A DNA stretch of 64,000 nt from an uncultured delta proteobacterium (GTDB taxonomy: Bacteria; Desulfobacterota; Desulfobulbia; Desulfobulbales; Desulfocapsaceae): assembly GCA_963796255.1 (NCBI GenBank), contig CAWCLE010000010.1, positions 125,765 through 189,764 on the forward strand, given 5' to 3'. The translations under genes and the position numbers were made by a program. This document shows positions 1-64,000 of this stretch, piece by piece. Numbering within the stretch: the stretch's first letter is position 1; each line of letters begins with the position of its first letter. The notes under the pieces are model-generated. The model was given only the letters and a program-made list of their open reading frames with translations, did no database searches and was not told where the DNA came from.

Positions 1-489
1 TCTTTGTTCCTGCTGCAACTTCAATTTAATGATCGAGAGCTGATTATAATCGAAACGCGGAGTAAATGTAGACTGTCCGAGCTGGCCTGGAAGCTCCTCA
101 AGCTCCTTCGAGATTTTGGCGAATGTATTTGGCGTATCGATGTTTTTCAGAGATTTAATCCCGTATTCAAAGTCAATAAGCCGCATGGAGACATCGGTGA
201 GATAATCAACAAGATCTGACAGTTTCCGCTCGGTCTTCGGGATTGGTATCGTTGGCGGCGAGGAGGTGGCTGTTTTGGGGTCTTCAACTCCCATCGCCGG
301 CGGCACGAGTAGGCAGACGAGCGCGAGAATCACTGCCGCTGTTCTAACCCTGGAATAGAGATCAAATACCAGGCTTCTTTTCTCGTAATTAAAATGAAAA
401 AGCAGCTGTACCCTGCTGAGAATTGAGAGGTATGCCGAACGCTTACAGATCCAGGTTATTCGTTTATCCATGACTTTCTGGTGAGCCAT
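1..489 (-). CDS. Hypothetical exported or membrane-anchored protein, N-terminal 163 codons; the ORF runs off the window start
   Basis: My own minus-strand translation from the ATG at 489-487 gives MAHQKVMDKRITW...AAVILALVCLLVPPAMG, a hydrophobic signal or anchor, followed by a helical region ...AKISKELEELPGQLGQ. There is no stop before position 1. The start overlaps the stop of the upstream gene (TAATG), which suggests translational coupling. Confidence 0.4.
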   Translation of the reverse strand, partial: MAHQKVMDKRITWICKRSAYLSILSRVQLLFHFNYEKRSLVFDLYSRVRTAAVILALVCLLVPPAMGVEDPKTATSSPPTIPIPKTERKLSDLVDYLTDVSMRLIDFEYGIKSLKNIDTPNTFAKISKELEELPGQLGQSTFTPRFDYNQLSIIKLKLQQEQR

Positions 490-1607
490 TACCTTCCCGT
501 TATTAATGCGCTTTTATACGATAATGCGTCGAGCAGTTCAATACATCCTCCAGTCAGTGATGTCAGCGCATTCTTCTGGAGCCTTTCAGTCAGACTATGA
601 AGCTCACTCCCTTCCTGCAGATACTGCGAGTGAAGTTTTTCAGAACCTTTGCCACATATCGAGATCTGGGTGTCGGAAAAATTGGTGTTTAATAATGCCT
701 GCGCACTGTTGTCCGTTGTAACAGCAACCGTAGATGGCTCCACATTACCTCGGATTAAAAAATCACTCAAGAGAGCATAGTCACAAAGGGTATCAGTTTT
801 CCAAATCAACCAAAGAGGGCGGGCACCAACAGTGAAGATTCGTCTCCATTCCGGCGAAATGTACAGATCGCGTGCTGCCTCATATATTTTCCTTGCCATG
901 CCAATTGCCATAGGCGAGGACGTATCGGTTGCAGTTTCCGCTGAAAATACAGTGACAAGACGGCTGAAAGAAATTCGCGCAAAAGAAGTCACAACGGGAT
1001 CTAATCTCGAAATAATACGTCGCTCAACTCCCCGCAGATAAGCCTTGGCGGCAGCGAGAAGCTGTTCGGGTGAGAGAAGAAAAGCAAGAGTAATCGGGAT
1101 TCCCAAAAAAATTGCCTCCTCAAAGGCTTCAAGCCATTCGGGCAGGCCTGGAATGGTTATGATAATATTAGCTCGAGGGGCCTTTGCATAGAGCACTGAA
1201 ATCGCTGTTATCATAGAGACGGTATCAGTTATCGACATGGGAAAAATCGTCAGCGCAACCCACCCGTCAATACCGTTGGATTGGTCAAAAACGGATCGCA
1301 AAAGATCACAGGCATAACACGCATCCTCAATGATGAGTTCGAGAGCCAAAGGTTCTCCGAACAATCCTTCCTTAAGCCTTTTCCGAATTGCGTTGTCATA
1401 AACCCCTGTGGTCCGAAGAGCATGAGCACATGCCCTTGGATTAACTGATATTCCTTTTATTTTTATCGAGCCTTCCTGCAAATACTCTAAAAGCAATCCG
1501 TTTTCAAGCTGTACTCGAGTAATGTTCTCCAGCCACAGACTATGATTGTTATTGAGCAGGTTTGAAAGGCTGTTCAAAGTGCACTCCCTTAGACATTCTC
1601 TCTTCAT
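489..1607 (-). CDS. Transaldolase-family protein with substituted catalytic residues, probably non-catalytic
   Basis: 372-aa ORF. By eye it aligns to long-form transaldolases: SLWLENITR ~ SVWLDDLSR; KGISVNP ~ GVTTNP; DGWVALTIFP ~ DGxVSIEVDP; NIIITIPGL ~ NLFIKIPAT; RPLWLIW ~ RPLWAST. The Schiff-base Lys position and the Glu/Asp positions are Thr, Thr and Phe. Confidence 0.6.
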   Translation of the reverse strand: MKRECLRECTLNSLSNLLNNNHSLWLENITRVQLENGLLLEYLQEGSIKIKGISVNPRACAHALRTTGVYDNAIRKRLKEGLFGEPLALELIIEDACYACDLLRSVFDQSNGIDGWVALTIFPMSITDTVSMITAISVLYAKAPRANIIITIPGLPEWLEAFEEAIFLGIPITLAFLLSPEQLLAAAKAYLRGVERRIISRLDPVVTSFARISFSRLVTVFSAETATDTSSPMAIGMARKIYEAARDLYISPEWRRIFTVGARPLWLIWKTDTLCDYALLSDFLIRGNVEPSTVAVTTDNSAQALLNTNFSDTQISICGKGSEKLHSQYLQEGSELHSLTERLQKNALTSLTGGCIELLDALSYKSALITGR

Positions 1608-1689
1608 TAAAGAAAATACGACCGGTTGTTTTCATGACCATAGAATGAAGCAAGATTTTTACAACAAAAATATTGTGTTTTTTTTATCA

Positions 1690-1705
1690 GCAAGAAAAAG
1701 ACCAG
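1690..1705 (-). promoter_or_regulatory. Candidate sigma-54 promoter facing the transaldolase-like gene
   Basis: The minus strand reads CTGGTCTTTTTCTTGC, with GG-N10-GC spacing and TTGC at -12. It lies about 85 nt upstream of the start at 1607. The identical 16-mer occurs at 4099-4114 on the plus strand. Confidence 0.45.
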
Positions 1706-1846
1706 GAAAGGCCAAAAACTTGCCAAAGGGTAGTAAGATGTGTAATTTCAATAGACTTGTAATTATTGTAAGGTGCACCCGACGGGACCTGGCAAGCGAC
1801 GCCGTCCTCAACATTTTGAGGTTCTGCTAATGGTTGAGGCAATTAA
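1690..1846. repeat. Left arm of a ~155-bp imperfect inverted duplication flanking the activator gene
   Basis: The reverse complement of 3961-4117 aligns along the whole arm. Two blocks are identical: GCAAGAAAAAGACCAG (1690-1705) and the 33-nt core CCTCAACATTTTGAGGTTCTGCTAATGGTTGAG (1806-1838). Shorter shared blocks include AATTTCAAT, TAATTATT and CCGAC. Confidence 0.85.
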
Positions 1847-1952
1847 CAGCAGTCTTTTTTAATTGATACCAGCCCGCAATCAGTGGTATTCATTGTGGTA
1901 AATAAAACTACTTGATGCAACACCATTCATTCCAGCTTCAAACCTATACTTT

Positions 1953-3911
1953 ATGCTCAAAAATGACCATCAATCCCCCGATCGGCAATCTTTCGAGACG
2001 CTGCTGCTGGATATATCCACACAATTCATCAACCTCCCAATTGATCAGATTGATGCTTTAATTGAAGACACCCAGAGAAGAATCTGCGATTTTTTTGGTT
2101 ACGATATGTCGGGTTTATGGCAGTGGACAGCTGAGGAACCACGCTTTATGCACCTGACGCACCTCTGCAGTCCAGCCGATGGACCAAAGCGTCCTGCCCA
2201 TATAAACGCAGAACTGGCTTTTCCATGGACATTACGAACGCTGCTCAAAGGACAATCAACGGTTGTTCATACAGAAAAAATGCCGAAAAATTCTGCTCTT
2301 GAGCAGCATACTCGTCGTCATTACGGTATCAAGTCGTCTGCTGTATTCCCTCTTTTGACGGGCGGCAAATCTGTTTTCGGCATAATAAGTTTCGACAATC
2401 TGCGCCAGGAACATGCCTCAAGCCCAAAGTGCTTGAGCAGACTAAAGCTGGTCACCCAGATTTTCAGTAATGCATTGGCCCGAAAAATTGATGATGAAAG
2501 TCTGCGAGAAAGCGCGGATCGTCTCAATTTGGCCACGAATTCTGCTGGTGCAGGTATATGGGATTATGATTGTCGAACACAAATATTTTGGGTCACAGAG
2601 CAGATCCGATTGATGTTTTCTTATGATGAACATGAGCAGATCAGTCTTGCCCGTTTCGAACGTTCTATCTATCCCACGGATCTCCCGCGCGTGCGACAGG
2701 CCTTGGCTCAAGCCCTTGCAACGGCAACTCCCATTGAGGTCGATTACCGCGTCCGGATCGGCAACGATGAACTGAAGTGGATTCACTCAAAAGGTCAACT
2801 CTGTTCAGACAGCGACGGAAACGCTGTGCGGATATTAGGTGTGTCCATAGACATAAGTGAACAAAAGCGCCTGGAAAATGAACTGAAAGAGCACATCAAG
2901 ACAGTTGAATCACTTAAAAAGCAACTCGAAGGTGAGAATATCTATCTCCGTGAAGAGCTTCAGAGAGAGCAGGGATTCGAACAGATAATCGGCACCAGCA
3001 AACCGCTGGAAAAAGTGCTTACGGCTGCCAGACAGGTCGCAGCAACAGATGCAACCGCTCTCCTGTATGGTGAAACTGGAACCGGCAAGGGAGTTCTGGC
3101 GAATGCAATTCATAAAATGAGTTCTCGCAGTGAGCAGCCGTTTGTCATCGTAAACTGCGCGGCTCTGCCGGCTAATCTTATCGAGAGTGAGCTCTTCGGC
3201 AGAGAAAAAGGGGCCTTTACAGGAGCTCATGCCCGGCAGTTGGGACGCTTCGAGATTGCCAACCGGGGCACGATTTTTCTCGATGAGATCGGAGAATTGC
3301 CGCTGGAGCTGCAAGCCAAACTTCTGCGTGTGCTGCAAGACGGTGAATTCGAAAGACTCGGCAGTGGCAAAACGGTGAAAGTTGATATCAGAGTAATAGC
3401 AGCAACAGCGCGAGATCTCAGTCAAGAGGTTCATAACCACCAATTTCGCCAGGACCTTTTTTACCGACTCAACGTTTTTCCAATTACTCTCCCGCCATTG
3501 CGGCTGCGGGGCCAGGATATTGTCCTACTGGCCGAATACTTTGTCAAAAAATATAGCCGCAAGATGAACAAGGATATTCAAAGTATACCTAAAAACTCCA
3601 TCGACAAAATGCTGCGGTACAGTTGGCCGGGCAACGTAAGAGAACTCGAACATCTCATTGAGCGAAGTGTGATCATCAGCCCGGAAAATTCATTTCTGCT
3701 GGCCGACGAATCCAGGTCCCTGTCCGCCACGAGCCTGGCCAGCTGTAATGATAAAGATCTGGCGTCTATCGAACGTAATTATATCAAGAAAATACTGAAT
3801 AAAACGGAATGGAGAATCGATGGACCCGGCGGCGCGGCTGCCGTTCTTGACCTCAATCCGAGCACCCTGCGCTTCCGGATGAAAAAACTTGGCATCCAGC
3901 GGCCCGTATAA
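1953..3911 (+). CDS. Sigma-54-dependent transcriptional activator (GAF-like + PAS-like sensor, AAA+ core, C-terminal HTH)
   Basis: 652 aa. It carries Walker A GETGTGKG, the GAFTGA sigma-54 contact loop, ESELFG, and a Fis-type HTH ([21 protein letters not shown]). There is no receiver domain. Confidence 0.9.
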
Positions 3912-3979
3912 GAATATTTAATTTCCTCCCATAATACGCTTAAACAAGGCGCAGCAGCATTTATTGTCTCAACCATTAG

Positions 3980-4014
3980 CAGAACCTCAAAATGTTGAGG
4001 TCTGCTTTTCTTTG
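3980..4014 (+). terminator. Possible weak intrinsic terminator of the activator gene, overlapping the repeat-core dyad
   Basis: CAGAACCTCAA-aatg-TTGAGGTCTG forms a stem with one bulge and is followed by CTTTTCTTTG. The same dyad may instead be a protein-binding site. Confidence 0.3.
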
Positions 4015-4098
4015 CGTATCTTGTCGGTTGGACCCTAAAATAATTATAAATACATTGAAATTGCACACTTTACCGCCGTTGGCATTTTTGGGTCACTG

Positions 4099-4114
4099 CT
4101 GGTCTTTTTCTTGC
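4099..4114 (+). promoter_or_regulatory. Candidate sigma-54 promoter for the DUF1254/DUF1214 cluster
   Basis: CTGGTCTTTTTCTTGC has GG-N10-GC spacing and TTGCT at -12. It lies about 100 bp downstream of the dyad CCTCAA-N4-TTGAGG and about 205 bp upstream of the ATG at 4322. Confidence 0.5.
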
Positions 4115-4321
4115 TTTATGATTATAAAGGTGGGTTACGGGAAACAGGAGATGAATTTCAGGTGCAGGCTTTTTATAGCGAGGAAGCTCTGGATGGCGGC
4201 GCAGACTGGAGCCTGCGGCTTCAGTTGCAACTCCTTTTTCCGAACTCAATGCTCAAAGCGGTAAAAATGCTGGAGCAGTAAATGGCTTCAATAAATCTCC
4301 TTTAATATCCACAATCAGAGG

Positions 4322-5839
4322 ATGAAAATGAAAATACATAATTCACTCACAATCACGATCGCCGCTGTTGGTATAGCCCTGTCGGGCATATCGATCGGCC
4401 AAGCGGAAGTCACTCAAGAAACCCTCGAATCAATCTCCATTCCCGATAAGGTCGAGACAAGCATAGGTACCCTCGAGTTTTTCGATGGTGTTCCTTCCGA
4501 CGCCACCATCGACAAGGTCTATAACAACCTCGACCGCATGCGCGGCGTCGTGGCCTATCTTGACAACGTGGGTGGCGTCTCCATCCAGAGCGTCCTCGAC
4601 GGGCTTGCCCGTGAAGGTGCCGATGCACCCAACAAGATCGCCCTGTTTGGCGCGCTGATGAATTCCAAAACCCTGGTGGTCACCGCCAACACCTCGACTA
4701 TGTACGCCTATGCCGGCACGGATCTAGCCAATGACGGGCCCACGGTTATCGAGATTCCACCGGGTATGCTCGGCTTCCTCGACGATGCGTGGCAGCGATT
4801 TGTCGGAAATATGGGCGTGACCGGACCGGACAAGGGGAAGGGCGGCAAGTATCTGGTGGTGCCGCCAGGTTACACCAGCGATATCCCGGATGGATATTTC
4901 CTGCTGCAGCCACCGACCAACCGCAACTTCTTGTTTCTGCGCGGCTCGATTGCGAAAGGCCTTGATCCCGCGCTCAAGAACATCACTTCCGGGCTTAAAA
5001 TCTATCCGTTGAAAGACGCAGCTAAGCCGGCGCAAACTGAGTTTGTCAACATGTCGGACAAGGCATTCAACACGGTTTTTCCCAACGACCTGCAGTATTT
5101 CGAAATCCTCAACGCCATGATCCAGCGCGAGCCAATCGAGGCGATCGGGCCTGAGATGCGCGGCACCCTCGCCGCAATTGGTATCGTCAAGGGCAAGCCG
5201 TTCGCCCCCGATGCACGCATGAAGAAATTGTTGACCGAGGCGGCCACGATCGGCAACGCCACCGGACGCGCCATCAGCTACCAGCCACGCATCGACGGGG
5301 TGTTCATTTACCCGGATACTAACAGCGCCTGGAGCACGGCCTACGCCAACCACAACACGTCGTTCGAGGCCGACGGCACGATGGGCCTGGATGCGCGGGT
5401 ACTGTTCTATTTCAACGCTGGTGGTGTGACGCCGGCGATGGCGACCAGTCATGTGGGTCAGGGATCGGATTACGGGCTGGCCATGCTCGACGCCAACAAG
5501 AAGCCGTTCGACGGCTCCAAGACCTACAAACTGCATCTGCCACCCAATGTCCCGGTGAACGATTTCTGGGCATTGACGATGTATGACACCCAGACCCGCT
5601 CTATGCTGCAGACCAGCCAGCTGTTCCCGACCGTCGGCAGCCAGTCGAAGGGTATTCAGAAAAATGCCGACGGCTCTTTTGACATCTATTTCGGCCCGAC
5701 GGCACCGGCAGGCAAAGAGGGCAACTGGCTGGCAACGGTGCCGGGTAAAAGCTGGTTCACCATACTGAGAATGTATGGTCCGCTGGAGCCCTGGATTAAG
5801 AAAACCTGGCGGCCCAGTGAAATCGAACTGGTCAAGTAA
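4322..5839 (+). CDS. Secreted DUF1254/DUF1214 domain protein, paralogue 1
   Basis: 505 aa with a signal peptide (AAVGIALSGISIGQA). The C-terminal half has DUF1214-type motifs (DFWALTMYD, WFTILRMYGP). By eye it is very similar to 7544-9049. The ATG at 4328 is better spaced from the AGAGGA Shine-Dalgarno sequence. Confidence 0.8.
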   Translation: MKMKIHNSLTITIAAVGIALSGISIGQAEVTQETLESISIPDKVETSIGTLEFFDGVPSDATIDKVYNNLDRMRGVVAYLDNVGGVSIQSVLDGLAREGADAPNKIALFGALMNSKTLVVTANTSTMYAYAGTDLANDGPTVIEIPPGMLGFLDDAWQRFVGNMGVTGPDKGKGGKYLVVPPGYTSDIPDGYFLLQPPTNRNFLFLRGSIAKGLDPALKNITSGLKIYPLKDAAKPAQTEFVNMSDKAFNTVFPNDLQYFEILNAMIQREPIEAIGPEMRGTLAAIGIVKGKPFAPDARMKKLLTEAATIGNATGRAISYQPRIDGVFIYPDTNSAWSTAYANHNTSFEADGTMGLDARVLFYFNAGGVTPAMATSHVGQGSDYGLAMLDANKKPFDGSKTYKLHLPPNVPVNDFWALTMYDTQTRSMLQTSQLFPTVGSQSKGIQKNADGSFDIYFGPTAPAGKEGNWLATVPGKSWFTILRMYGPLEPWIKKTWRPSEIELVK

Positions 5840-5975
5840 AGCGCGTTTACAATCGGATCGAAACCGGGCCTTCCGTGTCTGCGGATAAAGAAGGCCCGAT
5901 CAATCATTAGCGTTGAACCGGATCAGGCACGATCCGGGACAGCGCGGACAAAACCATGAATCAGGAGCAATCACC

Positions 5976-7439
5976 ATGACCAAATTCTCCCGTACCACCA
6001 TCAGGCTGGCACTTGCAGGCGTGTTTTCGCTTGTCCTGCTGTCGCCCTGCAACAAGGTTGCAGCCCAGACATCCGCTGCACCGGCGGATGGACTGACTAC
6101 CGAGCAGTTCAAAGCTATCGCCGAAGATGGCTTTATTTACGGCCTGCCGCTGGTGATGAACTACGCGATCATGAACGAATATGCGGTCGACCCGCATTCG
6201 AGTCAGTTCAAGGCACCGTTCAATCACATCAAGAACCTCGCGCGCGTGTTCACCTACAAGGATACCGCGGTCGTCACCGCCAACAGCGACACGCCGTATT
6301 CGTTCCTGTGGCTGGACCTGCGTGCCGAGCCGATGGTGATCTCGGTACCGGCCGTATCCAAGGACCGTTACTACTCGGTAATGCTGGCCGACGGCCACAC
6401 CTACAATTACGGCTATATCGGCAGCCGTGCCACCGGCGACAAGGCCGGCAAATACATGGTTGCCGGTCCCGACTGGAAAGGCGAGAAACCAGCCGGCATC
6501 GATAAGATGTTCCAATCGCTCACACCGTTCAGTCTCGCCGCGTTCCGCACCCAGTTAATCGATCCCGCGGACATGCCTAACGTGGAGAAAGTCCAGGCCC
6601 AGTACAAGGCCGAGCCACTGTCGGCTTTCCTGGGCCAGCCGGCACCGGCTGCGGCCCCTGATCCCGACTTCCTCCCGGCTACCACCGCCGGTATCAAGGC
6701 GAACTTCTGGACCTACCTCGGCGCGGCGCTCAAGTACCTCCCGGAGGCTGACGAAGACAAGGACATCCGCGCCAAGCTGGCCCAGATCGGTGTTGGCCCC
6801 GGCAAGACCTTCGACATAAAATCGCTGTCGCCCGAGCGTCAGGAAGCCATGGTCGAGGCAATGAAGGCCGGTGAAGCGAAGGTGGCCAAATATGTGTCCT
6901 CCGGCTTGACCGATGTCAACGGCTGGCAGGTCGGCTCGCTGCCGGGTGACCGGGCGCATTACAACGGCGACTGGGTCATGCGTGCAGCCACCGCCAAGGC
7001 GGGCATCTATGGCAACGATGCCGCCGAAGCCATGTATCCGCTGAGCCCGGTGGATTCGAACGGCAACACCATCGATACCAGCAAGCACAACTACACGCTC
7101 ACCTTCGCCGCCGGGCAACTGCCGCCGGTGAACTCGTTCTGGTCGGTGACTATGTACGACGGCAAGTCGCAGCTCTTGATCAAGAATCCGATTAATCGCT
7201 ATCTGGTCAATACGGCGATGGTGTCAGACATGAAGAAGAACGCGGACGGATCCGTGACCATCTATATCCAGAAGGATTCGCCGGGCAAGGCCAAGGAAGC
7301 CAACTGGCTGCCTGCGCCGAACGACACCGTCTACCTGGTCATGCGCCTGTACTGGCCGAAACCGGCCACCGAGCCACTTTCGATCCTTCCAGCCGGCAAA
7401 GGTACCTGGAAGCCACCGAGCATTGTGGTCGCCGACTGA
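5976..7439 (+). CDS. Secreted DUF1254/DUF1214 domain protein, divergent paralogue 2
   Basis: The ORF track starts it at 5913. I prefer the ATG at 5976 (MTKFSRTTIRLALAGVFSLVLL, a signal peptide), which is preceded by CAGGAG. Motifs include DTPYSFLWLDL, SFWSVTMYD and VMRLYWP. Confidence 0.75.
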   Translation: MTKFSRTTIRLALAGVFSLVLLSPCNKVAAQTSAAPADGLTTEQFKAIAEDGFIYGLPLVMNYAIMNEYAVDPHSSQFKAPFNHIKNLARVFTYKDTAVVTANSDTPYSFLWLDLRAEPMVISVPAVSKDRYYSVMLADGHTYNYGYIGSRATGDKAGKYMVAGPDWKGEKPAGIDKMFQSLTPFSLAAFRTQLIDPADMPNVEKVQAQYKAEPLSAFLGQPAPAAAPDPDFLPATTAGIKANFWTYLGAALKYLPEADEDKDIRAKLAQIGVGPGKTFDIKSLSPERQEAMVEAMKAGEAKVAKYVSSGLTDVNGWQVGSLPGDRAHYNGDWVMRAATAKAGIYGNDAAEAMYPLSPVDSNGNTIDTSKHNYTLTFAAGQLPPVNSFWSVTMYDGKSQLLIKNPINRYLVNTAMVSDMKKNADGSVTIYIQKDSPGKAKEANWLPAPNDTVYLVMRLYWPKPATEPLSILPAGKGTWKPPSIVVAD

Positions 7440-7543
7440 TCGAGCGACTGCCCGAAGTGACAAGAATACAACAGTAACCGCGACGCGTACAAGGGGTCGC
7501 CTGAAGCGCCCCCTTGGTCGTCCATTCTATAGGAACTACCGCC

Positions 7544-9049
7544 ATGAATCTACGCCCTCTAAGTTTTGCCGTTATTGCGGCTCTCATCATGCTGCCGCTG
7601 TTACACACTGCCTCCGCTGAAGTCAGCAAGGCCGAACTGGAATCGATTTCGATCCCGGATCGGATCGACACGCCGATTGGCGAATTGCAGTTCTTTGACG
7701 GCGTGCCCACCGACGCTACCATCAACAAGGTCTATGATAACCTCGACCGCATGCGGGGGGTTCGGGCGTATCTTGACAACTCGGGCGCCGCATCGTTGTA
7801 CGGGATGCGCATGGGCAACGCCGGCATCGGCGCGACGGCGAACACAGTCAGCATCACCGAACAACTGCTCAAGCCGGAATCCCTGTACCTGACCGGCAAC
7901 ACCAGCACCTTGTATGCGCTGACTTATCTCGATGTAAAGACTGACAGTCCACTGGTGGTAGAACTGCCACCGGGCATGCTCGGGTTTCTCGACGATGCCT
8001 GGTTCCGCTTTATCGAGAACATGGGTGTGGTTGGCCCGGATCGCGGCAAGGGCGGCAAATACCTGCTGCTGCCTCCGGGTTACGCGGGCGCTGTGCCCGA
8101 GGGCTATTTTGTGGTCAAGATGCCCACCTATCACAACCTGATGTTCCTCCGCGGCTCGATCGCTAAAGGTCTGGCGCCGGCAGTCGAGAACATCAAGTCC
8201 GGGCTGAAGATCTATCCGCTAGCGAAGGCTGACAATCCACCGGCGACGCAGTTCATCAATTTCTCCGGCAAAAGCTACAACACGGTTGTGACCAGGGGCC
8301 TGAAGTTCTATGAAGGTCTCAATCAGATCGTGCAGGAAGAACCGATCGATGCTATCGGACCGGAGATGCGCGGCAACCTGGCTGCCATCGGCATCGTCAA
8401 GGGACAGTCGTTCAAGCCCGATGCACGCATGCAGAAGCTGCTGATCGAGGCTGCGGACATCGGTGCTGCCACAGCGCGTGCCATTACCTACCAGCCGCGC
8501 ATCAGCGGTGTGGAAATCTATCCCGATACCCACAGTGCCTGGACCATGGGTTACGCCAACAAGAACACTTCGTTCACTTCTGATGGCGCGATGAACCTGG
8601 ATGCGCGAGTGTTGTTTTATTACAACGCCACCGGCGTCACTCCGGCCATGGCGATGACGCGAGCGGGAGCCGGCTCCGATTACGGCATTGCCTACCTGGA
8701 CGCCAACAAGAAGGCGTTCGACGGCTCCAAAACTTACAAGCTGCACCTGCCTCCCCACGTGCCCGTGAACAATTTCTGGGCGGTCACTCTTTATGACACC
8801 CAGACACGTTCGCTGCTGCAGACGGATCAACCTTTCCCGACCCTTGGCAGCCAGAGCAAGGGTTTCGAAAAGAGTGCCGATGGTTCCTACGACCTGTATT
8901 TCGCACCAAAAGCGCCAAAGGGCAATGAAGGCAACTGGCTGCAGACCATACCGGGCAAGAGCTGGTTCACGATCCTGCGCATGTACGGCCCGCTGGAGCC
9001 GTGGATCAACAAGAGCTGGCGGCCAAGCGAGATTGAACTGGTCAAGTAG
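7544..9049 (+). CDS. Secreted DUF1254/DUF1214 domain protein, paralogue 3 (close copy of paralogue 1)
   Basis: The preferred start is the ATG at 7544 (MNLRPLSFAVIAALIMLPLL). Long stretches are nearly identical to 4322-5839, for example LESISIPD, FFDGVP.DATI.KVY.NLDRMRGV and KSWFTILRMYGPLEPWI.K.WRPSEIELVK. Confidence 0.8.
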   Translation: MNLRPLSFAVIAALIMLPLLHTASAEVSKAELESISIPDRIDTPIGELQFFDGVPTDATINKVYDNLDRMRGVRAYLDNSGAASLYGMRMGNAGIGATANTVSITEQLLKPESLYLTGNTSTLYALTYLDVKTDSPLVVELPPGMLGFLDDAWFRFIENMGVVGPDRGKGGKYLLLPPGYAGAVPEGYFVVKMPTYHNLMFLRGSIAKGLAPAVENIKSGLKIYPLAKADNPPATQFINFSGKSYNTVVTRGLKFYEGLNQIVQEEPIDAIGPEMRGNLAAIGIVKGQSFKPDARMQKLLIEAADIGAATARAITYQPRISGVEIYPDTHSAWTMGYANKNTSFTSDGAMNLDARVLFYYNATGVTPAMAMTRAGAGSDYGIAYLDANKKAFDGSKTYKLHLPPHVPVNNFWAVTLYDTQTRSLLQTDQPFPTLGSQSKGFEKSADGSYDLYFAPKAPKGNEGNWLQTIPGKSWFTILRMYGPLEPWINKSWRPSEIELVK

Positions 9050-9094
9050 ATCACCCATTTCTTCACAAACATCCAAACCTGGGAGACTTCGATT

Positions 9095-10144
9095 ATGAAA
9101 ACATTTTTTTCCCGTACCGCATTCGTACTGGCATGTGGGCTTGTCTGCGTCCCGCTGGCGGCAACAGCCAATGATGTAACGACCATGGCCGACGGTGCCG
9201 TTGTCGTCAATGTCGACAATTTCAACAAGGCGCAAACCGATCGCGAGTTTGCCGGCACCCTGAAGATGTCCGGCGGCATCAACAAGCTGGTCAACAACCG
9301 CGCACCAACCCCGATCGACAAGCAGAATGTCATCCGTATGAACCGCGATACGCTTTACAGCATGGCTGTGGTCGATATTTCCAAAGGCGCGACCGTCACC
9401 CTGCCGGATTCCGGCAAGCGCTACATGTCATTGATGGTCGTCAACAATGACGGCTACATCAACAAGGTGTTTTACGGCGGCGGTACTTACCAGCTGACAA
9501 CGGACCAGTTCGATACGCCGTTTGTCTTCGTGGCCGTTCGCACACTCGCCAACTCCGAAGATCAGGCGGATCTGGCTGCAGCCCACAAGCTCCAGGACCA
9601 GATCAAGATCGAAGCCGGCTCCGCACAAGCGTTTGTCATGCCGCACTATGACGAGGCCAGCTACAAGGCAACGCTCGAGCCCATTCTCGCCCTGGCCAAG
9701 GGCCTGAAGCGGTATACCCACACTTTCGGCTCCAAAGCCGAGGTTAATCCAGTTCACTTTATGATCGGCAGCGCTTCCGCCTGGGGCGGTCTGCCGGACA
9801 ACGACGCTCAGTATTACAACATTCAGCCCAACCTGCCGGTCGGCAAGTACGAACTGACGGTCAAGGATGTTCCGGTCAAGGGTTTTTGGTCGATCAGCCT
9901 GTACAACGAGAAAGGCTATTTCCAGGAAAATGACCTGCACGCATACAACCTGAACAATCTGATCGCAAAGCCAAACAGCGATGGATCGTACACAGTGCGA
10001 TTTGGCGGCTGCACTGCCACCACGGAAAACTGCCTGCCGATCATGGACGGCTGGAACTACAGCGTGCGCATGTATGAGCCGAGCAAGGCGATCGTTGACG
10101 GGAGCTGGGTATTTCCTGGCCCACCGACGCCACGCAAGGATTGA
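9095..10144 (+). CDS. Secreted shorter DUF1254/DUF1214-related protein, paralogue 4
   Basis: 349 aa with a signal peptide (VCVPLAATA). Motifs include RMNRDTLYSMAVVD, GFWSISLYN and YSVRMYEP. Confidence 0.7.
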   Translation: MKTFFSRTAFVLACGLVCVPLAATANDVTTMADGAVVVNVDNFNKAQTDREFAGTLKMSGGINKLVNNRAPTPIDKQNVIRMNRDTLYSMAVVDISKGATVTLPDSGKRYMSLMVVNNDGYINKVFYGGGTYQLTTDQFDTPFVFVAVRTLANSEDQADLAAAHKLQDQIKIEAGSAQAFVMPHYDEASYKATLEPILALAKGLKRYTHTFGSKAEVNPVHFMIGSASAWGGLPDNDAQYYNIQPNLPVGKYELTVKDVPVKGFWSISLYNEKGYFQENDLHAYNLNNLIAKPNSDGSYTVRFGGCTATTENCLPIMDGWNYSVRMYEPSKAIVDGSWVFPGPPTPRKD

Positions 10145-10269
10145 TTGGCGCTCTGGATTGGCGATAAGAAAGCCAGGTTTTTCATCTTCCGTCTTATGGG
10201 GAGCAAGACGTCTGGACCCAAATAATAGCCAATGATTAAAGAGGGGCTAAAAGGGGAGCTAATGAAGCT

Positions 10270-11247
10270 ATGACTTTGCAAACCATGAGAAATCCAGGAC
10301 TGTTTCTGGGCTTGGCGGTTCTGTTTGTGGCCAATCCGGTTTTAGCCGACGAGGGCGGGGTTGCGTTCTGGTTCTCGGGCCAGTACGCGAGCCTCGCTGC
10401 TGTCCCGGCAACGCCGGGTTGGGTATTACCGCTACAGGGTTACTATTACAACGGCAGTGCTTCCAAGAGTAAGTCGTTCACCGGTGGCGACAGTGTGACG
10501 CTCGGTCTCGAATCGCGAGTGCCACTTCTCTTGGTTCAACCGTCCTATGCGCCAAAGACGAAGCTGTTCGGCGGTCAGGCGTTAATCGGGCTTGGGTTCG
10601 GCTATGGCGAGAACACGACTGAGGCCGATCTCTCGATTTCCTCACGCGGCACCGTGGTTGATAGAAGCGACTCAACGACCGGATTTACTGATCTGTATCC
10701 GGTCGCCAGTCTCGCATGGAATAAAGGCGTCCATAATTGGATGACGTACGTGACCGGCGACATACCGACAGGCGACTACGACTCAAAGCGGCTCGCCAAT
10801 ATCGGCATCGGCCATGCAGCAATCGACGCCGGCGCCGGCTACACCTATTTGAATGAGCAGAGCGGACTTGAGTTCTCCGGGGTCGCCGGGCTTACGTATA
10901 ACTGGGAGAATGATGACACCGACTATCAGAACGGCATCGACTCTCATATCGACTTGGGTGTCTCCCAGTTCCTGTCCGCACATTGGCAGGTGGGTATTGC
11001 CGGCTATGTCTACTATCAGCTCACCGGTGACAGCGGCACTGGCGCAAAGCTCGGTTCCTTCGAATCGGAGGTTGCTGCTGTCGGGCCGCAGGTCGGTTAC
11101 CTCTTTTCCATCAATGGCTTGCCGGCGTATGTTAACGTGCGTGGCTACAAGGAGTTCTCGGCCGAGAATCGGGTCGAAGGCTATTCGGTGTTCGCCACGC
11201 TGGCGATTCCGCTCGGTCCAAACAATAACAAAACCAAGACCAAATGA
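10270..11247 (+). CDS. Outer-membrane beta-barrel channel, MetA-pathway-of-phenol-degradation-like family (assigned from memory)
   Basis: 325 aa with a signal peptide ending VLADEG. It shows alternating amphipathic strands, the motif IGHAAIDAGAGYTYL, and aromatic-rich C-terminal strands. Confidence 0.6.
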   Translation: MTLQTMRNPGLFLGLAVLFVANPVLADEGGVAFWFSGQYASLAAVPATPGWVLPLQGYYYNGSASKSKSFTGGDSVTLGLESRVPLLLVQPSYAPKTKLFGGQALIGLGFGYGENTTEADLSISSRGTVVDRSDSTTGFTDLYPVASLAWNKGVHNWMTYVTGDIPTGDYDSKRLANIGIGHAAIDAGAGYTYLNEQSGLEFSGVAGLTYNWENDDTDYQNGIDSHIDLGVSQFLSAHWQVGIAGYVYYQLTGDSGTGAKLGSFESEVAAVGPQVGYLFSINGLPAYVNVRGYKEFSAENRVEGYSVFATLAIPLGPNNNKTKTK

Positions 11248-11536
11248 TTGATGCGCCCATGATCGCAGCAATGGCGACCGATTAAACTAATAAGCTGAAG
11301 CATAGGCATGCAGTATCAGCTGAGCGATAATTCTTCCTTTGGTGCAGCGTTTGAATATTTAACGAGTGAGGATGCAAGCGTATCCTCACCCGCTGTGCTA
11401 TCAACAATGTTCCACTGGGTTTATTCAAGGCGAAACAAAATGAGTTCTTCTTTGGGGACCATGTTGCGCCGTGACTTGTTCCGGCATCCGCGTATCACTC
11501 ATGCTGAGATGCTCAAGAAGAATTCGGCGGACCTCC

Positions 11537-12046
11537 TCAATGGTAAAAGGATTCTCTGAAACGGATATCGTAAGCGGAAGGTAAAGCCTCACGTCCTTCG
11601 CCAAGCAGAAAAAGATAGGCATAGACGGCCGATTGCAAAAAAGCATCCGGGGCAAGGCGATTGCTCTCCCAATTCGAACTTTCCCTCATCTTCGTACCAT
11701 AGAGATAGCTCACTTCTGCAATGGCAAAGAGAAGATCGCGACGATCGTCTCGAACAATGAGCTCATGGAGAATCTGGAGGGTCTTTGGCAAGCCGGCAGT
11801 AGATGTATTCTGGAGATTATACCGATGCAGTACGGCCATGGAACTGTTACTGAGTTCCTCCTCACTCATCGGGTTGACGATAATATCCTGATAGGATTCC
11901 TGTGGCGAGACACGAATGACACCCACTGGATTTGCACAACCTGAGAGCAGAACGAGAAAAAATAGGCCCATCACGGAAAAACCGAGCAAGCCGGAGCAGT
12001 AAAACGGCTTTTTCTTCTTTGGATATCTGATGGTAATTTTATTCAT
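11537..12046 (-). CDS. Lipoprotein of unknown function, possibly a truncated gene
   Basis: 169 aa with lipobox LLSGC. It overlaps the stop of the upstream DUF4105 gene by 4 nt. It ends abruptly next to the G+C-richer block. Confidence 0.5.
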   Translation of the reverse strand: MNKITIRYPKKKKPFYCSGLLGFSVMGLFFLVLLSGCANPVGVIRVSPQESYQDIIVNPMSEEELSNSSMAVLHRYNLQNTSTAGLPKTLQILHELIVRDDRRDLLFAIAEVSYLYGTKMRESSNWESNRLAPDAFLQSAVYAYLFLLGEGREALPSAYDIRFRESFYH

Positions 12047-13098
12047 TCGTTTATACCAGGGATTCCTTGACGAATAAGGAGCGAAAAATCCTGGTCCCGG
12101 GATATCCCCTGGGCTTTTGGGTTGATATAACTCAGTTGTTTCAGTTCGGCAAAGGGCAGGTTATCGACGACAAATCCTCGCTGATAGATCATTTCATCGA
12201 GATAGCCGTTGACGATAAGCCGCCAGTCAAATTTCGCATCGGGATTATAGGGTACGCTGTGCCGACGCATGCTGGTCGTGCAGTTGGCGGTCAGCGCGTT
12301 ATACCACTCCGGCGTGGTATTGAGCGAGTTGACCGAACGGAGATAATCGAGGAAAACCCTTCGCGCAATGGTCGGTGAGATCTGCAGGCGGTACAGGTAG
12401 ACATCTTCTTTGCGAAAGTTGGTCCGCAGCCGGACGACATCCCGCTCATCGGCGACAATATACATCTGCTCGTACTGGCGAAAAAAACCTTTGACAGTTG
12501 AATAATCTTCTCCCTTTTCCTTACGCGTTTCAATCGAGAAACATATATAACTGCCGTCGGCGAAACCAAAGCTTAACATGGTGTGGGCGATACTCGGCGA
12601 CCCCCAATAAACCAGAAAGAGATCCACGGTCTGCAGCGAAGCCAGCGATACGGTCTTGTCATAGTAACGGCAGGTAAAATCGGTTTCACTGCGGTAGTCG
12701 CAAAAGCGGATATTGCGCACAGTTATCGAATCGCCGTTAATCTGAGCCGAGGCGAGCACCGCCGCATCGGCTTGCCAGTCCCGGGTGTTGGAGGGAGGGA
12801 GCCGTAAAAACCAGCCGACAACCAGCAAAAAAAGCACCAAGAAAGCCATGAATCCGTAGCGACGAGGACGAATAACCAGCGGTAAGAGCAGTGACACCAG
12901 ACCAAAAGCGACGATTATCGGCATTCGGATGCTATTGTGCGGTAAGGTAAAAAAAAGCGTCAAGATGGCCCATAACAGCATGCCCGCGAAAAGAACAAAA
13001 AGTACTGTCCAGCCGACAATAGTGACTTTTGATCTTCGAGTCTTTGATCGTAATGTTAAATTTTTCATTTCAGGCAGCGTCCGACAAAGACGCATCAA
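12043..13098 (-). CDS. DUF4105 (Lnb-like N-terminal) domain membrane protein
   Basis: 351 aa. The N-terminus has TM helices. It is followed by HTMLSFGF and YSTVKGFFRQYEQMYIVADERDVVRLRTNFRKEDVYLYRL, a pattern typical of DUF4105. Confidence 0.7.
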   Translation of the reverse strand: MMRLCRTLPEMKNLTLRSKTRRSKVTIVGWTVLFVLFAGMLLWAILTLFFTLPHNSIRMPIIVAFGLVSLLLPLVIRPRRYGFMAFLVLFLLVVGWFLRLPPSNTRDWQADAAVLASAQINGDSITVRNIRFCDYRSETDFTCRYYDKTVSLASLQTVDLFLVYWGSPSIAHTMLSFGFADGSYICFSIETRKEKGEDYSTVKGFFRQYEQMYIVADERDVVRLRTNFRKEDVYLYRLQISPTIARRVFLDYLRSVNSLNTTPEWYNALTANCTTSMRRHSVPYNPDAKFDWRLIVNGYLDEMIYQRGFVVDNLPFAELKQLSYINPKAQGISRDQDFSLLIRQGIPGINE

Positions 13099-15566
13099 CT
13101 CGATGGGTTAGGGTTTTCTGCTGCGCTCTTTGTTTCTTTAGAAGAAGGTGAATTTCCCCACATGCGCTCGGCTGCAGCTTCATCCACCGAACGAAGATGC
13201 AGATCGGTCTGCGGAAAGGGTATTTCAATTTTATGGATGGAGAACTCATTTTCAATATCCTGGTTCAGATCACTTAAGACCTGCATCTTATCGAGAAATT
13301 CCGAAATCCACACCCGAAGCTCAAAATCCAGCGAACTGGCGCCAAAAGCCAGAAAAAACGCCTTCGGTTTGGGGGTACTGAGCACTACCGGATTGGCATT
13401 GGCGCACGCTTCCAGAATACTGATAATCTGCGCCACGTCGCTTCCATAGGCCACACCGACCGGGATTCTGATCCGTACCCTGCGTTCGGCCAGGGTCCAG
13501 TTAGTGACCTGGCCGGTGATCAGATCGGAATTCGGTACAACAATTTCGGCGTTATCAAAGGTCTGGATGATGGTAGCGCGCAAGCCGAGATTCTTGACCT
13601 CGCCGATTTCGGTACCGATCTGGATGGTATCGCCGACCTTGATCGGTCTTTCAAACAATAAAATCAATCCGCTGGCAAAATTATTGACAATGGCCTGCAG
13701 ACCAAAACCAATACCGACACCTAGTGCGCCGCCGAGTAGAGCGAGTTGGTTGAGCTGAAAACCCAGCACCCGGAGCATGATCACAAAGCTGATCGTCAAA
13801 ATGGCATAATGGGCCAGTCGAGTGATCGACAGCTGAACTCCTTTTTCCGCGCCATATCTCGGCAATACCTTGTTTAACAGAATGGTCTGGATGGCTTTTG
13901 AGGTAAGCAGAGCGGCATAAATGACAAAGATGACCGTAAATAGAAATCGAGGGGAAATATGTAGATCGGAAAAAATAAAACCCAGGTTAAAAATACCGGC
14001 AAGGGCCTCATTGAGGTTGGGGAAATAATCCCAGATAACCGCCTGGACGGCAATCAACAGTATTATCTGCATCCAGGCGACAATCGGCTGCAGGCTGTGC
14101 ACAATAATTTCCCGGTTTTCACTCAGCAGTGTAGAAGGTTGCACGGTGATAACCAGATCGATAACACCCAGAAAAAACAGGTAAAAAATCCACACAATAA
14201 GGCAGGCGGTGATAGCCGACAGCACTGTCGAAAAAAGAATCACCGCGAATTGATCGTACCCGGAAATACCCAATACTAAAATCACCGCCGGAAAAATGCC
14301 CAGCAACCGGGTGAGCCAGGCTTTGAAGTCGGTTCTGCCTCTGATACCGGCAAGTTGATAAAAATAATAGACCAGAGCCAGCACCGACACATAGAAAACA
14401 TAGAGCAGGATCAGCATCTGCGGCAAATTCAAAACGACCATAAACATCGCCACAGCCATAAAAATTATCAGCCGGATAAGCAACTGCCGCCGCCGCTTGT
14501 CTTCTATAAGGTCTTTGGTCAGGCGGGTTGCGGCCAGCATAGTCAGGATATGCAGCAACGCTTCCCACTGCGGAGGCAGATCGTATTTGACCGGCATCAT
14601 GGCCATTGACGTGTTGACGCTCGAAGCGATAAAAACGGTGGTAGCCAGTGGATTGACAGCGAAGGGATACCAGCGTGACGAGGCCGGAACGAGAGTTTTC
14701 GTGCGATATACGCCATAATATATCAGGCAAAAGGCAAACAGACTGAACAGGATGAATTTTCTGTTTTTCTGCAGACTTTTAAGCTGACTTACGACAAACT
14801 TCATGGTGTTTGCATAACTTTGCTTAAACAGTTCAAAGTTAATCCTCGTATAAAACGCACCGGAAAGTATCGAGGGTGAGGTCTGTTTGATGGAAATCGA
14901 GCGCAATCGCGCATCCATCGCCTGTAAATCGCCGTTCGTCGAATAAAGCAGAACCTGGAGATCGCCGATTACCTTCCCGACCGCCAACACTTTTTTAAGC
15001 CGATCGCCGATGAGCTGCAGCGCCTTGTCAATAGTTCCCAGCAGTTCTTTTTCCTGCTCTTTGGCCAGCGCCAGCGACAGGATCTCTTTCTTGTCAAAAT
15101 CCGATATCTGATCCTTCTTGGCCTGCCATATTTTTCTTTTGGCCGAAAGATTGGTCATGGCGGCAGTAATCGGCTCGCTGATGTTTTTCAGCCGCGTCGA
15201 AATTTTGTAATTCCTGGCTTGAAAGTCAGCTACCAGAGATGTCTGTAGCTCAGATGCCTTTTGCGCCTTGGTAATATCGGCGCGCAGTTTTTTTGCCTCC
15301 TCGGTGAGAGTAGTAACTTCTGTATCAATGGCAGCGATCTCATTCCCTTTGCTCAGAGCGTTTTGCAGGTCAATCAACTCCTTAGGCAGGATAGTTGCCC
15401 AGGAATAAATCTGGATAAGCGTCGGCTTTTGTTCTTGGGCCGGCGGGGCGGCGGTGGTGCCATCCTTGGGTTTTTCTTCGGCGAACAGGGAAAAAGGCAG
15501 GAGACTGAGACTTAAAAATACCAGCAACACCCTGAAAAAATAAGGAAATGTGCAATAAACCGGCAT
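13095..15566 (-). CDS. Large mechanosensitive channel, MscK/KefA-like MscS family
   Basis: 823 aa. It has a signal peptide, a long helical periplasmic region, many TM helices and an MscS core (GFGLQAIVNNFASGLILLFERPIKVGDTI; VVPNSDLITGQVTNWT). Confidence 0.85.
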   Translation of the reverse strand: MPVYCTFPYFFRVLLVFLSLSLLPFSLFAEEKPKDGTTAAPPAQEQKPTLIQIYSWATILPKELIDLQNALSKGNEIAAIDTEVTTLTEEAKKLRADITKAQKASELQTSLVADFQARNYKISTRLKNISEPITAAMTNLSAKRKIWQAKKDQISDFDKKEILSLALAKEQEKELLGTIDKALQLIGDRLKKVLAVGKVIGDLQVLLYSTNGDLQAMDARLRSISIKQTSPSILSGAFYTRINFELFKQSYANTMKFVVSQLKSLQKNRKFILFSLFAFCLIYYGVYRTKTLVPASSRWYPFAVNPLATTVFIASSVNTSMAMMPVKYDLPPQWEALLHILTMLAATRLTKDLIEDKRRRQLLIRLIIFMAVAMFMVVLNLPQMLILLYVFYVSVLALVYYFYQLAGIRGRTDFKAWLTRLLGIFPAVILVLGISGYDQFAVILFSTVLSAITACLIVWIFYLFFLGVIDLVITVQPSTLLSENREIIVHSLQPIVAWMQIILLIAVQAVIWDYFPNLNEALAGIFNLGFIFSDLHISPRFLFTVIFVIYAALLTSKAIQTILLNKVLPRYGAEKGVQLSITRLAHYAILTISFVIMLRVLGFQLNQLALLGGALGVGIGFGLQAIVNNFASGLILLFERPIKVGDTIQIGTEIGEVKNLGLRATIIQTFDNAEIVVPNSDLITGQVTNWTLAERRVRIRIPVGVAYGSDVAQIISILEACANANPVVLSTPKPKAFFLAFGASSLDFELRVWISEFLDKMQVLSDLNQDIENEFSIHKIEIPFPQTDLHLRSVDEAAAERMWGNSPSSKETKSAAENPNPSS

Positions 15567-15605
15567 ATAACAAAAGATCCTAGAAAAAAGATGATATGGT
15601 AATCA

Positions 15606-17318
15606 ATGGGTATGCAATATGTAAGAGCCCACTATCCTAGCTTACTTTCCGGCAACTTGACAACCTTTTCCATCGACTCTATGATGGCAGATCATTTTTC
15701 TGCCGCTAATCAAATTGTAAGAGGTTTTATTGCTCCCTCTTCTCATTCTGGTATAATACGCTCCATGAAGACCAACTGGAACTATAAACATATCATTGAC
15801 CTGGAATACTTCCGGCATCAGGACACAGATATTGATGAGCTTACTCTACACCAGCGCGACAGAAATATTTTTCTCGACACCCATAAGCAACAGGAAATCA
15901 CCGGCAATGTGTCCAACAACCAGTTGATCAGAGCGTGGCTGCAAAAAAGAATCGCCGAGAATTTCCCCCCGCCTGAACAGAAAAGCCCGGGCACGCTTTT
16001 TGCCGACGCCTATTTTCTCATCAGGAGTCTGGCAATTATTTTTGGCATCTTGACTGGTTTGACGGCTGGGTTTTCATTTTTTACCTACACCGGCACCACC
16101 CCGGTCAACGTTTTTCATTTTCTGCTTCTTTTTGTGGTCTCGCAACTGGCCCTTGTCGGCCTGCTTCTCGGCACCCTGCTCCTTCACTTTTTGCTGCCCG
16201 GCTTAAAAATACCGTCTTTTTATTCTCTGCTTCTGCGCAAAATGATCGGCAGAATGATGGCCTTTTTCCATAAGCAGTGGCTACGCACGGCAACGCCGGA
16301 AAAAAGGGCCAGTGCCAACCACGCCTTAGGCATAATGGTGGCCCGCAGCACGGTCTACGGTTCGCTTTTCTACTGGCCGATTTTTGCGCTCAGCCAGCTT
16401 TTTGCCATCGGTTTCAATATCGGTCTACTCGCGGCAACCCTTATTAAAATCTCCACCAGCGATCTAGCATTCGGCTGGCAATCAACCATTCAGTTCAGTG
16501 CTGCGGCTATCCATAAATTTGTCATACTTGCCGCCATGCCATGGTCGTGGTTTGTTTCCCAGGCCACCAGTTATCCCAGTCTTGCCGAGATAGAGGGCAG
16601 CCGGATCATCCTCAAGGAAGGAATATACCATCTGACCACCGGTAACCTGATCGCCTGGTGGCCTTTTCTGGTCTTCTGCCTGCTCTTTTACGGTCTCTTG
16701 GTCCGGCTGATTCTTTTTCTGCTGGGTAAGTTGTTTGAGGCACGCTCCCTGCAAAGCCTTAAACTCGACACCCCGGACTACCTGGCCCTTATCAGGCGCA
16801 TGCAGACTCCTCTGGTAAGCTCGCAGGCAGCACCGGAGAAAAAGAGTGTGGCACCGGCAGGCAATCACCGGGGTCTGCCGCAGCCGGTACCTGCCCCTGC
16901 CCTCCATCTGGCACCACAGGTGGTGCTTATTCCAGATGAGATCTACTCTCTTTGCCCGCCGGAAAAACTTGCGCCACTGTTGCAGCAAAAAGGATTGACC
17001 ATAAAAGAATCGCACCGCTTTATGGTCAGCTACGACACTGACCAGCAGCTGCAAGAACTCCTCGCAGAACGTTCCTGGCATGCGGGCGAAGGAATCTTTA
17101 TTTTGATGGAAGGATGGATGGTGCCGTTGGTGGATTTTCTCACGTACCTCAAAGAACTGCGCACAATTCTCCCGGCAAAAAGCATCATCCATGTGGGATT
17201 GACGGGACGCCCCGAGGGGGCGGGATTATCCCCGACGACATCGTCCGACTTACGCATCTGGCGCCGGAAAATAGAGGCCCTCGGTGATCCCTATCTCACC
17301 CTCTTTTCGCTCATTTGA
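15606..17318 (+). CDS. DUF2868-like membrane protein, partner of the DUF3482 GTPase
   Basis: 570-aa ORF with central TM helices. The family call is from memory of the conserved DUF2868/DUF3482 gene pair. The true start may be an internal Met. Confidence 0.55.
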   Translation: MGMQYVRAHYPSLLSGNLTTFSIDSMMADHFSAANQIVRGFIAPSSHSGIIRSMKTNWNYKHIIDLEYFRHQDTDIDELTLHQRDRNIFLDTHKQQEITGNVSNNQLIRAWLQKRIAENFPPPEQKSPGTLFADAYFLIRSLAIIFGILTGLTAGFSFFTYTGTTPVNVFHFLLLFVVSQLALVGLLLGTLLLHFLLPGLKIPSFYSLLLRKMIGRMMAFFHKQWLRTATPEKRASANHALGIMVARSTVYGSLFYWPIFALSQLFAIGFNIGLLAATLIKISTSDLAFGWQSTIQFSAAAIHKFVILAAMPWSWFVSQATSYPSLAEIEGSRIILKEGIYHLTTGNLIAWWPFLVFCLLFYGLLVRLILFLLGKLFEARSLQSLKLDTPDYLALIRRMQTPLVSSQAAPEKKSVAPAGNHRGLPQPVPAPALHLAPQVVLIPDEIYSLCPPEKLAPLLQQKGLTIKESHRFMVSYDTDQQLQELLAERSWHAGEGIFILMEGWMVPLVDFLTYLKELRTILPAKSIIHVGLTGRPEGAGLSPTTSSDLRIWRRKIEALGDPYLTLFSLI

Positions 17319-17332
17319 GCACAGGAAAACCT

Positions 17333-18751
17333 ATGACACCGGAATTCGCCATCCTGGGCCACCCCAATGAAGGTAAATCTTCCGTCCTCTCCACCCTGGC
17401 TGAAGACGATTCGGTACGGGTCAGCTCGACTCCGGGCGAGACCATTGAATGCCGCACCTTCCCGGTGGTGATTGATGGCCGGGAAGTGCTCCGCTTCACC
17501 GACACCCCCGGCTTTCAAAATCCGGCCAGGGTTCTCAGTGAACTGAAAAAACGGACTCTCACCGACGAGAATCCGCTCACCACATTCAGGGCCTATGCCG
17601 CAACCATCCCGGAACTGCACGATGACTGCGAGCTGCTGGGCCCGGTGGAAAGAGGCGCAGGAATCATCTATGTGGTCGATGGTTCACGACCGGTCCGCAA
17701 TGTCGATCGAGCGGAGATGGAGATCCTGCGCCTAACCGGAAAGCCCCGGATGGCAATCATCAACTGCAAAGAAGACGGGGACAACTATCTCGAAGCCTGG
17801 AAAACCGAGTTCCGCAAGAACTTTAATTCCAACCGGGTGTTCAATGCCCACCGGGCCACTTATGCCGAACGGATTCTTCTTCTTACGGCCCTTGAATCAA
17901 TTGACCAGGACTGGCACGAGGCATTGTCCGAGGTGGTTGCTGCTTTCAAAAAAGACTGGGTGGCTCGTAACAGCGCCACGGCCGATACTATCCTGGGACT
18001 ATTGACCGACAGCCTGTCTCTGCAGTTGTCCGACAATATCGGTGCCGAAAAAGAGGCGGAGGAAGCTCGACGAAAACTGTTTATCTCCTACAGCGAGTCC
18101 ATCAGTCGGATGGAGCAGAAAGCCCATCAGCGCATCCGCAATCTTTATAAGCACAATATTTTCAATTATGACCTGCCGCCGCATTCGATCCTTAACAAAG
18201 ACCTGTTCGATGAGCAGACCTGGCAGCTCCTGGGTCTTACCCGGCAGCAGGTCATCATTGCCGGAGGACTTGGCGGAGCGGCCATCGGCGCCGGTCTGGA
18301 AATGGCCGCTTTCGGCCATGGCCTTGGCCTGTTCACTGCCGTCGGCACCCTGGCCGGGGCACTCGGCGCGATGTTTGGCGGCGAAAATCTTTCCGATAAG
18401 ATAAAGTTTTTGGGCCTGCCGCTAGGCGGCAAAAAAGTGCAGATCGGTCCGGCCAAATCCATCGATCTGCTTTTTATTCTGCTCAATCGTTCCCTGCTCT
18501 ATTATCAGCATACCATCAACTGGGCGCACGGCCGCAGGAACTCTAAAAAAGATCAGCCGTCGGAGATGCCACAGCCATACAATAAGTCACCCCAGGGGTT
18601 TACCCAGAACTGGTCGGCTGGAAATATCAAAATTTGTCATGATTTTTTCAAGGCAATCCGCAACGAGAAAGTTGCGCAAGGCCAAAAAACGGTCGAAAAA
18701 TTCCGCGAGCTTCTTCTGAAAACAATGCAGCAGATATCCGAGAGTGAGTAG
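17333..18751 (+). CDS. GTPase with a DUF3482-like membrane-associated C-terminus
   Basis: The preferred ATG is at 17333, after AGGAAA. Motifs are G1 GHPNEGKSS, G3 DTPGF and a G4-like INCKED, followed by a Gly-rich hydrophobic segment (IIAGGLGGAAIGAGLEMAAFG). Confidence 0.7.
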   Translation: MTPEFAILGHPNEGKSSVLSTLAEDDSVRVSSTPGETIECRTFPVVIDGREVLRFTDTPGFQNPARVLSELKKRTLTDENPLTTFRAYAATIPELHDDCELLGPVERGAGIIYVVDGSRPVRNVDRAEMEILRLTGKPRMAIINCKEDGDNYLEAWKTEFRKNFNSNRVFNAHRATYAERILLLTALESIDQDWHEALSEVVAAFKKDWVARNSATADTILGLLTDSLSLQLSDNIGAEKEAEEARRKLFISYSESISRMEQKAHQRIRNLYKHNIFNYDLPPHSILNKDLFDEQTWQLLGLTRQQVIIAGGLGGAAIGAGLEMAAFGHGLGLFTAVGTLAGALGAMFGGENLSDKIKFLGLPLGGKKVQIGPAKSIDLLFILLNRSLLYYQHTINWAHGRRNSKKDQPSEMPQPYNKSPQGFTQNWSAGNIKICHDFFKAIRNEKVAQGQKTVEKFRELLLKTMQQISESE

Positions 18752-18863
18752 AAGAAGAGTGCGCTGGTTTTTTGGGTCTGCTCCTAGTCAGGCTCCGGTT
18801 CCTGCATTAGTGTGTCACCAGCAGAGATTTCGGTTAAATAAAAAAAATGCCCATGGAGGAACA

Positions 18864-19499
18864 ATGGCCCCGGTGATAAAAGGTATCTTCCCGCAAAGCA
18901 CGAAAACCGACCACGAAGCCAAAAAAGATGAGAAGCAGGTTCCCAGCTATGTTTTGCATATTTCCATAACTTTTTCCGACCCGCTCATCTGGCGACGCGT
19001 CCAGGTACCGGGGACATTTACCCTGGCGCAACTCCACGACACCATCCAACAGAGTATGGGCTGGAGCGATTCCCATGTCCATCAGTTTCTGGTCGGCAAG
19101 ATCAGCTATGAACCAGCCATGAAAACCAAGTCCCCCCGAGAAACAAAGCGATTCGACGAATACAAATATAAGCTGTACACCCTGGAGGAAGGAATGCGGT
19201 TCATGTTTTCCTACCTCTATGGCGCCGGGGAAGGATGGGAGCATGAAATTCATCTGGAGGAGATTGTCCCGCCGACCAGACAGCTCAGCCACCCGATCCT
19301 GCTCGCCGGTGTAATGGCCTGTCCGCCGGAGACAATTGGCGACATTCATCAATACCAGAAGTTTTTATCCGATCTCGAATCGTCGGACAAAAAGATAGAT
19401 GAGAATCTGCTGGAGCTTACCGGCCGCCCCGATTTTGATCCGAATTATTTTGATCTGGAAGCGGCCAGGAAAAGAGTGGCGGCATGCGCTGCAAAGTGA
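18864..19499 (+). CDS. pRiA4b ORF-3-like family protein
   Basis: The preferred ATG is at 18864, after GGAGGA. The hallmark sequence is YVLHISITFSDPLIWRRVQVPGTFTLAQLHDTIQQSMGWSDSHVHQF. Confidence 0.7.
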   Translation: MAPVIKGIFPQSTKTDHEAKKDEKQVPSYVLHISITFSDPLIWRRVQVPGTFTLAQLHDTIQQSMGWSDSHVHQFLVGKISYEPAMKTKSPRETKRFDEYKYKLYTLEEGMRFMFSYLYGAGEGWEHEIHLEEIVPPTRQLSHPILLAGVMACPPETIGDIHQYQKFLSDLESSDKKIDENLLELTGRPDFDPNYFDLEAARKRVAACAAK

Positions 19500-19526
19500 C
19501 AATCCGGCGATGGCCGGCGGCAACGC

Positions 19527-20912
19527 TCACTTGCCGCTTTCACCCTCCGTTTCTCTCCCCGCCAGGCGGTATAATTTGATCTTGCGCCAGAGAGTTGTCC
19601 GGGGAATCCCAAGAATCTGGGCAGTCACGCCCCTATTGTAGCCTGTCCGCCTGAGCACTTTCATAATATATCTCTGTTCCATTTCGGCAAGCGAAGGAAA
19701 ACCGTCGCCCGCCAGGGTATCGAATTCCAGATGCTGCAGATCCTTGGGCAGATCCTGCGGGCCGATCTCCTCTCTTTCAGTCAGGGCCAGGGCCCGTTCA
19801 ATGATGTTTTCCAGCTCGCGAACATTACCCGGAAAGCTATACTGCAGCAGGATATTGAGTGCCGGCTCCTGAATTCTGGTGACCTGTTTATGAAAGGCCA
19901 GGCTGTATTTCTTGATAAAATGGCGGGTCAGCAGCGGGATATCCTCGCGCCTGGCTGACAGGGACGGGACGGCAATGGACACCACGTTCAGACGAAAAAA
20001 CAAATCTTCGCGAAAGGTGCCTGCCTCCACCTCATGCTTGAGTTCTTTGTTGGTCGCGGTGATAATCCGGATATCGAGATCGATCGATCGGGTACCACCG
20101 ACGCGGAAAATCTGCCGCTCCTGGATGACATGAAGGAGTTTTACCTGCAGGTTGAGCGGCATTTCCCCGATTTCATCGAGAAATACAGTGCCACCGGCGG
20201 CCGATTCGAGCAGTCCTATCTTGGTCGTCACGGCACCGGTGAAAGCCCCTTTTTCATGGCCGAAGAGTTCACTGTTGATAAGCTCATCGGTGAACCCGCC
20301 GCAGTTGAAGGTGACAAAGGGGTGGTTTTTTTTGGGGCTGAGCTGGTGGATCGCCTTGGCCACCAGTGCTTTTCCGGTGCCGCTTGCGCCCTGGATAAGC
20401 ACGTTGCAGTCAACCGGCGCCACCTTGCGAATCAGGGTGAACAGCTCCTGGATTAGCGGGCTGTTGCCGATAATCGAGGCGAGGCCGGAATCCCCCTTCA
20501 GTGCCTCTCTGAGGCGCAGATTTTCCAGCCGCATGGAAATTTTATCCCTGGCGCTCTGGGCCAGCAGACGAATCTCCGCGAGATTGACCGGCTTGGCGAC
20601 ATAGTGATAGGCTCCGTTACGCATGGCCTCGACGGCGGTTTCGACGCTTTTATGCCCGGTGATGATGATCACCTCGGTTTCCGGATGCAGCCCCTTTACC
20701 CTGGACAGTATTTCCAGGCCGTCGAGATCAGGCAGGCGCATGTCTAAAAAGACGATATCAAAGGCTTGCTGCACCATTCGTTCAAGAAAAGAACGGCCCA
20801 TAATGAAGGCCTCGACGGCATAGTCCTCGCGGGACAGGACTTGACTCAGCCGACGGCAGACAATTTCTTCATCATCGACAATCGCAAGGCGTAATTTCAT
20901 CCGATACTCCAT
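19527..20912 (-). CDS. NtrC-family sigma-54-dependent response regulator (REC-AAA+-HTH), cassette A
   Basis: REC domain (LAIVDDEEIV...DIVFLDMRLPDLDG), Walker A GASGTGKA, the GAFTGA loop and an HTH (GVTAQILGIPRTTLWRKIK). Confidence 0.9.
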   Translation of the reverse strand: MEYRMKLRLAIVDDEEIVCRRLSQVLSREDYAVEAFIMGRSFLERMVQQAFDIVFLDMRLPDLDGLEILSRVKGLHPETEVIIITGHKSVETAVEAMRNGAYHYVAKPVNLAEIRLLAQSARDKISMRLENLRLREALKGDSGLASIIGNSPLIQELFTLIRKVAPVDCNVLIQGASGTGKALVAKAIHQLSPKKNHPFVTFNCGGFTDELINSELFGHEKGAFTGAVTTKIGLLESAAGGTVFLDEIGEMPLNLQVKLLHVIQERQIFRVGGTRSIDLDIRIITATNKELKHEVEAGTFREDLFFRLNVVSIAVPSLSARREDIPLLTRHFIKKYSLAFHKQVTRIQEPALNILLQYSFPGNVRELENIIERALALTEREEIGPQDLPKDLQHLEFDTLAGDGFPSLAEMEQRYIMKVLRRTGYNRGVTAQILGIPRTTLWRKIKLYRLAGRETEGESGK

Positions 20913-22420
20913 CCGGCAAAATCATTGATAATCGCCGGCAACAGGACAGAGATCTTCGTTCCCCGGTCAGGCGCGCTGACCACCTCGATTCGGCCGCCAT
21001 GGCGCTTGACTATGGCAAAACTGACCGCCAGACCAAGCCCCGTTCCTTTGCCGACTTCCTTGGTTGAAAAAAACGGTTCGAAGATCTTTTCCTGAATGTC
21101 CGGCGGGATGCCGGCACCATTATCTTCCACGGTAAATTTAATAAAGCCGGCAATATTGGCCAAGCCCGCGTGGATGCCGATTTTTCCGCCGGCAGGTGTC
21201 GCCTGTATCGCATTGACCAGCAAATTGGTCAGGACCTGTTGCAGGTTGCCCAGATTGCCTTTTATCTCCGGCAGATTGTCTGTGCAGGTCGTTTCCAGCT
21301 GCAAGTCGGCCATCTTGAACTGGTTTTTAATGAGATTGACGGTGCTGGACAGGATAAGCGAAGGGGCAAGGTGGGAGAATTTCGGATTTTCCGTGCGGGA
21401 GAAATCGAGGAGATTCTTGACGATGTCCGCAGCGCGTTCCGCCTGGCTTTGAATATCCCCAAGCATTTCCGCGCAATTCTCATCGATGTCCTTACCGTAC
21501 TCTTCACTTAAGGCTTCTGCGGTGAGGGCAATATTATTGATCGGGTTGTTCAACTCATGGGCAATACCGGCAGTAAAAGTGCCTATCGCAGCGATTTTTC
21601 GCGTCTGGATCAGATCTTCCTGGTTTGTTTCCAGTTCTGCAGCCATACGATTGAAGGCCTCGATAAGACAGGAAATCTCCTCGAGGCGGACGCCGTGATA
21701 ATCAATGGGACTGAAATCTCCCCGGCCGACCGAGCGGGTTGTTTCCATCACCACATCAAGAGGGGTGAGCAGGCCTTGAGAGATAATTCGGAAAACCAGC
21801 ACCATCAGACCGAGAAGAATAACCAGCACAAAGAAGGGGATAGTCAGGATTCGGACAATGGTCGCATGGATACGTTTTCGCTTGATCAGGCGAAAATGGT
21901 CGGCGGCATCGGTGAGCGTCTTGCCGAGATTGCGGATTTTTTCCGGCGGGAGACTCTCTCCCACGCTGACGCGATCGATAAACCGGCGATAGTCGACCAG
22001 ATGGCTCTGGAAATTCTGATAGGCCAATCTGCCGTCAAGCAGTGGCAGATCCAGGGCAAGATCGGTAAGTAACACATCAATACGATTGAGATATTCCCTG
22101 CTTTCGGCGAGGCTCTCTTTGTCGGCATAAATCAAATAATTCTTCTCGAACCTGCGTACTTCTAAAATATTGTTCAACAAATCGTCATACCTCTCACTGA
22201 GCTCGAGGCGTGTTTTCAGCGTTGACAGGTTCCAATAAGCTAAAGCGGTCAGGACTCCGATTAAGATAAAGGTCAGGGCAAAAACGACCAGGATCTTGCC
22301 TTTTATTGATCCCAGGTGCAGCCCCTTGCCCTTCAACTGAGACAGTTGCCGAAAATAAAAGGTGGCAGGTTTATCGTTCATCATGCGACTCCGATAGATG
22401 GAATTTCGACAATATTTCAT
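20897..22420 (-). CDS. Sensor histidine kinase (2 TM with extracytoplasmic helical sensor, HAMP, HisKA, HATPase), cassette A
   Basis: H-box AGIAHELNNPINNI, N box LLVNAIQAT, and G boxes DNGAGIP and GTGLGLA. The gene overlaps the downstream RR gene by 16 nt. Confidence 0.85.
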   Translation of the reverse strand: MKYCRNSIYRSRMMNDKPATFYFRQLSQLKGKGLHLGSIKGKILVVFALTFILIGVLTALAYWNLSTLKTRLELSERYDDLLNNILEVRRFEKNYLIYADKESLAESREYLNRIDVLLTDLALDLPLLDGRLAYQNFQSHLVDYRRFIDRVSVGESLPPEKIRNLGKTLTDAADHFRLIKRKRIHATIVRILTIPFFVLVILLGLMVLVFRIISQGLLTPLDVVMETTRSVGRGDFSPIDYHGVRLEEISCLIEAFNRMAAELETNQEDLIQTRKIAAIGTFTAGIAHELNNPINNIALTAEALSEEYGKDIDENCAEMLGDIQSQAERAADIVKNLLDFSRTENPKFSHLAPSLILSSTVNLIKNQFKMADLQLETTCTDNLPEIKGNLGNLQQVLTNLLVNAIQATPAGGKIGIHAGLANIAGFIKFTVEDNGAGIPPDIQEKIFEPFFSTKEVGKGTGLGLAVSFAIVKRHGGRIEVVSAPDRGTKISVLLPAIINDFAGWSIG

Positions 22421-22470
22421 ATTGAAACATTTTTTATCGATTATAACCAGTTATGTTTCAATATGAAATA
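22413..22470. promoter_or_regulatory. Candidate activator-binding UAS: a perfect 18-bp inverted repeat with a 22-bp spacer
   Basis: TATTTCATATTGAAACAT (22413-22430) and ATGTTTCAATATGAAATA (22453-22470). Each arm contains the dyad TTTCA-N3-TGAAA. The UAS ends 73 bp upstream of the sigma-54 -24 element. Confidence 0.55.
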
Positions 22471-22542
22471 GAAAAGAAACAGGATAGCCGCAACAATCAT
22501 CGCATATTATTGGAATAATAGATTTTATCATTTCAAGCAACC

Positions 22543-22558
22543 TGGCATTCGATTTGCT
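22543..22558 (+). promoter_or_regulatory. Sigma-54 promoter of cassette A
   Basis: TGGCAT-TCGAT-TTGCT is a near-consensus -24/-12 element. It lies 25 nt upstream of the ATG at 22583, and the AAGGAG Shine-Dalgarno sequence sits between them. Confidence 0.75.
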
Positions 22559-22582
22559 TTAAGAGATAAACGAAGGAGATCA

Positions 22583-23002
22583 ATGGAAAAGATACTTGTA
22601 GCAATCGACAGCAGACGCGGCGCATGGGAGGCACTGTCCCATGCATGTTCCCTGGCCGGGAGAATAGATGCCGTTGTCAACGTCCTTCTGGTTTCTCCAC
22701 CCCACAGCACAAGACCCAGCGCTGAGTCCAGGGAAGTGGAAGAGGCAATCAAGAAAAGACTGCTGCTGCTTATCGAGGCGGCCCAGGCCAGGGGGGTAAA
22801 AATACATTATTTCATCACGGAGGGTGGATATGAACAGGAGGTGATAACTTTTATCAACAAGTACAAGATTTCGCTTTTTATATATGAGGCTGATGCCGGC
22901 AAGATTCGCCCCGGCGGGAAGGATCAGGCTTATTCCAGCTCTCTTCCTCACCGGATTTCATGTACGGTGGAAAGAGTTTTTACCAAGAAAAAAACAGCGT
23001 AA
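22583..23002 (+). CDS. Universal-stress-protein-like small alpha/beta protein
   Basis: 139 aa, with KILVAIDSRRGAWEALSHA at the N-terminus. I saw no clear G-2x-G-9x-G(S/T) ATP motif. Confidence 0.6.
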   Translation: MEKILVAIDSRRGAWEALSHACSLAGRIDAVVNVLLVSPPHSTRPSAESREVEEAIKKRLLLLIEAAQARGVKIHYFITEGGYEQEVITFINKYKISLFIYEADAGKIRPGGKDQAYSSSLPHRISCTVERVFTKKKTA

Positions 23003-23018
23003 ACAACGAGAGGATTCC

Positions 23019-23957
23019 ATGAGTTTTTCAATGAATTTGTATCTTCCCATTGCCGGCAACAGTATCAATTGCGTGGCGATACTGGGCCTCGGTGGAGTTG
23101 TCGGTCTGTTATCCGGCATCTTCGGCGTCGGTGGGGGTTTTCTAATGACCCCTCTACTTATCATGATGGGTATTCCCCCGACGGTGGCGGCCGCTTCCGA
23201 TTCCAATCAAATTGTCGGGGCGTCGACGTCCGGGACGCTGGCCCACTTTCGGATGGGCAATGTCGACATTAAAATGGGTCTGCTTTTACTGGTCGGCGGG
23301 ATAGCCGGCGGCACGGTCGGCGTGCAGATTATCAAAATTCTCCGCCAGCTCGGCAATGCCGATTTCCTGATCAGCGTCACCTACGTCCTTATGCTCGGCT
23401 TTGTCGGGGGATATATGTTTCTTGAAAGCCTGCAGGCCATGCGCAAGGCAAAGCAACCGTCCCCAATCGAGACCGCTCCCCGGAAAGAATCTGCTTACGC
23501 AAAAATGATGCGCAGCCTTCCCTTCCAGATGGATTTCCAGCGTTCCGGCATTCGCATGTCGCTGGTCATGCCTTTGGTGCTCGGCACCATGGTCGGTGTG
23601 CTTGCAGCCATCATGGGGGTTGGCGGCGGCTTCGTCATGGTCCCGGTGATGGTCTATCTGTTGCGTATGCCGATGCATGTGGTGGTTGGAACCAGCCTCT
23701 TTCAGATCCTCTTCACCTGTATCAATGTGACGATAATGCAGGCCTCCCAGAATCATACCGTGGATTTCATTCTTGCCCTGCTGCTGCTGATCGGTTCCGC
23801 CCTCGGGGCCCAGGTCGGGGCAAAGGTCGGCAAGAAACTCGGCGGCGAACAATTGAAAATCGCCCTTGCTTCCCTGGTTCTGGTGGTAATGTTTAAGATG
23901 CTCTATGACCTGCTGGCCAGACCGGATATCTTGCTCAGCTATATGGGAGGACATTGA
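23019..23957 (+). CDS. TauE/SafE (TSUP) family anion permease
   Basis: The preferred ATG is at 23019 (MSFSMNLYLPIAG). The protein has about 8 TM helices and a duplicated motif (GIFGVGGGFLMTPLL and IMGVGGGFVMVPVM). Confidence 0.8.
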   Translation: MSFSMNLYLPIAGNSINCVAILGLGGVVGLLSGIFGVGGGFLMTPLLIMMGIPPTVAAASDSNQIVGASTSGTLAHFRMGNVDIKMGLLLLVGGIAGGTVGVQIIKILRQLGNADFLISVTYVLMLGFVGGYMFLESLQAMRKAKQPSPIETAPRKESAYAKMMRSLPFQMDFQRSGIRMSLVMPLVLGTMVGVLAAIMGVGGGFVMVPVMVYLLRMPMHVVVGTSLFQILFTCINVTIMQASQNHTVDFILALLLLIGSALGAQVGAKVGKKLGGEQLKIALASLVLVVMFKMLYDLLARPDILLSYMGGH

Positions 23958-23958
23958 G

Positions 23959-24723
23959 ATGACATTTCTGCGCTATCTGCCCATGCCGGCCCTGCTGCTT
24001 CTCGTTCTTCTGCCCGGCCCGGCTCATGCAGCCGCTCCTCTATCTATGACCGTCGCCCCGGCAAACATCCATATGGGCGCCCGTTTTGACGGCACCACCC
24101 TGACAGTATCCGGAACGGTCCCTGCCGGCAGCGACGTCATCTTACGTTTCACCGGTGCACCGGAAGATCTCCATCTCCGCCAAAAGGGCAAGGTCTTTGG
24201 CCTGTTATGGATGAATACCGGCACGGTGCACCTGAAAAACGTGCCCAAAATCTGCCTTCTTGACTCGTCACGTCCTCTCACCGAACTGGGCGCTGCCGGG
24301 ACTTCCCTGGAGCTTGCCGGCCTCAAGTCCGATATTGCCGTGGAAAAAGGCGGCAACGCTGAAGAGAGCGAGGTGATCCATGAACTGCTGCTGCTGAAGA
24401 AACACGATCACCTGTACAGCGAAAGGACCAACAGCGTCGTTCTTGGTCCGGATACCGCAGACGGTCGCACCTTTACCGCCGGGATACGCATTCCTTCCGC
24501 GGTCGCTCCGGCCCACTACACCCTGGAACTTTTTGCCGTGCACGACGGGGCAATAAGCAGTCGACAGACAACCGATGTAACCGCGGAACTGACCGGCTTT
24601 CCCAGGTGGCTCAGCACACTGGCCTTTTCCAACGGCCTGCTCTATGGCATACTGGCGACTATCATCGCCGTTGTCAGCGGGCTGGCGATCGGCCTGGTAT
24701 TTCAAAGCAAGGGGGCACATTGA
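23959..24723 (+). CDS. TIGR02186-like (Alph_Pro_TM) exported protein with a C-terminal TM anchor
   Basis: The ATG at 23959 sits immediately after the TauE stop codon. It has a signal peptide ending PAHA. Motifs are KGKVFGLLWMN, LLLLKKHDHLYSE, APAHYTLELFAVHDG and a C-terminal TM helix (LLYGILATIIAVVSGLAIGLVF). This family is commonly paired with TauE-type genes, from memory. Confidence 0.6.
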   Translation: MTFLRYLPMPALLLLVLLPGPAHAAAPLSMTVAPANIHMGARFDGTTLTVSGTVPAGSDVILRFTGAPEDLHLRQKGKVFGLLWMNTGTVHLKNVPKICLLDSSRPLTELGAAGTSLELAGLKSDIAVEKGGNAEESEVIHELLLLKKHDHLYSERTNSVVLGPDTADGRTFTAGIRIPSAVAPAHYTLELFAVHDGAISSRQTTDVTAELTGFPRWLSTLAFSNGLLYGILATIIAVVSGLAIGLVFQSKGAH

Positions 24724-24737
24724 AAACGTGAACTCTT

Positions 24738-27308
24738 ATGTCTGCTCTCAATAAGGTCATCCAGAAACTGCTCGCTTACCCACGGCGCCGTAAACAGGTA
24801 TTGCCGTTTACGGTGCTTTTTAAAAAGTTCCAGTCCATCCTGGAAAGCAACAACCAGGTCCTTGAGCTGATGGCTGATATGGGCGATAAACTGGGAGGAG
24901 AGTATGTTTTTGACCGGCGGTATATTGAGGATGCGGCAGAAAAGGTCGGCGACCATGTTTTTAAGCTGATTTCCGGCCTCAGCATCCTCACCCAGCGCAA
25001 GAATGTCGAACTTTTTGTGGCTTTTGAGCGTATCCGGCAGGCAATCCAAGGCGAGTTGTCGGGCAACCATTATCTGCCAACCGGCAATCTGGTCCTGCCG
25101 CTTGGGGAACTAAATTCGGAAATGAGTGAGCAGGCGGGCGATAAAATGGCCAAGCTCGGTGATATCAGCAATCGCCTGGGACTCACAACATCTGAAGGTT
25201 TCGTGATAACCACCCAGGCTTTTTTTGAGTTCATGAAGAAAACAGGCCTGCTGGAAAAAGCCACCCAGGCACCACAGTTCCATCAAAAAGGCGACGATGC
25301 AGCCTTTCAACAGCTTGCCGAGACCATGCAGCAAAGTATTCTCGACACGCCGGTGCCGCGGCACCTGAAGGCCCAGATTTCTGCCCAGTTCGATGCTCTT
25401 GCCGAACGGATGCAGCGCCCGCAGTTGACCATGGCCGTTCGAAGCAGCGGCTGGGGCGAAGGAGAAGACACCAGTTTTGCCGGGCAGTACACCACCCTGT
25501 TGAACGTGTCGCCCGATCAGCTTATCGACTGCTACCGGCGGGTCGTCGCCGGTGCCTATTCGTTCAAGGCGTGGAGTTATCGCCTGCACAAGGGCTATCT
25601 GGAGCATGAGACAGCCATGGCCGTCGGTTGCCAGGTGATGGTCGACAGCCGGGTCAGTGGTGTCCTCCACACCTATGCCCCGGATGCGGCTGATGGGGCC
25701 ATGCTGGTCAACGGCATGTGGGGCCTCTGCGCCCCGGTAGTCGAAGGCAGTAGACGAACCGACACGATAATTCTCGATCGGCGCCCGCCTTACGCCGTCC
25801 TCACCGAGACCGTGGCGGCAAAACCGCAGCGGCTGGTCCTTGCCCGGGCTGGCGGCACGGTGTGGGAAGATACCCCGTCTGCGCTGCGCGACATACCCTG
25901 CCTGACCGGCAGCCAGCTAGAGGAACTCGCCCGGACCTCCATGCGCATCGAGCGCTACTATAAGAGACCCCAGGAGATTGAGTGGACGTTTGACGCTCAC
26001 GGCCGCTTACTCATCCTCCAGGCGCGGCCGCTGCGTTTTCGGGAAACGCCGTCCATTCCCAAGGCCCAACTGCTCGAGGCCACCCGCGATGCGGAGATCA
26101 TTCTCTCCGATCGGGGTTTAGTCGCCCAGCGTGGCATCGGCATCGGCAAAATCTTTCGTGTGGACAATGATACCGACCTGAAAAACTTCCCTTACGGCGC
26201 AATTATGCTGGCCAAATATACCTCCCCACGTTATTCGTCGATCATGCACAAGGCGCGGGGAATCATTACCGATGTTGGTTCCCCCACCGGCCATATGGCA
26301 TCCCTGGCCCGGGAATTCAGAGTGCCGACGATTGTCGATACGGAGGTGGCGACGTCTCTTTTGCACACCGGTGATGAAATCACCCTCGATGCCACCCAAA
26401 ACATTGTCTATCGCGGCAGTATCATCGCTCTGGCTCGTTTTGATTTGATTGAAGACGAGGTCTTTGAAGATTTTTATGAATATCGTCTGCTGCGCCGGCT
26501 GCTTAAATTTATCAGCCCTCTACACCTCCTGGATCCGCAAGGTGATAACTTTACCCCGGCCGCCTGTCGCACCTATCATGATATCGCCCGGTATATTCAT
26601 GAAAAAGCGGTTGAAGAGCTTATTAACCTGAGCGAAAAAAAAGAGGCGCAGTTTCTCTCCGCCCCGAAGCGACTGGTGGCCGACCTGCCGCTCGGGCTAA
26701 TGGTTATCGATGCGGGTGCGGGCACCAGTTGCGCACCGGATGCCCGGGTGGTCATGCCGGAGCAGATACTCTCTGTGCCCCTCCGTGATTTTTTAAACGG
26801 CCTCGATGAATCGGGCATGTGGGTGACCACTCCTGTTCCCGTCAATCTAGGCAGTTTCATGGCGAGCCTCACCCGTACTTCCATGGCCGGGCCAAAGGAC
26901 CTCGGCCGCAACCTCGCAGTCGTCCTGGAAAATTATATGAATATAAATATGCGGCTTGGCTATCATTTTACGGTAATAGATGCCTATATTTCAGATACAA
27001 TCAACGACAATTCCATCTATTTCAGGTTTCTCGGCGGGGTAACTGAATTTATCCGCCGCTCACGACGGGCGAAATTTATCGCTCAGGTCCTGGCCCATTT
27101 CGATTTCAGGGTTGAGGTACACGGCGATCTGGTGATCGGCCGGGTGAAAAAAATGTCCCGGCCGCGTATGTCCGAACGTATGCGTATCCTCGGCGGACTT
27201 GTCGGTTACACCCGGCAGCTCGACGCCCAGATGCACTCGGACAAAGATGTAACTCTGCACGCGCAACAGTTCATCGATGCCGTGCATAATGTGATGGGAG
27301 AAAAATAA
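24738..27308 (+). CDS. PEP-synthase-like phosphotransferase P1 (N-helical domain, intact PPDK_N ATP-grasp, phosphohistidine swivel, unassigned C-terminal domain; no TIM barrel)
   Basis: 856 aa. Motifs are AGDKMAKLGDI...EGFVITT, AVRSSGWGEGEDTSFAGQYTTLLNV, PQEIEWTF...LILQARPL, the swivel His in GSPTGHMASLAREFRVPTIV, and the C-terminal MRLGYHFTVIDAY...IYFRFLGG. Confidence 0.8.
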   Translation: MSALNKVIQKLLAYPRRRKQVLPFTVLFKKFQSILESNNQVLELMADMGDKLGGEYVFDRRYIEDAAEKVGDHVFKLISGLSILTQRKNVELFVAFERIRQAIQGELSGNHYLPTGNLVLPLGELNSEMSEQAGDKMAKLGDISNRLGLTTSEGFVITTQAFFEFMKKTGLLEKATQAPQFHQKGDDAAFQQLAETMQQSILDTPVPRHLKAQISAQFDALAERMQRPQLTMAVRSSGWGEGEDTSFAGQYTTLLNVSPDQLIDCYRRVVAGAYSFKAWSYRLHKGYLEHETAMAVGCQVMVDSRVSGVLHTYAPDAADGAMLVNGMWGLCAPVVEGSRRTDTIILDRRPPYAVLTETVAAKPQRLVLARAGGTVWEDTPSALRDIPCLTGSQLEELARTSMRIERYYKRPQEIEWTFDAHGRLLILQARPLRFRETPSIPKAQLLEATRDAEIILSDRGLVAQRGIGIGKIFRVDNDTDLKNFPYGAIMLAKYTSPRYSSIMHKARGIITDVGSPTGHMASLAREFRVPTIVDTEVATSLLHTGDEITLDATQNIVYRGSIIALARFDLIEDEVFEDFYEYRLLRRLLKFISPLHLLDPQGDNFTPAACRTYHDIARYIHEKAVEELINLSEKKEAQFLSAPKRLVADLPLGLMVIDAGAGTSCAPDARVVMPEQILSVPLRDFLNGLDESGMWVTTPVPVNLGSFMASLTRTSMAGPKDLGRNLAVVLENYMNINMRLGYHFTVIDAYISDTINDNSIYFRFLGGVTEFIRRSRRAKFIAQVLAHFDFRVEVHGDLVIGRVKKMSRPRMSERMRILGGLVGYTRQLDAQMHSDKDVTLHAQQFIDAVHNVMGEK

Positions 27309-27712
27309 TGCAACAGGACGACAACCAGAAATCATCGCGACTGCGCATCCTTATCTTAGATGATGAGCCTATCGTCTGTAAACGGTTGAAACCGGCTTTC
27401 GAAAAAAGAGGTTATGCCGTCGAAACCTATACGGAAAGCGCTTCAGCCCTTGCCCGCTTAGAAGAAATGGCGTTTGATATCGTCATCACCGACCTGAAAA
27501 TGGAAGGGGTCGACGGGATGCAGATCCTGACCCAGGCCAAAAAAACCGGCGAAAATACCCGCGTTATTATCATTACCGGCTTCGCTACTTTAGAAACGGC
27601 ACGGGAATCCTATCGCCTGGGGGCTTTTGATTTTGTCGCCAAACCATTTAAATTACGGGATATATTGGACTGTGTCAAAAAGGTCGAAGAGCAATTGCGG
27701 GCCGGACAATAA
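27308..27712 (+). CDS. Single-domain response regulator (CheY-like REC)
   Basis: 134 aa, with ILILDDEPIV...DIVITDLKMEGVDG...VIIITG...AKPF. Its ATG overlaps the P1 stop codon (TAATG). Confidence 0.85.
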   Translation: MQQDDNQKSSRLRILILDDEPIVCKRLKPAFEKRGYAVETYTESASALARLEEMAFDIVITDLKMEGVDGMQILTQAKKTGENTRVIIITGFATLETARESYRLGAFDFVAKPFKLRDILDCVKKVEEQLRAGQ

Positions 27713-27766
27713 CAGTCAATCAAGGTCATAAGAAGATTTTCCATATCATCCGGCGGAGACATAAAA

Positions 27767-30367
27767 ATGTGGTGGCAGAAGCTATTTGGCAGACGGCGTC
27801 CGGCAACAAAGGACACGGCTGAAATAAATATCTGGCGCCTCCAGTCTCTGTTTAATAATTTCAAGAGAATCCTCCAGTTAAACAACGCCGTCCTGGCCGA
27901 TATGGCCCGGATGGAACAGGCTCTCGGCGGCGAGTATATCTACGACCGGGCCTTTCTGGAAACGACGGTCCGGACGATTGCCTCCCATGTTCACCATGTG
28001 ACGTACAACCTCAACGCCTTGACCGGCAATGCCTATATATCCCTGTATGACCGGTATCAGGATATCCATACCATCCTCGACGACATCCTCTCCGGCAATA
28101 CCCGCGCCCTCGCCTGTCCACCGGTGCTCCCGTTGGCCGATATCGGCTGGGAAATGGAGCCGCTGGTCGGTATCGACCTGGTCTGCCTGGCCGAGCTGCA
28201 GCACCACCCGGGCATCCATGGTCCAGCCGGCTTTGTCATTACTTCTGAAGGAACCCGGGCACTGACCGGTCGGCTCAGTCATGACGGTTCAGAAACGGTC
28301 CAGATATCCGGCGAAAGGGTACGGACGGGTCTTGCCGAACAGCTGGAAATTCTGCTGCCGAACTGCGCTATCGGAAGGTTAACCGTCGTTGTTACCCAGA
28401 TCGACGATAATGAGGAAATAGCCAGGGAGCTTGGCAGGTTCACGGTCATGCCGACCGCGGACCGGTCGGTTTTGAGCATTATCGGAGATACAAGGCATCC
28501 CGCAGAACCTGATACCGGCAAGAATATCACCGATCTGCCGATTGAGGAAGATGAAACCGTCACTGCGGCGCCAAGTCGAGATCAGGGAAAATCCATCCAC
28601 CTCTATGTCCGTTGTCTGGAGCGTATTATCCATACTATCTTTGTCCGTATGCAGAAAGCAGGAGCAGACAGAGTCGTACAGTATGCGGTATTCGTCCGGT
28701 GCTGCCCCAATGTCGCAACCACCGGGCTGGTCCAGAGCCGCACAGCGACCACCAATTCTCATGACGTGCTGTCGATCACTGCGAATCATACCGAAGAGGA
28801 ATACGATACCTACCTCCTCAATCGCACCTATCCTTTCGATCTGATCCAGTCAGAGATTTCCGCCCATCCCGGTGCCGGGAATCTTTCCGTCGGCGGTCAT
28901 AGCCGCAGGTCGGCAATCCTCACCAATAAGCAACAAAAAGCATTGGCCGAAACCGCCATGACCCTGGAACGGATGCTGGGCATCCCTCTTGTCCTCACCT
29001 GGGAAATGCTCCCTGAAGCGAAGTGCAATATCACGCGCCTTATTCCCCTGCAGCAGACACCCCGGGAAATTTCCGTCGAAGAACAGCTCAATGAACAGGA
29101 CAATGCGAAAATTCTTTACCGGGGCGGCCAGTTGGTCCAGTCGGGTGTCGCAGCCGGCCACGTCGTGCATGTTACCGATACTATGGCTGCGACGGATTTT
29201 CCGGCAGGAGCCGTGGCGGTGGCCAGAACCGCATCGCCACAGTTGACCCCGATCCTCCAGCGCGCTGCGGCAATACTGACCGAATACGGCAGCCCCGCCG
29301 GCCATCTGGCCACGGTGGCCAGAGAACTGCGCCTGCCGGCCGTCTTTGCCATACCGGAGGTGTTGACCCTGCTGCCGCCGGGTACGGAAGTGACGGTCAA
29401 CGCAGGAGAAACGACGATCTATCAGGGTATTCTGCATACCATGCTGCAGCATGGCGGCGCGGACATGGAACTCACCCCGAACGATCCGGAATACCGGACC
29501 TTGCGGCGACTGTTACGGTTTATCATGCCTCTCCATCTGATTGATCCGGAGGCCGCCGATTTTACTCCCGAAGGCTGCCGCAGTTTTCATGATATCATTC
29601 ATTTCTGTCACGAACGGGCGGTTGAAGAACTGGCCCATTTCCAGGAGCGTCGACCGGGCCTTGGCTCAATCCGCACCAAACGAATGCGCCTCAAGGTGCC
29701 GATGGATATCCGCGTTCTCGATACCGGTGGAGGAATGATCAAAGATGCCGCAGAGGAACCGACCGGCGCCGATATCCTATCCGAACCCTTCGCAATATTC
29801 CTGGACGGACTGCTCCAACCCGAAGCCTGGACTGCCGAGACACCCTCTCTCGGCCTGCGCGACATCATCTCCGGCATGCCGCACAGCACGAACATTCTGG
29901 CCGTCCCAGCCGAGCAACTGGGGAAAAACCTGGCGATAATAAGCAGCGATTATATGAACATCAGCCTGCGCCTGGGCTATCATTTCAGCGTCATCGATGC
30001 CCATCTGGGCAGTGATGAACAGCGTAATTATGTCTATTTTCGCTTTGCCGGCGGCCTCGCCGACCCCGAGCGAAGAAAACGTAGAGCCACATTTATCAAA
30101 GATGTCCTTGAGGCAATGGCCTTCAAGGTATCGGTCAACGGCGACCTGGTCATAGGCCGGCTGAAACTGGTGGAAACAGAGCTGTTGCACTCAGCGATCT
30201 TTATTCTTGGCGCACTGACCGCTTTTTCCCGGCAACGCGATACCGGGCTCTATACCGATGCCGACACAAAGGTGCTGTTCAATACCTTTGCCGCCGCTTT
30301 TCTCAACCGTTTTGACTGGGACCTCAGCAGTACTTGCTCGCGCAGCCAAGGCCCTGCAGAGATCTGA
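27767..30367 (+). CDS. PEP-synthase-like protein P2 with a degenerate ATP-grasp and a retained swivel His and C-terminal domain
   Basis: 866 aa. The N-terminal region closely resembles P4. PLVGIDLVCLAEL replaces the GGKAANL motif. The VRSS...SFAGQ motif is absent. The swivel motif is YGSPAGHLATVARELRLPAVF. The C-terminal motif is LRLGYHFSVIDAH...YVYFRFAGG. Confidence 0.75.
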   Translation: MWWQKLFGRRRPATKDTAEINIWRLQSLFNNFKRILQLNNAVLADMARMEQALGGEYIYDRAFLETTVRTIASHVHHVTYNLNALTGNAYISLYDRYQDIHTILDDILSGNTRALACPPVLPLADIGWEMEPLVGIDLVCLAELQHHPGIHGPAGFVITSEGTRALTGRLSHDGSETVQISGERVRTGLAEQLEILLPNCAIGRLTVVVTQIDDNEEIARELGRFTVMPTADRSVLSIIGDTRHPAEPDTGKNITDLPIEEDETVTAAPSRDQGKSIHLYVRCLERIIHTIFVRMQKAGADRVVQYAVFVRCCPNVATTGLVQSRTATTNSHDVLSITANHTEEEYDTYLLNRTYPFDLIQSEISAHPGAGNLSVGGHSRRSAILTNKQQKALAETAMTLERMLGIPLVLTWEMLPEAKCNITRLIPLQQTPREISVEEQLNEQDNAKILYRGGQLVQSGVAAGHVVHVTDTMAATDFPAGAVAVARTASPQLTPILQRAAAILTEYGSPAGHLATVARELRLPAVFAIPEVLTLLPPGTEVTVNAGETTIYQGILHTMLQHGGADMELTPNDPEYRTLRRLLRFIMPLHLIDPEAADFTPEGCRSFHDIIHFCHERAVEELAHFQERRPGLGSIRTKRMRLKVPMDIRVLDTGGGMIKDAAEEPTGADILSEPFAIFLDGLLQPEAWTAETPSLGLRDIISGMPHSTNILAVPAEQLGKNLAIISSDYMNISLRLGYHFSVIDAHLGSDEQRNYVYFRFAGGLADPERRKRRATFIKDVLEAMAFKVSVNGDLVIGRLKLVETELLHSAIFILGALTAFSRQRDTGLYTDADTKVLFNTFAAAFLNRFDWDLSSTCSRSQGPAEI

Positions 30368-30475
30368 GTCAATCCTGGCCTGGACCTCACTGCATGGCAC
30401 TAGTATAATCATGACCTATCCAATATAGAGCCGCCAATCCATCGATAAATCTCTTACCAATCGTGCAATTGTAAA

Positions 30476-30742
30476 ATGGTTATGATCAGATCAGCAAATA
30501 ACAACGAGGCAGATGTATTAACAAAAATATCTTTTGCGTCAAAAGGCTATTGGAACTACCCAGAGAAATATTTCGAGGTATGGAAGAATGAAACAGTAAC
30601 CGTTCACCAGCACTTCATTTTCGTCCGATCAGGCCCCCTTCACATAGCCAACTATAGCTCGCAGGCCTGCTTGAACGAAACTGGAGCACTGGTTGAACGT
30701 TTACAGATCCGGGTTCTTTGGTCACTTACTGCGGTCCGGTGA
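30476..30742 (+). pseudogene. GNAT acetyltransferase remnant, N-terminal fragment only
   Basis: The first ~40 codons (IRSANNNEADVLTKISFASKGYWNYPEKYFEVWKNE) resemble GNAT N-termini. The similarity then stops, and no acetyl-CoA binding motif follows. Confidence 0.4.
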
Positions 30743-31125
30743 ACTATTACGACAAACACATAAAGTGATGAAGGACCTTCAAATTAAAGGGTTTGGGCCA
30801 TAACCAGCAATAGCATCAAAACAGCGAACAAGCCGTTTTACCGGAAAAATCCCTCCACCATCCGTCACACCACCTCGCATGCGGGTCTACCCCAAGGGCA
30901 CTTCCGATGGCCGTGCGCCAGGCGGTTCTCAAATGCCTCAAACTCGAACAATTTATCGCCGATACATGGATTGTCCAATAACTTTTCGAGAACCTTGATT
31001 CAAAGGTTGCACGATATGGGCGGCCGTCTCCATGTCTTAACATAACGATCTTGATTTTATCTTGAAATATTCAAACGTGTGTTTTATATACATGTTTAAA
31101 TCATACGTTTTTTTTGGGAGGCGCC

Positions 31126-31791
31126 ATGTCCGAGCAAACAATCCCAACCAAGCAACGAATTCTTCATGCGGCCGGCATCATATTTGGCAAAAACGGCTAT
31201 AAAGATGCCACTATCCGCATGATCGCCCAGGCGGCGCGGGTAAATATTGCCGCCATCAATTATCATTTTCAGGGTAAAGAAGGCTTGTATGGGGCTGTTC
31301 TTGAAGATGTTTTTCACAACGGTTTCCACCGTTTCCCAGCCACCCTGGAAGTCGGCGCTGATGCCGACCCAAAGCAGCGGCTCCGGGCGTTTATCAGGGC
31401 AATGTTCTATCGCCTGCAGAGCCGGGAGGGCTGGGGCGGCATGGCCGGCCAGGGGCGGCTGATCGCCAGGGAACTTATAGATCCGAGCCCCGCTTTTACC
31501 TTGATTCTCGATAAATATGTGCAACCGCATAAAGACCTGCTGCTCACCATCATTGGCGATATCATGCGGATTCATCCCGGTCCGGACAAACTTAAGGCCT
31601 GCGCCGTATCCATTATCGGCCAGTGCATCTACTACGCCCTGGCGTCAACGGTTATCCGCAGAGTCTTTGCCGATACCTCGCCCGCAGACGACGATCTCGA
31701 GCTCCCGGCAGATTCCGTCTGGCTCTTTTCTCTTGGTGGCATTGCCCGGATCAAAGAGGAATACCTTTTATCATCAAAGGCTGAATCATGA
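31126..31791 (+). CDS. TetR/AcrR-family repressor (CecR/YbiH-like position)
   Basis: The preferred ATG is at 31126, after GGGAGG. The HTH is TKQRILHAAGIIFGKNGYKDATIRMIAQAARVNIAAINYHFQGKEGLY. The gene overlaps the next gene by 4 nt. Confidence 0.85.
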   Translation: MSEQTIPTKQRILHAAGIIFGKNGYKDATIRMIAQAARVNIAAINYHFQGKEGLYGAVLEDVFHNGFHRFPATLEVGADADPKQRLRAFIRAMFYRLQSREGWGGMAGQGRLIARELIDPSPAFTLILDKYVQPHKDLLLTIIGDIMRIHPGPDKLKACAVSIIGQCIYYALASTVIRRVFADTSPADDDLELPADSVWLFSLGGIARIKEEYLLSSKAES

Positions 31792-32978
31792 AAAAAAGAT
31801 TGCGCATCATTCTCCCGCTTCTTGTTCTCATCATTATCGGCGTTGTGGTCTTCAAAGTTTTCAGGCACCACGAAGAAAGTTCTTCGCTGCGGTTTTCCGG
31901 CAATATCGAGGTTACTGAAACCCAGATGAGCTTCAGAATCCCTGGTCGCCTGCAGGAGCGGCTGGTGGAAGAAGGTGATACGGTCATAGCCCTGCAGCCG
32001 ATTGCCAGGCTCGATAAAAGAGATCAGACCATTGCTCTCGCTCAGGCTGAGGCGAATCTGGCCTACACCCGTTCAATCCTGGCGGAACTGGAAGCGGGCA
32101 GCCGCAAGGAGGATATAGCCCGGGCCGAGGCGGCTGCCATACAGGCTCGCCAGAGTCTGACGGAACTGCAGAACGGCAGCCGGATCCAGGACATCGAAAA
32201 GGCCCGGGCTGCTCTTGACAGCGCGAAAGCAGCTGAGAGGTCGGCTCTGGTCGAGTTGAACCAGGCAAAAATCGACCAAGACCGGTATATTATTCTCTAT
32301 AAGGAGAACAGTATCAGCAAAAATACCCTGGAAACATTCCAGACCAGGTATAAGACCGCCGATAACCGGGCAAAGGAAGCAACCGCCCAGACCAAAGCAG
32401 CGGGCCAGCAGCTTGAGCTGCTCAAGATCGGGCCACGCATCGAACAGCTGCATAAAGCCGAGGCAGCCCTGCAGCAGGCCGAGGCGGAGTATGCCCTGAT
32501 CAAGGCGGGTCCACGACAAGAAACCATCGACCAAGCGCGAGCCAAAATGCGGGTCGCCGAGGAAACAGTCAAGCAGGCCGAGCAGCAGCTCGACTATACC
32601 GAACTTATTGCGCCTATGGACGCGGTGGTGCTCAGCACCTCGGCAGAAGCCGGAGAATACCTCAACCCCGCTTCGCCGGTATTGACCCTTGGACAGATGG
32701 ATAAACCGTGGCTGCGCGCCTATATTAATGAAACAGATCTCGGCCGAATCAAGCTCGGCCAAGAGGTTCAGGTGAGTACCGATACCTTTCCCGACAAGAC
32801 CTATTTGGGCCGGATAAGCTATATCAGCTCACAGGCCGAATTCACTCCCAAGACGGTCCAGACTTTCGAAGAACGGGTCAAGCTGATGTACCGGATCAAG
32901 GTCATGCTTGACAATATCGATCATGAACTCAAACCCGGCATGCCCGCCGACGGATATATCGATATAGGCGGCCGGTAA
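31788..32978 (+). CDS. HlyD-family periplasmic adaptor (YbhG-like)
   Basis: 396 aa with an N-terminal TM helix, a long coiled-coil hairpin (repeated AEA/QQ segments) and a beta-barrel C-terminus (ELKPGMPADGYI). Confidence 0.85.
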   Translation: MKKRLRIILPLLVLIIIGVVVFKVFRHHEESSSLRFSGNIEVTETQMSFRIPGRLQERLVEEGDTVIALQPIARLDKRDQTIALAQAEANLAYTRSILAELEAGSRKEDIARAEAAAIQARQSLTELQNGSRIQDIEKARAALDSAKAAERSALVELNQAKIDQDRYIILYKENSISKNTLETFQTRYKTADNRAKEATAQTKAAGQQLELLKIGPRIEQLHKAEAALQQAEAEYALIKAGPRQETIDQARAKMRVAEETVKQAEQQLDYTELIAPMDAVVLSTSAEAGEYLNPASPVLTLGQMDKPWLRAYINETDLGRIKLGQEVQVSTDTFPDKTYLGRISYISSQAEFTPKTVQTFEERVKLMYRIKVMLDNIDHELKPGMPADGYIDIGGR

Positions 32979-32979
32979 A

Positions 32980-34938
32980 ATGCCCTCCCCTGCTATTGCC
33001 GCGGAAGGTCTGACGAAGAAATTTGGTACCCTCACTGCGGTTAATCAGTTGCAGCTCACGGTCTATCCCGGTGAGATATTCGGCCTGGTAGGCCCGGACG
33101 GTGCGGGCAAATCGACCAGCCTGCGCATGCTGGCCACCATCATGGATGCAGATTCGGGTACGGCGCGGATCGCCGGGTTTGATACTGCAAAAGAAGCGGC
33201 AGAGGTTAAAGACCATCTGGCCTATATGAGCCAGAAATTCGGGCTCTACCAGGACCTCACCGTCGGCGAAAATATCGATTTTTATGCCGATCTCTACGGC
33301 ATGAGTCGCAAAGGCCGGCAGCAGCGCATTGGGAAACTGCTCGATTTCAGTCATATGCGGCCCTTTATAAAGCGCCGGGCCGGGGATCTGTCCGGCGGCA
33401 TGAAACAAAAGCTCCAGCTGGTCTGCGCCCTTATCCATACTCCGCAAGTCCTGTTGCTGGACGAGCCGACCAATGGCGTTGACCCGGTGAGCCGCCGGGA
33501 TTTCTGGCGAATCCTCAATCAACTGCGCGAACAGCAGGTGGCGGTACTCCTCACCACCGCCTACCTCGATGAAGCCGAACGCTGCGACCGGGTCGGCCTG
33601 ATCGATAAGGGCAAGCTGATGGCCACCGGCACTCCGGCGGAGATGAAAAAGCTGATGGATGGCCGGATACTGGCGATCAGCTCCCGGCAGGCGAGAAAAA
33701 TCGTCGCCTTGCTGAAAGACCAGCCTTTTACCAAAAACGTCAATCTCTTTGGTGCAAAAGTCCACCTGGTCTGCCGTGACAGCAAAGAAACAGAAAAGCA
33801 GGTTATTGGTCTTCTCCAGCACGAAAAAATCGACTATGACCAGATACGGGAGATACAACCGTCCCTGGAAGATGTTTTTGTCAGCCTGCTCGACAAAAAC
33901 GATCAGGCCGTTCCGGATACCAAAAAAACCACTCAGATCACTACGGATTCGGCCACGGACCTTGCCGCTACAGCGGTTATAGCAGATCATTTAACCCGCA
34001 AATTCGGCACGTTCACCGCCGTCGACGATATCGGTTTTAAAGTAAAGAAAGGGGAGATTTTTGGTTTTCTCGGCCCGAATGGCGCAGGCAAAAGCACCAC
34101 CATCCGCATGCTCTGCGGCCTGCTCAGTCCTACTTCCGGCACCGGAACAGTGGCCGGTTTTGATATCCTTAGTCAAACCGAGCAGATCAAGCACCATATC
34201 GGCTATATGAGCCAGAAGTTTTCTCTTTATGAAGATCTAACCGTTACCGAAAACATCAGCTTTTACGGCGGCATCTACGGTCTTGCCGGCAAACAGCTGG
34301 CAGAACGCCTCGACTGGGCGGTGGCCATGGCCGGCCTGCAGGATTATCGCACCAGCCTGACCACTATTCTTAGCGGCGGTTGGAAGCAGCGGCTGGCCCT
34401 GGCCTGCGCCATCCTCCATGAACCGCCGATTATTTTCCTTGACGAACCGACCAGCGGCGTCGATCCTTTGAGTCGCAGACAATTCTGGGACCTTATTTAC
34501 TCGATGGCCGATCAAGGCATCACCATCTTTGTTACCACCCATTATATGGAAGAGGCGGAGTACTGCGACCGCATCGCCCTTATCTATGATGGCAAGATGA
34601 TCGCCTCCGGCTCCCCCATGGAGTTGAAAACCAGGTTCATGCAGGATACGATCATCGATCTGCACTGTCCCGACCCACAGTCCCTGATCGCCCCGCTTAA
34701 AAATTTGCCTGAAGTCCGGGATGCGGCGCTTTTTGGCTCCGGTCTGCATATCGTCGCCACAGACGATAAGGCCGCGACAATCGCCATCAGAAAGCTTCTG
34801 AGCGATCGAGGCCAGGATAACTGCACCATGGAGACCATTCTGCCCAGCATGGAGGATGTCTTTATCTCGCTTATCGAAGAGGTCGACAGGAAGAAACAAA
34901 CCAGCAACAATGATGCGCAAAAGGCGGACCAGTCATGA
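32980..34938 (+). CDS. Fused double ABC ATPase (YbhF-like)
   Basis: 652 aa. It has two Walker A motifs (GPDGAGKST, GPNGAGKST), two signature motifs (LSGGMKQK, LSGGWKQR) and two Walker B motifs (LLLDEPT, IFLDEPT). Confidence 0.9.
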   Translation: MPSPAIAAEGLTKKFGTLTAVNQLQLTVYPGEIFGLVGPDGAGKSTSLRMLATIMDADSGTARIAGFDTAKEAAEVKDHLAYMSQKFGLYQDLTVGENIDFYADLYGMSRKGRQQRIGKLLDFSHMRPFIKRRAGDLSGGMKQKLQLVCALIHTPQVLLLDEPTNGVDPVSRRDFWRILNQLREQQVAVLLTTAYLDEAERCDRVGLIDKGKLMATGTPAEMKKLMDGRILAISSRQARKIVALLKDQPFTKNVNLFGAKVHLVCRDSKETEKQVIGLLQHEKIDYDQIREIQPSLEDVFVSLLDKNDQAVPDTKKTTQITTDSATDLAATAVIADHLTRKFGTFTAVDDIGFKVKKGEIFGFLGPNGAGKSTTIRMLCGLLSPTSGTGTVAGFDILSQTEQIKHHIGYMSQKFSLYEDLTVTENISFYGGIYGLAGKQLAERLDWAVAMAGLQDYRTSLTTILSGGWKQRLALACAILHEPPIIFLDEPTSGVDPLSRRQFWDLIYSMADQGITIFVTTHYMEEAEYCDRIALIYDGKMIASGSPMELKTRFMQDTIIDLHCPDPQSLIAPLKNLPEVRDAALFGSGLHIVATDDKAATIAIRKLLSDRGQDNCTMETILPSMEDVFISLIEEVDRKKQTSNNDAQKADQS

Positions 34939-36068
34939 ATTTAATGCGTCTCACCGCGGTCGCCCGCAAAGAATCCCTGCACCTGCTGCGTGACTGGCGC
35001 AGCCTGACCCTGGCCCTGGCTATTCCGTTAATTCTTATCCTGCTCTATGGCTACGCCCTCACTCTGGATCTGCGCCTGGTGCCGACTGTGGTCTGGGATC
35101 AGTCCCGCACGCCCGAGAGTCGAGAGATGCTCAGCCTCTTTGAAAGTTCCCCCTATTTTGCCGTTAAGGGCCACTATAGCAATTACGATGGCCTGCAACA
35201 GCAACTCGATCGGGGCAGCGCCATGATCGCCCTGGTTATCCCCGGCGATTTCGCCGCCAAGGTGCAGGCCGCAAAGCCCGTAAAAATACAGATTATCGGC
35301 GACGGAAGTGATGCCAACACCTCCCGGTTGGCCATGAACTATGCCGCAAATATCACCACCATCTATGCGCTGGAGATCGCCTCAAACCAGATGCAAAACA
35401 AGGGCCGCGGCGAGTTGAAACAGCCGATGGCCTTGATCCAGCGCTCCTGGTACAACCCCGATCTGCGCAGTCAGAACGTGCTTATCCCCGGCATCATTGC
35501 CCTCGTCATGATCGTCGTCGCCGCGCTGTTGACCAGCACCACCATTGCCAAGGAATGGGAAACGGGCACCATGGAACAGTTGATCAGCACCCCTCTACGC
35601 GGCCCCGAGCTTATTTTCGGCAAAGTTATTCCCTATTTCTGTATCGGCCTGATCGATGTGGCCATGGCGGTGCTGATCGGCAAATGGATTTTCGATGTGG
35701 CGATCGTCGGCAACACCGCACTGCTCTTTGCTCTGTCCGCGGTCTTTCTGACCGGCGCTTTATTTCTTGGCATGACGCTCAGCATCAAGCTTAAATCCCA
35801 GGTTCTGGCCAATCAGCTGGCGATTATCATCGGTTTTCTGCCGACTCTTATCCTGAGCGGTTTTGTCTTTGCCATCGAAAATATGCCGGTGCCTTTACAG
35901 TTTCTCACCTATATTGTCCCCGCTAGGTATTTCATCGCCATTTTGCGCGGCATCTACTTAAAAGGCATCGGCCTGGAAATACTCTGGCTTGACGCTTTGT
36001 TGCTGGCAATCTTTGCGCTGTTGATGATGGTCCTTGCCCATCGTAATTTTTCCTTCAAACTGGAGTAA
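34935..36068 (+). CDS. ABC-2 type permease (YbhS-like)
   Basis: 377 aa with an N-terminal TM helix, a large periplasmic loop and then 5 TM helices. The gene overlaps the ATPase gene by 4 nt. Confidence 0.85.
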   Translation: MNLMRLTAVARKESLHLLRDWRSLTLALAIPLILILLYGYALTLDLRLVPTVVWDQSRTPESREMLSLFESSPYFAVKGHYSNYDGLQQQLDRGSAMIALVIPGDFAAKVQAAKPVKIQIIGDGSDANTSRLAMNYAANITTIYALEIASNQMQNKGRGELKQPMALIQRSWYNPDLRSQNVLIPGIIALVMIVVAALLTSTTIAKEWETGTMEQLISTPLRGPELIFGKVIPYFCIGLIDVAMAVLIGKWIFDVAIVGNTALLFALSAVFLTGALFLGMTLSIKLKSQVLANQLAIIIGFLPTLILSGFVFAIENMPVPLQFLTYIVPARYFIAILRGIYLKGIGLEILWLDALLLAIFALLMMVLAHRNFSFKLE

Positions 36069-36071
36069 TCG

Positions 36072-37199
36072 ATGCTGCAACGCCTGTACCGTATGCTCAT
36101 CAAGGAATTTTTACAGATGCTTCGTGATCCGCGGATGCGGGTAGTTATTTTCGGCATGCCGGTTATTCAGTTGACCATCATGGCCTTTGCATTAACCACC
36201 GATGTCAACAATATCCGCCTGGCGGTCCTCGATATGGACCGAACACCTATGTCAAGAGAGCTGATCAGCACCTTTACCGGCTCCAACTATTTCCGTATCT
36301 CCTACTCTCTGTCCTCACAAAAAGAGATCACGCCCCTGCTTGACCGCGGCGACGTCCGGGCGGTGCTGCATATCCCAACAGGGTTCAGTAAAGATATTCT
36401 CCATGAGCGCACTGCCGAGGTGCAGCTTATTACCGACGGTACCGACAGCAACAGCACCTCCATCGTCCTCGGCTATGCCGGGATGATCGTCAGTGACTAC
36501 AACGACAGGCAGCAAAAAGAACGACTGGGCAGAAAAGGGACGACCATCTCGCCGATCCAGATCACCACCGAAAGCCGTGCCTGGTATAATACCAACCAGG
36601 AGAGTAAATTCTATTATGTCCCTTCGCTGATCGCCACCATGCTCTATATCTTCAGCCTGCTGCTGACCAGTATCGGCATCGTCAGGGAAAAGGAAATCGG
36701 CACCATCGAGCAGGTAATGGTCACCCCGATCCGCGGCTTCGAATTCATCCTCGGTAAAACCATTCCCTATATGATCACCGGCTATATCACCATGACCTTT
36801 ATGCTGATAGTCGCCTATCTGCTCTTCGACGTTCATGTAAAGGGCAGCCTGCTCCTGCTCTATGGTCTGACCGGGATCTATCTTGCCGGCAACATGGGTA
36901 TTGCCCTGCTCATCAGCGGCAGTGCCGCGACCCAGCAGCAGGCCCTGCTGACCAGTTTTCTGATTTTGATGCCCTCGGTCATGCTGAGCGGCTTTTTGTT
37001 CCCGATCAGCAATATGCCCGATCCGGTCCGCTATGCCACCGTCATCAACCCAATGCGTTGGTATTTAGATATCCTCCGCGGCATTGTTATGAAGGATGTG
37101 GGGGTTTTCGCCCTCTGGCCGGCAATTCTCGCTCAAAGCGTGCTGGCGGTCACCTTTCTGGCGCTGGCTATAGGTCGCTTTAAAAAAACTCTATCATAA
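36072..37199 (+). CDS. ABC-2 type permease (YbhR-like)
   Basis: 375 aa with the same topology as the preceding permease. Shared pattern: EKE.GT.EQ...TP. Confidence 0.85.
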   Translation: MLQRLYRMLIKEFLQMLRDPRMRVVIFGMPVIQLTIMAFALTTDVNNIRLAVLDMDRTPMSRELISTFTGSNYFRISYSLSSQKEITPLLDRGDVRAVLHIPTGFSKDILHERTAEVQLITDGTDSNSTSIVLGYAGMIVSDYNDRQQKERLGRKGTTISPIQITTESRAWYNTNQESKFYYVPSLIATMLYIFSLLLTSIGIVREKEIGTIEQVMVTPIRGFEFILGKTIPYMITGYITMTFMLIVAYLLFDVHVKGSLLLLYGLTGIYLAGNMGIALLISGSAATQQQALLTSFLILMPSVMLSGFLFPISNMPDPVRYATVINPMRWYLDILRGIVMKDVGVFALWPAILAQSVLAVTFLALAIGRFKKTLS

Positions 37200-37200
37200 A

Positions 37201-37258
37201 TGGTGGCGTAAAAACTCTTCATCTGAAGTCTGCACTTTTCTGCTTCCTGGTTGCGAAT
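37201..37258 (+). repeat. 58-bp intergenic repeat, copy A
   Basis: TGGTGGCGTAAAAACTCTTCATCTGAAGTCTGCACTTTTCTGCTTCCTGGTTGCGAAT matches 40294-40351 at 50 of 58 positions, in the same orientation and without gaps. Confidence 0.8.
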
Positions 37259-37261
37259 ATC

Positions 37262-38518
37262 ATGCAAAAATATACCGGCTGGATCATATTGGCGACGCTT
37301 GTCCTGTACCTCGTGAGTGCGGCGGCTCCGGTGGTGCTGCCCGTCCCTGCGCTTCTGGCGTGGCTGGTCTGCCTGCTTACCTCGCGCGGCCTCGCCCGAA
37401 ATGCGGCTCGACAGGCGCTGGTGCTGCTCTTAAGCGGTCTTGCGGCGCTGCTGTTTGCCGGCATTCAGGGCGTCTATCTTGGCTGGAAAGAGATTCTTGC
37501 CGTCAACCTGCCCCTGCTCGCCATGTTCGTTGCCGTCGCTTTTCTTACACTGACCAATCGAGGCCTTGAAGACCCGGATCTGCCCCACGGCAACAAGGCA
37601 GTGATCATAACCGCGCTTGGCACCCATTTGCTCGGCGCCGTGATCAACCTGTCGGTGCTGTTTGTCTTTGGCGACCGACTGCAGAGAAATGGCACCTTGA
37701 GCAGGGAGCAGATGATTATTCTGGCCCGGTCTTTTTGCGCCGCGGCGTGGTGGTCACCATTTTTCATCGCCACTGGAGTTGCCCTCACCTATGCTCCAGG
37801 CATGTACTGGCGCGAGACCCTGATTCCCGGAGCTTGCATGAGCGCTGTCGCCATAACCTATTCTGTCGTTGAAGTGTGCTGCATACGGAAAAAAGAATTC
37901 TCCGGCTATCCCCTCAAGCTGGAAAGCCTGACGATTCCTTTTTTTTTAGCTGCAGCGGTGATTTTGACGCATCATTTTCGACAAGATATCAAGGTGCTGG
38001 ATCTGATCTGTATAGTTTCACCACTAGGCGGGCTTCTCTTCATGAAAGGCAGGCCAAGGCTTGCGACGCTGGATGATTTTGTCGTCAATCGGATATCCTC
38101 TGTCAGCAGTCAGTTTACTCTGTTTCTCGCAGCCGGAGTATTTTCGAGTGGCATAAAATCAATTATTCTCGTCTATCCCAGTGTATTCAACCTTGCCGCT
38201 TCAACCTTTACGCCGTTATTATTTGCTGCTTTGCTGGCGGTGATGATTATCGTCGGCATTATGGGCGTGCACCCCATCGTCAGCATAGCAATAGCCAGTC
38301 CTCTGCTGCTGCCGCTGCATCCGGATCAGTCACAACTGGGCTTTCTGTTTCTATCCAGCTGGGCCATCTCCACCGGCAGCAGCCCCTTATCGGGAGTCGG
38401 CTTGGCGCTGATGAGCCGATATCACGCGTCACCGCGAATCATACTGCACAGCAACTGGCATTATGCACTTGTAATGTGGGCAGGCGCCTCGCTAATGAAT
38501 ATGGTATTTTTTGCCTGA
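37262..38518 (+). CDS. Polytopic membrane protein of unknown function, transporter-like
   Basis: 418 aa and hydrophobic throughout, with roughly 11-12 TM helices. I recognised no family motif, and no Shine-Dalgarno sequence is visible. Confidence 0.55.
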   Translation: MQKYTGWIILATLVLYLVSAAAPVVLPVPALLAWLVCLLTSRGLARNAARQALVLLLSGLAALLFAGIQGVYLGWKEILAVNLPLLAMFVAVAFLTLTNRGLEDPDLPHGNKAVIITALGTHLLGAVINLSVLFVFGDRLQRNGTLSREQMIILARSFCAAAWWSPFFIATGVALTYAPGMYWRETLIPGACMSAVAITYSVVEVCCIRKKEFSGYPLKLESLTIPFFLAAAVILTHHFRQDIKVLDLICIVSPLGGLLFMKGRPRLATLDDFVVNRISSVSSQFTLFLAAGVFSSGIKSIILVYPSVFNLAASTFTPLLFAALLAVMIIVGIMGVHPIVSIAIASPLLLPLHPDQSQLGFLFLSSWAISTGSSPLSGVGLALMSRYHASPRIILHSNWHYALVMWAGASLMNMVFFA

Positions 38519-38560
38519 CGGGGAGGAGGTATTGATGATCAGAAAAGCCGGAACAAGCTA

Positions 38561-39202
38561 TCAGGGGGCCAAACGTTCGATGACCCATTCTTTTGACTGG
38601 GTCTGCCTGGTATAGAGGAAGCGGTCGTGCAGACGGTTTTGTCTGCCCTGCCAGAACTCGATCTCCAGCGGTTCAACCCGGTAGCCACCCCAGAATGATG
38701 GCAGCGGCACTTTGCCTGCGCCGATTTTTCTCTTCATCTCGTCAAATTTTTGCAGCAGCATCTGCCTTGACGATAAAACATGGCTCTGACTCGAGACCCA
38801 GGCGGCCATCTGACTTTCTTTCGGCCTGGTCATAAAATACCTGGCCGATTCAGCAGCCGATACCTTGACGGCAGTGCCGTTAATCATCACCTGGCGTTCC
38901 AGATCTAACCAGACAAAGAGCAGACTGACTCTGGCATTATCCTTTATCTCCTGGGCTTTTCTACTCTCGTAATTGGTAAAAAAGACAAATCCCTTCTCGT
39001 CATAGTATTTCAACAATACGGTTCTCTGGTGCGGCTGGCCACCATTACCGACGGTAGCCAGAACCATAGCCGTTGGATCCGCTATTTCAATTTTTTGCGC
39101 CTGTTCAAACCACTCGGTAAACTGCAAGACCGGGTCACTTTTGAGGTTGGAACGAGAGAGGCCTCCTTTTAGATATTCCCGGCGAAACTGACTTAGATCC
39201 AC
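38561..39202 (-). CDS. pdxH: Pyridoxamine 5'-phosphate oxidase
   Basis: 213 aa. The full-length PdxH pattern is present: FRREYLKGGL, DPTAMVLATV, RTVLLKYYDEKGFVFFTNYESRKA, WVSSQS, PSFWGGYRV, EFWQGRQNRLHDRF. Confidence 0.9.
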   Translation of the reverse strand: MDLSQFRREYLKGGLSRSNLKSDPVLQFTEWFEQAQKIEIADPTAMVLATVGNGGQPHQRTVLLKYYDEKGFVFFTNYESRKAQEIKDNARVSLLFVWLDLERQVMINGTAVKVSAAESARYFMTRPKESQMAAWVSSQSHVLSSRQMLLQKFDEMKRKIGAGKVPLPSFWGGYRVEPLEIEFWQGRQNRLHDRFLYTRQTQSKEWVIERLAP

Positions 39203-39283
39203 GAACTCCCACTCCTATAAAAACGTGATTTTCAAAATTGCGCCGTAAAGGCACACCTCTGTGTGCCCTTCTGAAATTTACAG

Positions 39284-39312
39284 AAAAAAAAGGGCACACT
39301 AAGGTGTGCCCC
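39284..39312 (-). terminator. Rho-independent terminator of the Tim44-like gene
   Basis: The minus strand reads GGGGCACACCTTAGTGTGCCC followed by TTTTTTTT. Confidence 0.7.
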
Positions 39313-39347
39313 TACGGCGGTTGTAAGGAAGAGGTTTTACGAGGCCA

Positions 39348-40265
39348 TTAAACTTCCTTGATACCCTCCAGTTTCCAATCATCCGTGCCAACCGGTCTAG
39401 CCCATGTCCATTCTTCATCGAACTTGACCGGCTCAGTCATACTCCCCTCAATTAACTCACCGCTTTTATCGTCAACGGTGTAGTCAAGCAGGTTGGCCGA
39501 AAAATGGACAGTGACAAAATCTTCCCCACCATCACTTCCTGCCTGGACAATCTCCAGATTGCGAATAGCTATGGATTCGAGTTTATTGATATGCCCTTTA
39601 CTTAGCATTTCCGTGAAGTGCCCGGCATATTCTTCCGCCAGCTGCCCGCCCAACAAATGTCTATAGGATTCGAGATCCCGGCGCATCCATCCGGCCTGAA
39701 CCTTAAAGAATACGTCGGAGGCCACCTCAATGAAATATTTGGGGTCAAAATTTCGGTCATGCTCTCGAATCTGGTCAAATCCCTCGCCCAACAGATTGCC
39801 GCCAATATCCGGCGTGGCAGGAGGAGGCTGAGCGCTATTGCCGAATGCCCCGCTGAACATATTCGACGGACTCTGCTGCCCCGGATTTTGCTGATACGTC
39901 TGATAGCCATTTTGCCGTGGTCTGGTCGAAAATCTTTTATACAGAAAATAAGCTAGCCCGCCCAGAATCAGCAGCGGCAGTATGCCCATGCCTGAGCCAC
40001 CAGCGCCGAACATGGACCCAAAAAGCATGCCGCCCAGTGCGCCACCAAGGAGCCCCCCGGCCAAACCACGCCCAAATCCCCCACCACTATTGGTTGATTT
40101 GGTCGGCTGCATACTCTTGCTTGGTGCCTTGGGAGCCATCTTAAAGGACCTGCCGCCGCGAAATGACCGGGCATCAGCGTAATCCACCGTCAATCCAGCT
40201 TCAAGCAAGGTAAAAGCCATAAACAACATGACGATCGGGGCTAATGTTTTCAAAAGTTTCATCAT
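39348..40265 (-). CDS. Tim44-like domain protein (signal/TM, Gly-rich linker, C-terminal Tim44-like fold)
   Basis: 305 aa. The C-terminal region FDPKYFIEVASDVFFKVQAGWMRRDLESYRHLL...FVTVHFSANLLDYTVD...WTWARP is typical of bacterial Tim44-like proteins. Confidence 0.7.
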   Translation of the reverse strand: MMKLLKTLAPIVMLFMAFTLLEAGLTVDYADARSFRGGRSFKMAPKAPSKSMQPTKSTNSGGGFGRGLAGGLLGGALGGMLFGSMFGAGGSGMGILPLLILGGLAYFLYKRFSTRPRQNGYQTYQQNPGQQSPSNMFSGAFGNSAQPPPATPDIGGNLLGEGFDQIREHDRNFDPKYFIEVASDVFFKVQAGWMRRDLESYRHLLGGQLAEEYAGHFTEMLSKGHINKLESIAIRNLEIVQAGSDGGEDFVTVHFSANLLDYTVDDKSGELIEGSMTEPVKFDEEWTWARPVGTDDWKLEGIKEV

Positions 40266-40293
40266 AATTCACATCCAGTTGATTTTTTATTGA

Positions 40294-40460
40294 TGGTGTC
40301 GTAAAAATTCTTCATCCGAAGTCTGCGCTTATCTGCTTCGTTGTAGCGAATTTCAATATTATTACGACGTACTCTAGTACGCCGAAATAATAGTGAAATT
40401 CACACGCCTCGAACAGGAAGCTTTTTACTTAACCATCGCAAAACTTAGTTTTTACGAAGT
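40294..40460 (+). repeat. Palindromic intergenic element (repeat copy B plus a long hairpin), MITE-like or a structured RNA
   Basis: 40294-40351 matches 37201-37258. 40348-40372 pairs with 40377-40401 at 22 of 25 positions around a TCTA loop. The outer TCGTAAAAA (40299-40307) is complementary to TTTTTACGA (40449-40457). Confidence 0.6.
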
Positions 40461-40558
40461 TGTCTTTATTAACAATTATTTATAAGCTGACTTTCCATTA
40501 TAGTACACCTTGAAGAAGAAGCTAGAAAAAGTGAAAATTATTAATAGAGGTATTTGCC

Positions 40559-42064
40559 ATGCTGCTTGTCCACCCACCACTGACCAAGCCCTGCGAACCG
40601 CCGGCAGCACTGGCCTACCTCTCTGCTGCCCTTACCGCCCATGGCCACTTGTGTACGATCTGCGATATGAATATCGAAGGTCTGCATTTCCTCTTCAAGA
40701 CGGCTCAGCCGGCTGAAGACACGTGGTCGAAACGAGCGTATAAACATCTGCAAAAGAATATTTCGGCACTTAAGAGCAGAAAAACCTATAACAATGCCGA
40801 TAAATATCGCCGGGCAGTAGCGGATACCAACCGCATCCTGGAAATGGCAGGAAAAGGATTTGGCGTCCAGCTGTCGCTGGCCAACTATCAAGATGAAAGT
40901 AAATCTCCTTTACAAAGCGATGATCTGCGTCTGGCCGCCGAGACATATGCAACCAATATTTTTTTCCCTTACTTCAGTAAAAGGCTCGATGAGCTGCAGG
41001 CAACCGACAATTCCGGCTACATTGGTTTTTCTCTGAATTATCTCAGCCAGGCATTGTGCACCTTCGCCATGATCGGATATCTGAAAGCACAATATCCGAG
41101 AATGAAAATCATTGTCGGTGGTGGTCTAATCACCACCTGGTTGAGCCAGCTCAAAGGGCACAATCCTTTTGTTGGGCTGATAGATCATCTTATCGGCGGT
41201 CGCGGGGAACAGCCTTTGCTGCAGTTACTGGGAACCCCACAAAAATTGACACATGTGCAGCCCGATTTCACTCTTTTGAAGAGCAACAGCTATCTTGCTC
41301 CGGGGTTCATCCTTCCCTACGCCAGCTCCTTTGGCTGTTTCTGGAAAAAATGCAGCTTCTGCCCGGAAACCAGTGAGGACAACCCTTATCAGCATGTCGC
41401 AGCGGGCACCACCATAGCCGATCTGCACGCCTTGACCGCCGAAACCTCTCCTGCCCTGCTGCATCTGCTCGATAATGCAATCAGTCCGTCAACCCTGCAT
41501 GCCGTGGTCGATAATCCCCCTCCGGTACCGTGGTATGGCTTTGCCCGCATCGAAAAACTTTTGGCTGACCGAAATTTTTGTCGCCGCCTGCATAATTCCG
41601 GCTGCAGGATGCTCAAACTCGGTCTTGAATCAGGCGATCAGGAAGTGTTAAACAAGATGCATAAAGGAATCGATCTGCAGCTTGCCGCACAGATACTAAA
41701 AAACCTGCATGACGCAGGTATTGCTACCTATGTCTATCTGCTGTTTGGTACCCCGGCCGAGAGTCATCAGCAGGCTCTGCGCACGCAGTCATTTGTGGAA
41801 GAACATCACCAGACGATCGATTTTCTTAACCTGGCGATCTTTAATCTGCCTGCCGGTAGTCAGGAAATTGCAAGTCTGGAAATCGCTGATTTTTATGAGG
41901 GAGATCTGTCAATGTATCGCAGTTTCAACCATCCGAAGGGCTGGAACCGGGGTGAGGTGCGGCGTTTTCTGGACAGTTCGTTCAAACGATCCCCTGACAT
42001 AGCTGCTATCCTGCGCCGCGACCCCCCTTTTTTTACTTCAAACCATGCGCCGTTTTTCTCTTAG
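40559..42064 (+). CDS. Radical SAM protein with a B12-binding-like N-terminal domain and a CX4CX2C cluster motif
   Basis: 501 aa. The N-terminus MLLVHPPLTKPCEPPAALAYLSAAL resembles class B radical SAM enzymes. The cluster motif is FGCFWKKCSFCPE. The core motif is LKLGLESGDQEVLNKMHKG. Confidence 0.7.
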   Translation: MLLVHPPLTKPCEPPAALAYLSAALTAHGHLCTICDMNIEGLHFLFKTAQPAEDTWSKRAYKHLQKNISALKSRKTYNNADKYRRAVADTNRILEMAGKGFGVQLSLANYQDESKSPLQSDDLRLAAETYATNIFFPYFSKRLDELQATDNSGYIGFSLNYLSQALCTFAMIGYLKAQYPRMKIIVGGGLITTWLSQLKGHNPFVGLIDHLIGGRGEQPLLQLLGTPQKLTHVQPDFTLLKSNSYLAPGFILPYASSFGCFWKKCSFCPETSEDNPYQHVAAGTTIADLHALTAETSPALLHLLDNAISPSTLHAVVDNPPPVPWYGFARIEKLLADRNFCRRLHNSGCRMLKLGLESGDQEVLNKMHKGIDLQLAAQILKNLHDAGIATYVYLLFGTPAESHQQALRTQSFVEEHHQTIDFLNLAIFNLPAGSQEIASLEIADFYEGDLSMYRSFNHPKGWNRGEVRRFLDSSFKRSPDIAAILRRDPPFFTSNHAPFFS

Positions 42065-42078
42065 TTGCATTGAGCAAC
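42064..42078. promoter_or_regulatory. Dyad GTTGCATTGAGCAAC, the same motif class as the three dyads at 58170-58461
   Basis: The arms GTTGC/GCAAC are perfect with a 5-nt spacer. The dyad lies 113 bp upstream of the REC-Lon ATG. Confidence 0.4.
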
Positions 42079-42190
42079 CCGTGCGTATCCCTATTTTCCT
42101 CACAACTTAAAGGGTACTTTTTCTGGGCAATGTGGTAGAGAGAAAAGAAAACAACAACGGTTTACCCCAACAGACGAGGACACCCCAACT

Positions 42191-44242
42191 ATGTTATTTA
42201 GGAAAAAAACCAGCCCCGACGCTCCCCCTCCCGAGCAGGCAGAAAAAGAAGAGACACCTCTTGACAAGCTGCGTCAAAAGATCGATGCGGCCAATCTCCC
42301 CCAGCATGCCCTTGATGCCGCCAATAAAGAACTGGATAAACTGACCACCACCGATGCGGCGGTCGCCGAATATTCCGTCGGTCTCAATTACATCGAACTG
42401 ATCAGTTCACTGCCCTGGAATATTTCTACCAAGGGAACCCTCGATATGGCCCGGGTCCAGTCCATTCTTGATGGTCGCCACTGCGGGCTAGGCCAGGTAA
42501 AACAGCGCATTCTTGAATTTCTGGCAGCAAAAACCCTGCGCGGCAGTGCCAGACAGAACATCCTTATCGTCGATGATGAAGATATTGCCAGGACGAATAT
42601 GGCCCACGTCCTGAGCAAAGACGGCTATGGCTGCAAAACCGCCGAAAATGGGATAGTTGCGTTGAAGGTACTGGCGGAAGAGGATATTGATCTGATCATC
42701 AGCGATCTGAAAATGGACCATATGGATGGTCTGGAACTGCTGCATGAGGTCAATCACAGCTATCCGGAAATTCCGGTCATCGTGGTGACCGGCTTTGCCA
42801 CGATCAATTCGGCGGTGCAAGCGATGAAAAGCGGTGCCGCGCATTATCTCGGCAAACCTGTCAATCTGGATGAATTGCGCAAAACCGTTCGCGAGGTTCT
42901 AGACCAGAAACTTACCAGTGAAATGGGTAAAGGCCCGATTCTCTGCTTCACCGGCCCTCCGGGTACCGGCAAGACCTCGGTGGGCAGGGCAATCGCCGAG
43001 GCCCTACAGCTCCAGTTTATCAGGGTATCCCTGGCGGGGCTGCGCGATGAGGCGGAACTCCGCGGTCACCGACGGACCTATGTAGGTGCCATGCCCGGAC
43101 GGGTGATCATGGAACTCAAAAGAGCGGCGGTGAACAACCCGGTCTTTATGCTCGATGAGATCGATAAGATCGGCCAGGATTTTCGCGGCGACCCGGCGTC
43201 GGTCATGCTTGAAGTCCTCGATCCCGAGCAGAACGTTAAATTTATGGATTCCTATCTGGATATTCCTTTTAACCTGTCGCGGATCATGTTTATCGCCACC
43301 GCCAATGATGTATCGCTGTTACCCGGACCGCTACTTGACAGGATGGAACTCATTGAGTTTACTGGCTATACCGAAAAGGAAAAATGTCAAATTGCCCGGG
43401 ATTTCATTCTCCCCCGACAGCTCAAAGCGGCCGGCTTGAACACCCTCGGCATTGTGTTTTCCGACGCAGCCCTGTCACGGATTATTGGTGATTACACCAG
43501 AGAATCGGGCTTGCGCAACCTGGAAAGAGAAATTGCCAATGTCTGCCGGAAACTGGCGCTTATCTATCTCGACTCGAAAAAAACCGTGCTCGACACCAAA
43601 GTTGAAGCGAGCACCATTACCACGCTTCTTGGTCCGCGAAGGTTTATCAGAAATATTGCCCAAAGCGAACCAAAGGTGGGGATAACCACCGGCCTGGTCT
43701 GGTCGACCATCGGCGGCGAGATCATCAGCGTTGAAACAGCGTCCATGGAAGGCTCCGGTAACCTGTTACTTACCGGTTCTTTGGGCGAGGTATTGCAGGA
43801 ATCGGCTCAAGCGGCTTTAAGTCTTATCAGGAGCAGATCGGCTGAGTTCGGCATAAAAGAATATTTTTTTAAGGACATGGATATTCACATCCATTTTCCG
43901 GCCGGTGGCATTGCCAAAGACGGTCCTTCCGCTGGAATCACCATCTTTGCCGCGCTGCTTTCCCTGCTGACCAACCGACCCGCACGAAGAGATATCGCCA
44001 TGACCGGAGAAATGACGCTGAGCGGACGAATCCTGCCTATCGGTGGTATCAGGGAAAAACTGCTGGCGGCGCAGCGGGCAGGTATAAAGACGGTTCTTTT
44101 ACCCCTGGCCAATAAAGAAGAGGTGGAGATACTGCCACCCGATGTGCTGGAAAATCTCGAGATAGTGCTGGTGGAAAATGCCGACGAGGTGATTCCCCGG
44201 GTATTGCTCGGAGCAGAGCAGGCGGCAAGAAAAAAAGAATGA
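42191..44242 (+). CDS. LonA-type protease lacking the N-terminal substrate domain, with a REC receiver inserted before the AAA+ module
   Basis: 683 aa. A Lon helical segment ([12 protein letters not shown]...[18 protein letters not shown]) is followed by a REC domain ([10 protein letters not shown]...[14 protein letters not shown]...VIVVTG...GKPV). Next come [30 protein letters not shown] and DEIDK. The protease catalytic Ser (KDGPSAG) and Lys ([10 protein letters not shown]) motifs are present. Confidence 0.85.
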
Positions 44243-44243
44243 T

Positions 44244-45605
44244 TTACGACTCCGGATCGTCCAGACCATAGCGCTTAATCTTGCGCCATAAAGAAACGCG
44301 GTCGATATTCAATATTTTGGCCGCTTGGGATTTATTGCCTTCGGTCTCATCGAGGACCTCGAGGATATAGTTTTTCTCGTGTTCTTCAAGCGACGGCCAG
44401 GATTGCTGTGCTACCCGGGAAGGGGACACGGAACTGCTGTGCAGATCCTCAACAAGATGGGATGCTTCAATAAGCTCGCCGTCACACTGGAGCAGCAGCC
44501 GCTGGGCAATATTCTCCAGTTCCCGGACATTGCCCGGATATTCGTATTGCTTCAGGTGCTGCACCACTTCCGGGGACAACCGCGGAATAGTTGCCGAAGG
44601 CGGGGAATGTTTGGCCAAAAAATGGTTGACCAGGATGGGGATATCCTCTTTTCGCTCGGTGAGCGAGGGCACCTTTATGGTTAACACATCAAGCCGGTAA
44701 AAAAGATCCAGCCGAAAGGCGCCGCTTTCAGCCTCCTTTTTCAAGTCCTTATTGGTGGCGGCGAGTATACGGATATCAATGGGAATTTCTTCGGTACCGC
44801 CGACCCGCATCAGGGTACGTTCCTGGAGAACTCTGAGCAGTTTCACCTGCATCGACAGGGAAAGCTCCCCGACCTCGTCAAAAAATACCGTGCCACCTTC
44901 AGCCAGCTCGAGCAGCCCTTTTTTTATTTGTGAGGCACCGGTAAACGCCCCTTTTTCATGGCCGAAAAGCTCGCTGGAAATCAGCTCTTCGGTAAAAGCA
45001 CCGCAGTTAAAAGCGACAAAGCGGTGGTTTGATCGGGGGCTGAGCTCATGGATTGTCCGGGCCACCAATTCTTTACCGGTCCCCGTTTCCCCCTGAATCA
45101 ATACGTTGCAGTCCAGCTGGGCGACCTGCATGATGCTCTCGCGCAGCAGTTGAATCTTCAGACTCTTACCGAGGATTTTGGTTGCGCCGGTGGTCGAGGA
45201 GACCTGTCTTCTCAGTTCAATAACTTCTTTGCTGAGCGTCCTTTTTTCCAGGGCTTTTTCAACCAGCGCCAGCATCTCTTCTTTTTTGACCGGCTTGGCC
45301 AGATAATGATAGGCTCCTTTTTGGATTGCCTCGACCGCGGTGTCGACACTGGCATACCCGGTAATGACAATCACTTCAGTTTGCGGCCATAATTCTTTGC
45401 AGACGCCCAGCACCGCCATGCCGTCCTGACCCTTCATGCGCAGATCAGTCAAGACCAGATCGACTTCCCGGTTCTCCAGCAGGACAATCGCCTCCTGCCC
45501 ATTGGCGGCGGTAAAAACTTCGTAGCCTCCTTTTTTCAGGATATACTCGACATTGTCGCGGGCAATCGCCTCGTCATCGACGACCAGAATGCGTTTTCCG
45601 CTCAT
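44244..45605 (-). CDS. NtrC-family sigma-54-dependent response regulator, cassette B
   Basis: REC domain ([10 protein letters not shown]...[14 protein letters not shown]), Walker A GETGTGKE, the GAFTGA loop and an HTH ([22 protein letters not shown]). Confidence 0.9.
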
Positions 45606-45654
45606 GACAGCCCTCCATTGTCATGAGGCCACCCAGATGAGGAGAAATTGCCCA

Positions 45655-47121
45655 TCAGCCAACTCCTATCCACGGCGTTTCTCCCTTTTCCTGGTCCGGC
45701 TCTATCGGCAGATGAATAAAAAAGGATGCCCCCTTACCGGCCACACTTGTAACCACTATCCTGCCATTATGCTTCTGGATAATGCCATAGGCGATAGACA
45801 GGCCCAGCCCGGTGCCCTGCCCTTCTTCCTTGGTCGTGTAAAAGGGATCAAAAAGCCGATCTTTAATCTCATCAGCAATCCCAACGCCGGTGTCGGTAAT
45901 TTCAATTATTGCCGCATTGTGCTCCTTATTAAGCGAAGCTGAAAGCGAGATCTTACCTTCACCGACGATAGCCTGGGACGCGTTGATGATCATAATAATC
46001 AACACTTCCTGTATCTTCTGCACATCCATTGGGACAAACAGATTGTTTGGTATATCGACAGTTATATGTATTGCCGAAGAGACATGACTCTTCACCAGTT
46101 TTACCGATCGGTTCACCACATCCTGCAGGTTGGCCGGATGCAGCTCGAACTCCTTGACCCGGGAAAATTCCAGCAGCCCCTGAACAACATCTCTGGCCCG
46201 ATAGGTTTCCTGCTCGATGTTCTGCAACATCTTTTTGATAAACGCCGGATCGCCGGTATCAAAATCATCGACGGCTATCTGACACGAGGTCGAGATATTA
46301 TTTAGCGGATTATTTAACTGATGGGCAATGCCGGCGGTAAGGGTACCGATTGATGAGAGTTTTTGCGACTGCACCAGTTGGTCCTGGCGACGCTCCAGTT
46401 CCCTCACCATGGTATTGAAAGCCTCCATTACCTGCTGCATTTCATCCCTGGTATCCAGGACCTCAACTTTGCTGAAACGACCAAGGGCGATATCCTCGGT
46501 TGCCTCTTTAATGATGCGCAGCGGCTTAAAGATACGAAAAGACATGATGAGTGGAATAAAAATGCCCACCGCAATCGCCACCATAGACCAGACAACAAGA
46601 CGGGATACCAGCTCATCGAGAATAATGCGGATCTGGTTATGTTCAAAACTGACCAGCTCCTTGCTGAGCTCGGTCATTTCCTGTCCCTGGTAGCGAATTT
46701 GATCTGCCGGTTCGCCGTGCACTGCATCCCGGTTGACCAACCATTTTTCCGACAGGCCGGCCATGCCTTCCTGGTAGGCAACAGTCAGGTTTTTGAGTTT
46801 TATGAGCAAGGGTTGGACTTTAAATTTGGCGGTCCGCTCGGAAATGATCGCCATTGTCTGCAGGGCCAGGGTCAATTGCCTGCTGTTTTCTTCCAGAGCT
46901 TCTTTCGTTCCGTAGAGGAAAAAATTCTTCTCATAGCGGCGGACTTCAAGAGTAATACTGTTGAGGGTATAGGCGAGTTCCAGGGTTTCCAATTTTTCTT
47001 TAGCCGTATTCAGGTCTTCCTGAGAAACAATGAACATGGCTAGAATACCGAAGATATAACATCCCAGGATGAAGAGGATCTTATAACTTAAACTCATCGA
47101 TGGTATTGTAAACTTGCTCAT
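45655..47121 (-). CDS. Sensor histidine kinase, cassette B (paralogue of 20897-22420)
   Basis: H-box AGIAHQLNNPLNNI and G boxes DTGVGIA and GTGLGLS. The sensor motif EVRRYEKNFFLY corresponds to EVRRFEKNYLIY in the cassette A kinase. Confidence 0.85.
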   Translation of the reverse strand: MSKFTIPSMSLSYKILFILGCYIFGILAMFIVSQEDLNTAKEKLETLELAYTLNSITLEVRRYEKNFFLYGTKEALEENSRQLTLALQTMAIISERTAKFKVQPLLIKLKNLTVAYQEGMAGLSEKWLVNRDAVHGEPADQIRYQGQEMTELSKELVSFEHNQIRIILDELVSRLVVWSMVAIAVGIFIPLIMSFRIFKPLRIIKEATEDIALGRFSKVEVLDTRDEMQQVMEAFNTMVRELERRQDQLVQSQKLSSIGTLTAGIAHQLNNPLNNISTSCQIAVDDFDTGDPAFIKKMLQNIEQETYRARDVVQGLLEFSRVKEFELHPANLQDVVNRSVKLVKSHVSSAIHITVDIPNNLFVPMDVQKIQEVLIIMIINASQAIVGEGKISLSASLNKEHNAAIIEITDTGVGIADEIKDRLFDPFYTTKEEGQGTGLGLSIAYGIIQKHNGRIVVTSVAGKGASFFIHLPIEPDQEKGETPWIGVG

Positions 47122-47490
47122 TTTTCACTCCACATACCATTTCTCCAAGGCCTTTCCCGCAAGGCAGGGGAGCGAGCCCCGCCGGGTTAATAATTAACGT
47201 TTTTCACCATATACCAAGACGATGGCGAACACAACCAAATCGTTGTCGCAAAAGTCTCCGTCCGAAGGGCCGCTCCTACAAAAAGGTGCCGCAATATTGT
47301 TGCGCCGCAACTCGGCCGCGGCATAGCCCTAAATCGTAGTAATTAATCTATATATCGATTGTCTTCATAAGAAAATGCATTATTAGTGTTGCACAAGATC
47401 GGAGCATTTCAATCTGCTGCCAGGTTTGCTGGAGATTCCATCTCTTCTTTATTGGCCCCGCTCTGTCGATAATTCTTTAGAATCGTTGAG

Positions 47491-47510
47491 CTGGAAACCA
47501 TATTTTCCAG
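47491..47510. promoter_or_regulatory. Palindrome CTGGAAA-N6-TTTCCAG, candidate UAS of cassette B
   Basis: The 7-bp arms are perfect. The palindrome ends about 80 bp upstream of the sigma-54 -24 element at 47589. Confidence 0.35.
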
Positions 47511-47588
47511 GGATCACCGGGCACTTGCGGCTTGGTGCACTTGCCGACGGAGGAAAAGCTGGGTGATTCGACAATCGGTTATTTTTTT

Positions 47589-47604
47589 TGGCATAGAGGT
47601 TGCT
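47589..47604 (+). promoter_or_regulatory. Sigma-54 promoter of cassette B
   Basis: TGGCAT-AGAGG-TTGCT is near consensus. It is followed by a leader of about 165 nt before the ATG at 47770. Confidence 0.7.
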
Positions 47605-47769
47605 ATTACAAGATGGCACCTTGCGCGTAGACGGGATAATGAATTTTTCACTTATTTGACAGGTCGATGCAGGCTTTTATGGAAGGAGGGTGACAAGTAG
47701 GCAATGGAAGCAGGACGGTAATTTTAATGTCCAATATTAATTAATTATTTTTAATTCATGAGGGGTGTA

Positions 47770-48921
47770 ATGACAAAGAATCAACGGATTTTTTTGTTTG
47801 CAGCGTTGATGGTCCTGACCATTGGCATATGGCTTGAACCGGCCTGGGCCGGTAAACTGCAGGACGCTATTGCGTCGGTTCCGGAAGGGACCGGCAGTGG
47901 GCAGATTGACCCCACTCAACCGGCCGGTTTTCTTGGTATTCCCGGCGGCCCCCAGGTAAATCTGATTCTTGCATTCTTCTGGGCGGTATGGGTGGGCTGG
48001 ATTTTTTCTACCGTGGGTGCCTTTGGCGGCGTTATGGCCGGTGTCGGTCACATGAGTATTTTCGGTCTTGGTGGCTACGCTAAATCTTTCAAGGAAACCG
48101 CTCCTTCCCTGAATAAAGCAATCACCGACTCCATTCGCGGCTCGAACCAGTATCTGGTCGGGCTGTCGGCTCTTATCTCGTCTTTCAACTATTACCGCAT
48201 GGGCCGCCTCGTCGTACCCCTGGCCGTATCTTTAGGACTAGGCTCCATTCTTGGTGCCTGGGGTTCCGTAACCCTCTCCGCCGGCAAAATCTCCTTTTCC
48301 CAATATCAGGGGTATTTCGGTCTTTTTGTTTTGGCTCTCGGTATCTATCTCTTCTACGAGACCTCCTCTAAAGGGCAAGCCAGCAAGAAAAAAGCCAAAT
48401 CGGCCGCCCAGGCCTTCGAGGCCACGGTAAAAAAACAAAAAAGCGGTGAGAAAATCGATACCGCTGCACTCGGCGTTAAAGTAACCAAGTTTTCCCTGAC
48501 GGAAGTTTTGTTCACATTTTATGGGGTTGAGTTCCGGTTTAATCCATTAATTCCTTTTGTCGGTGGTATCGTCATTTCCGCAGTCGCGGCCTTTCTAGGC
48601 GTGGGCGGCGGTTTTCTCCTGGTCCCCTTCCTGACCAGTGTTGCCGAACTGCCGATGTATCTGGCTGCTGGAACCTCGGCTCTTGCCGTACTGATCAGCA
48701 TGATCACCAGTATAATCACCCTTATCTCCAAGGGGGTTCAGTTCGATTGGATGCTGATCGGCCTGGAACTCGTCGGTATCGCTGTTGGTTCTATTATCGG
48801 GCCCAGAACATCGAAATATTTCTCCGATCTCTGGCTCAAGCGCTTATTTATTGTCCTCGCTTTGTACGTAGGTATTGACTATGTTCTGAGAGGTTTCTTT
48901 AACTACAGAATATTCGGTTAA
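47770..48921 (+). CDS. TauE/SafE (TSUP) family permease with an N-terminal extension
   Basis: The preferred ATG is at 47770, after GAGGGG (the ORF track starts it at 47758). Motifs are GAFGGVMAGVGHMSIFGLGG and FLGVGGGFLLVPFL. Confidence 0.8.
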   Translation: MTKNQRIFLFAALMVLTIGIWLEPAWAGKLQDAIASVPEGTGSGQIDPTQPAGFLGIPGGPQVNLILAFFWAVWVGWIFSTVGAFGGVMAGVGHMSIFGLGGYAKSFKETAPSLNKAITDSIRGSNQYLVGLSALISSFNYYRMGRLVVPLAVSLGLGSILGAWGSVTLSAGKISFSQYQGYFGLFVLALGIYLFYETSSKGQASKKKAKSAAQAFEATVKKQKSGEKIDTAALGVKVTKFSLTEVLFTFYGVEFRFNPLIPFVGGIVISAVAAFLGVGGGFLLVPFLTSVAELPMYLAAGTSALAVLISMITSIITLISKGVQFDWMLIGLELVGIAVGSIIGPRTSKYFSDLWLKRLFIVLALYVGIDYVLRGFFNYRIFG

Positions 48922-48945
48922 GCAGTAAATCATCTTGGCTTCAAA

Positions 48946-48969
48946 GGCTCCGGGCTAATCCCCGGAGCC
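48946..48969 (+). other. Intercistronic GC-rich stem-loop
   Basis: GGCTCCGGG-ctaatc-CCCGGAGCC has a perfect 9-bp stem. It lies between the TauE stop (48921) and the next start (48976), and no clear T-tract follows. Confidence 0.5.
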
Positions 48970-48975
48970 TCTATT

Positions 48976-49539
48976 ATGAACTCATTCAGCCCGTTTTTCC
49001 TTGTGCTTGACCCCTGGCTCATCGCGCCCTTTCGCTGGCTGCCATCAGCTACTGCCGGATACCTCCTGGGAGTCGTCGTACTCGCCCTGTACTGCATCAT
49101 TGTCGGCGATCTCTCCGCGACGGTGGTTACTTATTTCAACACTAAATATATCAGAAAGATCCAGGGGAAAATGGATCACCATCACCATCTCTCGGAGCAA
49201 GCCCTGATGATGGGCGACAAAGAGAGCTATAAAGCGGTCAACAGCCAGGCCCTTGATGCTTTTGGCCACTCTTTTTCGCTTGGCGCGGCAATCTTTTGTG
49301 TCTCCATCTGGCCTATGCCTTTCGCTCTCGCCTGGTTGAATCTACGCTTTGCCGATGCCCCATTGGAACTTCCAGTCCATCTGCCGTTTCTTGGCAACAC
49401 GATCGAATATTTTCCCTCGTTTCTCCTCCTCTATATTGCAACCAGAATGATCTACTCCTTTATAATGCGCAAATTTACCTGGTATTCCGGGACCAAAGCA
49501 AGACTCTCCGGGCAGACTGCCCCTGAGGTTCTTTCTTAA
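48976..49539 (+). CDS. Membrane protein of unknown function
   Basis: 187 aa with about 4 hydrophobic helices and a central His run (KMDHHHHLSEQ). I recognised no family. Confidence 0.5.
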   Translation: MNSFSPFFLVLDPWLIAPFRWLPSATAGYLLGVVVLALYCIIVGDLSATVVTYFNTKYIRKIQGKMDHHHHLSEQALMMGDKESYKAVNSQALDAFGHSFSLGAAIFCVSIWPMPFALAWLNLRFADAPLELPVHLPFLGNTIEYFPSFLLLYIATRMIYSFIMRKFTWYSGTKARLSGQTAPEVLS

Positions 49540-49546
49540 CGTATCA

Positions 49547-52009
49547 ATGAGTAGCTCTTCGCCAGCAAAAAAGGATTCGATCGGCTTGAGTTGCCTCTGG
49601 CGATATCGTTTGATGGAGATTTTTGCACCGGGGAAACTGCTTCGCCATAAATATGCCGCTTTTCGCCAGGTGCTGCGTCTCGACAGTCGGGCCCTGGATC
49701 TTCTGGCCGATCTGGAAGCACATATCTTCGGTCAGAACCCTGCCGATCCTTATCGAATTCGCCTGCTCTGCCGGCAAATCACCGATACGGTCGGTGCCAT
49801 GGCGGACCAGCTCCAGGCCATGAACCCGCCGGCTTACCGGCAATTATTTGAAAAACATGCGGCATTAAGCATCGCAATCAAGGCCCTGCTGGCAGCAGCC
49901 AGCCCGCAAAGCACTCCGCCCTATATTCTTACACTCCAGGAAGCTGCCGATTATCCGGAGCTGGCCGGCGGTAAAGCGGCCAACCTGTCGGCCGCCGGTC
50001 GTGTCGGAGTGCCTATTCCCCGCGGTTTTGTTATTACTTCGCGCGCCTTTCAGCGTTTTATCTCTGATAATTCCCTGGAAAAGGAACTCGAGGCGCGGTT
50101 CCAGTTGGTCCAGGCCGATGACAATGCCACGATTATCCAGATCACCGGCGAACTGCAGGAGCTTATCCTGGATGCCGAGGTTCCGGCTGATATTGCCGCC
50201 CAGATAGAACAGCAGGTCAAAGCCCTGCAGCCCGTCGAGCGGCTCGCCGTTCGATCCAGTGCCCTGGCCGAGGACGGCCAGGTGTCATTTGCCGGCCAGT
50301 ATGCCAGTGAACTCAACGTTGATCCTGCAGAAATCATCGCCGCCTACAAAAGAGTCATCGCCGGAAAGTATTGCCCCCGCGCCATAAGCTACCGCATCCG
50401 CCATGGTTTAAGCGATGCTGATACCGCCATGGCAGTGCTGGTCATACCGATGATCCAGCCGCACACCTCCGGGGTGATCTATACCCTTGATCCAGGAACC
50501 ACGACGGCCAGAGACTTGGTTGGAATTTATGCGGTGGCGGGTTTGGCGGAAGGTCTGGTCGATGGGTCAAGAACGCCAGCCAGATACCATCTACCGCGAT
50601 CAGATGAACTCATTTCCCCACTACAGTCTGCGGCATCTGCGGATCTTCTGCTTAGTCTGAACGAATTGCAGCAATTAAGACGCTGGGGATTGCGGCTTGA
50701 GGCACTTTTTGGCTGTCCGCAGGATGTTGAATGGACCCTTGATGATGGCGGCTTGACTGTTCTGCAGAGTCGGCGCCTGCATCAGAAAAAGGATCCGCCT
50801 CCGGCAGCAGTTCAGGCCGTCGACCTTACTCGCCTGTTGCATAGCGATTTGCATTGTGCTTCGGCAGGAATTGCCTGTGGTCCGGTTTTTCATGCGCCAA
50901 CCGGTGGAAGCTTTGCGAAAATTCCCGCCGGATCGGTGGTTGTTACCACGACACTTCGCCCGGCCCTGTCCCAGTTTCTTGACCGGGTGGTCGGCGTCAT
51001 TGCCGAGAGCGGCAGCCGGGCCAGCCATTTTTCCTCGGTGGCTCGAGAGCGAAACATTCCGGTACTGGTCGGTAGTGGGATAAGTCTTGAAGAAAATCAG
51101 GTGGTCACCGTCGACGCTGCCTCGGGCAGGATATTCAACGGCTGTGTCAATGCCGTACTGCACATTGGCAGCCTCAACCCCAATAAGGATTTTCCGCAAG
51201 AAAAGTATGTGGGACTGGCCAGCCATATAACGCATCTGCATCTTACCGATCCGGACAGCGACAATTTCACGCCGTCGCACTGCCAGTCGATGCATGACAT
51301 CGTACGTTTCTGTCATGAAAAAAGCGTCCAGGAGATGTTTCGCCTCATAGGACGAAAGGGCAGAGGCTTAGGTAAAGCCCAAAAACTGGTCACCGATCTG
51401 CCCTTGGTCCTCTATGTTCTCGATCTCGAACCGAGCTCGACTGCCCGGGCAGGCACCACGATCACCCTGGATGAGCTGAGCAGTCTGCCCATGCGAGCCT
51501 GCTGGCAGGGGATGTCAGATCCACGAATAAACTGGGACACCAGCCAACACCATGTCGATTGGGAAGGCTTTGATCAACTCAGCGGCGGCATTTTTTCCCT
51601 CGATTCTCGGCTCTTGGCCAGCTATGCTATAGTTTCTCAGGAATACCTGCATCTCAATATTCGTTTTGGCTACCATTTCTCCATCGTCGATGCCATCTGT
51701 AGCGAACAGGCCGGCACCAACTATTTGAATTTTCGATTCAAGGGTGGCGGTGCCGCAGAACAGCAAAAAGCTTTCCGTATCGAGTTCATCGATCGGGTCC
51801 TTACCACTTTTGGTTTTGAAACCTCCAGCCGAGGCGACATGCTCGATGCCGCCTTCGCCCGCGCGCCTCTGGCCGAGACTACACGCGCCCTCAGCCAACT
51901 CGGCATGCTGCTTGCCGCCACTCGATTGATGGACGTGCGCCTGACCAGCACCCGACAGGTCGCCGAAGAAGTTGAAAATTTTATCAGTCTTGCCGGCAAA
52001 ACAACCTGA
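49547..52009 (+). CDS. PEP-synthase-like phosphotransferase P3 (intact ATP-grasp, swivel His, same C-terminal domain)
   Basis: 820 aa. Motifs are AGGKAANLSAAG...RGFVITS, AVRSSALAEDGQVSFAGQYASELNV, PQDVEWTL...VLQSRRL, SGSRASHFSSVARERNIPVLV and IRFGYHFSIVDAI...YLNFRFKGG. Confidence 0.8.
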   Translation: MSSSSPAKKDSIGLSCLWRYRLMEIFAPGKLLRHKYAAFRQVLRLDSRALDLLADLEAHIFGQNPADPYRIRLLCRQITDTVGAMADQLQAMNPPAYRQLFEKHAALSIAIKALLAAASPQSTPPYILTLQEAADYPELAGGKAANLSAAGRVGVPIPRGFVITSRAFQRFISDNSLEKELEARFQLVQADDNATIIQITGELQELILDAEVPADIAAQIEQQVKALQPVERLAVRSSALAEDGQVSFAGQYASELNVDPAEIIAAYKRVIAGKYCPRAISYRIRHGLSDADTAMAVLVIPMIQPHTSGVIYTLDPGTTTARDLVGIYAVAGLAEGLVDGSRTPARYHLPRSDELISPLQSAASADLLLSLNELQQLRRWGLRLEALFGCPQDVEWTLDDGGLTVLQSRRLHQKKDPPPAAVQAVDLTRLLHSDLHCASAGIACGPVFHAPTGGSFAKIPAGSVVVTTTLRPALSQFLDRVVGVIAESGSRASHFSSVARERNIPVLVGSGISLEENQVVTVDAASGRIFNGCVNAVLHIGSLNPNKDFPQEKYVGLASHITHLHLTDPDSDNFTPSHCQSMHDIVRFCHEKSVQEMFRLIGRKGRGLGKAQKLVTDLPLVLYVLDLEPSSTARAGTTITLDELSSLPMRACWQGMSDPRINWDTSQHHVDWEGFDQLSGGIFSLDSRLLASYAIVSQEYLHLNIRFGYHFSIVDAICSEQAGTNYLNFRFKGGGAAEQQKAFRIEFIDRVLTTFGFETSSRGDMLDAAFARAPLAETTRALSQLGMLLAATRLMDVRLTSTRQVAEEVENFISLAGKTT

Positions 52010-52151
52010 CCACTGCTGCAAAATGTAGTTTTCCTTGTAATTTCTAGACAATTCCTGACTTTTTTTAAAAAATCTGGACAAAAACAGCAAAATAAAGATA
52101 CCATATTTAGTAACCGTTATGCTGTCGAAGAAAAATTTAATGAGGATTACT

Positions 52152-52763
52152 ATGAACAAAATGTCCCCCCCGTTGCCCCTTTATCGGCTTATACCAGCAG
52201 TGGTTCTTTGCTCTTTTCTGATCGCCGGATGTGCATCTTCACCCACGGAAGTCAGATATGATGACCGGATGAAAACAACTACAGCCAACCAGTACGAAAA
52301 AGTGTCCGCCCGCTATATCCTCCGTCCGGGGGATCGGCCTGATTTCAAACCACAGGCAAAACAGGCGGCAGCTGACTGCGGTCAGGTAACTGCTCAGCCG
52401 GCTGCTGCACCACAGCGTATCGATTTACAACTCGTCCTCGAGGCATCAGACATCCTGTTTGCATTCGATAAATGGGTTATTCGAGCCGAAGTCGTCCCCG
52501 AGTTAGACCAGTGGGCCAACTACTTCCAGCATAATCCCCAGGAAACGGCTAAAATTGACGGCTATACCGACAGTATAGGTTCAACTGGGTATAACCAGAC
52601 CCTCTCCGAGCGACGGGCCGAAGCGGTGAAGAATTATCTGATCAAAAAAGGGGTTGACCCAAAAAGATTTGTCACTAGAGGCTTTGGCGAGACTCAACCG
52701 GTAGCATCGAACACCACCGCCGAAGGACGACAAAAGAACCGGCGGGTTGAGCTGAAGTTCTAG
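52152..52763 (+). CDS. OmpA-family (Pal-like) lipoprotein
   Basis: The preferred ATG is at 52152, after GAGGA. The lipobox is LIAGC. The OmpA_C motif is FAFDKWVIR...IDGYTDSIGSTGYNQTLSERRAEAV...NRRVEL. Confidence 0.8.
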   Translation: MNKMSPPLPLYRLIPAVVLCSFLIAGCASSPTEVRYDDRMKTTTANQYEKVSARYILRPGDRPDFKPQAKQAAADCGQVTAQPAAAPQRIDLQLVLEASDILFAFDKWVIRAEVVPELDQWANYFQHNPQETAKIDGYTDSIGSTGYNQTLSERRAEAVKNYLIKKGVDPKRFVTRGFGETQPVASNTTAEGRQKNRRVELKF

Positions 52764-52770
52764 GCGAACT

Positions 52771-52801
52771 GTCGGATTACGCCCTTTTTGCCTAATCCGA
52801 C
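52771..52801. terminator. Hairpin between convergent genes, possibly a bidirectional terminator
   Basis: GTCGGATTA-(13 nt, T-rich loop)-TAATCCGAC has a perfect 9-bp stem. Confidence 0.45.
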
Positions 52802-52826
52802 AGGCTCTTGATATAGAGAAGGTTTG

Positions 52827-53567
52827 TCAAGCATGAAAGAATCGGCGCGCGGGTAACTCTACTGCTGTCAGCATATTGCCGTACACAGCACCAGTATCTA
52901 TACCAATACGGTCGGCCAGAACCAGGGGTGAAGCGAAGGGAATATGCCCAAAAACAATAACGATATCGATATCAGTCGTCTGTTCCTGGGCTAACCGTCT
53001 ACTGGAAAGCAACCCCGTCTCCATAATATAGCGCTGCATCCTCCCCTCCGACTCCTTCATAGGGCAGCTTAGCATCTTTTTGTTAATATCGGCGTGAATA
53101 AAAAGATAGTCATCCTGAAGATGGAAAAACTTAAGAGAATGGAGAAATTCCCGATGCTCCAGCGGGAAACAAGCAAGCCCTGCGAGGGAATGTACCCTGG
53201 CGCCATAGCTCTCAACCGTTGCCTCAACTCCCATCCCCCGAAGCGCCCGCAGGGAGTCCATATGACCGGAGGCACTGTATTCAAGGAGCTCTTGTTCGTG
53301 GTTACCCTTGAGAAAATGGATATCTGCACAGCTCTCTTTCAGCTCAAGCAGAATATCGAGCACAGCTCTTGAGTCCGAACCACGGTTAATATAATCTCCA
53401 AGAAAGATCAGCGTATCACTTTTTCGGTCGTAGGGTATGCGACCAAGCAGTGTGGAAAGTTGTGCAGCGCAACCATGAATATCGCCTACGGCAAAGATTT
53501 TTCGTTGGACTACACTCTTTTTACCTGATAAGCAATTGTTATCCGTTTTGCCCGACATATCAGCCAT
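52827..53567 (-). CDS. PPP-family metallophosphoesterase (Ser/Thr protein phosphatase / ApaH-like)
   Basis: Motifs are GDIHG, GDYINRG and GNHE. The ORF track starts it at 53612. An internal Met (53567 or 53558) avoids a long overlap with the upstream gene. Confidence 0.8.
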   Translation of the reverse strand: MADMSGKTDNNCLSGKKSVVQRKIFAVGDIHGCAAQLSTLLGRIPYDRKSDTLIFLGDYINRGSDSRAVLDILLELKESCADIHFLKGNHEQELLEYSASGHMDSLRALRGMGVEATVESYGARVHSLAGLACFPLEHREFLHSLKFFHLQDDYLFIHADINKKMLSCPMKESEGRMQRYIMETGLLSSRRLAQEQTTDIDIVIVFGHIPFASPLVLADRIGIDTGAVYGNMLTAVELPARRFFHA

Positions 53568-53961
53568 AAGGAGCTTTCGAATGGCGCTCTGAGTACTCAA
53601 TAAACGCCTCATATTCTGCCTTTATCAAGCCTCTTCTCATTGCTTCCACCTGAGCGCAATATATCTCAATTGCAGGATGATTTGAACGGAGTTCTGCAAG
53701 CTTTTCACGATGGGGCCGGTAGAGCTTTTTATAGGCTTGCAGCCGGTTCCCGAACCAGGTGATACCCAAGGATGACCCAACCAGAGTGCCAATTGCCCAA
53801 TTGTCCAAATTCTTGTAATGATGCGAGCCAAAATAGACAGTAAATACTGCAACACCCACACTGACACATGCCCACGCCAGGAAGAAAGCAAACCAGAGAG
53901 CATATTTTTTCCTGTCACGAAAAATGTCCGGATCAGGGGGCTCTGAAATTTTAATTTTCAT
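53560..53961 (-). CDS. Small two-TM membrane protein, unknown function
   Basis: The ORF spans 53560-54003. I prefer the Met at 53961 (MKIKISEPPD), downstream of AGGAGG. It has two hydrophobic helices. Confidence 0.45.
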   Translation of the reverse strand: MKIKISEPPDPDIFRDRKKYALWFAFFLAWACVSVGVAVFTVYFGSHHYKNLDNWAIGTLVGSSLGITWFGNRLQAYKKLYRPHREKLAELRSNHPAIEIYCAQVEAMRRGLIKAEYEAFIEYSERHSKAPYG

Positions 53962-54485
53962 TTCAGTCACTAACCTCCTTGAGTTGCATGGAAAAGAACC
54001 CATTTCAACGCAGGAGTGTACTACAACTTCCCTGAAATTACAGGACTAAAAGGGGAAACAGTCTGAAATTTATTGGTGCCCTGGATTTAACTCTAGTCTC
54101 GTGCCTTTCTCCTGAAAGCTTGACATAAAACCCTAGGCTCTCAAGGTTGGTCTCTGGTCACGACCAGACCTTGCTTTATCAGCAGGCTGTATAGCTTGAC
54201 TCTGTTTTTTCTTCGGCTCTTTTCCGTAGAGATCCGAGCAACGAAAGAAAACATACCAATCGCTTCGAACAGTTTTTTTAACCAGGTTTCCTGAGGTGGT
54301 ACGTTGCCCAGGACTGCTCTTTGCCCGCCATTTAGCGACGCGCTCCGATGCCATCCCAACAAGGTGAACAGCACACATGCCTAATATAAATTCAGCAAAC
54401 AATATTGAAGGTTCCATAATTCACTCCTATTCTGTAAGAATTCTCTGAACCTCTCACTCGGTTCACTTTCCGTTTCCGTTCTCTT

Positions 54486-55361
54486 TCAGGCAATGCTTTT
54501 AACTACCTGTACCGGGCAGGTTGCAAGAGCAGCGACCCGCTCGACCACACTGCCTAAAAGGCTATCACTCACACCGGAATAGCCGCCTTTTGAGCCCAAA
54601 ATAATATGCTGAATATCGTTTTTTTGAGCATAGCCTGTCAGACATTTTCCGGGAGAGGCTTCCTGTAACTCGGTCACGACACGTAATCCGAGCCGCTCTC
54701 CCTCCCTGGTGAGAGCCTCCAGAGCTTTGAACCCCTTTTGTCTGGCGTCTTTTAACACGCCGTAACGGAAACTCTGCTCCGTAGATACATCGATAGCCGT
54801 AACGGCATGAACCTCACTGCCGTAGCTTCCGGCCAGGTCGAGTGCTCGCAGTCCTGCTGCTTTACTTGCAGGAGTTCCATTAATACCAACGAGGATTTTC
54901 CCAAAGCGAATTTCCGATATTTCCGGCACAAGCATGACGTCGCAGGGACTGCCGGCAATTACTTTCGAGCTCAAACCCCCGAACAACACCAGTTCGACCT
55001 TCGACCGCTTGGCATTGCCAAGAACAATCAGGTCAACGCCTCGTTCCGCTGCCACCTCAACTATTTCCTCACTCGGTTCACCTGTCCTATGGATGGTCTG
55101 AACTTCGAATCCTAAGGACGCTGCATAGGATGCTACATCCTCAACACTCTTTCGAAACGGTTCACTGAGTTGTCTATTTGCATCTTCAATTTTCAGACGG
55201 CTCATATTCCCTTCATATTTGGGGGTCACACCGACAACCAACAATTTTGCACGCATCGATGACGACAATGCCAGGGCCTGTTTGAAAGCTGATCGACTGA
55301 CATGGGAAACATCGACAGCTACCAGTATTGACTCCATCATCGCACACATATTTGCACACAT
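54486..55361 (-). CDS. Tandem universal stress protein (two USP domains)
   Basis: 291 aa with two repeats of the USP pattern (ILVAVDVSHVS...; ILVGINGTPAS...). The C-terminal repeat has an ATP-loop-like GSKGG...LLGSVVERV. The start is ambiguous among M1, M8 and M9. Confidence 0.8.
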   Translation of the reverse strand: MCANMCAMMESILVAVDVSHVSRSAFKQALALSSSMRAKLLVVGVTPKYEGNMSRLKIEDANRQLSEPFRKSVEDVASYAASLGFEVQTIHRTGEPSEEIVEVAAERGVDLIVLGNAKRSKVELVLFGGLSSKVIAGSPCDVMLVPEISEIRFGKILVGINGTPASKAAGLRALDLAGSYGSEVHAVTAIDVSTEQSFRYGVLKDARQKGFKALEALTREGERLGLRVVTELQEASPGKCLTGYAQKNDIQHIILGSKGGYSGVSDSLLGSVVERVAALATCPVQVVKSIA

Positions 55362-55513
55362 GTTTGCCCCTGCTTCTGTGCTCTTGCAAGGGAGTTCACT
55401 TCACTCTCCGCGCTGAACATATTCACCAGGATTATCGCAGCTTTCGTCATAATTTGTTTATTCTCAGCTAAAAGTCCGTGCATAATTTTCTTCTCCTGTA
55501 GTGCGGCGAAACC

Positions 55514-56233
55514 TTATGCTCCTGTTTGAACCCGTGACTTGCTATCCGAACGTTTATCAACAACTGTAGATTCTTCAAACTTTGTCACAACAGGAGCCTT
55601 TGAGCCAACGATCCCAAGAGCAGACCACAAATTATTAACGAGGGTTTTCATCCAATAGCTTTTTTTGTTTGCCGATGCAGTGTGTCTTTCTTCCAGTAAC
55701 TTTTTGTTTGCCTCGCGATTGTCAATCATCTCTCCCGTTCGCGAATCAGTGCAAACGATGTTGAAGACCGGAACAGGTGAACCAAAAGCCGCCTCTTCAA
55801 TTTTTATTCCCTGATCAATAAGAACGAACTCAATTCTCTTTACAATACGGCATAATCTGCTGATTATTTTACTTATTTTTCCTGATTCCTGGACATACTC
55901 AAAGTCCACTCCTCTGACAACTGCTTTCTCCTTAAATTCTATGGCGTTCTGCTCAATTGCTGAGGCAAATTGTTTGTGATACAAGTCGCCGTTGCCAAAA
56001 AGTGGCGAAGTATTTACATAGGTGGCCAGTATCTTGCATTTCATTCGATCAGCTACGTTGACCGCATAGTCCATTACCGGTTCGGCCAGACGACTCCCCC
56101 TGGTCACCAGGAGGATGCAGGACTGTTTGGCCAGACTGCACTGTTGCGAAAAATCGTCGGCGTGGTCGATCTTAGACTTATGCAAAACCGTTAGTGGTGT
56201 AACGTTGCGATGTATTTTCTGATCCATAACCAA
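55514..56233 (-). CDS. Hypothetical protein, possibly a divergent USP/adenine-nucleotide-alpha-hydrolase-like fold
   Basis: 239 aa. CILLVTRGSRLAEPVMDYAVNVA...KILATYV resembles a USP beta-alpha start, but no ATP motif is present. The call is weak. Confidence 0.35.
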   Translation of the reverse strand: MVMDQKIHRNVTPLTVLHKSKIDHADDFSQQCSLAKQSCILLVTRGSRLAEPVMDYAVNVADRMKCKILATYVNTSPLFGNGDLYHKQFASAIEQNAIEFKEKAVVRGVDFEYVQESGKISKIISRLCRIVKRIEFVLIDQGIKIEEAAFGSPVPVFNIVCTDSRTGEMIDNREANKKLLEERHTASANKKSYWMKTLVNNLWSALGIVGSKAPVVTKFEESTVVDKRSDSKSRVQTGA

Positions 56234-56263
56234 CCTTTTGCCTCATCCACTCATCCTATTTTA

Positions 56264-57598
56264 TCAACCGACGGCATCATTTACGGCTTGCCCCTGTCTT
56301 TCTGTTCGATCCAGAAGCATACCTTTAACCATAGCGGCAGTAATTATAATACCAGCCACTCCCAGAGCCACCATCAATGCCCAGAAACTTACGCCATCGA
56401 GCACAGCAAAGAGTTGCTGCTTCAAGCGAGGAATAAGATCCAGATCAGCGAGATAAATCGGTACTTTTGCCCCCCGCGATACAGCGACAATCAGCATAAC
56501 CGCTGCCATGACCAGCTTAATCGTATAATCTTTGACATAGGTCGTCCCAAGTGCCCCCAATTGTACGCCGATCAGTGATCCCGCCAGAATGAGCAAAGTC
56601 ATGCGAATATCGATAAGACCGGCTATTCCCCACTGGATGGAACCAAAAGCGCCCATGACAAAGGCAACAACCAGCTCGGTAGCACTGGCAACCATGGCCG
56701 ATGCACCAACCACATAAATCATTCCCGGCACGCCGATAAAGCCGCCCACCGCAATAGTTGCTGCCAGCATTCCGGTAAAGAGACCAACGGGAACCGTTAT
56801 CCAGGCAGAGATACGCACTCTCGCCACTTTAAACTCCATCATGGGCCAGAGCTCAATTTTTTGCAGTCTCAAGGCGAGGTTCGATGTTTTGGCCTCGGTT
56901 GCTCCTTTAGTCATCGTTAAAGCATCACGCAGAATGTATCCACCAACAATGGCCAGAACCAGAACGAAGACCACACTCACATACAGATTAGAGCCTGCAT
57001 TGCCCCAATGATTGAGGATCATCTGTTGAATTCTTATACCGATCTCAACCCCAATAATCGCGGTTACCGCCATTACTAAGCCAAGCTTTATATCGACTTG
57101 TCCGTATTTCCAGCGCTTATAGGCGCCGACCATGGCCTTGGGAAACTTATGGCACATATTACTGGCCACCGCCACCGCACCTGGGGCTCCCAGAGACATC
57201 ATCGCCGGAGTAAGAACAAACGCTCCTCCAGAGCCGATGAAGCCAGAAAGCAGACCTCCAATAAGCCCGATGATAAGCAGGGCAATAACCTTGGTGACGG
57301 TCATTTCAAAAAACATCAATGAGATGTCTTTGATCACATTTGGTCCAGCATTGGGATCAAGGCTGACCATAACTTTTTTATCAAGAACTATCTTGTCGAT
57401 GTTCACTTCCGGACCAATATTCAAAATTCTTAAATCATCATGTCCGTCAATTTTTATAGTTACCGTTTTAGCCGTTGGATCAAGCTGGGTAAATACACCT
57501 TTCATCACGTTTTTGGGTGGCGGGCCACCTGCATAGGCACTGTGTACCAGTAGGGTGCCTATCAATACTGTCATTAAAATAGTTAGAAATTTCTTCAT
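56264..57598 (-). CDS. TauE/SafE (TSUP) family permease with a signal peptide and an N-terminal periplasmic domain
   Basis: 444 aa. The signal peptide is MKKFLTILMTVLIGTLLVHSAYA, followed by a soluble segment of about 90 aa. Permease motifs are GFIGSGGAFVLTPAM and IAVGGFIGVPGMIYV. Confidence 0.8.
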   Translation of the reverse strand: MKKFLTILMTVLIGTLLVHSAYAGGPPPKNVMKGVFTQLDPTAKTVTIKIDGHDDLRILNIGPEVNIDKIVLDKKVMVSLDPNAGPNVIKDISLMFFEMTVTKVIALLIIGLIGGLLSGFIGSGGAFVLTPAMMSLGAPGAVAVASNMCHKFPKAMVGAYKRWKYGQVDIKLGLVMAVTAIIGVEIGIRIQQMILNHWGNAGSNLYVSVVFVLVLAIVGGYILRDALTMTKGATEAKTSNLALRLQKIELWPMMEFKVARVRISAWITVPVGLFTGMLAATIAVGGFIGVPGMIYVVGASAMVASATELVVAFVMGAFGSIQWGIAGLIDIRMTLLILAGSLIGVQLGALGTTYVKDYTIKLVMAAVMLIVAVSRGAKVPIYLADLDLIPRLKQQLFAVLDGVSFWALMVALGVAGIIITAAMVKGMLLDRTERQGQAVNDAVG

Positions 57599-57647
57599 GA
57601 GTTCACTTTCTCCTGCATGCGGTGATAGGTTGTGCTACCTGTTAAGA

Positions 57648-57992
57648 TCAAGCTTTCTTTGGCTCAAGCCCCAGAACACTGAGTAAATTGCTGGCGAAAG
57701 CACCGTGCACGAATGAAAACAAGAAGGCAGTACCAACGGGAAGCGCTGCGTACCATCCACCCAACGTAAAAGTATCTGTAACGAGCTTCATGTTGGATAA
57801 TAACAGGGCATAAGCACCTAAGGACATCGCTCCAAAGAGAACCATTTTACCGATTGGCTTTTTCTTGCGATAGGTAGTTTGGGTCCTTTTGGTTGTGGCA
57901 GTCGTTTTACTGACACTGCCGGTCGTCGATTTGCGAGTGGTTTGGTGAACTGACAACTGCGTTTGACGAGGATCATTTTGTCTCATTTCCAT
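57648..57992 (-). CDS. Small membrane protein (basic Thr-rich N-terminus, two TM helices)
   Basis: 114 aa. It is the first gene after the minus-strand sigma-54 promoter. I recognised no family. Confidence 0.5.
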   Translation of the reverse strand: MEMRQNDPRQTQLSVHQTTRKSTTGSVSKTTATTKRTQTTYRKKKPIGKMVLFGAMSLGAYALLLSNMKLVTDTFTLGGWYAALPVGTAFLFSFVHGAFASNLLSVLGLEPKKA

Positions 57993-58087
57993 TTCTCCTT
58001 TAGAATGAATAGTAAGTTACTTGGTATATTTTTCAGCCAACAGCTAATTATGTAGAGGAGATGATACTGAACCTTTCCTGGAAATAT

Positions 58088-58103
58088 TGCAATCTTGATG
58101 CCA
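58088..58103 (-). promoter_or_regulatory. Sigma-54 promoter of the cassette C minus-strand operon
   Basis: The minus strand reads TGGCAT-CAAGA-TTGCA, near consensus, about 95 nt upstream of the start at 57992. Confidence 0.7.
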
Positions 58104-58169
58104 ACCCTTGAAGTCAATATAATTCAATTATTACAAATATATACATGACTACCAACAAAGGTAATTTTC

Positions 58170-58184
58170 GTTGCATTATGCAAC
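58170..58184. promoter_or_regulatory. Dyad GTTGCATTATGCAAC, candidate activator site 1
   Basis: The dyad is perfect (TTGCA-N3-TGCAA inside GTTGC/GCAAC). It lies between the two divergent sigma-54 promoters. Confidence 0.5.
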
Positions 58185-58260
58185 AAAATATCGATCTACT
58201 ATCGGATATAGTACAAAATATTAGATAGTTATATTGATAATTTGTGGATTTTTCTCTGGT

Positions 58261-58275
58261 GTTGCATAAAGCAAC
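58261..58275. promoter_or_regulatory. Dyad GTTGCATAAAGCAAC, candidate activator site 2
   Basis: It has the same outer arms GTTGC/GCAAC and lies 91 bp from site 1. Confidence 0.45.
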
Positions 58276-58446
58276 CTGAGTTTATCTTTCAGGACCGGAG
58301 CCGGTAGGGATTCACCACGCTCTTTAAATGGGGAACAACGTATCTATCGTATTGTTATTATGTATTTTATTTTACACTCTTTAAGAAAAATTCTGTCCGA
58401 CATAAACTGATTACCAACTGGACACTACGTTTTACGTTTACGAGAC

Positions 58447-58461
58447 GTTACATTATGCAAC
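58447..58461. promoter_or_regulatory. Dyad GTTACATTATGCAAC, candidate activator site 3
   Basis: It differs from site 1 at one position. It lies 121 bp upstream of the plus-strand -24 element. Confidence 0.45.
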
Positions 58462-58581
58462 GGCCCCTGCAATTATCTCCGTTTATCGAAACAATATAAA
58501 TCACATAATTTCATAGAGATAAACTGTTTACTCAGGAACATTGTAACAGTGCATTGGAAAATGGAATAAAACCGTATAGAA

Positions 58582-58597
58582 TGGGCTCGTTGTTGCA
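58582..58597 (+). promoter_or_regulatory. Candidate sigma-54 promoter for P4-P5
   Basis: TGGGCT-CGTTG-TTGCA has correct GG-N10-GC spacing and a consensus -12 element. It lies about 85 nt upstream of the ATG at 58683. Confidence 0.55.
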
Positions 58598-58682
58598 ATC
58601 TCTCCGGTCCTTAAGGCTCCCTACCGCCAGAACGATGGCAGGCAGCCCGGCCAACAGACAGTAGCAGGCAGGAGAAGCAGGC

Positions 58683-61376
58683 ATGTGGCCCCACCTCTTT
58701 CGTAATAAAAAGAATCAGCCCGCGAGCGGGGCACAGGAAATTGATATCTGGCGGGTCAAGGCGCTCTTCAATAATTTCCGAAAGATCCTTCAGCTCAACA
58801 CCCTGGTATTTGAGCAGATCTCGGCCATGGACCGCGCTCTCGGTGGAGAATATATCTTCGACCGAAACTTTCTGGAAAACTCGGTCCGTACTATTGCCAG
58901 TCATGTGCACCACGTTACCTACAATCTTAATGCCCTGACCAATAATGGTTATGTACCGCTTTATGACCGGTACCAGGAGATCCGGGTGATTCTCGATGAC
59001 ATCCTTGCCGGCAACACCAAAGCTCTTTCCTGTCCTCCAGTTCTCCCCCTTGATTCCCTCAGTTGGGAACTTGAACCACTTGTAGGCATTGATCTTGTCT
59101 GCCTTGCTGAGCTGCGCCACCATCCTGGAATCAAAGCACGAGACGGCCTGGTAATTACCAGTGACGCTGTTCGGGCCATACTAAAAAAAACAACCTCCAC
59201 AGCTCCATCCGAGACGGAACTTTCCTTCGAGCTGGTAGCAGGGAGTCTCAGCAAGTCTCTGCAGCCAATGCTGACGGAACACCACAGCCCACTGCTGTCC
59301 ATCTCTGCTACCCGTCTTAATGGCCAACCGGATGACCCCCGAGATCTTGGCGAATTTTCACTCAAAGAAGACGACAATGCCAGCTTAGTTGTGTTGGCGG
59401 ATGATGCCCTTCCCCATGAACAGGCAACCGGCAGTCCCAGCCCAAGCTCCCCATCACCGCAAGAAACCATCATAAGAGATACCCAAGAGACCTCCCTTGA
59501 GGAGCTCTTCCTAAAAGGGATTATCCGGATCATCGAGATCGTCGCGGAGCGATGTCACACTCTTTACCCTGACACTGAACCTCATTTTGCGCTCTTTCTT
59601 CGGACCGCGTCCAACGCTCTTGCCCGCGGCACCATCACAACCCGAGCCACCATCAAGACTACCACACCAATGCTGACTGTCACTTCATGGCTGCCCGGTC
59701 ATCGACAGGAAATGGATATCCACCATTTACGACGCATCTTCCCCTTTGATTTCGTCTCTTCGACATTGACTCCAAAACGCCTGGAGCAGACCTTTCCTGA
59801 TGGGCTGCAGGCCACGCACCAAACCCCGCGACACCGACACTTCAGGCGTGGTTCAGCCACCATCCTGCCCCAGGAGATCCAGGCCCTTGCGGAAACAGCC
59901 ATGACCCTGGAAAGAATCATGGGGGTTCCCGTGATCATGCACTGGGAATATCTGGAAAATGAGAAATTCGTGGTTACCCGCCTTTTCCCCTTCCTGGAAA
60001 AACCTGTAGAGCCCACCCTCCTTGAACTCGAACAAGAAAAGGACAACGCCATTGTCCTTGGCAAAGGTGGCCAGGTCATCCAGTCCGGTGTTGCTGCCGG
60101 TACGGTTTTCCATGTAACCCAGGACACCAACCTCAACGATTTCCCTATCGGTGGAGTTGCAGTGGCGCCAATTGCCACCCCGCAGCTTACGCCTATTCTG
60201 CACCGGGCGTCAGCTATACTCACCGAACATGGCAACCCCATCGGCCATCTGGCTACGGTGGCGCGGGAACTCAGTTTACCGGCGCTGTTCGGTGTTCCCG
60301 GAATTCTCGAGCAACTCCCCAACGGCACAGAGGTGACTGTGGATGCGGGGAATTGCTGTGTCTACCAAGGAGTCCTCAACCATCTTCTGCAGCAGGGCAG
60401 CAGTGACAACAGCTTCTCTCCCATAGATCCTGAATATCGGGTGCTCCGCCGGTTGCTGCGATTCATATCTCCGCTCAAACTCGTCAACCCGGATGACCCT
60501 CAATTTTCAGCGCAGAACTGCCGTTCCTTTCATGACATTATTCATTACTGCCATGAAATGGCCGTTGATGAGTTAGCTCATTTCCAGGAACGACGTCCAG
60601 GATTGAGTGGCATTCGCACGACACGGCTCCATCTGCCGGCGCAGATGGATATCAACCTGCTGGATATTGGTGGCGGCCTGCCGGATGGCTCGGTGCACCA
60701 ACCGGGGCCAGAAGACATCCTCTCGGGACCTTTTGCTGTTTTTCTTGATGGCTTACTGCATCCCCAGGCTACAGGCGAGGAGTTGCCGACACTGGGCTTG
60801 CGTGATATCATCTCTGCCATTCCCAGAACATCACGACTCAGCAGCGTATCGCCCGAGATGTCTGGTAATAACCTGGCCATCATCAGCCAGGAATATATGA
60901 ATCTGAGTCTGCGACTGGGCTATCATTTCAGTGTCATTGATGCCCATCTCGCCGGCGACCGGCATCGCAATTACATCTACTTCCGGTTTATCGGCGGTCT
61001 TGCCGACCAAACCAGACGCGCGAGACGAGCTCTCTTTATCAGCGATGTGCTGGGTGCCATGGATTTCAAGGTCTTCTGGAAAGGAGATCTGGTTGTCGGC
61101 CGGATGAAATTTGAAGAAAAGGATGTCCTACGTTCGGCTCTTTTTGTCCTCGGAGCCCTGACTACCTACTCCCGACAACGGGATACCAGCCTCTATAGCG
61201 ATGCGTTGGGCCGAGAACTCTTTGATCGATTTGCCGATACCTTTCTTTTGCCCTTCAGCAAAACATCGGCGACCCACCGCAGCCTGCGCACCGCCGCCGA
61301 ATCAAATGCAGCGGCCAGACTGAAAAAATCGCCAGTCTCCATGTCGGAGGGCCGGCAAATGGGAGAAGAATCATGA
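58683..61376 (+). CDS. PEP-synthase-like protein P4 with a degenerate ATP-grasp (close paralogue of P2)
   Basis: 897 aa. The N-terminus IDIWRVKALFNNFRKILQLN...TIASHVHHVTYNLNALT is nearly identical to P2. Other motifs are PLVGIDLVCLAEL, no VRSS...SFAGQ, HGNPIGHLATVARELSLPALF and LRLGYHFSVIDAH...YIYFRFIGG. Confidence 0.75.
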   Translation: MWPHLFRNKKNQPASGAQEIDIWRVKALFNNFRKILQLNTLVFEQISAMDRALGGEYIFDRNFLENSVRTIASHVHHVTYNLNALTNNGYVPLYDRYQEIRVILDDILAGNTKALSCPPVLPLDSLSWELEPLVGIDLVCLAELRHHPGIKARDGLVITSDAVRAILKKTTSTAPSETELSFELVAGSLSKSLQPMLTEHHSPLLSISATRLNGQPDDPRDLGEFSLKEDDNASLVVLADDALPHEQATGSPSPSSPSPQETIIRDTQETSLEELFLKGIIRIIEIVAERCHTLYPDTEPHFALFLRTASNALARGTITTRATIKTTTPMLTVTSWLPGHRQEMDIHHLRRIFPFDFVSSTLTPKRLEQTFPDGLQATHQTPRHRHFRRGSATILPQEIQALAETAMTLERIMGVPVIMHWEYLENEKFVVTRLFPFLEKPVEPTLLELEQEKDNAIVLGKGGQVIQSGVAAGTVFHVTQDTNLNDFPIGGVAVAPIATPQLTPILHRASAILTEHGNPIGHLATVARELSLPALFGVPGILEQLPNGTEVTVDAGNCCVYQGVLNHLLQQGSSDNSFSPIDPEYRVLRRLLRFISPLKLVNPDDPQFSAQNCRSFHDIIHYCHEMAVDELAHFQERRPGLSGIRTTRLHLPAQMDINLLDIGGGLPDGSVHQPGPEDILSGPFAVFLDGLLHPQATGEELPTLGLRDIISAIPRTSRLSSVSPEMSGNNLAIISQEYMNLSLRLGYHFSVIDAHLAGDRHRNYIYFRFIGGLADQTRRARRALFISDVLGAMDFKVFWKGDLVVGRMKFEEKDVLRSALFVLGALTTYSRQRDTSLYSDALGRELFDRFADTFLLPFSKTSATHRSLRTAAESNAAARLKKSPVSMSEGRQMGEES

Positions 61377-64000
61377 AACTAAGCAATCCTCTCACAAAAG
61401 TCATTGAAGCGTTCCGGAATCATAAAGAAGAGAAGGAGGCATACGCCATCCATAACCTCAAGGCTCGGTACCATGCTTTTCGTATTTTTCTCGAAAATAA
61501 CGGTATTGCCCTGGAAAATATTGCCCAAATTGACACCCTGTTGATTCGGGGAGAGACCGACGAGGTGCGACGGCTGACAACAGAGCTGATCAGCACCACC
61601 GCCGAGCTGGTCGATGGCCTCAACCTCCTGTCAAACGATGCCCATTCTTCTCTCTACCGATTCCATGGTCAACTGGCGGAAAAGGCCCTTGCTCACCTTG
61701 ACCGGCTGCAGGATACAAGGCGTGATGGGTATTGTATTCCGCTTGACACCCTGCGCAGAGACGCAGCAGGAACAGCCGGAACCAAAGCTGCGAACCTGGC
61801 CCGACTGCGACGTCTGACCCTGCCGGTTCCCGATGGATTTGTCTGTACAACTGCAGGAACCAGGCGTTTTCTTGCCATGGAGACACTAGCCGCGGATATC
61901 CGCAGAATGCTCCGAGACATGGACCGAGGGCTGAGTGATCTCAATTTCGCTGCCGACCGTATCACCAGAAAAATTCTTGGTGCTCCACTGCCGGACGACC
62001 TGGCCCGGGACTTGGAAAACAACTACCGCCTCCTTAAGGACAGGATGGAGCAGCATCTGGGAAAATCGTCTTCTCCAGCTATCTCCGTGCGTAGCAGTGG
62101 GATCTCCGAAGATGGGCTGGAACGCTCTTTTGCCGGACAGTATACCTCGATTCTTAATGTCATTGGCAGCCAATCACTCCTGGTGGCCTACAAGGAGGTT
62201 ATAGCCAGCGCTTTCAGTGCCAGAGCCATTTCCTATCGAGTGAATGCGGGTCTGCCTCCTTTGGATATTGACCTCGCCGTTCTCTTCCAGCTTATGGCAG
62301 ATGTCGACTGTGCCGGAGTCCTTTTTACCGTTGACCCCTCGGAACCGGAAAACGGCAGAATGCTGATCAGCTGTGTGCCGGGCCTTGGTACCCAGGCAGT
62401 CGGCGGCTCATCACCGGCGGATCTTTACCGGCCCAGGCGCACGGTCCTGCCCATTGAAACAGAAACGATTACAGACGCGGCAAGGACGAAGACCCTCGAC
62501 ATGAACACTCTCGAAGCGGAGATCATGGACCAGGCTGAGATAGGAGTCAAAACTGTCCGCGAGGTGGCAAAACAAGAGGGCGGCGTCGAACTGGAACAAC
62601 TTTCCGCCGAGGAAGCCAATCAGCCGCTGCTGGAAGTGGCTACCATCTATGATCTGATGCGATATGGGCAACTTCTAGAAAATATCTGGGGCATGGCCCA
62701 GGATATTGAATGGGCATTTTCAAGCACCTCCGGCTTATCGCTTCTCCAGTCAAGACCTCTCAGGCTCGCCTCCAAAGGACGTCGTAATCCATCGCACGAT
62801 ACGGCGAAACGCCTGCTGTCCGGTACCTGTGCTTCCTCCGGCAAGGTCATCGGCTGTGTGCGCATTGCCCTCTCCCTGGCAGATCTTGTCGCTCTCGATA
62901 AAGAGAGGGACAATGAACTGGATCAACAGCCGACCATCCTCGTTCTCTCCCAGAGCATTGTCGATGCCTCCCATCTCTTTGCCCAGTGCAGCGGCGCCGT
63001 AGTCGACATAGGTAATCCGACGGATCATCTCTCCTGTGTGGCAAGAGAACTGGGAATCCCCATGCTCACCGGCACCCGGAACGCCTCCACAACCCTGGTC
63101 AAAAACCAGTGGATCATACTCGATGCAGACGATGGAACAGTACGCGAGGCCCCGGAATCAGTGCGCGAAGCAGCCTATCTGGCCTTTAAAAAACGAAAGG
63201 AGCTCGCCAAGGGTAAGACCACTGATCTGCTCACCAGCCTGCGGGCAGAAACCATCTCTCCTGAGCGGGAGGCCTTACGCAAGTTGATTGTCCCGCTCAA
63301 TTTAACAGATGCCTACGGTTCGACCTTCTCCCTGCTCGAATGTCGTTCCCTGCACGACATTATACGCTATTCCCATGAAATGGCCGTGATGGCCATGTTC
63401 GATACCGGGGACATGGTCATGGATTTTGCGGGCAGCTTGCTGCGCCCCCTTGACATTGGCGTCCCTTTCTCCTTTTTGGTCATCGACCTTGGTGGAGGAC
63501 TGCGTCGGACAGAAGAGAGTTTTCTCAGAAAACAACTGGCCTTCCACAAACCTCTTGGTCGGGAAGATGTCCTCTCCATTCCCCTTGCCGCACTGTGCGA
63601 CGGGCTGATGACTCCTGAGCTGAGCTGGCATTCCAGCCCTGATGGTGAGGCAATGGGCAACATCATGTCCCAGACCATGTTGAGTGGTCGAGGCCCCAGG
63701 CCGGCCGGATCATTTAATTACGCCTTGGCGGCCCGGGACTATCTCAACCTCAACGCCCGTGTTGAATTCCATTTTGCCATGCTGGATGCGATCTGCGGTC
63801 GGGATACCCATGCCAACTATATCCGTTTCCGTTTCAAAGGGGGAGGAGCAGGCCGGGAAAGGGGTCACCGCCGCGCCCTTTTCCTCCAGCACGTACTTGA
63901 GAAAAATGGGTTTTACACCAAAGTGATAGAAGACCTTATTACCGCCACTCTGACGGGGGCATCGAAGGAAATCGTCCATGAACGGCTCATTATGATCGGA
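61373..64000 (+). CDS. PEP-synthase-like phosphotransferase P5 (intact ATP-grasp), 3' end beyond the window
   Basis: This ORF is not in the ORF track because no stop falls inside the window. I translated it from the ATG at 61373, which overlaps the P4 stop (ATGA). Motifs are AGTKAANLARL...DGFVCTT, SVRSSGISEDGLERSFAGQYTSILNV, QDIEWAF...LLQSRPL, GNPTDHLSCVARELGIPMLT and ARVEFHFAMLDAI...YIRFRFKGG. The reading frame reaches position 64000 exactly. Confidence 0.8.
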   Translation, partial: MKLSNPLTKVIEAFRNHKEEKEAYAIHNLKARYHAFRIFLENNGIALENIAQIDTLLIRGETDEVRRLTTELISTTAELVDGLNLLSNDAHSSLYRFHGQLAEKALAHLDRLQDTRRDGYCIPLDTLRRDAAGTAGTKAANLARLRRLTLPVPDGFVCTTAGTRRFLAMETLAADIRRMLRDMDRGLSDLNFAADRITRKILGAPLPDDLARDLENNYRLLKDRMEQHLGKSSSPAISVRSSGISEDGLERSFAGQYTSILNVIGSQSLLVAYKEVIASAFSARAISYRVNAGLPPLDIDLAVLFQLMADVDCAGVLFTVDPSEPENGRMLISCVPGLGTQAVGGSSPADLYRPRRTVLPIETETITDAARTKTLDMNTLEAEIMDQAEIGVKTVREVAKQEGGVELEQLSAEEANQPLLEVATIYDLMRYGQLLENIWGMAQDIEWAFSSTSGLSLLQSRPLRLASKGRRNPSHDTAKRLLSGTCASSGKVIGCVRIALSLADLVALDKERDNELDQQPTILVLSQSIVDASHLFAQCSGAVVDIGNPTDHLSCVARELGIPMLTGTRNASTTLVKNQWIILDADDGTVREAPESVREAAYLAFKKRKELAKGKTTDLLTSLRAETISPEREALRKLIVPLNLTDAYGSTFSLLECRSLHDIIRYSHEMAVMAMFDTGDMVMDFAGSLLRPLDIGVPFSFLVIDLGGGLRRTEESFLRKQLAFHKPLGREDVLSIPLAALCDGLMTPELSWHSSPDGEAMGNIMSQTMLSGRGPRPAGSFNYALAARDYLNLNARVEFHFAMLDAICGRDTHANYIRFRFKGGGAGRERGHRRALFLQHVLEKNGFYTKVIEDLITATLTGASKEIVHERLIMIG

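Follow-up and report, generated by a model that had tools for sequence, protein, structure and literature searches.

In PTS enzyme I, the swivel histidine of a PEP-utilising protein donates its phosphoryl group to a histidine of another protein, HPr. Phenylphosphate synthase of Thauera aromatica is, like HpeHI, a two-component small-molecule dikinase. HpeHI itself is a two-component dikinase that provides a precedent for loading in trans, since its ATP-grasp polypeptide charges the swivel histidine of a separate one, and HpeH alone, without its ATP-grasp partner, moves phosphoryl groups between substrates (PMC12167813). In the nitrate cluster of Desulfovibrio (DVU0245-DVU0251 / Dde_0597-0605; Korte et al. 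2014, PMC4001038), a PPDK-like protein with an ATP-grasp and a mobile domain is encoded alongside a histidine kinase, a single-domain receiver, a TauE-like permease and a small hypothetical membrane protein. Strains mutated in these genes resist nitrate; the mechanism of the cluster was left open, with a leaky thiosulfate transporter put forward as a hypothesis (PMC4001038). A literature search for a described relay from a swivel histidine to a receiver, or for the paralogue family analysed here, returned nothing relevant.

The window, the whole stretch of 64,000 nucleotides that was analysed, comes from a bacterium of the sulfate-reducer type and was found to encode five PEP-synthase-like kinase copies (P1 to P5) adjoining TauE membrane transporters. 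Its features are as follows.

19527-20912, minus strand: RR_A, sigma54 response regulator (REC, Sigma54_activat and HTH_8; Pfam)
20897-22420, minus strand: HK_A, histidine kinase (HAMP-HisKA-HATPase_c; Pfam), divergent from the operon
22543-22558, plus strand: sigma54-type -24/-12 promoter-like site, TGGCATTCGATTTGCT (pattern match)
22583-23002, plus strand: Usp, universal stress protein (PF00582), first gene of operon A, in the same position in the distant genome L054
22884-23957, plus strand: TauE_A, TauE/SafE (TSUP) membrane transporter (PF01925, E 6e-49)
23905-24723, plus strand: Alph_Pro_TM, putative membrane protein (PF09608, E 4e-41)
24738-27308, plus strand: P1, intact dikinase-like protein of 856 aa (Pfam, residue mapping)
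27308-27712, plus strand: REC, stand-alone CheY-like receiver of 134 aa, TAATG overlap with the P1 stop
27767-30367, plus strand: P2, degenerate paralogue of 866 aa; K, R, Q, E, E, Q and R lost, H513 kept
30350-31070, no strand: deletion scar, where relatives have the intact P5-type partner gene of P2, ~2.75 kb (blastn synteny)
44244-45605, minus strand: second sigma54 regulator, divergent from the P3 operon (Pfam)
45655-47121, minus strand: second histidine kinase, divergent from the P3 operon (Pfam)
47589-47604, plus strand: sigma54-type promoter-like site 5' of TauE_B (pattern match)
47758-48921, plus strand: TauE_B (Pfam)
48976-49539, plus strand: orf187, small membrane protein (similar to a P. 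piezophilus 196-aa protein)
49547-52009, plus strand: P3, intact stand-alone paralogue of 820 aa (Pfam)
56264-57598, minus strand: TauE_C, divergent from P4 (Pfam)
57648-57992, minus strand: small membrane ORF, divergent from P4
58088-58103, minus strand: sigma54-type site of the TauE_C operon (pattern match)
58683-61376, plus strand: P4, degenerate paralogue of the P2 clade, 897 aa; swivel His and C-terminal domain kept
61373-64000, plus strand: P5, intact partner of P4, ATGA overlap with the P4 stop; continues past the window end

The true start of TauE_A probably lies near 23020, because its orthologues have 311-331 aa. Only three matches to sigma54-type sites were found in the window, each of them 5' of a TauE operon. 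No similarity was detected by blastp between orf187 and Alph_Pro_TM or the 239-aa and 114-aa ORFs of locus C.

Nucleotide sites and conservation of the paralogues

P1 is composed of an N-terminal helical domain, an ATP-grasp, a swivel-histidine domain (H519) and a family-specific C-terminal domain. As shown by Pfam, the swivel phosphohistidine domain PF00391 was present in all five paralogues (E 1e-12 to 2e-19); P1, P3 and P5 also matched PF01326 (PPDK_N, E 1e-64 to 3e-71), which was absent from P2 and P4, so that PF00391 was their sole Pfam match. The active-site residues were located by alignment with PpsA (2ols) and then scored in a five-way alignment of the paralogues. K (GxK), R (VRSS), Q (SFAGQ), D/E-x-E, Q-x-R and the histidine were all present in P1, P3 and P5, as were the equivalents of PPDK K22, R92, D321/E323, Q335 and R337 (KRQ(D/E)EQR), and the intact motifs that a previous sequence-only reading had assigned to these three proteins were thus confirmed by Pfam and by residue mapping. 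In P2 and P4, none of the seven nucleotide/Mg residues was left (K->D, R->G/V/S, E-x-E->V-x-T or I-x-H, Q-x-R->R-x-I/F), while the swivel histidine was still there; both lack the PPDK-type nucleotide site. The alignment with PpsA/PPDK by which that reading had proposed to score the ATP-binding residues therefore revealed no complete nucleotide site in either protein.

The signature was also scored in 112 near-full-length locus homologues together with the five window proteins. The site was intact in ~30 of 33 P1-type proteins under the strict signature (the remainder deviated at one or two columns) and in 36 of 37 P5-type homologues, and only a single one of the 72 scored intact homologues was without the catalytic histidine. 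The degenerate type had lost the ATP-site residues and kept the histidine in 45 of 45 homologues, which bears out the earlier observation that P2 and P4 lost their nucleotide motifs and retained the swivel histidine and the C-terminal domain. This split into intact and degenerate homologues greatly exceeds what chance would give. Within P2, the middle region nevertheless aligned with the ATP-grasp (hhalign probability 99.6%, E 2e-23, 272 columns), and the AlphaFold model of P2 (pLDDT 77.7) matched PpsA, PPDK and the ATP domain of RPH (5hv6, TM 0.55). P2 and P4 have retained the ATP-grasp fold, and their nucleotide/Mg site is dead.

The C-terminal domain (~290 aa) takes the place of the PEP/pyruvate TIM barrel (PF02896), for which no Pfam match was obtained in any of the five paralogues. 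For this domain, no Pfam match was found at E up to 10, the PDB sequence search gave nothing significant, and the AlphaFold model had no significant PDB fold in Foldseek (best E 0.09); at 50% identity it comprises about 1,400 cluster representatives. The N-terminal domain (~115 aa) forms three helices in the AlphaFold model and, considered as HPt-like, had no Pfam match.

P2 and P4 fall in one conserved degenerate clade, which ranges over Desulfobulbales, Desulfovibrionales and beyond. The within-clade identity was 0.71 in the N-terminal, 0.36 in the grasp-like, 0.65 in the His and 0.64 in the C-terminal part. The N-terminal part was also the best-conserved stretch between P2 and P4, although its description as nearly identical over ~170 aa was overstated, given 67.5% identity over residues 20-170; residues 171-440 were only 28% identical. 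Compared with the closest relative, dN/dS was 0.23 for P2 and 0.13 for P4, with 0.36 in the grasp-like region of P2. These data support P2 and P4 as conserved proteins under purifying selection. The clade to which they belong, one of PEP-synthase-like swivel-histidine proteins, is old and conserved. Their His-carrier and C-terminal domains are as conserved as those of the intact paralogues, and 35 invariant columns of the C-terminal domain are common to all five, with no complementary decay. In place of the former GxK loop, the clade has a new invariant motif, E-[ML]-E-P-L-V-G..V-C-L-A-E, and the hallmark motif of P2 is WEMEPLVGIDLVCLAEL. W128, E129, E131, C140 and E143 in the former nucleotide loop, plus H76 and H77, are newly invariant; since this loop has gained invariant residues, a new ligand or interface is suggested.

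Gene pairing and the deleted partner of P2

Of 47 informative loci, 45 (46 with L052 included) had an intact P5-type gene directly 3' of the degenerate gene, so the possibility that homologues of P2 and P4 mostly stand alone was not borne out. The junction was usually an ATGA overlap, most often of exactly 4 nt, with lengths taken from longest-ORF calls. Gene calls also agreed with the sequence-only reading on the adjacency and ATGA overlap of P4 and P5, and on the TAATG overlap of the P1 stop with the REC start. P4-P5 is thus supported as a real, widely conserved, translationally coupled unit.

The usual operon was Usp-TauE-Alph_Pro_TM-P1-REC-P2-P5'; divergent from it lay the genes of a histidine kinase and a sigma54 regulator. 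The layout P1-REC-P2-P5' was found in the closest relative (L001, ~90% nt identity), and the distant genomes L053 and L054 had the same layout, with an intact P5-type gene 3' of P2. In the window, synteny with the relatives was lost at 30349 and regained at ~31071 (blastn against L001, L003 and L004), and the scar holds a truncated GNAT-like ORF (30476-30742) alone. Because no remnant of the P2 partner gene was detected by tblastn in 30300-31150, the event was a clean deletion, and a pseudogenised partner gene was ruled out. P5' has therefore been deleted from the window genome, and P1-REC-P2 is the remnant of the Usp-TauE-Alph_Pro_TM-P1-REC-P2-P5' operon. P1/P2 had been proposed as a pair equivalent to P5/P4; this was not supported as proposed, given the layout of the relatives and the deletion here. 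P1-REC is a separate conserved module, and P1-REC-P2 is not the natural pair. The pairing of degenerate and P5-type genes is not absolutely obligate in cis, because both the window genome and L033 tolerate the loss of the gene after P2; P5, encoded elsewhere in the genome, could replace the lost partner.

Candidate routes of phosphoryl transfer

The best explanation, which we hold to be probable, if only somewhat, is a pseudo-dikinase/dikinase heteromer of the degenerate and P5-type proteins with loading of the histidine in trans. The degenerate protein and the intact P5-type paralogue, whose gene comes next downstream and is translationally coupled to it, would be obligate partners in a heteromer. 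The single live ATP-grasp, that of the P5-type subunit, would charge its own swivel histidine and, in trans, the one on its degenerate partner, and the phosphoryl group would then be delivered to an acceptor bound by the C-terminal domain, a putative acceptor domain. The pairwise distances of the degenerate proteins were correlated with those of their partners (r = 0.92).

Alternatively, the degenerate proteins may act alone, either as sensors or as phosphotransferases that need no ATP, with a histidine that is charged from a phosphorylated substrate at their own C-terminal domain, the adjacency of the P5-type gene reflecting a shared pathway and not a complex. We regard this as unlikely, albeit to be taken seriously. 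The phosphotransfer catalysed by HpeH alone (PMC12167813) agrees with it, as do the strong conservation of the His and C-terminal domains, the new ligand or interface suggested by the former nucleotide loop and the persistence of P2 under purifying selection with no cis partner in the window. The near-universal 4-nt overlap coupling, however, is typical of stoichiometric complexes, and the degenerate gene and its partner were duplicated as a unit, which gave rise to the P2/P5' and P4/P5 clades.

In the His and C-terminal domains, the degenerate clade was 35-37% identical to the P1-type proteins vs 28-29% to its genomic partner, and in the N-terminal domain 28-29% to the P1-type vs 20% to the P5-type. 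Because the clade is nearer to the P1-type than to its partner, P1 and P2 may instead be a true heteromer derived from an ancestral homodimer, with REC regulating both and the P5-type protein acting separately. P1-REC lies directly 5' of the degenerate gene in 28 loci, and the window genome retains P1-REC-P2 despite the loss of P5'. We consider this arrangement improbable, however, since all 14 P4-clade and three P2-clade genes are without an upstream P1 and every one of them has a downstream P5-type gene. In L030 and L035, where P1-REC is read from the opposite strand, the degenerate gene remains next to the P5-type gene; wherever the modules are apart (L030, L035 and all P4-clade loci), the degenerate and P5-type genes stay together and REC stays with P1. 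Moreover, the degenerate and P5-type genes overlap by 4 nt, while REC and a 54-nt gap lie between P1 and P2.

It likewise seems improbable that the dead-site paralogues are dedicated phospho-histidine carriers that are charged by an intact paralogue and pass the phosphoryl group to another protein, for example REC, the TauE transporter or its membrane partner. If this were true, it would represent a new class of phosphorelay for signalling or transport control, with PEP-utilising modules in the place of HisKA/HPt, and one that would gate the transport of anions (thiosulfate, sulfite or nitrate) in sulfate reducers.

REC (PF00072, E 3.5e-28) has the residues expected of a receiver, with D18, D19, D62, T90 and K112 conserved in 100% of 35 orthologues. 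Its closest relative in the window is the receiver of RR_A (45% identity), with which the alpha1 helix is shared; the helix of REC (DDEPIVCKRL) matched that of the divergent sigma54 regulator (DDEEIVCRRL) in 23 loci. The divergent position of HK_A is conserved in most loci, and in the P3-type cluster of Pseudodesulfovibrio piezophilus (L056) a canonical histidine kinase is followed directly by REC and then by the dikinase. Because of the shared alpha1 helix and this gene order, a conventional route from histidine kinase to REC is suggested over one from swivel histidine to aspartate. REC would most likely receive its phosphoryl group from the divergent canonical histidine kinase, whose other target would be the sigma54 regulator driving the operon, and phosphorylated REC would then modulate P1.

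These observations bear on a His-to-His(-to-Asp) relay, in which an intact ATP-grasp loads its swivel histidine, which passes the phosphoryl group to the degenerate histidine and on to REC Asp62. The translational coupling of REC to P1 and the acceptor residues kept in 35/35 orthologues are consistent with such a relay, as are the histidine kept in 45/45 degenerate proteins, the adjacency of REC and dikinase in two paralogous subfamilies (P1 then REC here, REC then P3-type in L056) and the precedent of PTS enzyme I. The canonical HisKA kinase adjoining the operon in most loci, the match of the alpha1 specificity helix to that of the kinase's own sigma54 regulator, the position of REC directly 3' of the kinase in L056 and its association with P1 instead of the degenerate paralogue in loci where the modules are apart all argue against the relay, which we judge improbable. 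To our knowledge, transfer from a swivel histidine to a receiver aspartate has no precedent, and none was found in a full-text literature search.

Finally, P2 and P4 as functionless, decaying gene copies would fit the fast-evolving grasp-like region (36% within-clade identity, P2 dN/dS 0.36) and the loss of the P2 partner gene, but are hardly credible. Pseudogene decay is effectively refuted: the frames are open over 866 and 897 aa, overall dN/dS is 0.13-0.23, and the clade, whose members share 64-71% identity in the N-terminal, His and C-terminal domains, comprises >110 clusters at the 90% identity level from Desulfobulbales, Desulfovibrionales and other groups.

Comparison with the nitrate cluster and known dikinases

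The P3 locus (TauE_B-orf187-P3) is orthologous to the L056 cluster, with identities of 59%, 37% and 48%, respectively, and the layout of L056 is exactly that of the nitrate cluster. Both locus B (TauE_B-orf187-P3) and locus A (TauE_A-Alph_Pro_TM-P1-REC), each with a divergent histidine kinase and response regulator, are of the nitrate-cluster type. The link is based on the annotation table of PMC4001038 and the identical P. piezophilus layout; D. vulgaris DVU0246/0247 were absent from the best 120 matches of the P1 or P3 searches. Unlike the window, the nitrate cluster has a single PPDK-like gene and no degenerate paralogue. It also features a PtxB-like binding protein and a PTP-type phosphatase, which the window does not; the PhnD-like and PTP proteins of L056 had no tblastn match within the 64-kb window. 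We infer that the system as a whole is linked to TauE-type anion transporters and related to the Desulfovibrio nitrate cluster, the setting being TauE operons under sigma54 and two-component control. The nitrate-resistance phenotype of sulfate reducers matters for the nitrate treatment of oil-field souring, and the modules (P1-REC, degenerate plus P5-type, TauE plus membrane partner) make its mechanism experimentally tractable. The analysis newly defines a swivel-histidine dikinase subfamily, whose C-terminal domain is without a Pfam family or a solved fold. A conserved pseudo-dikinase co-encoded with an active paralogue offers a natural test case for pseudoenzymes among phosphoryl-swivel enzymes.

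REC resembles the receivers of classical His-Asp phosphorelays in its D-D-D-T-K residues, but P1 to P5 differ from PTS and His-Asp phosphorelay proteins in having no HPr, HPt or HisKA modules. Rifampin phosphotransferase and PigC/RedH, which appeared among the NCBIfam and Foldseek matches, also combine an ATP-grasp with a swivel histidine that shuttles to a third, substrate-binding domain; their order, however, is grasp, substrate domain, His, and the C-terminal domain of the window proteins is unrelated by fold search. HpeI (9goj) was among the fold matches of the P2 model. HpeHI consists of an ATP-grasp-only and a His/substrate-only polypeptide, whereas the window partners are full-length (897 and about 919 aa), and the degenerate partner has lost an active site where split dikinases of the HpeHI type lack a whole domain. 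The likeness to split dikinases, with ATP-grasp and His/substrate functions on separate polypeptides, would therefore lie in the proposed mechanism only. The top sequence and fold matches were PpsA/PPDK (2ols, 8a8e, 1kbl), and P1, P3 and P5 resemble these enzymes, the K/R/E/Q set being present in their N-terminal PPDK_N ATP-grasp and the PF00391 swivel histidine lying C-terminal to it. They differ from PpsA/PPDK in the ~115-aa three-helix N-terminal extra and the missing PF02896 barrel, with P2 and P4 also lacking the nucleotide site, and the NCBIfam PpsA scores (287 and 275 bits) fell far below the equivalog cut-offs (598 and 740). The domain order (grasp-His-C) is nevertheless PpsA-like, not RPH-like.

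Nucleotide sites and conservation of the paralogues

The five PEP-synthase-like paralogues (P1 to P5) and the stand-alone CheY-like receiver (REC) were called as follows; the sequence-only reading had given no position for P3.

24738-27308, P1, 856 aa
27308-27712, REC, 134 aa
27767-30367, P2, 866 aa
49547-52009, P3, 820 aa
58683-61376, P4, 897 aa
61373 to beyond the window end, P5

The REC start codon overlaps the stop codon of P1 (TAATG), and the P5 start codon that of P4 (ATGA), as that reading described; 54 nt lie between REC and P2. Pfam matches to PPDK_N and PEP-utilizers were found in P1, P3 and P5, and to PEP-utilizers alone in P2 and P4, which the NCBIfam PpsA models matched from about model position 280 onwards only. 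The catalytic positions were defined by aligning P1 with 2ols, a structure of PpsA, and P1, P3 and P5 were found to have the complete set: K (GxK), R (VRSS), Q (SFAGQ), D/E-x-E and Q-x-R. All seven nucleotide/Mg residues were replaced in P2 and P4 and the swivel His was kept. The mapped residues and PPDK_N matches thus bear out the earlier assignment of intact nucleotide motifs to P1, P3 and P5 and of a lost nucleotide site with a retained swivel His to P2 and P4, in which the alignment recovered no complete site. The N-termini of P2 and P4, described as nearly identical, share 67.5% identity over residues 20-170, so that this was overstated; over residues 171-440 the identity is 28%.

A profile of the P2-type N-terminus was used to retrieve 52 genomic loci, the ORFs of which were scored against the window proteins. 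The seven nucleotide/Mg residues were absent and the His was kept in 45/45 near-full-length degenerate homologues. P1-type proteins were fully intact in about 30 of 33 cases (the remainder deviating at one or two columns) and P5-type proteins in 36 of 37. P2 homologues with PF00391 alone form more than 110 clusters, from Desulfobulbales, Halodesulfovibrio, Desulfovibrio subterraneus and Desulfomicrobium. In genomes more distant than these, the position-2 protein retains Arg and one acidic residue, and never Lys; the motif E-[ML]-E-P-L-V-G..V-C-L-A-E takes the place of the former GxK loop everywhere, these genomes included. Judged from these alignments, the degenerate state is that of a conserved clade and not a peculiarity of the window genome. 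A single P5-type protein among the 37 carries Gln in place of the catalytic swivel His with the ATP-site residues intact, the reverse of P2 and P4.

When the middle regions of the degenerate and intact families were compared by hhalign, a probability of 99.6% (E 2e-23, 272 columns) was obtained. The AlphaFold model of P2 (pLDDT 77.7) matches PpsA and PPDK, and gives a TM of 0.55 against the isolated ATP domain of rifampin phosphotransferase. By profile and by model, the middle region of the degenerate proteins is still an ATP-grasp. Mean identity within the degenerate clade was 0.71 in the N-terminal, 0.36 in the grasp-like, 0.65 in the His and 0.64 in the C-terminal domain, against 0.50-0.56 for the grasp domain within the intact clades, so that constraint is uneven; dN/dS against the closest relative was 0.23 for P2, 0.13 for P4, 0.12 for P1 and 0.09 for P5. 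P2 and P4 are functional proteins in which the nucleotide site is dead. W128, E129, E131, G135, C140 and E143 are invariant in the degenerate clade exactly at the former ATP-binding GxK loop (P2 residues 128-144, about window 28148-28198). H76 and H77, in the second helix of the N-terminal bundle (P2 residues 76-77, about 27992-27997), are also clade-specific invariant residues. With these gains the clade seems to have acquired a new ligand site or interface, and not just to have decayed.

The five paralogues were rejected as PEP synthases, given that the PEP/pyruvate TIM barrel is absent in all of them and that their scores against the PpsA equivalogs do not reach half of the cut-off. Their C-terminal domain of about 290 aa had zero Pfam matches even at E 10, and its model (pLDDT 78.8) matched no PDB fold (best E 0.09). 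Clustered at 50% identity, the proteins in which an exhaustive profile search detected this domain have about 1,400 representatives, almost all of them 800-900-aa proteins with the domain at the C-terminus. Its 35 invariant columns are common to all five paralogues; therefore, the partners show no complementary decay.

Coupling of the degenerate and P5-type genes

An intact P5-type gene lies directly 3' of the degenerate gene in 45 of the 47 loci with enough downstream sequence, with overlaps of mostly 4 nt. A 46th paired case (L052) was hidden by a fused ORF, and L033 is the only clear exception apart from P2 of the window itself. The coupling is thus near-universal; the P4-P5 adjacency noted from the sequence is an instance of it, and homologues of P2 and P4 are not usually encoded alone.

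The recurrent layout is sigma54-RR <- HK <- | -> Usp -> TauE -> Alph_Pro_TM -> P1 -> REC -> P2 -> P5', where P5' is the P5-type gene 3' of P2, and it was also observed in two distant genomes found via weaker P1 homologues. All 14 P4-clade genes lack an upstream P1 or REC and all 14 have a downstream P5-type gene; in L030 and L035, TauE-Alph_Pro_TM-P1-REC is on the strand opposite the degenerate-P5 pair. The genes therefore form two modules, P1-REC and degenerate-P5-type. The proposed enzyme/pseudo-enzyme pairing is accordingly supported for the degenerate and P5-type genes, but not, in the form proposed, for P1 and P2, P1-REC being a separate module.

In the window, synteny with the closest relative extends from 17795 to 30349, ending 18 nt before the P2 stop, and synteny with another relative (L004) picks up again at 31071. 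No remnant of P5', a gene of 2.75 kb in relatives, was found in the gap (30350-31070), which contains only a truncated GNAT-like ORF (30476-30742, 88 aa; about 175 aa in L002 and L003). The intact partner gene of P2 has been cleanly deleted, and P1-REC-P2 of the window is therefore the operon minus its last gene.

REC and the proposed mechanism

The five residues of the receiver signature do not vary among 35 REC orthologues, and REC is accordingly a functional phospho-acceptor. Within the window it is most similar to the receiver of the divergent sigma54 regulator (45% identity), with which it has the first half of alpha1 in common (DDEPIVCKRL in REC, DDEEIVCRRL in the regulator); this half was absent from the other two receivers of the window, and the likeness was seen in 23 loci. 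The main kinase-regulator specificity residues sit in alpha1 of receivers, so the shared alpha1 points to the adjacent HisKA kinase as one that would act on REC as well as on the transcription factor. In the paralogous P3-type cluster of Pseudodesulfovibrio piezophilus (order HK-REC-dikinase-phosphatase), REC adjoins a canonical kinase and an intact dikinase-like protein, as in the window. REC would most likely connect the canonical kinase to P1.

In the mechanism preferred here, a degenerate protein and its P5-type partner would assemble into a heteromer in which a single ATP site is live and would charge both swivel histidines, that of the degenerate protein in trans. The phosphoryl group would go on to an acceptor at the C-terminal domain. 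Two-component dikinases such as HpeHI are a precedent for trans loading (PMC12167813). The next best explanation, that the degenerate protein acts independently of ATP, is unlikely. A P1/P2 heteromer is possible but improbable. One observation speaks for the first reading here: in the His and C-terminal domains, the degenerate clade is closer to P1-type proteins (35-37% identity) than to its genomic partner (28-29%), from which it also follows that P2 probably descended from a P1-like gene. The His-His-Asp relay first proposed, to which gene adjacency and nothing further points, is very improbable. The observation made from the sequence is confirmed and its interpretation partly supported. The paralogues are a subfamily of swivel-His dikinases, hitherto uncharacterised, that includes a conserved pseudo-dikinase as partner and is encoded in sigma54-controlled TauE operons.

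TauE operons and related clusters

Each of the three loci, A (P1-REC-P2), B (P3) and C (P4-P5), is tied to a TauE/TSUP transporter. The window was scanned for the sigma54 consensus TGGCAC-N5-TTGCW with one mismatch allowed, and only three matches were found.

22543-22558 (+), sigma54-type site
22884-23957, TauE_A
47589-47604 (+), sigma54-type site
47758-48921, TauE_B
56264-57598, TauE_C
58088-58103 (-), sigma54-type site

Three matches equal the number expected by chance, which does not explain their placement, one just upstream of each TauE operon in the right orientation. At locus A and again at locus B, a separate kinase and sigma54 regulator are encoded divergently. The palindrome TTGCAT-N-ATGCAA occurs three times (58171-58183, 58262-58274 and 58448-58460) in the intergenic stretch that separates P4-P5 from the divergent TauE_C operon, with five matches in the whole window at two or fewer mismatches; these copies may be regulator binding sites.

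Several neighbouring genes were also recorded. Downstream of TauE_C (54486-56233, (-)) lie a Usp gene with tandem domains and an ORF of 239 aa without family match, Usp genes being present at loci A and C. A calcineurin-like phosphoesterase (Metallophos) is found near the P3 locus (52827-53612, (-)), and one directly 3' of the P5-type gene in the distant genomes L054 (18164-18838, (-)) and L055 (9323-9997, (-)). Elsewhere in the window are four tandem DUF1254 + DUF1214 paralogues (4322-10144), followed by a Phenol_MetA_deg-type outer-membrane protein (10270-11247), and a Lon-type protease with an N-terminal response-regulator receiver (REC-AAA-Lon_C, 42191-44242).

The host TauE operons are related to a cluster known genetically, the mechanism of which is unexplained. 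This 'nitrate cluster' of Desulfovibrio vulgaris and D. alaskensis encodes a TauE-like permease, a small hypothetical, a PtxB-like protein, a histidine kinase, a single-domain receiver, a PPDK-like protein and a phosphatase, and its disruption results in nitrate resistance; a leaky thiosulfate transporter was proposed, with the mechanism left open (Korte et al. 2014, PMC4001038). TauE_B-orf187-P3 of the window is orthologous to the P. piezophilus cluster (59%, 37% and 48% identity), the layout of which is exactly that of the nitrate cluster; the likeness to D. vulgaris is one of layout, the sequences compared being those of P. piezophilus. The P. piezophilus locus (FO203427.1, 2671-12526) comprises, in this order, TauE, a 196-aa protein, a small opposite-strand gene, PhnD-like, HK, REC, dikinase-like and PTP/DSP phosphatase genes. 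In plants, glucan-water-dikinase and SEX4 are a dikinase and phosphatase pair. The swivel-His dikinase beside a DSP-type phosphatase in P. piezophilus is reminiscent of this pair, and the resemblance hints at a cycle of phosphorylation and dephosphorylation on a common substrate.

Follow-up and report, generated by a model that had tools for sequence, protein, structure and literature searches.

The question raised by this locus is whether a lon-like gene with a response regulator receiver (REC) domain in its middle encodes a genuine protease and, if so, how a phosphorylation signal could reach that protease. The gene lies on contig CAWCLE010000010.1 of an uncultured Desulfocapsaceae bacterium (assembly GCA_963796255.1, positions 125,765 to 189,764), and the window analyzed here is this whole stretch of 64,000 nucleotides. 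Lon is usually seen as a constitutive quality-control protease that is regulated by substrate degrons, adaptors, and allosteric ligands. A Lon wired to a dedicated kinase would give a direct route from signal to proteolysis beside a σ54 response.

The predicted product, here called REC-Lon, combines a Lon core with a complete receiver (Table 1). Pfam assigns Response_reg to residues 124-233 (E = 1.3e-28; PF00072 score of 99.8 bits against a cutoff of 30.2), AAA to 251-390, Lon_lid to 412-463, and Lon_C to 470-672 (E = 2.6e-78), and the protein scores 698.6 bits with the lon model TIGR00763 (cutoff 608) and 570 with NF008053 (cutoff 891). The AAA+ module carries a Walker A motif GPPGTGKT (K261/T262), Walker B residues D322/E323, pore-loop Y297, sensor-1 N372, Arg finger R384, and sensor-2 R442. 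In phmmer alignments against PDB, residues 24-118 match the pre-AAA helical bundle of B. subtilis Lon (3m6a, chain residues 10-104) and residues 239-677 match chain residues 100-535 of the same structure, while the pre-AAA segment also aligns with chain residues 7-101 of 4ypl. As these alignments flank REC, the domain reads as a clean insertion of ~120 aa where the last bundle helix ends, just before β1 of the AAA+ domain. Residues D128, D129, D172, T200, Y219, and K222 identify it as a receiver predicted to be competent for phosphorylation.

Table 1. Coordinates of REC-Lon, its neighbors, and associated control elements in the window
Feature	Position	Strand	Description	Evidence
REC-Lon gene	42191..44242	+	683 aa; LonA-derived ATP-dependent protease with inserted receiver, without N-domain	ORF, Pfam, TIGR00763, PDB alignments
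REC-Lon residues 1-22	42191..42256	+	N-terminal motif MLFRKK, then variable acidic low-complexity linker	
REC-Lon residues 23-119	42257..42547	+	Lon pre-AAA helical segment, three-helix bundle	PDB alignment
REC-Lon residues 122-246	42554..42928	+	Receiver (REC), β1 to end of α5	PF00072
REC acidic pocket D128/D129	42572-42577	+	REC-Lon	
REC phospho-acceptor D172	42704-42706	+	REC-Lon; remaining REC residues T200, Y219, K222	
REC-Lon residues 247-468	42929..43594	+	AAA+ module: α/β subdomain and lid	PF00004, PF22667
REC-Lon residues 470-672	43598..44206	+	Lon S16 protease domain	PF05362
Protease dyad Ser580 / Lys623	43928-43930 / 44057-44059	+	REC-Lon S16 domain	
NtrC-type response regulator / σ54 activator	44244..45605	-	REC-Sigma54_activat-HTH_8, GAFTGA; presumed DVU3305 orthologue	Pfam
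Membrane sensor histidine kinase	45655..47121	-	HAMP-HisKA-HATPase_c; presumed DVU3304 orthologue	Pfam
Target operon	54486..57992	-	Counterpart of DVU3302-3298	Pfam
114-aa membrane protein	57648-57992	-	Target operon	
TauE/SafE anion transporter	56264-57598	-	Target operon	
239-aa protein	55514-56233	-	Target operon	
Tandem Usp	54486-55361	-	Target operon	
σ54 -24/-12 promoter TGGCATCAAGATTGC	58089..58103	-	Predicted to drive the membrane protein/TauE/239-aa/Usp operon	
Dyad GTTGCATTGAGCAAC	42064-42078	.	126 bp 5′ of the REC-Lon ATG; overlaps radical-SAM stop codon	
Dyads GTTGCATTATGCAAC and GTTGCATAAAGCAAC	58170-58184 and 58261-58275	.	Exact; a third at 58447-58461 has one mismatch	
Upstream activating region	58170..58461	.	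Ancestral lon-divergent control region, now ~14 kb from lon	

The Pfam and PDB alignments thus bear out the first-pass annotation, made from the letters alone, which had described a Lon lacking its N-domain with a REC inserted before Walker A. The same annotation had the reading frame begin at the pre-AAA helical segment; the segment is present (residues 23-119), but about 22 residues, consisting of a motif and a linker, precede it. No Pfam match that could represent a Lon N-domain was found N-terminal of residue 124, and homology to Lon starts at residue ~23, which corresponds to MtaLonA residue ~242. Of 224 full-length homologues, 210 carry the N-terminal motif M-x-F-F-[KR]-K and 221 have F at position 3; by this conservation the start codon is right. 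A mis-called start hiding an N-domain was considered and rejected, both on the conserved motif and on the gene upstream, an unrelated B12/radical-SAM gene that ends 126 bp away. In the AF2 model, helices are predicted at residues 23-33, 38-53, 59-73, 86-96, and 101-119, with pLDDT of ~85-90 for REC and below 50 for residues 1-22. The model has a pTM of 0.41 and a TM-score to LonA structures of 0.4-0.5 (Foldseek); its inter-domain geometry is unreliable at this pTM, so that the docking mode of REC cannot be read from it.

A junction of this kind could arise from a frameshift or mis-assembly joining a REC gene to a truncated lon, or mark a decaying pseudogene. More than 240 protein clusters, drawn from independent isolates as well as metagenomes, have the same REC + AAA + Lon_C architecture encoded by one ORF of 669-700 aa, and so do all of the 120 best clusters of each of two protein searches. 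About 25 clusters at 50% identity cover the whole REC-Lon junction in one continuous match, and the nearest matches are 93% to 96% identical, which points to a Desulfopila-like member of the Desulfocapsaceae; a look-up of the exact window protein gave no recorded entry. In all 237 full-length members the spacings across the junction are the same (LPW to DD, 54; DD to K, 94; K to Walker A, 33), and linker lengths in the family are almost constant down to 38% identity. The N-terminus is conserved, stop codons and frameshifts are absent, and 16 functional residues of REC, AAA+, and protease are invariant in 240 sequences with 50% to 96% identity to the window protein. We therefore regard an artefact, which the first-pass annotation had named as what would refute its reading, as excluded for practical purposes, its probability being negligible. 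The invariance likewise upholds the view that the AAA+ module and Ser-Lys dyad are intact, and it indicates strict conservation of the residues for catalysis and for phosphorylation. By these measures REC-Lon is a real and widely conserved Lon family in sulfate-reducing bacteria.

Stress and chlorate phenotypes are known for the REC-Lon of D. vulgaris. Its gene product, DVU3303, was described as a response regulator "containing a lon protease" within a three-component system that also comprises the kinase DVU3304 and the σ54 activator DVU3305, and phosphorylation-dependent proteolysis was already suggested for it (Rajeev et al. 2011, PMC3333781). The three genes DVU3303-3305 have pairwise cofitness above 0.9 (Trotter et al. 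2023, PMC10102598), part of which could be transposon polarity, since DVU3303 heads the DVU3303-3305 operon (gene order from PMC3333781). The window gene, judged by its architecture, belongs to the DVU3303 family and is not new as a kind; its orthology to DVU3303 is presumed from architecture, taxon, synteny, and a common cis-element. Our literature searches for a characterized member found D. vulgaris mentions only and no biochemical study of any family member. The earlier remark that no characterized REC-Lon was known therefore holds for biochemistry but not for the architecture, which is on record for DVU3303 (PMC3333781), nor for genetics (PMC10102598). What is new beyond the 2011 and 2023 work is the insertion topology, the indel-free linkers, the sister relationship of the RECs with their specificity residues, the N-terminal motif, and the presence of the cis-element across phyla.

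The window resembles the D. vulgaris system in several respects: REC and Lon are joined in a single chain that carries the annotation of a truncated La; it is accompanied by one histidine kinase and one σ54-dependent response regulator; and an operon of membrane, TauE anion-transporter, and Usp proteins goes together with the activator dyad GTTGC-N5-GCAAC. The arrangement, by the published description of DVU3303, differs. Lon, kinase, and activator form one operon in D. vulgaris with the target operon divergent, whereas in the window the kinase and activator genes are transcribed toward lon, the target operon lies ~14 kb off, and lon is left with a single dyad.

A convergent kinase/regulator pair next to the gene had been noted from the sequence and is confirmed here (Table 1). 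Such a pair stands beside REC-Lon in 13 of the 15 loci compared, where the activator orthologues have 47% to 73% identity. The Lon REC and activator REC of the window align without gaps at 41% identity (39% to 56% for pairs within one locus), and in an unbootstrapped NJ tree of ~120 columns the Lon RECs and the activator RECs form sister clades. Both share DDExIARxN[LM]xHxL in α1 and "HY..KP" at β5-α5; other NtrC-type RECs are variable in α1 and have "DY..KP" in place of "HY..KP". Concerted evolution of the two RECs in each locus was rejected, as same-locus identity is no higher than cross-locus identity. Because the RECs are sister clades with common kinase-specificity residues, a single kinase feeding a transcriptional and a proteolytic arm is supported, and the adjacent kinase is the presumed phosphodonor for both REC domains. 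Together with the synteny, these residues support the link to a two-component kinase that the first-pass annotation had proposed.

The control elements connect this pair to a second gene group in the window. The first reading had recognized one dyad both upstream of lon and in the control region of another gene group, cassette C. The dyads are indeed found in both places (42064, and 58170 and 58261 in the control region near 58 kb). Taking them for the motif of a separate cassette C regulator was rejected, given their DVU3305-site form and the ancestral, lon-divergent nature of the control region. In D. vulgaris the GTTGC-N5-GCAAC dyad 5′ of DVU3303 is bound by DVU3305 in EMSA; the positive probe contains GTTGCGATATGCAAC, and a mutated probe is negative. 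By this match the window dyads are a form of the DVU3305-type activator binding site, and thus the predicted site of the adjacent activator. The dyad core is also kept 5′ of REC-Lon in nine other loci. The upstream activating region matches the intergenic region between TauE and lon in the relative L083 colinearly at 83% identity, and the σ54 promoter of the target operon is homologous to the promoter found there. On this evidence cassette C is the target operon of the adjacent (cassette B) activator, parted from lon by rearrangement.

A TauE module adjoins REC-Lon in 12 of 15 loci, divergently in 11 and co-directionally upstream in one (L001), and Usp is present in nine of these 12; L082 and L083 also have the module beside REC-Lon. 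For the small conserved neighbor proteins of 114, 239, and 187 aa no NCBIfam family was found, nor a Pfam family for the latter two. Between 42079 and 42190, upstream of the window lon, no σ54 promoter of the form GG-N10-GC was found; the relatives L002-L004 have TGGAAT-N5-TTGC candidates 5′ of lon. With one dyad only and no recognizable σ54 promoter, co-regulation of the window lon with the regulon is uncertain.

Comparison with better known proteins helps to delimit what REC-Lon could do. NtrC-type activators (NtrC, NtrC1, DctD), in which REC phosphorylation controls assembly or activity of the AAA+ ring, carry a REC of the same subfamily directly N-terminal to the AAA+ α/β domain. Unlike them, REC-Lon has no GAFTGA loop, σ54-interaction domain, or HTH, its output would be proteolysis, and its REC lies between helical bundle and ATPase core, behind the helix that precedes β1, with a linker of only 33 residues from K222 to Walker A. 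PF00158 and HTH_8 are absent from its Pfam matches and the likeness to the NtrC family is confined to the REC part, which places REC-Lon outside the bacterial σ54 enhancer-binding proteins; by analogy, it may nevertheless work like one of them, with REC controlling the AAA+ ring. Phosphorylation is tied to ClpXP proteolysis by RssB and CpdR, which are separate response-regulator adaptors, whereas in REC-Lon the receiver belongs to the same chain as the protease, here a Lon. Canonical LonA of E. coli, B. subtilis, and M. taiwanensis (endopeptidase La, MEROPS S16; matches at E ~1e-160) shares with REC-Lon the three-helix bundle, AAA+, lid, S16 domain, pore loop, Arg finger, and Ser-Lys dyad. REC-Lon differs from it in the lack of the ~240-aa N-terminal substrate-binding domain, in the 120-aa REC, and in the family-specific N-terminal FF[KR]K motif. 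A further counterpart is the engineered "AAAP" (MtaLonA 242-793, PDB: 4ypl), which has an equivalent start and the same bundle-AAA+-protease core but is a laboratory truncation without REC, while REC-Lon is natural and conserved. Given the equivalent start and common core, AAAP indicates the abilities of the core alone: in N-deleted LonA, ATPase and peptidase work at wild-type level, and casein is degraded whereas unfolded Ig2 and aggregates are not (Tzeng et al. 2021, PMC8087443).

The reading we favor, with a probability of about 60%, is that REC-Lon is a functional LonA-derived protease and, in a branched three-component system orthologous to DVU3303-3305, the phospho-gated response regulator whose output is proteolysis. 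A single kinase would phosphorylate both the activator REC and D172 of the Lon REC, as the sister clades and the α1 and β5-α5 specificity residues suggest; with one kinase for both RECs, one stimulus would therefore drive parallel transcriptional (TauE/Usp operon) and post-translational arms. Phosphorylation would alter the α4-β5-α5 face of REC, and since α5 of REC runs straight into β1 of the AAA+ domain, the change would be transmitted rigidly to the ATPase ring. We infer, as the first-pass annotation did, that the activity or oligomerization of REC-Lon is gated in this way, ATP-dependent proteolysis most likely being switched on by phosphorylation. It would act on a limited range of substrates, probably proteins that are disordered or delivered by adaptors; the damaged-protein pool, for which the missing N-domain is needed, would fall outside. 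A bolder version, which we hold only tentatively and rate below even odds, is that REC-Lon is the first AAA+ protease with a built-in cis receiver switch, where REC splits the pre-β1 helix from the ATPase core and phosphorylation of D172 would mechanically gate ATP hydrolysis or pore access. The family-specific FF[KR]K peptide on its flexible acidic tether could then act as a pseudo-substrate, degron, or plug that engages according to the state of REC. If this version is true, specific proteins of sulfate reducers, perhaps the co-regulated TauE or Usp or the activator, would be destroyed in a stimulus-dependent manner; in the literature we found no published mechanism of a cis receiver phospho-switch in an AAA+ protease.

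Two other uses of the receiver have to be weighed against gating. NtrC-family dimers pair through α4-β5-α5, and the Lon REC might be a docking module that pairs with the activator REC as such a heterodimer, the activator being degraded, or recruiting the protease, in one phosphorylation state; the outcome would be feedback on the transcriptional arm. The RECs are sisters with 39% to 56% identity within a locus, the proteins are co-encoded in 13 of 15 loci, and without the N-domain another substrate selector is needed, N-deleted LonA handling only disordered substrates (PMC8087443). Destruction of the activator, however, predicts opposite phenotypes, yet the cofitness is positive at >0.9 (PMC10102598), although polarity could mask such an effect. 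The invariant D172, T200, Y219, and K222 suit docking and phospho-gating equally, and the two models are compatible; taken as the explanation of the receiver, docking seems unlikely to us. More improbable still is that the Lon REC is a phosphate sink, competing with the activator for phosphoryl groups of the kinase while the protease is constitutive and independent of phosphorylation. Sink receivers exist in other branched pathways, and the specificity residues common to the two RECs, with one kinase and two receivers in most loci, would fit. A sink, though, would make a 560-aa ATPase-protease superfluous, yet every catalytic residue in it is unchanged across 240 sequences, and would make fixed-length, indel-free REC-AAA+ linkers equally superfluous.

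For the phospho-gated protease that we prefer, the topology, linkers, specificity residues, N-terminal motif, and cis-element together make the system ready for biochemistry. Sulfate-reducing and related anaerobes, among which the family is common, are important for sulfur cycling, souring, and corrosion. A genome scan with a junction alignment of four sequences as query found REC-Lon in at least 14 genome loci among the matches listed, from Desulfobulbales, Desulfovibrionales, Desulfomonilaceae, Desulfobacter, and Thermodesulfovibrionales; L008 and L014 are Desulfovibrionaceae members of the family.

The gene for the Lon protease with an inserted receiver domain (REC-Lon) encodes a 683-residue protein in which Pfam recognizes a receiver, an AAA domain, a Lon lid and a Lon protease domain in this order (Table). 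The NCBIfam model TIGR00763 'lon' scores it at 698.6 bits (cutoff 608), and its receiver part is similar to NtrC-family receivers such as AtoC, GlrR and NtrC. Compared with solved structures, residues 24-118 align with the pre-AAA helical bundle of B. subtilis Lon (chain 3m6a, residues 10-104), and residues 239-677 with residues 100-535 of the same chain; the N-deleted construct of M. taiwanensis LonA (4ypl) aligns in the same way. Residues 100-104 of the 3m6a chain (QKLTK) are matched twice, by residues 114-118 and 239-243, which places the receiver within the last bundle helix, at its C-terminal end and directly before AAA+ β1. The AF2 model (mean pLDDT 72; receiver about 85-90) has helix 101-119 leading into receiver β1 (123-127), and receiver α5 (226-246) leading into AAA+ β1 (250-254), each through a linker of ~3 residues. 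No Lon N-domain is present, similarity to Lon beginning only at residue ~23, and the gene on the 5′ side, ending 126 bp away, is an unrelated B12/radical-SAM gene. The first-pass description of a Lon lacking its N-domain with a receiver before the Walker A motif is borne out in all its points, the sole exception being that the ORF does not start at the helical segment but ~22 residues earlier.

Main features of REC-Lon and of the window
Feature	Position	Strand	Details
REC-Lon ORF	42191..44242	+	683 aa
N-terminal motif and linker	42191-42256		residues 1-22
Response_reg	residues 124-233		Pfam, E 1.3e-28
AAA	residues 251-390		Pfam
Lon_lid	residues 412-463		Pfam
Lon_C	residues 470-672		Pfam, E 2.6e-78
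Invariant in 240 sequences, REC	D128, D129, D172, T200, Y219, K222
Invariant in 240 sequences, AAA+	K261, T262, D322, E323, Y297, N372, R384, R442
Invariant in 240 sequences, protease	S580, K623
Dyad GTTGCATTGAGCAAC	42064-42078		upstream of REC-Lon
Dyads, exact form	58170; 58261
Dyad, one mismatch	58447
σ54 promoter TGGCATCAAGATTGC	58103..58089	-	near-consensus; drives target operon
Second σ54 promoter TGGCATAGAGGTTGC	47589-47603	+	near-consensus; upstream of second TauE paralogue
Second TauE paralogue	47758-48921		block 47758-52763: then 187-aa protein, PPDK_N/PEP-utilizer protein (820 aa), OmpA-family protein
PEP-utilising mobile domain paralogue, large	58683-61376	+	897 aa
PEP-utilising mobile domain paralogue, large	49547-52009	+	820 aa
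Further GAFTGA σ54 activator	1902-3908	+
Further GAFTGA σ54 activator	19530-20921	-	with 20900-22450 (-)

The architecture is recurrent. All of the best 120 clusters (90% identity) retrieved with the window protein combine REC, AAA and Lon_C at 641-731 aa (mostly 674-700) and 68-96% identity, with Desulfopila, Desulfosediminicola, Desulforhopalus, Desulfobulbus and Desulfomarina among the named sources. A Desulfovibrionaceae REC-Lon used as query gave a further best 120 clusters of the same architecture, from sources including Fundidesulfovibrio, Humidesulfovibrio, Desulfovibrio sp. TomC, Thermodesulforhabdus and Syntrophobacter, under annotations as varied as 'endopeptidase La', 'S16 family serine protease', 'response regulator' and 'Lon protease 2'. 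Searched alone against 1.84 billion 50%-identity representatives, the junction segment is matched as one unbroken stretch by ~25 clusters, and a genome scan found the full junction at at least 14 loci, those listed including Desulfobulbales, Desulfocurvus, Desulfovibrionaceae, Desulfomonilaceae, Desulfobacter vibrioformis, Desulfocapsaceae and Thermodesulfovibrionales. Spacings are fixed at 54 residues from the LPW motif to the acidic pocket, 94 from there to the conserved Lys and 33 from the Lys to Walker A in 237/237 measurable full-length members, and down to 38% identity the linkers change in length by no more than 1-3 residues. Across 240 sequences of 50-96% identity to the window protein, none of sixteen functional residues varies (Table). 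Of 224 members, 210 keep the N-terminus M-x-F-F-[KR]-K and 221 have F at position 3; the conservation of the motif validates the start codon. With this recurrence, fixed spacing, invariance and N-terminal conservation, a pseudogene is excluded, as is the mis-assembly or frameshift fusion of two ORFs that had been named as what would overturn the first-pass reading; we give an artefactual gene practically no credence.

Between the N-terminal motif and the helical bundle lies a variable Glu-rich linker of low complexity, and the motif could serve as a tethered degron, a pseudo-substrate or a partner-binding peptide. Three database proteins of ~380 aa (P0138, P0140 and P0146; 35-37% identical) have the same bundle-REC-AAA junction, with degenerate Walker A (GPSETGKA, TSGSDDRKA, GPSYEAHLS) and Walker B motifs, and share an end point after the AAA+ α/β subdomain, without lid or protease; they may form a pseudo-ATPase paralogue family. 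Two others, P0150 (997 aa) and P0200 (1075 aa), show an unusual double-ATPase Lon architecture, with two tandem AAA modules and two Lon_lid matches ahead of a single Lon_C, and no REC.

The window gene belongs to a known and uncharacterised family, that of D. vulgaris DVU3303, annotated 'ATP-dependent protease La, truncation' and described with kinase DVU3304 and σ54-dependent regulator DVU3305 as a three-component system (Rajeev et al. 2011, PMC3333781). DVU3305 binds ahead of its own operon and also ahead of DVU3302-3298, a divergent operon for membrane and UspA-type proteins, and linked orthologues occur in other Desulfovibrio species, Thermodesulfovibrio, Thioalkalivibrio and Dechloromonas (PMC3333781). 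The genes DVU3303 to DVU3305 have pairwise cofitness values >0.9 and are detrimental in chlorate, where the anion transporter DVU3299, one of the targets, is important (Trotter et al. 2023, PMC10102598); since DVU3303 is first in its operon, we consider that polar effects could account for part of these high values. Literature searches turned up no REC-Lon that has been studied biochemically or structurally, and Foldseek against the PDB returned ordinary LonA structures only. The first-pass proposal of a phosphorylation-gated Lon under a two-component kinase was anticipated in the literature and is reasonable but unproven. A receiver inside Lon is unusual and easily testable, yet it had already been discovered and is not rare in databases; what is new here is the exact topology of the insertion, the rigidity of the linkers, the specificity residues common to both receivers, the N-terminal motif kept in the family, a cis-element kept across phyla and the rearrangement behind the local layout.

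Mapping of the window neighbour proteins onto 15 related REC-Lon loci placed the kinase and activator pair within a few kb of REC-Lon in 13. Seven loci (L002-L005, L008, L014, L015) share the convergent arrangement of the window, and L007 and L013 have the D. vulgaris-like order lon-kinase-activator. A module that combines a small membrane protein with TauE adjoins REC-Lon in 12 loci, divergently in 11 and co-directionally upstream in L001, and nine of these 12 have a Usp gene. The Lon receiver and that of the neighbouring activator are 41% identical over 122 gapless residues, and across loci the two kinds are sister clades, separate from the majority of the other NtrC-type receivers sampled (unbootstrapped NJ tree, ~120 columns). 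Both carry the α1 signature DDExIARxN[LM]xHxL, where the outgroup is variable, and 'HY' before the conserved Lys-Pro, where the outgroup has 'DY'; α1 and the β5-α5 region are the main kinase-contact determinants in two-component specificity. Identity is no higher within a locus than between loci, which points to an old duplication and not to gene conversion. The receiver sequences support a branched pathway in which one kinase would phosphorylate both the Lon receiver and the activator.

The REC-Lon core is a complete ATPase-protease. Its laboratory equivalent, MtaLonA residues 242-793, has ATPase and peptidase activity at the wild-type level and digests disordered casein, but is unable to break down unfolded Ig2 or aggregates, whose recognition falls to the N-domain (Tzeng et al. 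2021, PMC8087443). From these limits we infer that REC-Lon is a specialized protease and not a general quality-control one, its selectivity or activity probably depending on the receiver. The N- and C-termini of the CheY fold lie close together, which suits insertion into a loop with the host domain undisturbed. Phosphorylation would shift the α4-β5-α5 face, and the fixed-length connections suggest that α5 could relay this shift to AAA+ β1 and the nucleotide-binding core. Our preferred reading, at a probability of about 0.6, is that phosphorylation of D172 switches on ATP-dependent proteolysis in parallel with σ54-dependent transcription of the TauE/Usp regulon. That the receiver is instead a docking site, pairing with the activator receiver for feedback proteolysis, seems unlikely to us, and we regard a role as phosphate sink as more doubtful still.

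The dyad reported upstream of lon by the first-pass annotation does recur, as claimed, in the control region of its 'cassette C' at 58 kb: exact GTTGC-N5-GCAAC sites number three in the 64 kb, all of them intergenic (Table). Its core lies upstream of REC-Lon in nine of the 15 loci, mostly in two copies; L001 has three dyads followed by the σ54 promoter of an operon whose last gene is REC-Lon. In D. vulgaris the EMSA probe AAAGCCTCGTGTTGCGATATGCAACACGAGGCCAC from the DVU3303 upstream region was shifted by DVU3305 and its dyad-mutated version was not (Rajeev et al. supplement, PMC3333781), so that the motif is an experimentally defined site of the orthologue of the window activator. The target operon (114-aa membrane protein, TauE, 239-aa protein, tandem Usp) is the counterpart of DVU3302-3298. 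No σ54 -24/-12 element was found between the remaining dyad and the window lon ATG. In L002-L004 (Desulfobulbales) a conserved TGGAAT-N5-TTGC, keeping the -24 GG and -12 GC, lies downstream of the dyads ~70-300 bp upstream of REC-Lon, with no equivalent in the window, and is a possible non-consensus σ54 promoter for lon.

In two close relatives, Desulfopila sp. IMCC35006 (L082, 93% identity) and L083 (86%), a divergent TauE/Usp module of 3.3 and 4.2 kb, respectively, with two or three dyads, lies between the radical-SAM gene and REC-Lon. Window 57960-58500 is colinear with and 83% identical to the L083 TauE-lon intergenic region, and the ~110 bp directly preceding the window lon ATG have their homologue in the lon-proximal segment of L082, the breakpoint being visible on comparing window 42040-42190 with L082 9660-10010 and L083 9310-10010. 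It follows from the layout of both relatives and the two homologies that a derived rearrangement in the window cut an ancestral divergent control region in two: one dyad stayed with lon, where it overlaps the radical-SAM stop codon, and the promoter and other dyads moved along with the target operon. Also kept next to lon are the conserved elements CCTCACAACTTAAAG and AAT(A/G)TGGTA, the latter perhaps an extended -10 element.

The intergenic region of the second TauE paralogue holds no GTTGC-N5-GCAAC dyad; all it has is GTTGCGCCGCAAC, with an N3 spacer, at 47299 and, at ~47520-47545, the direct repeat GCACTTGC...GCACTTGC. This TauE block is also found 3′ of the kinase in L082, including the 820-aa PEP-utilising gene. 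Each PEP-utilising paralogue adjoins a TauE module, the 897-aa gene starting just past the split control region and the one-mismatch dyad, and in none of the 15 loci mapped did either of them turn up within 8 kb of REC-Lon. The two further GAFTGA activators make the window rich in σ54 signalling modules; one of them adjoins a HisKA-type kinase and is probably the 'cassette A' of the first-pass annotation.
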